DNA of 29,385 bases from an uncultured Thermoflexus sp. (GTDB taxonomy: Bacteria > Chloroflexota > Dehalococcoidia > Lucifugimonadales > Lucifugimonadaceae): positions 1 to 29,385 of the forward strand of contig CAYWBD010000307.1 of assembly GCA_964456315.1 (NCBI GenBank), written 5' to 3'. The position numbers and the translations under genes were made by a program. Positions 1-29,385 of the stretch are shown piece after piece (within the stretch, counting starts at the first letter, position 1; every line of letters starts with the position of its first letter). The notes below the pieces were generated by a model. That model was not told where the DNA came from and did not search any database. It was given only the letters and a program-made list of their open reading frames with translations.

Positions 1-366
1 GCCCGCGAACTGGGGTACAAGAACGTAGAACGTCAGGTCTTCCAGAGCTACCGCCACAAAGCGGCGGTCATCCGCCTGTTTGTGCACCTCGCCCTGTGCC
101 GACCCCGGGTCTTGGGCGCGCTGGCGCGCTTCTCCCGCGGCGTGTCCGGCGCTCTCAGCTTCCTCCGCCTGGACAGATTGGCCGACCTGGGCTACAGCCT
201 CATTTACAACCTTTACCACTGGCAAGGGGTTGCCGACCACATGGGAGGACGCGAAGCGTTTTTCGCCGAGGTGGGACAGACTGTGGTGGACACACAGCCA
301 GTTCAGCGTGGGACACCTTCAGCCAACACCGGCAGCGTGGCTGGCGGGGAGTCTCAGGGCCATTAG
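1..366 (+). CDS. 5'-truncated CDS (C-terminal ~121 aa), product unknown; possibly a glycosyltransferase given the downstream sugar cluster
   Basis: Frame 1 is open from base 1 (ARELGYKNVERQVFQSYRH...) to TAG at 364-366 with GC-rich third positions. No diagnostic motif is visible. Confidence 0.55.
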   Translation, partial: ARELGYKNVERQVFQSYRHKAAVIRLFVHLALCRPRVLGALARFSRGVSGALSFLRLDRLADLGYSLIYNLYHWQGVADHMGGREAFFAEVGQTVVDTQPVQRGTPSANTGSVAGGESQGH

Positions 367-723
367 CCCGGGGGCGTGAACTGATCTGGAAAGAGCATGA
401 GAATGCCTGATTACGCACAGCGCCCGACGGGATTGGGCAGGCCGGGGCTGATTGCAGTCTGCGCTGGTCTCGGCGTTCCGACCGCGCTGTTCGGGAGGCT
501 CGCAGCCCCGTTGGATCGATCTCGAGTGACCCCTTTGGAGCATTACAGCGACAGCCTCACGTATAGCCTCAGGAATTGGCGGTGTGGCGGGCCAATTGGG
601 CGGGCTCGAGTCGCTGCTGGGAAGGCCAGCAGTTACCCACCCGGCGACCGTGTCAAAAGTAATCAGCCCGCACCGGCCGCGGCCATCCGGACAATGTATG
701 ACCAACTCAGGGAGCACGCACAG

Positions 724-2325
724 ATGACCCAGCGGAAGCTGAACCTTACGAAGAAACTGGCGGCCACAGCCGTGGTCGCAGCGCGCACTGCGCCCGGCGC
801 GCCCGTCCACCGGCCCGCCCGCGCTGTCGCCCGCAGGCTCACCGCAGTACGCGGGGCGGGGATCGCGGCAAACGGGAACGGGCTGCACGGCACAACGCCT
901 TTCCCCAAGTCCCGCAGGGCCCCCAGCGAGAAGACCGGGGGCCCCGGTCCGACCAGCTCCCCTGACACCCTCTCGAAAAAGATCTACGTGATCGGCGCAG
1001 GCTACGTCGGCCTTGTCACAGGCGCGTGCTTCGCGGAGCTCGGCCACAGGGTCACGTGCGTCGACATCAACAAGGACCGCGTCGCGGCGCTGAACCGCGC
1101 GGAGATCCCGATCTTCGAGCCAGAGCTCGAGCCCCTGGTGCGCAAGCACGTCGACTCCGGCCGCCTGCGGTTCACCACGTCGCTGGAGGGACTCGACGGT
1201 GGCACAGACTTCGTCTTCATGTGCGTGGGCACCCCGGCCGGCTCCGACGAAAAGGTGGACCTGCGGTACCTCCGCGCCGCGTACACGGAAGTGGGACGCC
1301 AACTTAGGGGGGCACGCACGGTCATCGTCAATAAGAGCAGTGTGCCGCCGGGCACGACCGAGGCCATGGCCTCTATCCTGACTGACGCGCTCAAGGGCCG
1401 CGCCCATGCCCGCGTCGTGGCGAACCCCGAGTTCCTCCGTGAGGGCCACGCGGTCAAAGACTTCATGAAGCCCAACCGGGTGGTCGTCGGCTCGTCTGAC
1501 CGCGAAGCGGCCGAGGCGGTGGCTGACCTTTACATGACGTTCAACTGCCCGGTGCTCTTCACCACCTCAAAGACTGCCGAGATGATCAAGTTCGCAAGCA
1601 ACGCCTTCCTCGCGACCAAGCTGACGTTCGTCAATGAGATCGCAGCGTACTGCGAGCTGGACGGCATCGACGTCACCGACGTTGCCCGGGGCATCGGCCT
1701 GGACCCGCGCATCGGCCGGGACTACCTCAAGGCCGGGCTAGGGTACGGGGGCAGCTGCTTGCCGAAGGACACTGCCATCCTTCGCAGCGAGTTCAGGGCC
1801 CGCGGCGTCGAACCAAAACTCCTGGGGGCGGTCATGGACACCAACACCGCCGTCCCGGCGCGCGTCGTCGACCGCCTTGAAGCCTCGCTGGGCAGCCTGC
1901 GGGGCGTCCAGGTCGGGGTGCTCGGCCTGGCATTCAAGTCCAACACGGACGACACGCGCCACTCACCGGCCATTACGGTCATACGTGAGCTCCTGGCGCG
2001 CGGCGCGAATGTGCGCTACTTCGACCCCAAGGCCCGTCACGGCGCGGACACCTTCCAGCGGGCGGTGGGCGTCGCGACAAGCGTCGAGGACGCCGCCAAG
2101 GGCGCCGACGTGCTGCTCATAGCCACAGACTGGCCTGAGTTCAAGACCATTGACCTGCCACGCCTGAAAGCGGTGATGCGCGGGGATGTGCTGGTCGACG
2201 GACGGAACCTGCTCTTGCAGGCGGCCTGCGTCGAGGCCGGGTTCAAGTACATCGGGGTAGGCCGAGGGCAGCAGGACGCGGCTGCGGCGCCTTCCCGCCG
2301 GCGCGCCGCCGCGGTGAGGGCCTGA
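724..2325 (+). CDS. ugd: UDP-glucose/GDP-mannose 6-dehydrogenase family protein with an Ala/Arg/Pro-rich N-terminal extension
   Basis: Rossmann motif IYVIGAGYVG, then ANPEFLREG, KFASNAFLATK, catalytic GYGGSCLPKD and GLAFKSNTDDTR. Start placed at ATG 724 (GGAG at 711-714) rather than the track's 397; start is uncertain. Confidence 0.9.
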   Translation: MTQRKLNLTKKLAATAVVAARTAPGAPVHRPARAVARRLTAVRGAGIAANGNGLHGTTPFPKSRRAPSEKTGGPGPTSSPDTLSKKIYVIGAGYVGLVTGACFAELGHRVTCVDINKDRVAALNRAEIPIFEPELEPLVRKHVDSGRLRFTTSLEGLDGGTDFVFMCVGTPAGSDEKVDLRYLRAAYTEVGRQLRGARTVIVNKSSVPPGTTEAMASILTDALKGRAHARVVANPEFLREGHAVKDFMKPNRVVVGSSDREAAEAVADLYMTFNCPVLFTTSKTAEMIKFASNAFLATKLTFVNEIAAYCELDGIDVTDVARGIGLDPRIGRDYLKAGLGYGGSCLPKDTAILRSEFRARGVEPKLLGAVMDTNTAVPARVVDRLEASLGSLRGVQVGVLGLAFKSNTDDTRHSPAITVIRELLARGANVRYFDPKARHGADTFQRAVGVATSVEDAAKGADVLLIATDWPEFKTIDLPRLKAVMRGDVLVDGRNLLLQAACVEAGFKYIGVGRGQQDAAAAPSRRRAAAVRA

Positions 2326-2327
2326 AC

Positions 2328-3362
2328 GTGGTAGCAGTCGCAGTCGTCGGCCTCGGGTATTGGGGCCCGAACCTTGTCCGCAACTTCCGCAACGTCCCCG
2401 ACGCTCAGATGGCCGTGTGTTGTGACATGGACGCGGCCCGGCTCGACGGTATCAAGACGACTTACCCGGACATGCGTACCGTGACGCGCTTTGAAGACGT
2501 GCTCGCGGACCACACAATAGGCGCGGTCGCAATCGCCACCCCGGCGCGCTCGCACTACAAGATGGTGAAAGAGGCGCTCGTCCACGGGAAGCACGTACTG
2601 GTCGAAAAGCCGCTCGCCATGAGCTCGGCGGAGTGCGAAGAGCTGACCGCTCTGGCCTCCGCCAGGCGGCTGACGCTGATGGTGGGGCACACGTTCTTGT
2701 ACTCCCCGGCTGTCGCGGAACTCAAACGGGTCTTGGACAGCGGCGAGTTGGGCGAACTGCGCTACCTCTACTCGCAGCGCCTGAACCTGGGGCGCGTACA
2801 GACTGACATCAACGCGCTGTGGAGCCTGGCCCCCCACGATGTCTCGATCGTCCTGCACCTCCTTGGCCGGATGCCTGAGGAGGTATCGGCCACCGGCGGG
2901 TGCTACCTGACCCCCGGCGTGCACGATGTCGCCTTCATGAACATGCGCTTCGACAACCAGGTCATGGCCAACGTACACGTCAGCTGGCTCGACTCACATC
3001 GGACGCGGTCCTTCACGCTGGTCGGGTCACACAAGATGGCGGAGTATGACAGCAGCGCGGGCAAGGACGTCGTCCGCGTGCACGATAAGCGAGCGGTGCC
3101 ACCGGCGAGCGGCCGCGGCCCGTTTGAGCTGGTGTCGGGCGCTACCGCTCTCCCCCAGATGCCACCCGGCGAGCCGCTAACCAACGAGTGCCGCCACTTT
3201 ATCGAGTGCATCACCACCGGCCGTACGCCAGTCAGCGATGGCGTTAACGGGCTCCACGTTGTCCGCGTGCTGGAAGCCGCCCAGAAATCTCTCGAAAGCC
3301 GCGGCGAGCCCGTGCGGGTGCAGTCTGGCCGCCTTTCAGCTGCGTCACCAGCCGCCGGCTAG
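2328..3362 (+). CDS. Gfo/Idh/MocA family NAD-dependent oxidoreductase (WbpB-like sugar 3-dehydrogenase)
   Basis: VAVVGLGYWG, IATPARSH and KHVLVEKP motifs. GTG start lies 2 nt after the ugd stop. Confidence 0.9.
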   Translation: MVAVAVVGLGYWGPNLVRNFRNVPDAQMAVCCDMDAARLDGIKTTYPDMRTVTRFEDVLADHTIGAVAIATPARSHYKMVKEALVHGKHVLVEKPLAMSSAECEELTALASARRLTLMVGHTFLYSPAVAELKRVLDSGELGELRYLYSQRLNLGRVQTDINALWSLAPHDVSIVLHLLGRMPEEVSATGGCYLTPGVHDVAFMNMRFDNQVMANVHVSWLDSHRTRSFTLVGSHKMAEYDSSAGKDVVRVHDKRAVPPASGRGPFELVSGATALPQMPPGEPLTNECRHFIECITTGRTPVSDGVNGLHVVRVLEAAQKSLESRGEPVRVQSGRLSAASPAAG

Positions 3363-3462
3363 GCCGCTGCGGGGGCCTCACACAGACGTTTCAGACGCGA
3401 CCAGTCCCTAGCCGTAGCGCCCGGCCTGCCGCCGTCCAGCGCAAACGCACCGGAGGTGCCCC

Positions 3463-4581
3463 ATGAAAGTCCCATTCGTTGACCTAAAAGCCCAGTACGC
3501 CACCATCCACGCTGAGATCGATGCCGCCATCAAGCGTGTCATCGACCGGACGAGCTTCATCGGCGGCGAGGAGGTCGCGGCGTTCGACCAGGAGTTCGCG
3601 GCGTACTGCGAAGCGCGCGCCGCCGTGGGAGTCTCGAACGGGACCGAGGCCCTGCGCCTGGCTCTTATGGCCTGCGACATCGGCCCCGGCGATGAGGTGA
3701 TCACCACCCCGTTCACGTTCATCGCCACGTCCGAGGCCATCGTGCAGGTGGGCGCCACGCCGGTCTTCGTGGACATCGACCCCAAGACCCGCAACATCGA
3801 CGCCAGCCTGATCGCGGGGGCCATTACACCGCGCACCCGCGCTGTCATCCCCGTGCACCTGTACGGCTACCCGGCCGAGATGGACGCCATCTGCCGCATC
3901 GCCCGCCAGCACGGCCTCAAGGTGATCGAGGACGCCGCCCAGGCCCACGGCGCCCGTTTCAAGGGCACGCGCGTCGGTAACTTCGGCGATGCCACTTGCT
4001 TCAGCTTCTACCCTGGCAAGAACCTCGGCGCATACGGGGACGCCGGCGCTGTGGTGACCAACGACGAAGCGCTGGCGACGCGCATCCGCCTGTTGCGTGA
4101 CCACGGGCGGCTGGAAAAGTACGAGCACCAGATAATCGGCTACAACTCCCGTCTGGACGGCATCCAGGCCGCCATACTGCGCGTGAAGCTGCAGCGCCTG
4201 GACCAGTGGAACGCGGCCCGCCGCCAGCACAACCACGTCTACCGGGAGCTGTTGCAGGACCTGCCCGTTGTGCTGCCGTTCGAGCAGGCCAACGTTGAGC
4301 CGGTGTACCACCTGTTCGTGGTCAGCTCGCCAGCCCGCGACAAGATCAGGGCGGCACTGGAGAAGGACGGGGTCTCGACGGGTGTGCACTACCCGCTGCC
4401 CCTGCACCTCCAGCCTGCCCTAAAACACCTCGGCTACGGCCAGGGCGACTTCCCGGAGAGCGAACGCGCAGCGAAGGAAGTGCTGTCCCTGCCGATGTTC
4501 CCGGAGATGACCGAGGCGCAGTCGCACGCCGTCGCCTACGCGCTCAAGAAGGCGACAGCGGCGGCGACCGCCGCCCGGTAG
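3463..4581 (+). CDS. DegT/DnrJ/EryC1/StrS PLP-dependent sugar aminotransferase (WbpE-like)
   Basis: [33 protein letters not shown] and [16 protein letters not shown] (PLP lysine). GGAGG Shine-Dalgarno upstream. Confidence 0.93.
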
Positions 4582-4599
4582 CTGGCGCCGCTCGACGAG

Positions 4600-4800
4600 C
4601 CGGCTCGGCTCGGGCCTGTCGAAGGGCGAACGGCCGACGCGCCGTGCCTTACCGATGACCCGGTCGCCTCGGCTGGCCTGTCCTGAGCCGAGCCGAAGGC
4701 CTGAACCCGGCCGAGGGACCGAGTGGCCAGGTCGGCATCCCCGCGACAACGGGAATCCAGGCCTCACCATGACCCTCTCCCGGCTGGAGATAGGCGAGGT
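4600..4800. repeat. Intergenic mosaic of short palindromic REP-like elements
   Basis: Contains variants of three repeat families seen elsewhere in the window: gggcctgtcgaaggg / gtcctgagccgagccgaagg, atccccgcgacaacgggaatcc (dRS3-like) and ccctctccc. Confidence 0.6.
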
Positions 4801-4876
4801 CGCCAGCTCAGTGCGTTACCCTTGATCTCCGGAGCCGCGGCAGGCCTGCGGCCCTCGGGAGATTCAGGAGCAATGC

Positions 4877-5032
4877 ATGCGCACAAAGGCGGTCGTCCTT
4901 TACAAGCAGAAGCAGCCGCCCGTCGTGGAGGAGAACGACCTCGTGACCCGCGTGCGCCCGCTGGACGAGGTCAACGCGGCCTTCGCAGACATGGCGGCTG
5001 GCAACGTCGCACGCACGGTCCTGGTCCCGTGA
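4877..5032 (+). pseudogene. Internally deleted Zn-dependent alcohol dehydrogenase remnant (51-aa ORF joining the N- and C-terminal ends)
   Basis: MRTKAVVLYKQKQPPVVEE resembles the first strand of MDR/Zn-ADH enzymes, and NDLVTRVRPLDEVNAAFADMAAGNVARTVLVP resembles their last ~30 residues. CAGGAG SD at 4865-4870. Not in the ORF track (<60 aa). Confidence 0.75.
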
Positions 5033-5075
5033 CGGCCTCGGGCCGGCCCAGCCGGTTGACGCGGCGCGCTCGTAG

Positions 5076-5591
5076 ATGAACCTGCGCGGTCACGTCTTGC
5101 TCTCCGGCGCGGCAGGCGCTGCCGTGTGGGCGGTCACGGGCGAGGTCAACGCGCTCCCGGCCGCGCTCGCCGCCGGCGTCCTGCCAGACCTCGACCACCT
5201 GCCCGACTATTACCTGCGCTACGTGCGCCGCAACTGGAAGTACCTGTTCCTGCTGCTGCATGGCTGGGAATACGCAGTCGTGGCCGTCGTTGTGTACGCC
5301 GCCTGGGTACGAGAGCCCTGGATGCTCGCCGTGGCGCTCGGCTACCTGACACAGATCGGCGCAGACCAGGTGGTCAACCGCCCGAAATGGCACACCTACC
5401 TCTTCACCGCACGCGCTTTTCACGGCTTCAGAGCGCAGGAGTCACTGGGGAGGGTTGACTACGACTCTTACATGTCGGTCGTGAAGTCCGTGCCGTTCGG
5501 GCGCGCCCGCCTCATCAGATGGTTTGAGAGCCGCCTGCCGCCGCATGAGCACATGCCGAGACGACGACGGGGGCCGGGGGATGCACGCTGA
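5076..5591 (+). CDS. Membrane-bound metal-dependent hydrolase (YdjM/DUF457-like)
   Basis: N-terminal His (GHVLLS), LPDLDH and LLHGW motifs with hydrophobic helices. Confidence 0.7.
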   Translation: MNLRGHVLLSGAAGAAVWAVTGEVNALPAALAAGVLPDLDHLPDYYLRYVRRNWKYLFLLLHGWEYAVVAVVVYAAWVREPWMLAVALGYLTQIGADQVVNRPKWHTYLFTARAFHGFRAQESLGRVDYDSYMSVVKSVPFGRARLIRWFESRLPPHEHMPRRRRGPGDAR

Positions 5592-5617
5592 GGCGAAAGT
5601 GGATTTCGGGACTGGTT

Positions 5618-6478
5618 CTAGACCCAGATGGCGACGGGCTGGCGGGTCCGGGCGGCGAATGCCAGGGCCAGGGCGTCGGCCTTGTCGGGGCTGGGCTGGC
5701 CGCGTGCGCGGAGCGAGTCCTTTGACTCGATCAGTATCTGGCCTGAGCCTGTGAAGCCGTAGCGGACTGTCGATAGCTGTGAGATGAGCTCGGGGTCGTT
5801 GGGGACTTTGATGCGGTGGTTCTCAAAGCGCCAGCGCAGGGCATCGTAGAGCTCGGCGCGCAAGTTGGCGTACTGCTCGCGGTCTGAGGGCCTCGCTGCA
5901 GCGTTGACGCCGGTAATAGCCGGGCCTGCAGCCCTCGGGCCAGGCAGGACGACACGGTGAGGCGCCGCGTCACTTTTCTGGAGTTCGCGGAGCCGGTCTA
6001 CGACGCCTGCGCCGATGCCGGTCTCGTCGATGAACACGGCCGCGGGCTGGTAGGTGCGGATGGCGTTGACGACGCGCCCTGCCGTGGCCATCGTGTCGTC
6101 GCCCCAGTAGGAGGCGATGAAGATGACGCGCTCGTCTTCTCGAACGCATATCGCGGTGCGGTCTGCCCCGAATCGCGCGACGTCGACACCCATGGCCACC
6201 AGGGGTCTCACACGGGGCTGTTCCCGGACGGGCTGTGGCGGGTAGCGAAATGAGGCGTGGCGCCCCAGCCCTGGCTCGGGATACATATGGGAGCGCGATT
6301 CGCTGCCGACGGGCGCGCGGAAGAAGCCCGAAAGGAGGGCGACCCAATCGTCGGCCGAGATCAGTCTCGCCCCCTCACCCTCAGCCTGGGAGGGTGAGGG
6401 GGCGGTGCCGCGGGTGTCACTTGCCGTGGCTGTCACGGGCAGGAATGTGTCGAACGGGTTGCCTGGCTGCGCTGTCAC
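5618..6478 (-). CDS. Phage terminase large subunit, C-terminal RNase H-like nuclease part, with a repeat-derived N-terminal segment
   Basis: GVDVARFGADRT, FIDETGIGAGVVDRL, YANLRAELY and GQPSPDKADALALAF. GTG start overlaps the upstream TGA by 4 nt (GTGA). Confidence 0.85.
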   Translation of the reverse strand: MTAQPGNPFDTFLPVTATASDTRGTAPSPSQAEGEGARLISADDWVALLSGFFRAPVGSESRSHMYPEPGLGRHASFRYPPQPVREQPRVRPLVAMGVDVARFGADRTAICVREDERVIFIASYWGDDTMATAGRVVNAIRTYQPAAVFIDETGIGAGVVDRLRELQKSDAAPHRVVLPGPRAAGPAITGVNAAARPSDREQYANLRAELYDALRWRFENHRIKVPNDPELISQLSTVRYGFTGSGQILIESKDSLRARGQPSPDKADALALAFAARTRQPVAIWV

Positions 6479-7758
6479 ACCGCCGCTCCTTCGAGAGCTT
6501 CATGTCCTTCGAGAGCCTCAGGACGCCGTCCTTCGAGAGCCTCAGGACGCGGTTCTGTTGCTTGTGACACGCGTTCCACCGCGCCGGGGGGGCTGTCGGA
6601 GCCGTCTTGCTGCCGGGCGCGGCCTGTGGCAGAGAGGGCCGGGTCGATTGCCTCCTCGATGCGGGTGAGAGGGATGAGCGTGTCTTCGCTCTGCGAGGGG
6701 AACTCGCCGAGCACTCGGACCTGGTAGCGGGGGTGGTCCTTGCCCCAGTTGGCCGCGGCCTCGGCGACCCATTGCTGGGTAATCAGGCCGGGGACCGCGG
6801 AGTCTGCGTCCTGAGGCTCGCCTGCAACCTCATCATCGCTCGTCCCGAGCGTAGTCGAGGGACCCCGTTCAGCGGCCACCGAAAGCGGAGGGGTACGGGG
6901 CCCTTCGACAGGCTCAGGGCGAGCGGTTGCGAGGCTCAGGGCTTGGGGTCCCTCGCCCCCGTCCACCTCTGCTGTGAGCGGGGATTGCTGACCCCTCACC
7001 CCAACCCTCTCCCGCAAGGGGAGAGGGAGTGAAGGAAGGCGCAGGTTCGGCGTATCAAACGCGGAGATGTGTATGGTGCGCCACAGGCCGCGGCGGGAAT
7101 GGAAGGCGTCGTAGAACGTCCCTTCGCGGCGTGTGGGGTTGCCGATCAGCAGCAGCCTCGCCCTGCCCGTGGTCATCGAGCCTTCGATGGCCTCGTAGAT
7201 CTCCTCGGGGACGCCGGATGCCTCGTCCACGACGAACAGGATGTTGGCGTGGTGGAAGCCCTGGAAGCGCTCCGGGGAGTCCGACGTGAAGCCGCGGGCA
7301 AATCGGGACGGCGAGATGTCGAGCGCGGTCTGGTGGCAGTCGCCGCCGATGAAGGCGGCGTTCCTGGTGTGGATGCGCCTGATCTCGCGCCAGAGGAGCT
7401 CTTTGACCTGGCGTTCTGTGGGCGCGGTGGTGACCGCGATGGCCTCCGTGAAAGACGAGAGCCACCAGACGACGGCGCAAGCGGCGGTATAGGTCTTGCC
7501 TGAGCCGTTACAGGAGCGCACGGCGACGCGGCGGTGGTCCCTTACCGCCTTCAGGATGTCCGCCTGCTTCCTCCACAGCGGACACCCCAGCTCCCCCTCC
7601 ACAAACCCGACCGGGTTCTCGAACCACGCTGCCAGCGCCACCCCCGCCGACGGCCCCTCTCCGTCCCTGCGCCGGGCCGCCGGCGCCGTCCCTGTCCACG
7701 GCCCCTCCCCCTCCCGGCGCCTGTCCGCCCGCTCTCGTGTCGCAACACTCACAACCAC
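6475..7758 (-). CDS. Phage terminase large subunit, N-terminal ATPase part, with an ~81-aa in-frame repeat-derived insert
   Basis: Adenine-binding region LWRKQ, Walker A RSCNGSGKT, TAPTERQ, Walker B FVVDEA, coupling motif LLIGNP and YQVRVLGEF. Confidence 0.85.
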   Translation of the reverse strand: MVVSVATRERADRRREGEGPWTGTAPAARRRDGEGPSAGVALAAWFENPVGFVEGELGCPLWRKQADILKAVRDHRRVAVRSCNGSGKTYTAACAVVWWLSSFTEAIAVTTAPTERQVKELLWREIRRIHTRNAAFIGGDCHQTALDISPSRFARGFTSDSPERFQGFHHANILFVVDEASGVPEEIYEAIEGSMTTGRARLLLIGNPTRREGTFYDAFHSRRGLWRTIHISAFDTPNLRLPSLPLPLRERVGVRGQQSPLTAEVDGGEGPQALSLATARPEPVEGPRTPPLSVAAERGPSTTLGTSDDEVAGEPQDADSAVPGLITQQWVAEAAANWGKDHPRYQVRVLGEFPSQSEDTLIPLTRIEEAIDPALSATGRARQQDGSDSPPGAVERVSQATEPRPEALEGRRPEALEGHEALEGAAV

Positions 7759-7827
7759 ACCCCCAACGCCTTGAGCAAGAGGTCATCCTAGTGTCCTGCC
7801 ACCGAAGTGAAGCGCCAATCCGGTCAT

Positions 7828-7936
7828 CCCCTCTCCCCTTGAGGGAGAGGGTCAGGGTGAGGGAGAAGCCCTATCTCCCCCCTCTCCCAACAGGAGAGGG
7901 TCCGAGCCTGCCCCGGCGAAATCCGGGGCCTGAGGG
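7828..7936. repeat. Family A palindromic repeats (CCCTCTCCC-loop-GGGAGAGGG with GGGTGAGGG) plus a CCTGCCCCGGCGAAA(T/G)CCGGGG element
   Basis: Hairpins at 7828-7863 and 7881-7900. The second element recurs at ~11240-11265. Confidence 0.8.
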
Positions 7937-7946
7937 CGAAGCAACC

Positions 7947-8141
7947 GATGCCGTCATTCCTGCGAAAGCGGGAATCCAGCGCCACCCTGTTGCAGACCGC
8001 CCCGTCATTCCTGCGAAAGCAGGAATCCAGCGCCACCCTGTTGCAGACCAATGCCGTCATTCCTGCGAAAGCAGGAATCCAGCGCCACCCTGTTGCAGAC
8101 CGATGCCGTCATTCCTGCGAAAGCGGGAATCCAGCGCCACC
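7947..8141 (+). repeat. Tandem array of 3.8 x ~52-bp units containing a CGTC-tagged, dRS3-like palindrome
   Basis: Units start at 7947, 7999, 8050 and 8102 (partial). Core CGTCATTCCTGCGAAAGC(A/G)GGAATCCAG has the ATTCCY-N8-RGGAAT layout. Inter-core sequence is the same in each unit. Confidence 0.9.
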
Positions 8142-8317
8142 TGCTCCAATCCCCAACTTCCGCCACAACCCCCTCCCCCGTCAACCGCCTCCTGTCACAC
8201 ATCGCCGCCAGCATCACCCAAGCAGTCAGCTGTCCGACACCATTGTTCTTCCGTCCGCGTCGGTACACAAGACGCAGCCGTTGTAGCTACTGTTTCCCAG
8301 CGGTTCCGCGGAAACCT

Positions 8318-8368
8318 TGTATGCCGAAGTGCCACGGATGCTTCGCATCCGTGGCACTTCGGCATACA
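8318..8368. other. Perfect 24-bp inverted repeat with a 3-nt loop at the left edge of the low-GC island
   Basis: tgtatgccgaagtgccacggatgc-TTC-gcatccgtggcacttcggcataca. No clear U-tract follows on either strand. Confidence 0.85.
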
Positions 8369-8411
8369 CTAGCCGTACGTTCCGCCCTGAACGACGGTTG
8401 GAGGATCAGCC

Positions 8412-8903
8412 ATGCGCGTTGAGGTCAATCGGCACACTCCCGACCCGCTCCACCAGAAAATGTTGGCCAGCAGCGTCGAACTGACCCTGCGTCGTTATCA
8501 ACGTACCCGTGATATCGCGCGCTTGGATAACGCGGCATTGCTTCAATGGGTCAAACTGCTTGACGCCGCCTTGGACGCCAACAACGAAACACAACAAGCA
8601 ACGTTCTCTGAATCGCCCCAAGAGAGCAGAGCCAAATCTTTGTCGGTCCTTGATGCTGTGCTTGGTGCGTTAGATTTCACTATTCTGCCCAACGATAATG
8701 CTAGAGATCAACTGCGTATACTTGAACAAACGACGCTTCGATTGTCGGCGGGCGAACAAGTTTCTGATGAGTTATTAAGCTCATTGGTACTCTTCGCCCG
8801 GCGATACGGACGACACTATGACTATATCTTAGTACCCGAGGGAAAGGCTGACGCGCGGATTACTCACACATGGCCGAAAATGCTTCGTCTCGCCTTCTCG
8901 TAG
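8412..8903 (+). CDS. Hypothetical predicted alpha-helical protein (163 aa), first gene of the low-GC island
   Basis: GGAGG SD at 8400-8404 and ATG at 8412. Codon usage is AT-richer than the host's. The 3' end overlaps the next gene by 34 nt. Confidence 0.7.
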   Translation: MRVEVNRHTPDPLHQKMLASSVELTLRRYQRTRDIARLDNAALLQWVKLLDAALDANNETQQATFSESPQESRAKSLSVLDAVLGALDFTILPNDNARDQLRILEQTTLRLSAGEQVSDELLSSLVLFARRYGRHYDYILVPEGKADARITHTWPKMLRLAFS

Positions 8904-10918
8904 GCGAACTCATCTGGCGTTGTAGTGAGTTGACGAAACAACTCAACTCGCTGCAACCTGAGCACTTTGCGAGCGACGTTGGACGCCAACTGCGAGGCGC
9001 GTTGCTTGAGGCTGTAGACCATGTGTCGCTTCAAGTACGTTCTATCGAGCTTGACGCGGCAGCTGGGGCGTCCATTGAAGAGTTGTTCGCAGCGTCTAGT
9101 AAGTTTCATGCCTTCTTGATGTCGATTGATAACCAATGGCTTCCACTCCTAGGTGGTGCAGTCAGTTCGGCGACGCCGTTTGAAGTCACGGTGCCCATCG
9201 AAAGAATTGCAAAGAAGCTTCTAGGCGAATCCCAGTTCATTTTTAACTCGGTCCGTCAACTAAACTACTCGCTTCTACCGGTCGGACAAACATTGCGAGA
9301 TGAATTCGCGCTCATGGGTCTTCAAGAAATTCTTGTACGATCGGGCTTGACGCCGATACTCCACCAGGTCGATGTAGCAGCGGCTCCGCCCGGGGGCGTA
9401 TTATGTCACGCTATTTTAGCGCACGAGATCGGCCACGCGTTATATGTCGCGCATCGTGCTGAGGACCGATTGGTCTCAACTGCTGTGCTTCCTGAACAGT
9501 ATGTGATTGATATCGCTGCCCGAGACTTCCCGACAGTGGAACGGCTGACAGACGGGTCGTCCCGTCCAATCCAGCTCGTTCTGAGCCAAATGAGAGAAGC
9601 ACAACTGCTGTGGACGCGGGCCCGCCTCAAGAAGATCGTCGTACAGTGGTTGGAAGAATTGTATTGCGATGCAGTGGGCGTTGTGTTGCTGGGTCCTGCA
9701 TACGTGTGCGCAATGGGGGAAATGGCAGTTGTTGGTGGCGATATTGATCGAGCGACGGAATCGCATCCACCAGATCGGCTTAGACTAGATTTCGCCCTGC
9801 GTGTTCTGATCCAGTCGGACGACCGTGGGATGAACTACAAGTCCATGAGAGACAAGAGAGCGCTGCCAGCGCTTGCGTCTATGTTGGCGCCGTGGAAGAG
9901 CTTGTTGGACACAGCACCCAGCGTGCAGGCTGAGTTGGAGGCCGACGCAGCCCGCGCCACCATTGACGGGTCACGGTCCGCCGTCATCCAAGAGGTCACG
10001 CGCACCATTCCTGCCGAGCACCAATTCCGACGTACACGATTTCAGCACGACGTACCTCAACTCGTTGAAAAGTTGCTAAACGGAATCCCGCCAACTGAGA
10101 GGATCGTGAAACGACCGTGGAGGATTGATGCGGCTGATTTGCCGTCCATCTTGAACGCCGGGTGGGTAGTCTATGTTAAGTCACATTTGAGCAACGACTC
10201 GCCATTCGACGCTAGCGCGATGAACAGATTCCAACGATTGATGACCAAATCACTAGAGGACTCCGAACTGCGGAGGGGTTTCAGTGTAGCCGCCGCCGGC
10301 CCCCCGTTAACAGGTCAGCCCCTGGGCAATCGCTTGTTTGGCGACGTGCCTGAGCATGAACGATTAATTGTCACACCGTTGTTGGAGCCGGAATCACAGA
10401 TCAAAGAAGGCAGCGAGGCTATTGACCTTCGACTTGGATCCTGGTTCTTAATTCAAGAACGCTCAGAGGTTAGCAAGTTTGACGCCGCGGATCCCAACTT
10501 CGAGGCGGCCAAGGTGACAGTAGATCGCACATTTCGGATCCCATATGGTTCGTCAACGCTGCTTCATCCTGGTCAGTTCATTTTGGGATCGACGCTTGAA
10601 TTCTTAGCGCTTCCAGGTGATATGAGGGGCTATGTAATCGGGCGATCTGGTTGGGGCCGGCTCGGTCTCGTGATCGCGACGGCGACGGGAGTGAATCCCT
10701 ACTACAAAGGGTGCCTCACACTTGAATTGGCCAATGTCGGCGAGGTGCCGATCACTTTGTGGCCGGGTGTTGCTGTCGCACAATTGTTCTTTCATCATGT
10801 GGAACTCCAGGCGCCCGGGCCGACTTCTCCGTATAGCGGGTCAACGCGGCCGGAGTCAAGCCACCTCGATTTGAGGCAAGTCGTGGGGAGACTCAAGGGA
10901 ATGTCTTCACGACGTTGA
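8870..10918 (+). CDS. Fusion protein: N-terminal HExxH zincin-like (metallopeptidase-like) domain plus C-terminal dCTP deaminase (trimeric dUTPase fold)
   Basis: HEIGH (9422-9436), WLEELYCDAVG..LLGPAY and SHPPDRLR in the N-terminal part. C-terminal ~180 aa has AIDLRLG, LHPGQFILGSTLE, GRSGWGRLGL, GCLTLELANVG and PGVAVAQLFF, typical of Dcd. Confidence 0.85.
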   Translation: MAENASSRLLVGELIWRCSELTKQLNSLQPEHFASDVGRQLRGALLEAVDHVSLQVRSIELDAAAGASIEELFAASSKFHAFLMSIDNQWLPLLGGAVSSATPFEVTVPIERIAKKLLGESQFIFNSVRQLNYSLLPVGQTLRDEFALMGLQEILVRSGLTPILHQVDVAAAPPGGVLCHAILAHEIGHALYVAHRAEDRLVSTAVLPEQYVIDIAARDFPTVERLTDGSSRPIQLVLSQMREAQLLWTRARLKKIVVQWLEELYCDAVGVVLLGPAYVCAMGEMAVVGGDIDRATESHPPDRLRLDFALRVLIQSDDRGMNYKSMRDKRALPALASMLAPWKSLLDTAPSVQAELEADAARATIDGSRSAVIQEVTRTIPAEHQFRRTRFQHDVPQLVEKLLNGIPPTERIVKRPWRIDAADLPSILNAGWVVYVKSHLSNDSPFDASAMNRFQRLMTKSLEDSELRRGFSVAAAGPPLTGQPLGNRLFGDVPEHERLIVTPLLEPESQIKEGSEAIDLRLGSWFLIQERSEVSKFDAADPNFEAAKVTVDRTFRIPYGSSTLLHPGQFILGSTLEFLALPGDMRGYVIGRSGWGRLGLVIATATGVNPYYKGCLTLELANVGEVPITLWPGVAVAQLFFHHVELQAPGPTSPYSGSTRPESSHLDLRQVVGRLKGMSSRR

Positions 10919-10953
10919 ACGACCCAGCAACGGGGCCATGGAATTATGAACGA

Positions 10954-11272
10954 CCCTCCAGTGGGAGAGGGCCAGGGTGAGGGTGAAGTCCGGACCCGTC
11001 CAGCATTTTCCGCAGTAGCGCCCTTGGCCGTGCCACCCTTTGTTGACAATACCAGCACACACGTTCTATTTTACAGTCAATGCATCTGTGGTCCTACCGT
11101 CCCGTTGCCTTCCGGGGGCAGCGAGGCGGCAAGCCCGCAGACACGCTCCGGCAGCAAGTTCGCGCGACCGCGCCGCCTGAGCAGGACACACTCGTACTTG
11201 CACTAACTCATCCCCTCTCCCCTTGAGGGAGAGGGCAAAGAGCCTGCCCCGGCGAAAGCCGGGGGTGAGGGG
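10954..11272. repeat. Family A palindromic repeats at the right edge of the island (10954-10983 and 11212-11272)
   Basis: gggagagggccagggtgaggg; cccctctccccttgagggagaggg (same 24-mer as at 7828 and 14685) followed by gagcctgccccggcgaaagccgggggtgagggg. Confidence 0.8.
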
Positions 11273-11747
11273 TGAACCAAAGCCACGCATCGGACCATCG
11301 GGACGCGGCAAACGACCATCCCCGCACCGGCCCCTCCGGGGCCCGGGCGGCAAAACCCTCCGTCCCTGTCCAGGGACAAACAAGGACCAGGCGCCGTCGG
11401 CCCTCCGGGCAGACGGTGAGTGAAGCACAACACCAACGGCCCCGGGCCGGCAGGGTCTCTCTGCCGGCCAACCTGACCGCGTCCCGATGTCTCCGGCGCT
11501 ACCCCATCGCGCACGCCTCAACGCGCCCACGTCGGCGGTCTTTGACGCCTGCGGCCTCACAGTGCGCGTTGCCCATTGGCTCTACCCCTGTCGGTGTGTT
11601 CCACGATGTCTGGGCTGCGTACTTGTCACTAGACTCGACGAAGCTGCCACGCATACCGGAGGGGGTAGCTACCGGCATGTAGGGGGCTGCTCAGTTCGTT
11701 TGCGCTGCGCTCGGCGCGCCAGGCTCACGGGGGTTTGCCAGTCACAC

Positions 11748-12233
11748 ATGAGACAAGAGTTCGTCAACCCGTTTTTGGCGCCCGTACAGAAGGTCTGGAA
11801 AGTCGAGCTGGGCCTGGACCTGAAGATCAAGAGCGCGCAGGCTGTTGACATCAGCCACACCGTCGGAGACATCACAGCCATAATCGGCGTGAGCGGGTCG
11901 ATTGTGGGGAACGTGCTCTACGGCTTCGGTGAGGGCACCGCCCTTGCTATCGTCACCAAGATGATCGGGCCCGGCGCGAACCCGCGGGACGGCATGGGAC
12001 TGTCCGCCCTCGGCGAAATCGCCAACATGGTGTCCGGCAACGCCGCCACCCAGCTTGCAGCAACGGGGTTCCCTTGCGACATCAGCCCGCCGGTGATCAT
12101 CGAGCCTCGCGGCGCGCGGATAACGACGGCCGTGCCCCAGCAGATCCTGGTCACGTTCACGAGCGACCTCGGCGACCTTCAAGTGCGGATCGGTCTGGCA
12201 GAGAACACCAAGGTGCTCGCCAACGCGGCTTGA
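11748..12233 (+). CDS. cheX: CheX-family chemotaxis phosphatase (orphan)
   Basis: MRQEFVNPF start, ITAIIGVSG, SALGEIANMVSGNA (E-x2-N phosphatase motif) and DISPPVII. Start re-called at ATG 11748. Confidence 0.85.
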   Translation: MRQEFVNPFLAPVQKVWKVELGLDLKIKSAQAVDISHTVGDITAIIGVSGSIVGNVLYGFGEGTALAIVTKMIGPGANPRDGMGLSALGEIANMVSGNAATQLAATGFPCDISPPVIIEPRGARITTAVPQQILVTFTSDLGDLQVRIGLAENTKVLANAA

Positions 12234-12488
12234 GCGGAGGCTGTCCCATCTGCCGCCGGGAGAAGGCGAGGGTGAGGAGCACAATGCCCCTCGGAGCAAG
12301 TGAACTCCTGTAACGACGGCACCGTTCAGGGCCATGCCGTGCGACTTTCAGGCGCTGGCAAGGCACGCCGTGCCCGTACGCGCCCCTGGGCCCCCGCGCG
12401 GCGCTGAGAATGGACACTCCCACCCCGCGCCTTTAGCATTCCCTGTCCGCGCCATTCGTCAGTCACCCATGCGCGCCAGGGTTTTGCA

Positions 12489-13766
12489 TTGAAGATTCAC
12501 GAGTACCAGGCCAAACAACTCCTGGAGCAGTTCGGGATACCGACGCCGCCGGGCGAGGTGGCCGCGTCGGCTGCCGACGCCCGCAAGGTCGCCGAACAAC
12601 TCGGCGGGAGGGTTGTCGTCAAGGCCCAGGTCCACGCCGGAGGCAGGGGCAAGGCCGGCGGGGTCAAAGTCGTCGCCACGCCCGCAGAGGCCGAGGCCGC
12701 GGCAGCAGGGATGCTCGGCCACAGGCTGGTCACGCACCAGACGCCGGCGGGCGGGGTGCTCGTGCGCAAGGTCCTGGTCGCCGCGGCGACCGACATCGCA
12801 GACGAGCTTTATCTTGCTGTGGTCATCGACGGCGAGGCCGGCGCGCCGGTCGTGATCGCCAGCACCGAGGGCGGCGTGGAGATCGAAGAGGTCGCCGCCC
12901 GCACCCCGGACAAGATCATGCGCGTGCCGGGCGACCCGCTCATCGGGCTGTCTCCCTACAAGGCCCGCGACCTGGCGCAGGCCCTGGGCGTGCCCGCGGA
13001 GCTGGTCAGGCCCACCGCGGACCTCATCGGCAGGCTCTACAGGCTGTACGTCGAGAAGGACTGCTCGCTGGCGGAAATCAACCCGCTGGTCGTGACCAAA
13101 CCCACCGGCCCGGACGGCAAGTCGAGAATCATCGCCCTGGACGCCAAGGTCGTCCTCGAGGACGACGCCCTGTTCCGCCACCCTGAGCTCCAGGCCCTGC
13201 ACGACCCGGAGCAGGAAGAGCCGCTCGAACTACGCGCCGCGGCCGCGGAGCTGTCCTACGTGAAGCTGGAGGGCGGCCGCGTCGGCTGCATGGTCAACGG
13301 CGCCGGCCTCGCCATGGCGACCATGGACATCACCAAGTGGGCGGGCGCAGACCCGGCGAACTTCCTGGACGTGGGCGGCAGCGCTGACGAGAAACGCGTC
13401 GAAGAGGCCTACCGCATCCTGGTGGCCGACCCTGACGTGAAGGCGATCTTGATCAACCTCTTCGGGGGCATCCTGCGCTGCGACGCCGCGGCGCGCGGCA
13501 TAGTCGCCGGCGCCCGGGCGACGCGCTCTGACCTGCCCCTGGTGGTCGCCATGCGAGGCACCAACGCCGAGGAAGGGCTGAAGGTGCTATCCGAGTCCGG
13601 GCTGAAGGTCAGCCTGGCCCCTGACCTGGCCGGCGCAGCCGAGGCGCTGAAGGCCATGCTCGCGGGCACGCCTGCGAAGAGCGTGGCTGGGACACCCTCC
13701 GGCTCCGCGGGCCGCGACCACGGCGGGCACCCACGGGGCACGGGCGAGGGGAGGCGGCAGTCATGA
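12489..13766 (+). CDS. sucC: Succinyl-CoA ligase (ADP-forming) beta subunit
   Basis: [50 protein letters not shown] and NFLDVGG. Confidence 0.97.
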
Positions 13767-14638
13767 CAGTCCTTGTTGGGAAGGACACGCGGCTGCTGGT
13801 GCAGGGACTGGGGCGCGACGGCGCTTTCCAGGCCAGCAGGGCCCGCGCCTACGGCACGAACATGGTCGCCGCCGTACACCCAGGCCGCGACGGCCAGAAG
13901 TTTGAGGACAGCGTCCCGTACTTCAGCTCTGTCGCGCAGGCGGTGCGCGAGACCGGCGCCAACGTCGGCGTGATCTACGTGCCTGCCCCCGCCGCCGCAG
14001 ACGCCATCACCGAGCAGGTGGACGCGGGCCTGGCCCTGATCGTCTGCATCACCGAAGGCGTGCCCGTCCTGGACATGATGAAGGTCCTGGCCTACATGAA
14101 GGGCAAAAAGAGCCGCCTGATCGGCCCGAACTGCCCCGGCGTCATCCAGCCGGCCACGAAAGTCAAGGTGGGGATCATCCCCGGCAACATTGTCACGCCG
14201 GGACGGATCGGCATCGTCTCGCGCTCCGGCACTCTCACCTACGAGGCCGTGGCGCAGCTCAGCACCCACGGCCTGGGCGAGTCCACGTGCGTGGGCATTG
14301 GCGGCGACCCGCTTCACGGCACGACGTTCACCGATGTGCTGGGCATGTTCCAGGACGACCCGGACACGGACGTGATAGTGATGATCGGCGAGATCGGCGG
14401 GACGCGGGAGCAGCGCGCCGCTGAGTTCATAAAGACGCGGGTACGCAAGCCTGTCGTGGCGGCGATAGTCGGTCAGACGGCGCCAGCGGGCAAGCGCATG
14501 GGCCACGCCGGGGCCATCATCACCGGGTCGGCCGCGCTGGCCTCCGAGAAGGTCAAGGCGCTGCAGGCGGCGGGCGTGCACGTCGTCGACTCCCCGGCCT
14601 ACATCGGCAAGAAAATGCGCGAAGTGCTGGGACGGTGA
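13763..14638 (+). CDS. sucD: Succinyl-CoA ligase alpha subunit
   Basis: [33 protein letters not shown] and phospho-His motif RMGHAGA. ATGA overlap with sucC. Confidence 0.97.
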
Positions 14639-14645
14639 GCAGTTG

Positions 14646-14882
14646 CCCCCGCTCTCTGCAAGGGAGAGGGGTGCCCGTCTTCGTCCCCTCTCCCCTTGAG
14701 GGAGAGGGGCGCCCAACGGAGGCGGGCGCGGGTGAGGGACACTGCTTGTCCCCTCTCCCTGCAAGGGAGAGGGTTCAGGGTGTGGGTGGCGGGCCGCCGC
14801 CGGGGCCCTTCGACAAGCTCAGGGCGAGCGGCAGGCGCACCAGCAGAGCCGCGTCCTTCACCCTCTCCCGGCGGAAGAGGGG
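14646..14882. repeat. Cluster of family A and family B palindromic repeats downstream of sucD
   Basis: Family A hairpins at ~14646-14671, 14685-14710, 14751-14773 and 14856-14882. Family B cccttcgacaagctcagggcgagcgg at 14806-14831. Confidence 0.85.
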
Positions 14883-14956
14883 GCGCGTGGGCGGCTCGGG
14901 GCGAACGGCACCTGGGTGATCGGTGGTCTACTGCGCGCCGCCCCGAACCGCGCCCG

Positions 14957-15169
14957 TCAGGCCAGCCGCCTCGCCGCGGCGGCTTTGCGCGTCTCCGGCG
15001 TCGAGCGCTCCCAGCCGGTGATCGGGATGGAGTTCATGAAGTCCTGGACCGCGCCGCAGTGCTTGCAGCGGCCCTGGCTGGTCGGACCGTTCGGGCTCTC
15101 GATGCGCCAGAAGTGGGCGCAGCCCGCAGGCTTGCTGTGGTCAACGCCGTTGACCTGTTTCTTGGGCAT
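14957..15169 (-). CDS. Small putative Zn-ribbon protein (70 aa)
   Basis: CAHFWRIESPNGPTSQGRCKHCG gives a C-x-H...C-x2-C metal-binding pattern. Codon usage matches the host. Confidence 0.7.
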   Translation of the reverse strand: MPKKQVNGVDHSKPAGCAHFWRIESPNGPTSQGRCKHCGAVQDFMNSIPITGWERSTPETRKAAAARRLA

Positions 15170-15375
15170 TCTTCGACCCCCGTGCCGGGCGTGGCCCCCG
15201 GACCTGCGCCGACTGGCGGCGCTGACCCCGCAGTGTTGCTTATGTATTCCGGCCTGCCATTGACCCCCGGGCAGGCTGCCGGGCCCGACTAGTCCGGAGG
15301 CTCTCCGGTGGCCATCTCAGGGAGTAAATGGCCCCGATCTGTTAGCCACTCAGGGCTGTTCCGTGCAGACGCCGA

Positions 15376-15412
15376 CCCCTCACCCTGACCCTCTCCCTCA
15401 AGGGGAGAGGGG
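15376..15412. repeat. Family A palindrome immediately downstream of citrate synthase (possible terminator role)
   Basis: cccctcaccctgaccctctccctcaaggggagagggg. Confidence 0.75.
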
Positions 15413-15428
15413 ATGCTGATGCGGCTGC

Positions 15429-16574
15429 CTAGCGGTCCGCGATCGGCACGTAGCTCTGCTCACGCTTTCCCACGTAATGCAACCGCGGCCTGATAAGGAT
15501 GTTGTGCTGGAACTGCTCGACAATCTGCACCGTCCACCCCGGGACGCGGCCGACCGCGAAGATCGGGACAAAGAGGTCCCGCGGGACGCCGAGCAGGTGG
15601 TAGATCACCCCGGCGTAGAAGTCTACGTTGACGTGCACGCCGCGCCGGGCGTAGGGCTGCATCGCCGCGACGACGGCCTCCAGGATGGCGTACCACTGCG
15701 GCTCGCCGCGCTCCTCGGACAGCTTCTTCACGCCCTCGCGCAGGTGGCGGGCCCGCGGGTCCTCCACCTTGTACACGCGGTGTCCGAACCCGGTCACGCG
15801 CTCGCCCTTCGCGTTCAGGTCCTTCACGTACTGCGGGACGCGCGCAGGGTCGCCGATCTCCGTCGCCATCTTCATGACGTCCTCCGCGGCGCCGCCGTGC
15901 GCCGGCCCGGAGAGCGCGGCGATGGCGGAGACCATGGAGGAGTGGAGGTCCGCGCTGGTGCCTGTGACAACGCGGGCGGCAAAAGCTGATGCGTTGGCGC
16001 CGTGCTCGGCGTGGAGGATGAAGTCCTTGTCCATTAGTCGCGCCGTGTCCGGGCTGGGCGCCTTGCCGGTCAGCATAAATAGGAAGTTGGCGGCGTGCCC
16101 GAGCTTGGGGTCCGGTGCGACAGGCTTGCGCTCGTGCCGGATGGCGTTGTGCGCCATGACGATGGTCGGGAACTGCGCGGTCAGTCGCAGCCCCTTGCGC
16201 ACATTCGCAGCCTCGGAGTTGTCGGCGCGGTCCGGGTCAAAAGCCGCCAAAGCGGAAACCGCGGTGCGGAGCACGTCCATGGGGTGGGCGTGCTGGACAG
16301 CGCGGATGACATCGTAGACCGGGGCCGGGACAGCGCGGGAGGCCCTCAGCTCAGCGTCGAATGCGGCCAGCTGCGTGCGGTCCGGGAGGTTGCCGTAGAG
16401 CAGGAGGTAGGCGGTCTCTTCGAACGTGGACCGCTCGGCGAGGTCGTGGATCGAGTAGCCGCGGTATTCCAGGACGCCGGCCTTGCCGTCGATGAAGCTG
16501 GCCTCGGTGCGGTCCAGATAGACATCGGCGAGGCCTCGGCTCAGTGTCACTTCGCCGGTGGCGCCAGTGGTCAA
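15429..16574 (-). CDS. gltA: Citrate synthase (~380-aa type; 2-methylcitrate synthase not excluded)
   Basis: LEYRGYSI, HAEHGANAS, GPAHGGA, GFGHRVYK and NVDFY. Confidence 0.92.
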   Translation of the reverse strand: MTTGATGEVTLSRGLADVYLDRTEASFIDGKAGVLEYRGYSIHDLAERSTFEETAYLLLYGNLPDRTQLAAFDAELRASRAVPAPVYDVIRAVQHAHPMDVLRTAVSALAAFDPDRADNSEAANVRKGLRLTAQFPTIVMAHNAIRHERKPVAPDPKLGHAANFLFMLTGKAPSPDTARLMDKDFILHAEHGANASAFAARVVTGTSADLHSSMVSAIAALSGPAHGGAAEDVMKMATEIGDPARVPQYVKDLNAKGERVTGFGHRVYKVEDPRARHLREGVKKLSEERGEPQWYAILEAVVAAMQPYARRGVHVNVDFYAGVIYHLLGVPRDLFVPIFAVGRVPGWTVQIVEQFQHNILIRPRLHYVGKREQSYVPIADR

Positions 16575-16705
16575 GAATGCCAGCCTCGCCCCGCGGGGGG
16601 CGGCCAGTGCGCGCTCTGTGGCTGATCTGCGCGGCCTGTGCCACTGAAGGGGTGTTCGCGATGGGTTCCCTGCGAACTACACCCGACGCTTTTCGTAGAG
16701 CCGGA

Positions 16706-16734
16706 AGCCTAGCATCGGCCCCCACGAGAGTCAA
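16706..16734 (-). promoter_or_regulatory. Sigma70-type promoter for citrate synthase
   Basis: Minus strand TTGACT-17 nt-TAGGCT with an extended -10 TG (TGcTAGGCT), ~125 nt upstream of the start codon. Confidence 0.6.
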
Positions 16735-16775
16735 ACGCGCGGGCGTGAGGGTTACGCGAGAAAGGCCCGTGCCGT

Positions 16776-16886
16776 GCCCTCTCCCAACGAGAGAGCGTGC
16801 ACGCCCCTGCTCGCTCGCCCCGAGCGGAGCCGAACTGCCACGTCCGCCCGCTCGCCCCGAGCTTGTCGAGGGCCCCGGCCCCGCCC

Positions 16887-16892
<6 letters not shown>
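16776..16892. repeat. Family A/B repeat cluster downstream of thrS
   Basis: ccgctcgccccgagcttgtcgaggg (16848-16872) is the reverse complement of the family B copy inside ffh. ccctctcccaacgagagag and ccctcacccc flank it. Confidence 0.75.
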
Positions 16893-18629
<1,737 letters not shown>

Positions 18630-18767
18630 GGGGGTGGTCCTCCAAGAGACATGTCGGAACGAGTTGGCGGGCGGCCGTCGTGCAACGCGCGAGCATGCGG
18701 CGAACGGTGCGTCGGAGCGCGGGCCTGGCAGGAAGGCGCTACGAGACAGTCTGGAAAGGCGCGTCCC

Positions 18768-19118
18768 CTAGCAGCAGGGGCGCGCCCTGGGAGTTATGGT
18801 CCAGCGCACCCGCGGGCGCGGCTGGGGGTCGCGGCGGGACAGGCCGTGCGGCGATGTCGCGATGCCTCGCCAGGAGGCCTGCGGGTTAACAGGCGCGCAG
18901 CCGACCGGCGACACGTTGCGCCAGAAGCCTTGTGGATAGGCGGGCGCGCAGCCGGCCGGCGACACGTTGTCTCGCCTGAAAGTCTGCGTGTTCGCAGGCG
19001 CGCCGCGGGGGGGCGCGATGTCTCGCCAGAAGCCTTGCGGATAGGCGGGCGCGCAGCGGGGCGACGCCGAAACGTACCGGCTGCGAAGGCGGGCTATCAG
19101 CTTCGACTCGGCGTGCAT
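18768..19118 (-). CDS. Putative small repeat protein with four 17-18-aa units (CAPAYPQGFWR...), or a noncoding tRNA-linked repeat
   Basis: Repeat cores start at 18867, 18918, 18972 and 19023 (periods 51/54/51, all multiples of 3). The two differences between the two PAYPQGFWR copies are synonymous in this frame. No SD. Confidence 0.4.
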   Translation of the reverse strand: MHAESKLIARLRSRYVSASPRCAPAYPQGFWRDIAPPRGAPANTQTFRRDNVSPAGCAPAYPQGFWRNVSPVGCAPVNPQASWRGIATSPHGLSRRDPQPRPRVRWTITPRARPCC

Positions 19119-19149
19119 AAGACATCCCGGCGGGAGGCGGGTGGGTGGA

Positions 19150-19226
19150 TGGTGGGCAGTAGAGGGCTCGAACCTCTGACCTCAGCGATGTCAACGCTGC
19201 GCTCTAACCAGCTGAGCTAACCGCCC
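19150..19226 (-). tRNA. tRNA-Val (anticodon GAC), 77 nt, CCA encoded
   Basis: GGGCGGT/ACTGCCC acceptor stem, GCTC/GAGC D stem, CAGCG-TTGACAT-CGCTG anticodon arm, AGAGG-TTCGAGC-CCTCT T arm and ACCA end. A TAGAAT -10-like box lies 9 nt upstream. Confidence 0.97.
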
Positions 19227-19312
19227 ATGGACACCATTCTAGTGTAGCTGGCAGCTTTGCGGAACCCCAGCAACGGCTGCATACGCGCACTGTACCCCTG
19301 ATTCTTAGCGGT

Positions 19313-20496
19313 CTAGCGTAGCCAGACCCAATAATCGACTCTGTTGTCGACTTTGAATCCACCCTTGACCAGTCTCTTAACGTCACCATCACTCGAGTCG
19401 GCAAGGCAAATGGCAGTAGACGTCAGCGGCACTCCGCAGTCGAAGAGCACTCGCTTGCCATCCGGCGACCAGCGTCCAACTCCCAAGCCGCCGTCAGCCA
19501 AGATCCGCATGCCCGCACCACTTATGTTGACGATACAGAATGTGGGCCTCATGGGCGAGCCGCAGTCGACGAGCAATTCCTTGCCATTCGGAGACCAATC
19601 ATATACAAACTTCGATGATAATACACTCGTGTCGCCCGTCGCGGCTTGCACCAAATACGTTGTGGTACCGGCGTCCGTGATCTTTCCAACTACTATCGCG
19701 GATCCATCGGCAGACCAGATGGGATTCGAGTATTGGCCTATACCACTGCCTCAGCAGACCGCTACAGGTAGAGGCAGCCACAGCGTTCGGACGGTTAACA
19801 GACACCACACCTGGTGGGGTGCTGAGTCAGTGGTATAGGCCAATTCGAGTATATCGCAAACTCTCGACTACCCGCGGTGTCGGTTAGGCATCGAAGGCCA
19901 CTGCCGTCGATGTTTACCACACATAAGTCACTGGCCAAGGATGTGACCCCGTCGGGATGAGGCACTCGTCTTCGAAACGCAAGCGTCTTGCCGTCAGGCG
20001 ACCAAACTGGCGCATGGTCAGCATAGGCGGCCCGTAGTACAAGGCGTGCTTCGAAGGTGCCAAGATCAGCAATGTAGAGATCGTACGCAAGGTCTCTGCC
20101 TGGTCGCTTCGCCGCATAGGCCAGCTGAGAGCCATCTGGCGAAAACGCTATCCCGTCGATAAGAGTCCGTTCGCGTGTGACTAGTTTCTCATTCGTGCCA
20201 TCGGCGTTGATGATGTGTATCTGACTATCGAGGAACGGCTCTGTGAGCGCGAGCACGGTTCCGGATGCGTTCGCGGTCAGATCCCACATGTCTCGCTTCT
20301 GACCAATAACGTTACGTTCAACTCCATTGTCGACGATGACAAGTGTCCTGCCGCGTAAATAGGCGAAACTAATATCTCTGGGCAGCCTGTCAGTTGACGA
20401 TTGGCAGGCTACAGGAAACGCCAGGAGACCTGCTGACAGAACCATGCAGCCGACACGGACAACCCAACTCCGGGTAGCGTGGCTGAACCTCAGCAC
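19313..20496 (-). pseudogene. TolB-like/PD40 beta-propeller exported protein interrupted by a MITE (354 aa when restored)
   Basis: Repeated WSPDG/FSPDG motifs in both ORFs and an N-terminal hydrophobic segment ending ...PVAC. Deleting 119 bp (element plus one TSD) gives in-frame ...AIYSNPIWSADGS... joining 19795-20496 to 19313-19654. Lower GC than the host. Confidence 0.85.
19734..19842. mobile_element. 109-bp non-autonomous MITE, 23-bp terminal inverted repeats, 10-bp target-site duplication
   Basis: TIRs tggcctataccactgcctcagca / tgctgagtcagtggtataggcca (1 mismatch). Direct repeat ATTCGAGTAT at 19724-19733 and 19843-19852. An equivalent parse is 111 bp with an 8-bp TSD. Confidence 0.9.
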
Positions 20497-20544
20497 GGCA
20501 GGGCGTGCGTTGACTTCGATCAGGTCAGGCAGCGTGTTCTACCC

Positions 20545-20628
20545 CCGTTCGTCCTGAGCCTGTCGAGCGCCCCCGCCACTAGCAGGACTTCGACCCTCAC
20601 CCCGCCCTCTCCCACCCAGGGAGAGGGG
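20545..20628. repeat. Family B (20545-20566) and family A (20594-20628) palindromes
   Basis: ccgttcgtcctgagcctgtcga; ccctcaccccgccctctcccacccagggagagggg. Confidence 0.75.
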
Positions 20629-20635
20629 ACGCCGC

Positions 20636-22417
20636 CTAAGTAGCGGAGCGCCCTCGTCGTAGCCCCCTGCCCGGGAACACGCCCGTGTGGCGGCCCTGGT
20701 CTATGACCACCTTGCCGTTGACGATGACGTACGGGATGCCCTCCGGGTAGACCTTCGGGTCCGCCTTGCTCGCACGCGTCTTCACTGTGTGTTTGTCGAA
20801 TATCACGACGTCCGCCTTAAAACCGTCTCGCAGCACGCCCCGGTCCGGCAGGCCCAGCCGCTGCGCCGGGAACGAGGTCATCTTGCGCACCGCCTCTGGC
20901 AGCCGCAGGTGCTTCTCAGCCCGCACAAACTCGGCGAGCACTACCGGGAAGCAGCCGTACGTGCGCGGGTTGGGCATGTCGCCGAAGAGGATGGCGTCTG
21001 AGGCGACCATCCCGTACGGGTGCGCCACAAACGCAGGCAGCGTGTGCGCGTTCGTGCCGAGGCCGACTGTCGAGATGCCCAGGCCCTCCTCGGCGAGCAG
21101 GTCGAAGAGCGCGTCGTACGGGTCCTTGCCCAGCGCGTTGGCGACCTCGGCGATCGAGTGGCCCTCGTGCTGCTTGTTGTGCGGCAGCTTGAAGTTTGTG
21201 AGCCAGTTCTCCTCGAAGCGACGACGGGGCCCTTCGACGGGCTCAAGGCGAGTGGCGCTCGGTCCCTGAGGCTCTCGAAGGGCCGACCCCTTCGAGCCAC
21301 CTGCGCCATGCGGCGGTCCCTGAGGCTCCCGAAGGGCCGACCGCTTCGAGCCACCTGCGGCAAGTCTGGCGCTTTGCGGCCCTTCGGGAGCCTCAGGGAC
21401 CGCGGCGCGGTACTCGTACCCAAGCTCGCCCCGCTCCATGTCACGTCGCATCCGGTCACGGTCACGGAGGTCGCGCAGGGCGCGCTTTAGCCGCTCCGGG
21501 CCCCCGTCCATGGCCCACTGCGGCAGCATGATCGTCACCCGTGTGCCCGAGTACGGGTACGTGTAGCAGTCGAACGTGACGTCCAGCCCCTCATCACGGG
21601 AGCGCTCGACCAGGCCTATGTAATCGAGGTGCGAACCCACTCCCTGCTGCCCCTGCCGGTAGTGCGTCAGGTGCACGCCTATGCCGGACTGGCGGCCGAT
21701 CTCGACCGCCTCTTCCCACGGCGCCAGCAGGCCGGTCTTGAGCAGGCTGGCGCGGGTGTGCGTGTGGTAGAACCCGCCGAGGCGCGCCGTCGTCTGGCAC
21801 AGGGCTACCAACTCCGCGGTGTCTGCAAACGAACCGGGCGGGTAGTCAAGGCCCGTCGACAGTCCCCAGGCGCCCTCTTCCATGGCCTCACGCACGACCG
21901 CCTGCATGTCGGCGGTCTCGGCCCGCGTCGCCGGGCGGTTGTCCCACCCCACGCCCCAGATGCGCACCGGCGAGTTGCCCAGGATGTAGGCGACGTTGAC
22001 CGACCCGCGGCCGTCGTACTTGCGCAGCAGCTCCGCGACCGTGAGCCAGTCTGCGGGCATGGGCGGCCAATCGTTCAGGCCGCAGTCGAGCTCGATGAAG
22101 CGGTGCAGCTCTGCCTGCGTCTTGAACGGCGCGACAGAGTTGCCGTCTATGCCAATAAGCTCGGTCGTGACGCCCTGGCGCACTTTGGGCAGGTGCTCCG
22201 GCTCCCGCAGGAGGGTGAGCCCGCCGTGGGAGTGCAGGTCTATGAAGCCCGGACAGACGACATGGCCCGAGGCGTTTATCTCACGGGCGGCCTGGATGCC
22301 GGACGCATCTCCGCGGTGGATGTGGAGCGTGTCCCCCTCGACGAGCACCGTCCCGGAGTAGCCAGGGCTGCCCGTGCCGTCGATTATCTCCCCGCCGGTG
22401 ATTTTCAGGTCTAGCAA
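20636..22417 (-). CDS. N-acyl-D-amino-acid deacylase / D-aminoacylase-like amidohydrolase with a 58-aa in-frame repeat insert
   Basis: LDLKITGGEIIDGTG, PGFIDLHSH, GAWGLSTGLDYPPG, YHTHTR, HPYGMVASD, PRTYGCF, RKMTSFPAQRLGL and ADVVIFD. Start re-called at TTG 22417. Confidence 0.9.
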   Translation of the reverse strand: MLDLKITGGEIIDGTGSPGYSGTVLVEGDTLHIHRGDASGIQAAREINASGHVVCPGFIDLHSHGGLTLLREPEHLPKVRQGVTTELIGIDGNSVAPFKTQAELHRFIELDCGLNDWPPMPADWLTVAELLRKYDGRGSVNVAYILGNSPVRIWGVGWDNRPATRAETADMQAVVREAMEEGAWGLSTGLDYPPGSFADTAELVALCQTTARLGGFYHTHTRASLLKTGLLAPWEEAVEIGRQSGIGVHLTHYRQGQQGVGSHLDYIGLVERSRDEGLDVTFDCYTYPYSGTRVTIMLPQWAMDGGPERLKRALRDLRDRDRMRRDMERGELGYEYRAAVPEAPEGPQSARLAAGGSKRSALREPQGPPHGAGGSKGSALREPQGPSATRLEPVEGPRRRFEENWLTNFKLPHNKQHEGHSIAEVANALGKDPYDALFDLLAEEGLGISTVGLGTNAHTLPAFVAHPYGMVASDAILFGDMPNPRTYGCFPVVLAEFVRAEKHLRLPEAVRKMTSFPAQRLGLPDRGVLRDGFKADVVIFDKHTVKTRASKADPKVYPEGIPYVIVNGKVVIDQGRHTGVFPGRGLRRGRSAT

Positions 22418-22443
22418 AGCGCAAGCCGCGCCGCGCGCAGAAA

Positions 22444-22711
22444 GAGATTCTTCACTGCGGCCTCCGGCCCTCCGTTCAGAGTGACATGCCAGGCGCGACA
22501 TGACGCACACGCCCGACGGAGTCTTTATGAGGCCCGCGGGCGTGCGCGTCAACACACCGCAATGTCATTCTGAGCGGAGGCCCGGAGGGCCGCAGCGAAG
22601 AATCTAGATCAGACAGCCACGCGGCCGTCACGTCATGCCTGACATCGCCACAACCGTGACGCGTCGCTGTTCGACCTAGATCCTTCGGGCCTGCGGCCCT
22701 CAGGATGACAT
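22444..22711. mobile_element. Family D MITE-like element (22562-22711) plus an inverted half-copy (22444-22487)
   Basis: Termini ATGTCATTCTGAG...CTCAGGATGACAT with internal CGAAGAATCT / AGATCCTTCG. Related to the copy at 26597-26726. Confidence 0.75.
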
Positions 22712-22741
22712 GGCGCTTCCGCGCTTGCCGTCTCCGGCCGC

Positions 22742-23293
22742 CTAGTCTGCCCCGGTGGACAGGAACCAGCTGCCCGTGTTGCTCGTCACGAAGACGATCG
22801 GCGCGATGCACGGGCTGGGCAGGGCCACCTTGGCCTTGATCTTCGCGTCTCCTGACGGCGTGGCCGGGAAGGCGTCGGTCAGCAAGTTCACGGTGGTCAT
22901 CGCGTTGCTGGCATCAATCGAGAGGCAGCTGACGCGCGCCCTGAAAACTGCCGACGGGTTAACGCCAGTAGTCGCCAGGACCAGGCCATCGACCTCGATC
23001 TTGAGCGACCCGTCGGACTTCAGCTTGCCTTCTGCGCTGTCAACTACCCACGGCGCGCCGGCTGCGTTAACGCCGCGGATGGCGCCGGGCGCGCCCAAGA
23101 ACGGCGCGCGGTTGCCTGTCATGGTGTCCCACTTCAAGACGGTGGCCGCTTCATCTTCGTCATCGTCATCCGCGCTCGCGGGCTGACCGGCAGCAAAACC
23201 GCCGGTCAAAGCAAAGCTGATGACTAGCCCTGCCACGAGGCCGGCAGACAGGCCCACTAGCCGCCATTTCCAGGCGCCAAAAAGTGATCGCAT
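22742..23293 (-). CDS. Hypothetical secreted protein (183 aa)
   Basis: GGAGG SD and ATG at 23293. Signal-peptide-like N-terminus ending ASA, acidic linker DDDDEDE, predicted beta-rich body with two Cys (VSC, SPCIAPIVFV). Confidence 0.75.
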   Translation of the reverse strand: MRSLFGAWKWRLVGLSAGLVAGLVISFALTGGFAAGQPASADDDDEDEAATVLKWDTMTGNRAPFLGAPGAIRGVNAAGAPWVVDSAEGKLKSDGSLKIEVDGLVLATTGVNPSAVFRARVSCLSIDASNAMTTVNLLTDAFPATPSGDAKIKAKVALPSPCIAPIVFVTSNTGSWFLSTGAD

Positions 23294-23419
23294 GCGTGTG
23301 TCCCTCCGGATCCGGGCGACCGCGCACACCCCTGGCCGCGGCAGACTCCCTGTCGCGGTCGTTACTACGGGAACCGCCAGACGCCGGATTCAACGGCTTG
23401 GGGCAACGCCAACAGGCCG

Positions 23420-23638
23420 CTATCTCAGGCGGAGATAGTCCTCAGCGGTGTATCCGGCATCCTTGAGGATTTGCAGGGCCAGACCCCGGCCAATATCCAT
23501 ACCGGGGTGCACCGGCACAGTGACAGCTGTGAGCCGGCCGGCGTGCCACATGGTCAGATGGCTCCCCGACTGCCGGTCTACCACAAACCCCTGGGACTTG
23601 AGAAAGCGGACGAGTTCGCGACCGCTGACTTGCGGCAT
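23420..23638 (-). CDS. hicA: HicA-family toxin (mRNA interferase)
   Basis: MPQVSGRELVRFLKSQGF..RQSGSH..M...VTVPVH..DIGRGL..QILKDAG. Confidence 0.9.
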   Translation of the reverse strand: MPQVSGRELVRFLKSQGFVVDRQSGSHLTMWHAGRLTAVTVPVHPGMDIGRGLALQILKDAGYTAEDYLRLR

Positions 23639-23646
23639 GCGAGGAA

Positions 23647-23883
23647 TCAGGGCACTCCGAGCGTTAGTTCCTCGACATGTACGAGTTTCTTGTTCTGTGG
23701 CACCTTCCGGCCATGCGCGAGCAGCACCTGGACGTGCTGCTCGACCGCTTTGCGCATGCTGAGCTTGGCGTCTTCAATAGTCTTCCCATTGCCAAAACAA
23801 CCGGGCAGCGTGGGGCTGTAGGCGAAGTAGCCCTCGTCTTGGGCTTCTTTCTCAATGATGATTTCGAAGCTGTAGAACTTCAC
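23647..23883 (-). CDS. hicB: HicB-family antitoxin (short form, no C-terminal DNA-binding domain)
   Basis: IEKEAQDEGYFAYSPTLPGCFGNGKTIEDA; lies 8 nt upstream of hicA. Confidence 0.88.
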   Translation of the reverse strand: MKFYSFEIIIEKEAQDEGYFAYSPTLPGCFGNGKTIEDAKLSMRKAVEQHVQVLLAHGRKVPQNKKLVHVEELTLGVP

Positions 23884-23951
23884 CGGACCGCTCCTGATAG
23901 CTATTCAGACTCTAGCACGACGGGCCTGCGGTCCTTTCCCACGTCAAACCG

Positions 23952-24851
23952 TCACAGCTTCCAAACACGGCGCGCGTTCTCGCCGAGCACTTTGCGGCGG
24001 TCAGAATCGCTCAGGAGGTCGAACCCCTCCCGGACCAGGCGCAACTCGTCGGCGAGCAGGGGCCACTTGGCCTTGAGTTGCTGCTTCTGCCCCGGGTACC
24101 CCGTCCCCCACATGCAGCGGTTTGCCCCGAACGCGGAGACGATGCGTCTGACGATGCCGTGCATGTCGGTGTACGGGTACGGCTGTTTCGACCGCCCATG
24201 CACGTCGGAGATCTTGATGTAGACGTTCTTGTGCTCCGCCAATGCCAACACTGGCAGGTACGGCACGTAGTCCGGCGCCCATTCCACGAGCGGGTACATC
24301 ATGTGGTCTATGAGCCACGTGATGCGCGGGTACCGTGCTGCGACTGCGTCCAGCTGGTGGGCGTCGTCGGGCCGGTTATGGACTTGCACGACCGCCCGCA
24401 GCTCCGACAGCGCGTCCCACATCGGCTCGTTACAGTGCAGCGTCAGGATGTCCACGCCGCCCGGGTACCCGGCGCGCGTCAGGGCAGTCGTGGTCTGCTG
24501 GCCCTCTGGAGGGTGATAGTACGCAGGGTGGAAGCGGAACCCGGCCATGCCACGCTCCTCCATCCAGTAGCGCGCAATGACGGCGTTGGCGGGGTCGAGC
24601 GGGTCCACCATTCCCATGGCGACGAAGCGGTCCGGGTGCGCCCGCGCGGAGTCCGCGACGTAGCTGTTATTCCACGTCGACCACGATGTCTGGACAAGCA
24701 CCGCGCGGTCGACAGCGTTGGCGTCCATGTCCTCGAGGAGCTCTTCGGCTGTGCCGGGCTCGTCCGGCAGCGAGGTCCAGTCAGGCGCAGTCGGGCCGAT
24801 GGGCGCCTTAGGCGGCATCTCCCAGACGTGGACGTGCGTGTCAACGATCAT
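23952..24851 (-). CDS. Amidohydrolase family 2 protein (sugar-lactonase-like)
   Basis: MIVDTHVHVWE (HxH), VDRAVLVQ, GFRFHP, LIDHM, NVYIKIS and RCMWGTGYP. Start re-called at ATG 24851. Confidence 0.88.
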   Translation of the reverse strand: MIVDTHVHVWEMPPKAPIGPTAPDWTSLPDEPGTAEELLEDMDANAVDRAVLVQTSWSTWNNSYVADSARAHPDRFVAMGMVDPLDPANAVIARYWMEERGMAGFRFHPAYYHPPEGQQTTTALTRAGYPGGVDILTLHCNEPMWDALSELRAVVQVHNRPDDAHQLDAVAARYPRITWLIDHMMYPLVEWAPDYVPYLPVLALAEHKNVYIKISDVHGRSKQPYPYTDMHGIVRRIVSAFGANRCMWGTGYPGQKQQLKAKWPLLADELRLVREGFDLLSDSDRRKVLGENARRVWKL

Positions 24852-24863
24852 GTTTGTCCTCTT

Positions 24864-24888
24864 CCCCTCTCCTTGGGAGGGAGACGGG
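24864..24888. repeat. Degenerate family A palindrome between the GDPD and amidohydrolase genes
   Basis: cccctctccttgggagggagacggg. Confidence 0.6.
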
Positions 24889-24946
24889 TGCCCACCGGAG
24901 GTGGGCGCGGGTGTGGGTCGAACGGGTTCCCAAGTAGTCCGATTCG

Positions 24947-25741
24947 TCACAGTCCCAGCAGCTTCTTTGCGCGGCCTGGCCAGTCGACAGTAGTGCCCAG
25001 CGCGCCGGAGTCGTGTGCACGGCGCAGGCCCGCCCCATCGGACACGCCCCAGGCGCGCACGACCAGCCCCGCCTGCCTCGCCCAGTCCACCTCATCTTTG
25101 GTGACCGTGGTGGCCCGCGGGTAGATGCCGCCCAGCCCGGGCACCGAGTAGAACCCCATCTGCGCCAGCAGCGCAATGTCCACGAGCGTGATCCTTTCCA
25201 GCAGCCACCCGTGCGTGATGCCGGAGAGCGCCCGCCGTGACCTGTGCAGCTGTTGCGGGAAAAACGCGCTGATGGTGACGCCGGGCGGGCTGAGCGCATG
25301 CTCGCCGCGGGCGTTCACGTAGCCGGCCTTCTTGAGGGCGTCGGCCACCTTTGCCGGCAGCTCCTGCTCGAACGACTTCAGTTCCAGGTGGATGTGCACC
25401 CGGCCCTTGTAGCGTTCCAGGACCTCCGACAGCGCAGGCACCCGGGCCCCGGCGTATGCGCCATAGCCGCGCCGGCCCACGCCGTCGGGGCCGCCGTTGA
25501 ACCACGCCCCGGCGTCGAGCGACTTGATCTCGGCGACTGTCAGGCCATCGACGCGGCCGTGCCCGTTCGTCGTGCGGTCCACCGTGTCATCGTGTATCAC
25601 CACCGGCACGCCGTCGCGGGACAGCTGCACGTCCAGCTCGAAGTTGTTGAAGCCATTTTCGACCGCCAGGTCAAAGGCCTCGAGTGTGTTCTCCGGCGCC
25701 TCGGACGAATAGCCCCGGTGGGCGATCAGCGTGAACGGCAT
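24947..25741 (-). CDS. Glycerophosphodiester phosphodiesterase family protein
   Basis: LIAHRGYSSEAPENTLEAF, FELDVQLSRDGVPVVIHDDTVDRTT and HLELKS. Start re-called at ATG 25741. Confidence 0.93.
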   Translation of the reverse strand: MPFTLIAHRGYSSEAPENTLEAFDLAVENGFNNFELDVQLSRDGVPVVIHDDTVDRTTNGHGRVDGLTVAEIKSLDAGAWFNGGPDGVGRRGYGAYAGARVPALSEVLERYKGRVHIHLELKSFEQELPAKVADALKKAGYVNARGEHALSPPGVTISAFFPQQLHRSRRALSGITHGWLLERITLVDIALLAQMGFYSVPGLGGIYPRATTVTKDEVDWARQAGLVVRAWGVSDGAGLRRAHDSGALGTTVDWPGRAKKLLGL

Positions 25742-25834
25742 GGCGTGGCTCCCTGGGGAAGATGTCACGGTAGGCGTATTGTCCACCAAACTTGCCTCAA
25801 TGACGGCCGCCCGCCTCCGCTATCATCGTCCCCC

Positions 25835-26566
25835 GTGCCCAAGAACAAGGTTGTCAAGAGTTTCAAGGACGCCGTCGCCGATATCCCCAGCGGCGCAACG
25901 GTCATGATCGGCGGCTTCGGCGGCGCCGGCGGCCAGCCCACGCGCCTCATGCTCGCACTGCGCGACCACGGCGTGCGTGACCTCACACTCATCGGCAACG
26001 TAGCCGGCATCTCGAAGGTCACCGGCTACGGCTGGCCGAAGGGCATGGACCCCGTCGACCAGGGCATGTTCTTCGCCAGCGGGCAGGCAAAGAAGATCAT
26101 CTGCTCGTTCCCAGTGCCCGGCACGACGAACCCGCAGTCGGAGATCGAGCAGGCCTGGCGCGCCGGCAGGGCGGAGGTCGTGATCGTGCCGCAGGGCACC
26201 CTCATCGAGCGCATCCGCGCAGCCGGCGCGGGCATACCGGCCTTCTACACGCCCACCGGCGCGGGCACGCCGGTCGCAGACGGCAAGGAGGTGCGCGTGT
26301 TCGACGGCCGCGAGCACCTGCTGGAGCACGCCCTGCACGCCGACTACGCGCTCATCCGCGCAAAGGTCGCCGACACGCACGGCAACCTGATGTACGTGGG
26401 CACGTCGCGCGCCTTCAACCCGGCGATGGCGACCGCGGCCAGGGTGGTCATCGCAGAGGTGGACGAGGTCGTGGCGCCGGGCGGCATAGACCCCGAGCGC
26501 GTCGGCACGCCGGGCGTGTTCGTGGACCGCATCGTGGCCCGCGAACCCGGGGACCCGTTGCCGTGA
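25835..26566 (+). CDS. 3-oxoacid CoA-transferase subunit A (ScoA/PcaI-like)
   Basis: AVADIPSGATVMIGGFG, PQGTLIERIRAAGAGIPAFYTPTG and PGVFVDRIV. GTG 25835 lies 8 nt after a TATCAT box, so it may be leaderless. Confidence 0.9.
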   Translation: MPKNKVVKSFKDAVADIPSGATVMIGGFGGAGGQPTRLMLALRDHGVRDLTLIGNVAGISKVTGYGWPKGMDPVDQGMFFASGQAKKIICSFPVPGTTNPQSEIEQAWRAGRAEVVIVPQGTLIERIRAAGAGIPAFYTPTGAGTPVADGKEVRVFDGREHLLEHALHADYALIRAKVADTHGNLMYVGTSRAFNPAMATAARVVIAEVDEVVAPGGIDPERVGTPGVFVDRIVAREPGDPLP

Positions 26567-26596
26567 GTCATCTTGTGTGCGTCCGACAAGGCCCCC

Positions 26597-26726
26597 ATGT
26601 CATTCTGAGCGGAGGCCCGAATGGCCGGAGCGAAGAATCTCGTTCGTGTTTGACTGTGTCCTCCGGACGACTGTACGGGAAGAGATTCTTCGTCCCTCCG
26701 CTGTGCTCCGGGACTCAGAATGACAT
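26597..26726. mobile_element. Family D MITE-like element (130 bp) between the CoA-transferase A and B genes
   Basis: Perfect 13-bp TIR ATGTCATTCTGAG / CTCAGAATGACAT and internal inverted pair CGAAGAATCTC / GAGATTCTTCG. Confidence 0.8.
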
Positions 26727-26773
26727 CATGCGCGTCTCCCCTGTCATCTCGGCCGCAGCCAAAAGCCCGACCC

Positions 26774-27454
26774 ATGCCTGACCCCGCGCCGCGCCTCACC
26801 CGCAACGACATCGCCCGCCGCGTGGCGCGGGAACTGCCCGACGGCGCCGTCGTGAACCTCGGCATCGGCATCCCCGCCCTCTGCGCCAACTTTGTGCCGC
26901 CCGGCGTCGAGGTGCGCTACATGGCCGAGAACGGCGTCATGGGCTTCGGTGAGCACTACCCCGACGGCGAGGGCGACCCCGATGTCATGGACGCCGGCGG
27001 GAAGTTCCCGCGGCGCGTGCCCGGCATGGCGTTCTTCGACTCCATGACCGCGTTCGCCATGATCCGCGGCGGCCACATAGACGTGACCGTGCTGGGCGCG
27101 CTACAGGTGTCCCGGGAGGGCGACCTGGCGAACTGGATGGTCCCGCAGCGCGGCATCGGCTCCATCGGCGGCGCGATGGACCTGGCCGCCAACACCCGGC
27201 GCGTCATCATCGCCATGGAGCATACCGCGAAGGGCGACGCTGCCAAGATCGTCGAGGCGTGCACCTACCCGCTCACCGCGCGACGCTGCGTCAGCATGAT
27301 CGTCACCGACATCGCGGTCATCGACGTGCTGCCCGACGGCCGCGGATTATTGCTGCGCGAAGTCGCTCCGGGCTGGGACGCGGCCGCGGTACAGGCCGTT
27401 AGCGGCGCAAGGCTGGCGGTCTCTTCTGCACTGAAGTCCATCGCCGCGACCTGA
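26774..27454 (+). CDS. 3-oxoacid CoA-transferase subunit B (ScoB/PcaJ-like)
   Basis: IARRVARELPDGAVVNLGIGIP, catalytic AENG, GGHIDVTVLGALQVS and IGGAMDLA. Start re-called at ATG 26774. Confidence 0.92.
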   Translation: MPDPAPRLTRNDIARRVARELPDGAVVNLGIGIPALCANFVPPGVEVRYMAENGVMGFGEHYPDGEGDPDVMDAGGKFPRRVPGMAFFDSMTAFAMIRGGHIDVTVLGALQVSREGDLANWMVPQRGIGSIGGAMDLAANTRRVIIAMEHTAKGDAAKIVEACTYPLTARRCVSMIVTDIAVIDVLPDGRGLLLREVAPGWDAAAVQAVSGARLAVSSALKSIAAT

Positions 27455-27527
27455 ATCCCCTGACACAGCCGGTTCTTGTCCGCGCCGCGCAGTTCGCCCT
27501 GACCGCCCGCTGTGCGAAACTTGACCG

Positions 27528-29069
27528 ATGTTTGAGTCTCTGACGGAAAAGCTGACCGCCACGTTCGGGCGCCTCTCGGGCAAGGGGAAACTATCGGAGC
27601 AGGATGTGGACGAGGCGCTGCGCGAGGTCCGCCTGGCGCTGCTGGAGGCGGACGTTGACTTCAAGGTGGCCCGCGCGCTCGTCGACGCGGTGCGCCAGCG
27701 GGCGGTCAGCGAGAAGGTGTTCGCATCGCTGACGCCGGGCCAGACAGTGGTGAAGCTCGTCAGCGCAGAGCTGGTCAGGGTGCTGAGCGGGGAAGCCCCC
27801 TCTCCCTCACAGGGAGAGAGTCAGGGAGGGAGTGCGTCCGTTCCCTCTCCCCTTGCGGGAGAGGGTCAGGGTGAGGGGTCGGGACGGGTCGGGACGGGGC
27901 CCCTCGACAAGCTCGGGGCGAGCGGAGCAGCCCATGTCCCGGCGAGCGAAGGCACCCCTGTACGCACTGTGGCGGGCCTTCGTCGTGCAGACACTCCGCC
28001 CAGCGTCGTCATGCTCGTCGGCCTCCAGGGCTCCGGCAAGACGACCATGGCCGCCAAGCTCGCTCTCCGCCTCAAGCACGAAGCCCGCAGCGACCGCCGC
28101 GCCCCGCCGCCGGTCATGCTCGCCGCGCTGGACCTTCGCCGGCCCGCCGCCATAGACCAGCTCGTACAGCTCGGCAAGCAGATAGACGTGCCTGTCTACC
28201 ACGAGCCCGCCGCAGGCAACTCCGCGGTCGAGGTCGCAAAGCGCGCCGTCGCAAAGGCCCGCGCTGAAGGCATCTTCTGGCTCATCCTGGACACCGGTGG
28301 CCGCCTGCACATAGACGACGAGCTCATGACCGAGCTTGAGCAGGTCCGCGACGCCACCGGCCCGGTCGAGTCGCTCCTGGTCGTAGACGCCATGACCGGG
28401 CAGGACGCAGTGCGGTCCGGCTCGGAGTTCCACCGGCGCATCGGCCTCACCGGGACCATCATCACCAAGATGGACGGCGACGCCCGCGGTGGCGCGGCCC
28501 TGTCCATGCGCGCCGTGACCGGCCTGCCCGTGAAGTTCATCGGCGTCAGCGAGAAGCCGGACGGCATCGAGGAGTTCTTCCCGGACCGCATCGCCTCTCG
28601 CATCCTGGGCATGGGCGATGTGCAGACGCTTATCGAGAAGGCGCAGGGCCAGTTCGACACCGACCAGGCCCGCAGGATCGAACAGAAGCTCAAGAAGAAC
28701 CAGTTCGACCTCGACGACCTGTTGGAGCAGTTCCGGGCCATCAAGAAGATGGGGCCGCTGGCGGACATCCTGGGCATGGTGCCGGGCATGGGCGGCCTCA
28801 AGGCGGCCAAGGCGCTGCGGGACACCGACGACCGCAAGATCCTCCAGGTCGAGGCGATCATCCTTTCCATGACGCCGCGCGAGCGCCGTGAGCCGAAGCT
28901 GATCAACGGGTCGCGCCGCAAGCGCATCGCCAACGGGTCCGGCACTTCGCCCGCGCAGGTGAACGCGCTCTTGAACCAGTTCACGCAGATGCAAAAGGTG
29001 ATGAAGAAGCTGTCCACGCCCGGCGGCAAACGCGCCCTCATGGGCATGATGCGCGGAATCGGGCGGTAA
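27528..29069 (+). CDS. ffh: Signal recognition particle protein Ffh with an ~58-aa in-frame repeat-derived insert between the N and G domains
   Basis: MFESLTEKL, ALLEADV, GLQGSGKTT, DTGGR, DAMTGQDA, TKMDGDARGGAALS, RIASRILGMGD and Met-rich M domain (SRRKRIANGSG). Confidence 0.97.
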   Translation: MFESLTEKLTATFGRLSGKGKLSEQDVDEALREVRLALLEADVDFKVARALVDAVRQRAVSEKVFASLTPGQTVVKLVSAELVRVLSGEAPSPSQGESQGGSASVPSPLAGEGQGEGSGRVGTGPLDKLGASGAAHVPASEGTPVRTVAGLRRADTPPSVVMLVGLQGSGKTTMAAKLALRLKHEARSDRRAPPPVMLAALDLRRPAAIDQLVQLGKQIDVPVYHEPAAGNSAVEVAKRAVAKARAEGIFWLILDTGGRLHIDDELMTELEQVRDATGPVESLLVVDAMTGQDAVRSGSEFHRRIGLTGTIITKMDGDARGGAALSMRAVTGLPVKFIGVSEKPDGIEEFFPDRIASRILGMGDVQTLIEKAQGQFDTDQARRIEQKLKKNQFDLDDLLEQFRAIKKMGPLADILGMVPGMGGLKAAKALRDTDDRKILQVEAIILSMTPRERREPKLINGSRRKRIANGSGTSPAQVNALLNQFTQMQKVMKKLSTPGGKRALMGMMRGIGR

Positions 29070-29082
29070 CTTGGAAGGCGAC

Positions 29083-29385
29083 TTGATCACCGAAATCGAC
29101 GAGTTTGAGGCGCACTGCGCCAAAGAGTGGGGACGCTCTTTGCGATCCACGAAGCAGTTTTTTATGGCCGTTCCCAGAATCCAGGATTTCACAGATCTAG
29201 GCAACGCCAAGAAGGAGTTGAAGCTTCGCATCGCTGAAAAGCTTCTGCAGGAGTCGTGCTATCACATGGGATCGTTCGCCGAGTGCGGCGACGTGACTTG
29301 GTTCCTCGATCACGCTGCTCGGGAACTACGCGGGTTGCGGCAAGACCGGAACCCGCGACGGGTAGCGCCGACCAGCGCGGCGATG
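29083..29385 (+). CDS. 3'-truncated hypothetical protein with lower GC (>=101 aa)
   Basis: TTG at 29083 after GGAAGG. The frame MITEIDEFEAHCAKEWGRS... stays open to the window end. Absent from the ORF track because it has no stop. Confidence 0.55.
   Translation, partial: MITEIDEFEAHCAKEWGRSLRSTKQFFMAVPRIQDFTDLGNAKKELKLRIAEKLLQESCYHMGSFAECGDVTWFLDHAARELRGLRQDRNPRRVAPTSAAM

Follow-up and report, generated by a model that had tools for sequence, protein, structure and literature searches.

A large terminase gene split at its inter-domain linker in an uncultured Thermoflexus genome is best read as a recently broken relic

Introduction

The large terminase subunit (TerL) of phages such as Sf6 (gp2; PDB 4IDH), P74-26, E217 (nuclease; PDB 8DKR) and Arthrobacter phage Amigo is a single polypeptide that carries an ATPase fold followed by a nuclease fold. 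In P74-26 TerL, which is the best-studied case, the isolated nuclease domain neither binds nor cleaves DNA, and the ATPase domain alone binds DNA (PMC5389665). In bacterial chromosomes, structural genes lie scattered in cryptic or defective prophage remnants, and head and packaging genes are interspersed with host genes in GTAs of the RcGTA type. A different kind of comparison is provided by the Rickettsia palindromic elements, short repeats that are inserted in frame into protein-coding genes.

Here we analyse a TerL gene on a 29,385-nt stretch of DNA from an uncultured Thermoflexus sp., which is referred to as the window. A sequence-only reading had described the gene (5618–7758) as an orphan that is split into ATPase and nuclease ORFs, and had offered two explanations, a decaying prophage relic or a domesticated two-subunit TerL, of which it favoured the second. 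That interpretation is supported in part, and the evidence favours the first explanation: with a probability of roughly 0.55, the gene comes from an old set of phage-derived genes and is a relic that was broken recently, not a new two-subunit enzyme.

Results

The terminase domains lie in two reading frames

The gene consists of two overlapping ORFs on the minus strand, on which all the coding features given below also lie. ORF A (6475–7758; 427 aa) contains the TerL ATPase domain, the lid subdomain, repeat-derived inserts and a tail. ORF B (5618–6478; 286 aa) contains a 93-aa non-conserved extension and then the TerL nuclease domain. As the sequence-only reading had described, the two ORFs share the GTGA at 6475–6478, in which GTG is the start codon of ORF B and TGA is the stop codon of ORF A. 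The terminase domains are thus found in two reading frames, not in one polypeptide with a short hinge, and the overlap and a 446-nt insert lie between them. At the junction (6475–6491), the ORF B start is preceded by a good Shine-Dalgarno motif, AAGGAG (6486–6491), with a 7-nt spacer, and the genome uses Shine-Dalgarno sites. Frames A and B are open simultaneously over only about seven codons. Programmed -1 frameshifting from ORF A to ORF B was rejected because this overlap has no X XXY YYZ heptamer, and programmed +1 frameshifting was rejected because the resulting frame meets a stop after about 20 codons. The ORF A tail is non-coding-like in composition. The ORF B extension is open over its 93 codons, and its residues 37–93 show coding-like GC at the three codon positions.

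Both halves retain the catalytic motifs

The motifs were checked in an alignment with 12 relatives and 101 intact homologues, which confirmed that Walker A, Walker B, the GNP coupling motif and three acidic nuclease motifs are all present, as had been claimed. The ATPase core (A45–239; 7042–7626) is 58–64% identical to same-family homologues and 74–76% identical to the closest homologues. It holds Walker A CNGSGKT (A83–89; 7492–7512), Walker B ILFVVDEASG (A173–182; 7213–7242) and GNP (A206–208; 7135–7143), all of which are located at invariant family columns. The lid subdomain and the start of the linker (A321–371; 6646–6798) are conserved and share 55–63% identity with relatives. The nuclease domain (B94–286; 5621–6199) bears the acidic motifs GVDVARFGADRT (B97–108; 6155–6190), FIDETGIG (B149–156; 6011–6034) and SPDKADAL (B263–270; 5669–5692), and D99, D151 and D265/D268 of ORF B also occupy invariant family columns.

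In PHROG, ORF A matches phrog_5902 (3.3e-40) and phrog_2 (TerL; 5.5e-27), and ORF B matches phrog_2 (1.8e-10). The TerL family profile matches solved TerL structures with E-values of 6e-16 and 3e-10. In the AF2 model of ORF A, core residues 40–238 have pLDDT values above 90, and Foldseek places it closest to the TerL ATPase domains of P74-26, D6E, T4 and Sf6 (E-values from 1.6e-8). ORF B finds its top Foldseek matches in the TerL nuclease domains of E217, Sf6 and G20c (E-values from 1.6e-12). ORF B scored 18.1 bits against Pfam Terminase_6C, which is under the cut-off of 22.6, and an NCBIfam search gave no match. The ATPase and nuclease halves both still appear capable of catalysis.

Across about 440 conserved codons, the single frame change is the only lesion: there is no stop codon, no other frameshift and no conserved residue that has been lost. 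The window TerL deviates at 8 of 156 near-invariant columns, in each case conservatively, compared with nine in intact sister sequences, and its root-to-tip length is about 0.90 versus 1.0–1.2 for intact members. dN/dS and synteny had been named earlier as checks. The NG86 omega is 0.11–0.15 within the broken clade described below versus 0.08–0.12 in intact pairs; because dS is saturated (at least 1.7 or undefined for all pairs but one), these values cannot date the split and mostly reflect the time before any split. Omega is 0.29 between relatives L026 and L028. The left flank of the window shows no synteny with relatives. None of three additions, namely inserts I1 (243 nt) and I3 (57 nt) and the 66-nt EALEG block, disturbs the reading frame, which implies that selection acted on the ORF until recently.

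Repeats have expanded the gene

Insert I1 (6799–7041) adds 81 codons in frame after AFDTPNL, in a surface loop, and has no counterpart in any relative examined. It is a mosaic of three genome-wide repeat families, represented elsewhere in the genome by 68, 103 and 7 near-full copies (median identity 91–94%); its GC3 is 0.64 and its pLDDT is below 50. The extra linker, insert I2 (6200–6645; 446 nt; A372–427 and B1–93), holds the frame change, lacks a counterpart in most relatives and is predicted to be mostly disordered. The earlier account of this linker, as about 440 nt of partly repeat-derived sequence with three EALEG repeats and a hairpin, proved accurate. The EALEG repeats (6486–6551; family D2) comprise two units of 24 nt and one of 18 nt (66 nt altogether), and the unit has 24 other copies genome-wide. 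The hairpin (6368–6404; inverted repeat I8), which is located within the ORF B extension, is perfect, with 15-nt arms and a 7-nt loop, and no full-length copy of it occurs elsewhere in the genome. Against Rfam, the hairpin and linker gave sub-threshold matches only; an intron, an intein or a structured RNA in the linker was rejected, as no Rfam family above threshold and no further Pfam domain was found there.

Insert I3 (5918–5974) adds 19 codons in frame to a loop of the nuclease domain and is absent from relatives; residues 174–179 of ORF B have low pLDDT. A tandem 48-nt duplication (7628–7723; family D3) is located near the N-terminus of ORF A, in a region that is not conserved, and neither this tandem nor I3 matches the genome-wide repeats. 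Directly upstream of ORF A, a repeat field (7819–8154; families D1, D4 and D6, with genome-wide copies) sits where relatives carry TerS-like or other small ORFs. The inserts are without host codon bias. Genome-wide repeats of the I1 and EALEG families are also found in frame inside ffh, an essential gene.

In-frame expansion of the linker is also seen in the intact relatives L019, L025 and P0010, and the inter-domain linker is the one site at which the TerL family gathers insertions. The position of the break at the domain boundary, which the sequence-only reading took as support for two subunits, consequently has a simpler explanation.

The ancestral terminase is a single ORF in a packaging module

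TerL was said to be normally one polypeptide within a packaging module, and about 1000 homologues from Chloroflexota/Dehalococcoidia agree with this: they are normally single ORFs of 450–580 aa, and a portal gene is usually next. Relatives that carry TerL have one ORF of 452–576 aa that encodes the two domains in a single frame, and bona fide phages have full-length homologues (35–42% identity), each with one terminase gene. A single ORF is the ancestral state. The portal gene lies directly after TerL in 8 of 13 loci. In relative G014 the order is TerL, portal, NhaP, protease, capsid, p141 and p113, and the gene order around NhaP is common to four genera. The distribution is patchy, with TerL in 13 and capsid in 11 of 41 relatives; across the class, 30 of 401 genomes have TerL. 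No integrase was found in the loci examined.

The module is dismantled in the window genome. TerL lies near sucCD, and its neighbours in the window are housekeeping genes and a low-GC island; the sole tRNA gene is 11 kb away. As had been reported, the 29-kb window contains no TerS (small terminase), portal, capsid or integrase gene. The contiguous phage genome of an intact inducible prophage (integrase, att sites, replication, lysis and tail genes) is not present around TerL. The codon usage of the conserved TerL parts matches that of the host, again in line with the earlier account (GC3 of 0.82–0.89 versus 0.82–0.90 in host genes).

The term orphan, which is apt within the window, does not hold genome-wide. 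The search for portal and capsid genes that the sequence-only reading had proposed revealed an intact NhaP-protease-capsid-p141-p113 block on contig C121, the capsid of which shares 70% identity with the G014 capsid. It revealed neither a TerS homologue nor a cognate portal in this metagenome-assembled genome (MAG; 479 contigs, 84% complete), where both could fall in the unassembled part. The only portals, on contigs C234 and C346, belong to another lineage; they are 32–40% identical to TerL-linked portals, which are 45–81% identical among themselves. The C234 portal adjoins a candidate ORF that is possibly tape-measure-like. The head genes of this lineage that were found in the genome are the broken TerL, the protease, the capsid and two small head-region genes only, and not the complete head-tail set that a GTA would require.

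The terminase is broken or lost in the nearest relatives

A genome of the same genus, G001, has NhaP and, of the cognate portal, only the C-terminal half, about 8 kb from sucCD, and contains no TerL and no capsid. The closest homologue (L026/L027, from two samples; 76% identity) comprises the ATPase part only, which is followed by repeat junk, and has lost the nuclease domain. The window TerL belongs to a clade of four (SH-aLRT 96), all of which are interrupted at the inter-domain linker; among the three nearest relatives, two have both halves intact and one is without the nuclease domain. A 4-nt overlap with a Shine-Dalgarno motif is present in two of the four clade members. L033 has an ATGA overlap with GGAGGAG upstream and retains a portal downstream, and in L028 the nuclease domain is preceded by a 340-nt repeat spacer and a stop. 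In L029, which belongs to another clade, TAG is followed immediately by ATG-GVDVARFG, and a portal lies downstream.

Three-frame local alignments of the four junctions and linkers of the broken clade, compared with shuffled controls, revealed no shared sequence (none with z >4). A motif that seemed to be shared across junctions (DDWVALLSG/EEWANLLAG) was dropped, because no alignment exceeded a z of 4 against the shuffled controls. The multi-frame TerL of G270 and G347 was set aside as evidence of decay, since one junction is a nine-G run in a closed genome and may be a long-read error, and the frameshifts of L030–L032 were set aside as possible long-read errors. Apparent internal stops in the portal matches of G008 and G021 are natural stop codons at gene ends and were rejected. 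Relatives without the gene or with degraded copies, which the sequence-only reading had regarded as evidence against its proposal, are represented by G001 and L026, respectively; the two broken relatives that keep both halves point the other way.

Discussion

We propose that the gene is the large terminase of an old head and packaging set, derived from phage and resident in the chromosome, that is patchily distributed in Dehalococcoidia-type Chloroflexota. The usual order of this set is a TerS-like gene, TerL and portal, then protease, capsid and small head proteins, and in this family a host-type Na+/H+ exchanger gene occupies its middle. In the window genome the set has been taken apart, with TerL by sucCD and the exchanger, protease and capsid on another contig. 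Short palindromic genome repeats may first have colonised TerL at insertion-tolerant sites, namely the inter-domain linker and the loop that follows AFDTPNL. A frame break may then have arisen inside the expanded linker, and the resulting ATPase and nuclease ORFs would overlap by GTGA through chance. The frame break is probably recent, and the gene has probably lost its function and would no longer package DNA. We favour a relic because G001 lacks TerL, L026 has lost the nuclease domain, neither TerS nor a cognate portal was found in the genome, and the isolated P74-26 nuclease is inactive.

Some weight is left to a two-piece enzyme or an assembly error, because the halves are free of lesions, the whole clade is broken at the linker and the overlaps come with Shine-Dalgarno motifs. 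In a functional two-piece terminase, possibly GTA-like, separate ATPase and nuclease would associate non-covalently under selection, and ORF B would be translated by coupling or re-initiation at GTGA. The intact motifs, the lack of excess conserved-site change or rate acceleration, the correctly spaced AAGGAG, the four-of-four interruption at the linker, the arrangements of L033 and L029 with their downstream portals, an omega that resembles that of intact pairs and the intact capsid-protease block in the same genome are all consistent with such an enzyme. However, omega is mainly a pre-split signal given the saturated dS, the ORF A tail is non-coding-like, and the spacer and stop in L028, the nuclease loss in L026, a sister genome without the gene, a genome in which TerS and the cognate portal were not found and a P74-26 nuclease domain that is inactive on DNA when isolated (PMC5389665) make it unlikely, if still a serious candidate. 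The four junctions have no detectable common sequence that would mark an inherited split, and we consider it improbable that the window and its three relatives share an ancestral split and that selection maintains the ATPase and a coupled nuclease as subunits within a phage-derived particle gene set.

An assembly or sequencing error would imply a true gene with a single ORF of about 713 aa, in which a long disordered linker joins the domains, and a 1–2-nt indel introduced next to the tandem EALEG repeats. A single indel in a stretch of about 21 nt right after the tandem repeat would indeed join the frames, the genome is a fragmented MAG, and the long-read relatives L030–L032 and G270 show obviously error-like frameshifts, such as that at the nine-G run. 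Yet no other conserved gene in the window is frameshifted, the junction has no homopolymer, and the linker is broken in three other assemblies that are apparently short-read by contig names and sources, which makes an error very unlikely. Equally little credit can be given to the idea that one half has been kept to do something new, for instance that the ATPase half acts as a DNA-binding protein or decoy against phage packaging, or as a partner of the neighbouring dCTP-deaminase island. In two samples, the closest relative does retain the ATPase ORF intact while the nuclease domain is missing, the P74-26 ATPase domain binds DNA by itself, and the gene adjoins a candidate defence island; but the nuclease half in the window is preserved as well as the ATPase half, the raised omega between L026 and L028 fits relaxation rather than new constraint, and the island differs in composition and is linked to TerL in no relative. 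Nothing supports the decoy or the packaging in trans that the sequence-only reading had suggested.

As it stands, the locus would represent nothing unusual: the decay of a phage gene in a bacterial chromosome. It is also a clear example of how short genome-wide repeats are written in frame into proteins, including the product of an essential gene, and of how a tolerant site can end in a gene break. The order of the head and packaging set around a host gene is common to Dehalococcoidia-type genera, and breaks at the same linker recur in the nearest relatives. If the split were inherited and selected, it would bear on terminase domains working as separate subunits and on a GTA-like system in these uncultured Chloroflexota.

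Compared with single-polypeptide phage TerL, the window protein has the same two folds in the same order, likewise with Walker A/B, the coupling motif and the acidic nuclease residues, and the family is homologous over the full length at 35–42% identity. It differs in that its domains lie in different frames, about 250 extra codons are inserted, and no TerS or cognate portal adjoins it. The locus resembles cryptic or defective prophage remnants in its scattered structural genes, in the module genes that are missing or truncated here and in the sister genome, and in its patchy distribution. Unlike such remnants, the genes that remain are preserved unusually well and match the host in codon usage, and their order around a host-type exchanger is common to several genera, which suggests long residence under selection. 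RcGTA-type GTAs share with this set chromosomal head and packaging genes that are interspersed with host genes, conserved between genera and, in the loci examined, free of integrase. In contrast to them, genes for tails, lysis or regulation were not identified here, the distribution is patchy rather than lineage-wide, the set is known from genes alone, and the window genome is without TerS and a cognate portal and has a broken TerL. The repeats belong to other families and another phylum than the Rickettsia palindromic elements, and one of their accumulation sites is also frame-broken; as in Rickettsia, short palindromic genome-wide repeats lie in frame in coding genes, including ffh, and are read as extra peptide.

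Two overlapping ORFs encode a terminase large subunit

The ATPase half of a terminase large subunit (TerL) is encoded by ORF A (427 aa, 6475–7758, minus strand) and the nuclease half by ORF B (286 aa, 5618–6478, minus strand), which lies downstream; the TGA stop of ORF A overlaps the GTG start of ORF B in a GTGA at 6475–6478. Pfam matches are weak (AAA_19, 26.2 bits; Terminase_6C, 18.1 bits, under its cut-off). Among PHROGs, ORF A matches phrog_5902 (3.3e-40) and the TerL family phrog_2 (5.5e-27), and ORF B matches phrog_2 (1.8e-10). Searched against solved terminases, a profile of the intact family members recovers the E217 TerL nuclease (6e-16) and Sf6 gp2 (3e-10). AlphaFold models built with the family alignments reach pLDDT >90 for the cores A40–238 and B94–286, which Foldseek matches to the TerL ATPase domains of P74-26, D6E and T4 and to the TerL nuclease domains of E217, Sf6 and G20c, respectively. 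Full-length family members share 35–42% identity over >90% of their length with annotated single-gene phage terminases, and the invariant columns hold Walker A, Walker B, GNP and the three acidic nuclease motifs in the window copy. The gene is a TerL by sequence, motifs and fold, and the ORFs, PHROGs, structures and motif columns bear out the sequence-only reading of a split TerL with every catalytic motif and a GTGA overlap. It departs from a working terminase in its context, being neither a single polypeptide nor surrounded by a packaging module.

TerL is single-copy in this genome (a 2.9-Mb MAG of 479 contigs, 84% complete). Of 41 related genomes, 13 carry the gene, as do 30 of 401 drawn from across the class; a large protein collection contains 989 homologues at E ≤ 1e-10, with the source names Chloroflexi, Chloroflexota and Dehalococcoidia. 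Every relative fetched has both domains in the same frame of a single ORF of 452–576 aa.

The nearest relatives are interrupted at the same linker

The window protein falls in one clade with P0002, P0003 and P0004 (SH-aLRT 96) in a tree of 127 family members. Each of the four genes is broken at the same linker, no two of them in the same manner. The P0002 loci (L026 and L027; 76% identity, two samples), between fusA and argJ, have an ATPase part followed by repeat junk, and the nuclease domain is absent. P0004 (L028) has a stop, a 340-nt repeat spacer and a further stop, after which the nuclease domain continues in another frame. In P0003 (L033), a GGAGGAG motif precedes an ATGA overlap, and a portal gene follows downstream. 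L029, which belongs to another clade and whose contig is reported in two samples, has an in-frame TAG that abuts the ATG of the nuclease domain (8874–8879; …ADST* MGVDVARFG) and an intact portal downstream. Frameshifts within the nuclease domain are also seen, in P0054 and P0110. Three further split copies from long-read assemblies were left out because their neighbouring genes are also frameshifted.

Beyond the single frame change, no signs of decay were found in the window TerL. At 156 columns that are ≥93% conserved among 101 intact proteins, it deviates eight times, always conservatively, compared with nine times in each of its intact sisters, P0006 and P0089. Its summed branch length from the main node of the family is ~0.90, compared with ~1.0–1.2 for intact members. 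NG86 omega, at saturated dS, is 0.11–0.15 within the broken clade and 0.08–0.12 for intact pairs; the only unsaturated pair (L028 and L026) gives 0.29. The chance that the 93-codon extension of ORF B would stay open, as it does, is estimated at ~1/8 from base composition, and in its residues 37–93 the GC of the three codon positions is coding-like. AAGGAG lies 7 nt upstream of the ORF B GTG, and GGAGG-type sites precede other genes of the window.

Inserts in the window TerL are repeat-derived

Compared with its relatives, the window TerL has four additions: a 48-nt tandem duplication in the variable N-terminus of ORF A; I1 (6799–7041), 81 codons in frame after AFDTPNL; I2 (6200–6645), 446 nt at the boundary of the lid subdomain and the nuclease domain, which holds the frame change; and I3 (5918–5974), 19 codons in frame in a nuclease-domain loop. 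Three repeat families, with 68, 103 and 7 further near-full copies elsewhere in the genome (91–94% median identity), make up the mosaic of I1, and the EALEG unit of I2 has 24 other copies; I1 and the EALEG block are derived from genome-wide repeats. The lengths of I1, I3 and the EALEG block are multiples of three, and the AlphaFold models predict the inserts to be disordered. The host-like codon usage noted earlier holds for the conserved TerL parts (GC3 0.82–0.89; host genes 0.82–0.90) but not for the inserts (0.64 in I1; 0.57 in the ORF A tail). An imperfect inverted repeat (6563–6573, CGCGTGTCACA; 6469–6479, TGTGACAGCGC) flanks the EALEG block and the junction, and the 105-nt span that it brackets might be a discrete inserted element.

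The repeat families of I1 and I2 also occur within ffh (27842–27925; gene 27528–29069), where Pfam leaves a gap of ~75 residues between the N domain (5–82) and the GTPase domain (158–361), and in other window genes, including an amidohydrolase gene (copy 21226–21284; gene 20636–22555), which indicates that in-frame insertion of repeats into proteins is a habit of this genome, seemingly tolerated even in the essential ffh. The linker is also enlarged, in frame, in the intact relatives L019, L025 and P0010, and is thus an insertion-tolerant site of TerL.

The packaging module is dispersed

A portal gene (PF04860) follows TerL in 8 of 13 loci of relatives, and a TerS-like gene lies upstream in some. 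The order in G014 is TerL, portal, Na+/H+ exchanger, prohead protease, major capsid protein, p141 and p113; a host-type transporter gene sits within a phage head module, in an order common to different genera. Searches of the window for portal, TerS and capsid gave nothing even at E = 10, so TerL is an orphan there as previously read; it lies among sugar-nucleotide, TCA-cycle and translation genes and a low-GC island. The suggested search of the rest of the genome recovered the block from exchanger to p113 in G014 order on contig C121 (~6586–12060; capsid 70% identical to that of G014), but the only portals, on C234 and C346, are of another lineage, with 32–40% identity to the TerL-linked portals, which share 45–81% mutually. 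These portals belong to a second phage-like region: on C234 (~1080–4705), a 435-aa coiled-coil ORF, which might encode a tape-measure-like protein, precedes the portal and a 157-aa protein; C346 holds a second copy of this portal and small protein (66–82% identical), and C234:6476–8041 encodes a collagen-like Gly-Pro repeat protein.

G001, a genome of the same genus, lacks both TerL and capsid. Its locus (G001:C11, 352–3157) retains the exchanger and only the C-terminal half (residues ~188–400) of the cognate portal (62–68% identity to TerL-linked portals), ~8 kb from sucCD and followed by an unrelated 344-aa ORF and proBA. This fragment is a truncated relic where TerL would be expected; the window TerL lies ~5 kb from sucCD. 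The genes scattered or missing here and the losses in G001 indicate that the module is being lost piecemeal in this genus. In G002, a family member that lacks TerL, portal and capsid, an exchanger homologue directly adjoins sucDC (G002:C2:110499–114324), which hints that exchanger-sucCD is a host backbone into which phage genes were once placed. Elsewhere in the window (19150–20500), a tRNA-Val gene beside a second low-GC stretch (GC ~0.55) encoding a PD40-repeat protein may mark another insertion hotspot.

The split TerL is best read as a recently broken relic

A recently broken relic is favoured by the dispersal of the module, by what the sister genome and the nearest homologue have lost, by the insertion-tolerant linker, and by the finding that the isolated TerL nuclease domain of P74-26 neither binds nor cleaves DNA (PMC5389665); we give this reading a probability of about 0.55. 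The sequence-only reading had offered both a relic and a two-subunit TerL and preferred the latter. A functional two-piece terminase assembled from ORF A and ORF B now appears the less probable of the two, and is kept alive by the clean halves, the Shine-Dalgarno motif with a 4-nt overlap in two cases and the interruption of the whole clade at one linker. The junctions of the clade share no detectable sequence and so do not show an inherited split.

An assembly error that created the frame change is unlikely, since no other gene is frameshifted in the 29 kb and the junction has no homopolymer. Also unlikely is a new role for one half, as a decoy or in connection with the neighbouring dCTP-deaminase island; the decoy had been proposed earlier, and no evidence supporting either was found.

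Comparison with known systems

Like a gene transfer agent, the wider set of genes lies in the chromosome, with host genes in between, and is conserved across genera. It differs in that it is patchy, has no identified tail genes and is incomplete in this genome. The window TerL itself most likely belongs to a known type, a degraded phage gene.

Follow-up and report, generated by a model that had tools for sequence, protein, structure and literature searches.

BoxC, also called PIT or TMECO, is an intrastrand-triplex motif with the published pattern 5'-CCCTCNCCC N3-6 GGGNGAGGG N3 GGGNGAGGG-3', for which a table of E. coli copies is available (Holder et al., NAR 2015, PMC4666352, which cites earlier BoxC/PIT work by Bachellier and by Maher). 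The motif has been catalogued in proteobacterial genomes and is described as 'always' intergenic in E. coli K-12; TMECO-bearing loci are reported to be hypervariable between E. coli strains (PMC4666352). REPs, tagged with GTAG or CGTC, are palindromic units of 20-40 bp that are mostly extragenic and often clustered; intragenic REP clusters that encode 43-82 aa are also described in Thauera and R. conorii, and in recB of two Xanthomonas species different REPs occupy roughly one position (Di Nocera et al., BMC Genomics 2013, PMC3733652). RPE-1-type elements measure about 100-150 bp, encode a conserved peptide and belong to an obligate intracellular alphaproteobacterium (summarised in PMC10969869). 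In-frame insertions of MITEs have been described as well, for ERIC in enterobacteria and for QMITE in Coxiella (PMC10969869, PMC5896051).

The window analysed here, a 29,385-nt stretch of metagenome-derived DNA from an uncultured member of the Dehalococcoidia (Chloroflexota), contains an ffh gene (an SRP54 homologue) in which repeat DNA lies within the reading frame. An earlier note on this DNA had reported extra residues with repeat DNA inside ffh; these are real, the coordinates given are correct to within 2-3 nt, and near-identical intergenic copies of both repeat families involved, A and B, occur in the window. The features of the gene are:

27528..29069, plus strand: ffh, 513 aa, from the ORF list, intact including the insert
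27798..27974, plus strand: in-frame insert of about 58-59 codons, PSPSQGESQGGSASVPSPLAGEGQGEGSGRVGTGPLDKLGASGAAHVPASEGTPVRTVA, delimited by the orthologue alignment and by the gap against PDB Ffh
27798..27832, plus strand: family A copy 1, a degenerate BoxC/TMECO unit, CCCTCTCCC-TCACA-GGGAGAGAG-TCA-GGGAGGGAG, read as PSPSQGESQGG
27843..27879, plus strand: family A copy 2, a perfect BoxC/TMECO unit, CCCTCTCCC-CTTGC-GGGAGAGGG-TCA-GGGTGAGGG-GT, read as PSPLAGEGQGEG
27876..27895, plus strand: tandem 10-nt duplication, GGGTCGGGAC twice, read from the sequence, joining the family A tail to family B
27898..27925, plus strand: family B copy, GGCCCCTCGACAAGCTCGGGGCGAGCGG, read as GPLDKLGASG
27926..27974, plus strand: repeat-free insert tail, AAHVPASEGTPVRTVA, from the orthologue alignments

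The product contains an N helical bundle (PF02881, SRP54_N, residues 5-82), an SRP54-type GTPase (PF00448, residues 158-361) and a methionine-rich signal-peptide-binding domain (PF02978, SRP_SPB, residues 392-492) in the expected order, all far above the Pfam cut-offs, and its best PDB Ffh match has E = 6e-131. The gene follows CoA-transferase A and CoA-transferase B, as in the orthologues. When aligned to B. subtilis Ffh (PDB 7o5b_g), residues 2-90 match chain residues 4-92 and residues 154-498 match chain residues 98-434, so 63 residues of the query stand against 5 in the solved B. subtilis protein. The insert is flanked by ...VLSGEA and GLRRAD and lies between the N and G domains, where helix N4 leads to strand beta1 of the G domain. 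Residues 90-143 of the AlphaFold2 model have a pLDDT below 50 and no secondary structure, and the insert is predicted to form a disordered surface loop. Its frame contains no stop codon and its length is a multiple of three. An Rfam search (E <= 1) returned no match at the insert, which also lacks any intein, intron or RNA-family signature, and as RNA the whole insert folds no more stably than shuffled sequence (z = -1.7).

Family A is a hairpin-plus-tail repeat of 35-37 nt, and positions 27798-27925 comprise one degenerate and one perfect copy of it together with one 28-nt copy of family B. Copy 1 consists of a hairpin with an 8-bp stem at 27798-27820 and a degenerate tail that extends to 27832; with the reference copy at 7829-7863 it shares 77% identity, it has three mismatches to the BoxC/TMECO pattern, and its hairpin has a folding energy no better than that of shuffled sequence. 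For copy 2, a 9-bp hairpin is predicted (-9.7 kcal/mol, z = -2.1).

Judged by its sequence, family A is the published BoxC/PIT/TMECO intrastrand-triplex motif (PMC4666352) and not an unnamed element. The pattern CCCTCNCCC-N3-6-GGGNGAGGG-N3-GGGNGAGGG has four exact matches in the window, compared with none in 100 shuffles: 27843-27877 in ffh, 7829-7863 and 15377-15411 in intergenic DNA, and 6993-7027 inside the repeat insert of a terminase-like ORF. The ffh copy agrees with the copies in Table 1 of PMC4666352 at 32-33 of 37-38 positions. It is 95.2% identical over 42 nt to E. coli DNA, with matches in all 5426 complete genomes at a median of 17 places per genome, beneath which there is no annotated feature (intergenic). 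The strictly intergenic location does not hold here, as the ffh copy and several orthologue copies lie inside intact ORFs; we still class family A as BoxC/TMECO because intergenic location describes where the motif has been found and not what it is. Like BoxC/TMECO, the repeats here follow the same pattern, are multicopy and dispersed without a linked transposase, and occupy loci that vary between close relatives; we know of no transposase for BoxC. They differ in that the host belongs to the Dehalococcoidia, and in that conserved genes contain them in frame; both orientations occur, and two or more reading frames are used (ffh reads PSPLAGEGQGEG, and the D-aminoacylase of orthologous locus L069 reads SPLPLRERVRVRG).

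Copies of the same families are found elsewhere in the window, whose gene map was built from GC3 and Pfam:

14643..14885, plus strand: intergenic cluster A-A-A-B-A, downstream of sucD (which ends at 14638)
15372..15415, minus strand: intergenic BoxC/TMECO copy directly 3' of the citrate synthase stop codon, and of all copies in the window the one most closely related to that in ffh
16848..16886, minus strand: family B copy in intergenic DNA, immediately 3' of the thrS stop codon (16887)
21219..21411, minus strand: repeat insert in the D-aminoacylase gene (20636..22555, minus strand), consisting of family E hairpins and a family B copy, in frame

The family A copy at 27843-27882 is 98% complementary to 15372-15411, beside the citrate synthase ORF (15429..16574, minus strand). 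Family B is present at 27898-27925, 14804-14831, 16848-16875 (minus strand) and 6899-6926, each with at most one mismatch to a degenerate consensus (four copies versus zero expected by chance). Together with its 5' extension, the ffh copy of family B is 90% complementary to 16848-16886, and a paired T>C / A>G change, with the 5-bp stem GCCCY/RGGGC kept, is common to the two. Downstream of sucD, a family A copy (14751-14785) is followed by a family B copy (14804-14831) in the same order and with nearly the same spacing as in ffh. In the window and related loci, approximately three quarters of the repeat copies lie between genes. The term palindromic, which had been applied to the repeats in general, fits well for family A and the family E dimer only; family B is weakly palindromic and folds no better than chance (z about 0). 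Searching the literature for the peptides that the repeats encode and for the DNA strings of families B, D and E yielded nothing relevant, and these three families are left unnamed here.

Inserts are found at the same site in all nine of the closest orthologues (67-78% identical), which were drawn from eight other assemblies. They add 30-66 aa (90-198 nt), always in frame, and differ in sequence in each orthologue; with the window included, all ten keep the frame and contain no stop codon. The members with an insert form a monophyletic clade, with no insert-free member among the ten, and in the alignment the more distant Ffh proteins of the next-closest lineages have no insert. The end of the insert tail, PVRTVA, is conserved throughout the clade. 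Six of the nine orthologue inserts contain the family A hairpin, in forward orientation in L062 and L070 and in reverse orientation in L064 (two copies) and L069; it has decayed in L065, and the copy in L071 is tail-less and could not be assigned an orientation by the scan. The inserts of L067, L068 and L072 contain no recognisable repeat, and their repeat origin is only assumed. Between the sister pair L071 and L072 there is a 66-nt difference that contains a hairpin. Close relatives do carry a long linker, but in six of nine it holds recognisable copies of these repeats, and a long linker devoid of similarity to the intergenic repeats, which had been named as the outcome that would speak against a repeat origin, is not what is seen; nor was there a single recent event, as the site is variable across the whole clade. 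The family A copies of the window and L062 are identical at 35 of 37 positions, compared with 76% for the surrounding codons and 53% for third positions, so the element is young, or has been converted from other copies, or is constrained as DNA.

Insertion in frame is seen in four unrelated conserved genes, namely ffh, D-aminoacylase, CoA-transferase B and the terminase-like gene, the last of which carries its repeat insert in the window. The D-aminoacylase insert holds a 106-nt hairpin (DNA folding energy -48 kcal/mol, z = -8.6); eight orthologues have different repeat inserts at one site, and the family norm is 524 aa without an insert. The insert in CoA-transferase B is present in L062, L065 and L069 and absent from the window and L067. 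These at least three other genes, the repeat copies, the open ORF and the insert-free next-closest lineages all support the earlier note's proposal that intergenic repeat DNA is read in frame as new Ffh peptide through an RPE-like process.

The likeness to RPEs lies in the presence of in-frame repeats in unrelated housekeeping genes, with an added peptide that is thought to be compatible with the fold. It does not extend to the units, which, compared by description, are REP-sized here (28-40 nt versus about 100-150 bp) and form mosaics of two families and non-repeat DNA, nor to the host, which is a free-living sediment or groundwater lineage. With REPs the repeats have in common their size and abundance, being imperfect palindromes of 20-40 bp that are high in copy number and mostly extragenic. 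For the GTAG or CGTC tetranucleotide that stands unpaired at one end of REPs, the picture is mixed and no clear tag emerges: NGTC or ATC ((C/G/A)(G/A)TC) often precedes family A, CGTT stands before the ffh copy, family C (7953-8134) does carry CGTC, and family B is untagged. Among the window ORFs scanned, neither a RAYT gene nor any other transposase gene was found. The turnover across ten orthologues and several genes also exceeds the single recB example in the excerpted REP study, in which ffh is not among the listed genes with intragenic REPs (PMC3733652). Like MITEs, the repeats are non-autonomous and lie inside ORFs as in-frame fusions, but the terminal inverted repeats and target-site duplications typical of MITEs were not found for families A and B; the ffh insert shows neither inverted repeats at its termini nor duplicated flanks. 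Inverted arms of 30 bp are present only in the D-aminoacylase insert, and its 106-nt hairpin alone resembles a MITE. In-frame REP insertions outside Rickettsia had already been described (PMC3733652), so the process is less unprecedented than the earlier note implied; what is new is the element type and the speed of turnover at the site, in-frame REP and RPE insertions being already known.

It is very improbable that the assembler inserted repeat reads from elsewhere in the metagenome into ffh, even though metagenome depth at the family A unit exceeds that of its flanks by a factor of 150-1000: copy 2 has a word depth of 1200-7300, compared with about 7 on either side, and its boundaries are marked by loose ends at 27841/27843 and 27878-27880. 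An independent unitig assembly of run X1, from a freshwater-sediment sample, crosses both borders between unique ffh sequence and the repeats: one contig covers 27400-27869 and another covers 27897-28400, each with 0 differences, which confirms both ffh/repeat junctions. No contig, also in a narrower second attempt, bridged the 27 nt between the two (27870-27896), a stretch that includes the 10-nt tandem duplication, and the original assembly is the sole source for the exact length of the insert's middle part. The ORF is open across the insert, and the nine orthologues from other assemblies with inserts at the same codon rule out a one-off chimera. That the segment is absent from the mature product, because it is removed from RNA or protein or because ffh is a pseudogene, is scarcely credible. 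Nothing direct favours it, although RNA-seq unitigs end at the repeats; no joint that skips the insert occurs in the DNA or RNA runs, the signatures of inteins, introns and RNA families are missing, the rest of ffh is strongly conserved, and ten in-frame, stop-free inserts make sense only if they are translated.

The remaining alternatives concern the history and the value of the insert. Loop codons that are a preferred target, with elements acquired separately by each lineage, would account for sister lineages whose elements point in opposite directions (forward in L070, reverse in L064) and for ffh copies that are 95% identical between distant orthologues. We regard this as rather unlikely: the clade has no insert-free member, the right-hand end of the insert is common to all members, and the sites in ffh, D-aminoacylase and CoA-transferase B have no obvious common target sequence, judged from their letters. 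It differs from the explanation that we favour, given below, in history and not in kind. A long N-G linker might instead be adaptive, as a spacer or docking segment for which repeats were the raw material and whose length and composition are now under selection. All ten clade members keep at least 30 extra residues, with none reverted, and the end of the insert, P(V/A)R(T/L)VA, is conserved in the clade. Nevertheless, neither the length (30-66 aa) nor the sequence is conserved, the insert is predicted to be disordered, similar inserts occur in unrelated enzymes with presence/absence polymorphism in CoA-transferase B, and the repeat nucleotides are better conserved than nearby synonymous sites, which points to a cause at the level of DNA and not of protein; selection on the linker thus seems quite improbable.

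We favour, with good but not full confidence, the explanation that a permissive surface loop of ffh received copied repeat DNA, that this DNA persists because it is in frame and stop-free, and that the site kept changing thereafter. The genome of the lineage is peppered with short, GC-rich structured repeats, including BoxC/TMECO (family A), a hairpin with a G-tail, and the REP-like families B and E. In the clade ancestor, repeat DNA would have been copied into ffh just 3' of the conserved LGGE motif, its target being the surface loop that leads from the last N-domain helix to the first GTPase-domain strand. The frame used is stop-free (CCC-TCT-CCC..., giving PSP...GEGQGEG) and the total length is a multiple of three, so that a complete Ffh would be produced, whose additional 30-66 residues, with much Pro, Ser, Gly, Glu and Ala, would loop out as a disordered tether. 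The inserted DNA would itself be unstable, its units being gained, lost, flipped and decayed, and a different insert would therefore arise in each orthologue at the same codon position, while selection would purge only variants with a disrupted frame or fold. We infer that this turnover is driven by triplexes or hairpins, and we take the peptide to be a tolerated, presumably neutral passenger and not an adaptation.

As this case shows, BoxC/TMECO, a widespread motif reported as strictly intergenic in E. coli, can enter reading frames, and presumably be translated, far outside the Proteobacteria. The ten different fillers of 30-66 aa in ten orthologues amount to a natural tolerance experiment at one Ffh loop, which shows that the N-G linker tolerates large insertions that are predicted to be disordered. 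The pattern in three further genes provides natural comparative evidence that repeats destabilise their surroundings. A broader reading, which we consider unlikely, is that BoxC-type repeats are a self-renewing source of instability that generates and reshuffles disordered linkers at fixed loops of conserved proteins clade-wide, including in an essential SRP GTPase; the approximately 95% identity between E. coli and Chloroflexota, together with intragenic conservation above that of synonymous sites, would then point to cross-phylum copying or transfer, or to a DNA-level function that overrides coding constraints. For annotation, P/S/G/E-rich "low-complexity" protein segments in such genomes may be translated repeat DNA.

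Several minor observations were made alongside. Two Actinomycetota loci with an apparently longer Ffh (L016 and L052) were found to consist of ftsY followed by ffh in another frame, with no insert. The matches of Rfam miRNA models to the long hairpin at 21306-21411, the only repeat-related Rfam matches (E <= 1), were set aside as chance. PADLOC gave no match for the DCD-like gene in the low-GC island of the window. Long N-terminal ORF extensions in the window are artefacts of ORF calling due to the same repeats. The predicted tryptic peptides of the ffh insert are VGTGPLDK, LGASGAAHVPASEGTPVR and VLSGEAPSPSQGESQGGSASVPSPLAGEGQGEGSGR.

The ORF at 27528..29069 (+) encodes Ffh (513 aa), in which Pfam places the following domains, all far above cut-off:

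Residues 5-82: SRP54_N
Residues 158-361: SRP54 GTPase domain
Residues 392-492: signal-peptide-binding domain

When aligned with B. subtilis Ffh (PDB 7o5b_g), residues 2-90 pair with 4-92 and residues 154-498 with 98-434, and the N-G junction holds 63 residues versus five in the solved protein. The extra codons span 27798-27974 and lie directly behind the conserved LGGE motif, with the last N-domain helix on one side and the first G-domain strand on the other. In AlphaFold2 models (16-sequence alignment), residues 90-143 have pLDDT <50 and no secondary structure, and the flanking N and G domains take their usual form. A repeat scan of the window, combined with motif scans, dissects the ffh insert as follows:

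27798-27832: degenerate family A unit
27843-27879: perfect family A unit
27876-27895: 10-nt tandem duplication
27898-27925: family B unit
27926-27974: repeat-free stretch, 49 nt

The observation of the earlier note, extra repeat-built residues inside Ffh, is confirmed. Its comparison of the elements to Rickettsia RPEs needs a correction as to size, since the units are REP-sized. When the window was shuffled 100 times, neither the family A nor the family B pattern appeared. Just 3' of the citrate synthase stop codon, 15372-15411 shows 98% complementarity to the perfect family A unit; the family B unit is matched by 14804-14831 (downstream of sucD) and 16848-16875 (downstream of thrS). The ffh and 16848 copies of family B have in common a paired T>C / A>G change, with the short stem GCCCY/RGGGC preserved; family B alone folds no better than shuffled sequence. 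The intergenic cluster 14751-14831 repeats the A-then-B order and spacing of ffh, so the ffh block may have arrived as a composite.

Full-text searching of the literature for the repeat core brought up Holder et al. 2015 (PMC4666352), who describe the motif 5'-CCCTCNCCC N3-6 GGGNGAGGG N3 GGGNGAGGG-3', formerly the BoxC or PIT element, as TMECO. The copy in ffh fits this pattern exactly, and by its sequence we identify family A as the known BoxC/TMECO motif. TMECO is reported to form an intrastrand triplex in vitro and to have no linked transposase; E. coli K-12 has 23 copies, all of them intergenic, and 3610 copies were counted in 262 proteobacterial genomes (PMC4666352). In a BLAST comparison with all complete E. 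coli genomes, 27836-27885 matches at 95% identity over 42 nt in 5426/5426; the median genome has 17 such places, with no annotated feature underneath. In contrast to these intergenic copies, the window's ~95%-identical 42-nt stretch is ffh coding sequence in a chloroflexotal genome. Less expected is that a triplex motif reported as strictly intergenic in E. coli appears to be translated in a distant phylum, and within a gene that is essential. The family A unit with its tail is also found in an alphaproteobacterial (L038) and a deltaproteobacterial (L061) MAG locus, and at least 120 viral or prophage contigs of IMG/VR (loci L074-L153) contain the exact pattern, be it in phage DNA or in host flanks.

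The host is an uncultured member of the Dehalococcoidia (Chloroflexota), with which the NCBI names of close proteins agree. Eight other assemblies supply the nine Ffh proteins that are closest (67-78% identity, 483-523 aa), and several of their loci have the order CoA-transferase A, CoA-transferase B, ffh in common. All nine contain an insert at exactly the same site; it is missing from the next Ffh group (444-448 aa, about 60% identity). The earlier note is to be corrected here in that the site varies across a whole clade. The inserts are 30-66 aa long, in frame every time, and barely alignable to each other. The note's counter-case, a long linker in relatives without repeats, holds as to the linker, but the insert DNA of six of the nine contains a family A hairpin:

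L062, L070: forward copy
L071: hairpin with tail absent, strand unassigned
L065: decayed copy
L069: reverse copy
L064: two reverse copies on either side of a B/E-like unit

A family E unit is additionally present in the L070 insert. The insert-bearing clade is monophyletic in a neighbour-joining tree that leaves out the insert columns. Within it, L070 (forward copy) neighbours L064 (reverse copies), and the neighbours L071 and L072 differ by a 66-nt segment holding a hairpin. Also less expected is that one Ffh codon position holds a repeat mosaic that differs from orthologue to orthologue. The family A copies of the window and L062 are identical at 35/37 positions; the surrounding N-domain codons are 76% identical, with third positions at 53%. 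Recent re-insertion could account for this high nucleotide conservation of the unit within ffh, as could conversion from other copies or a DNA-level constraint. A further insertion, a small one, lies in the G domain (28083-28110, residues ~186-195, 6-7 aa, EARSDRRAPPP), following and adjoining the P-loop helix; it is common to the insert-bearing clade and absent from the next-closest Ffh.

We compared the assembled ffh with independent Logan unitigs of run X1, a freshwater sediment metagenome. Two contigs, 27400-27869 and 27897-28400, each show 0 differences to the window; therefore the ffh-to-repeat joins are real on both sides, and unique ffh sequence continues straight into repeat DNA at both ends of the insert. 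The 27 nt between 27869 and 27897 found no bridging unitig, even in a narrower search. This break occurs because the family A unit (word depth 1200-7300) is far deeper than its flanks (about 7). The repeats inside ffh are independent of the original assembly, on which the exact length of the middle depends. That the insert is an assembly artefact is unlikely, since these contigs enter the repeats from both sides and inserts occupy the same site in the eight other assemblies. Removal of the segment from the product is likewise improbable, as no insert-skipping joint was seen in DNA or RNA runs and the orthologue inserts stay in frame in 9/9.

Other genes also encode repeats in frame. At 21219-21411, family E and B units add about 60 residues to the D-aminoacylase (Amidohydro_3; 20636..22555, -); they include a near-perfect hairpin of 106 nt (-48 kcal/mol, z = -8.6). 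Where this insert lies, the L069 orthologue (82% identical) instead has one consisting of family A in another frame (SPLPLRERVRVRG); inserts differ in eight orthologues and are missing from the wider 524-aa family. In CoA-transferase B, a repeat-derived insert behind MEHTAK (e.g. PSPSQGEGQGVG) is found in L062:3003-3902, L065:9006-9815, and L069:9155-9937 and is absent from the proteins of the window (26720-27454) and L067, a presence/absence polymorphism among about 82%-identical orthologues. In a terminase-large-subunit-like ORF (phrog_2; 6475..7758, -), units of families A and B separate the ATPase part from the nuclease part and are read in frame around residues 244-330 (LPLPLRERVGVRG...ARPEPVEGP). 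This gene (5618-7758, -) is broken into two ORFs at 6475-6478, with more repeats adjoining at 6504-6551, and may be a decaying prophage remnant. About one quarter of the repeat copies in the window and related loci are intragenic, clustered at these few sites and ffh.

In-frame repeat insertion is already a known kind of event, because of the Rickettsia RPEs, its classic case (PMC10969869), and intragenic REPs. Di Nocera et al. 2013 (PMC3733652) place REPs within known genes of several species, where clusters can encode 43-82 residues, probably in flexible linkers or loops; in recB, they report, two Xanthomonas species have different REPs at roughly one position. The relatives' inserts and the similar cases in other genes support the earlier proposal of an RPE-like process acting within an essential protein. 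We propose that, at the base of the clade, repeat DNA was copied into a permissive Ffh loop and would have been retained since it was in frame, stop-free, and disordered. The block would then have turned over by unit gain, loss, inversion, and decay, with selection acting on frame and fold alone. TMECO loci are unusually rearranged among E. coli strains according to PMC4666352, an instability that agrees with the turnover and frame/fold-filter steps. Possibly the insert is instead a selected linker, as it is lost in no clade member and ends in conserved residues. Its length and sequence are unconstrained, however, and unrelated enzymes carry similar inserts, one with presence/absence variation. 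Independent hits at ffh would differ from one gain followed by turnover in history, not in kind.

Further repeats occur elsewhere in the window. At 7944-8154, a unit of about 52 nt with a CGTC-tagged hairpin (CCGTCATTCCTGCGAAAGCGGGAATCCAG, family C) stands in four tandem copies, which look like a CGTC-type REP array; L064 has single copies. Repeat clusters flank a low-GC island at 8000-11000 (0.55 vs about 0.68), which contains an unannotated ORF of 163 aa and encodes a protein of 682 aa whose C-terminal domain is dCTP-deaminase-like (PF22769); PADLOC returned 0 matches on the island, and a role in phage defence would be a guess. At 18860-19066, between the thrS start and tRNA-Val (19150-19226, -), a 102-nt unit with no match in Rfam occurs twice in tandem (77% identical). 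Two 87%-identical copies of family D (ATGTCATTCTGAGCGGAGGCCCG...GCGAAGAATC), at 22557-22610 and 26592-26645, produce spurious N-terminal ORF extensions, among them the initial ~45 codons of the D-aminoacylase ORF, and the ORF at 26563-26781.
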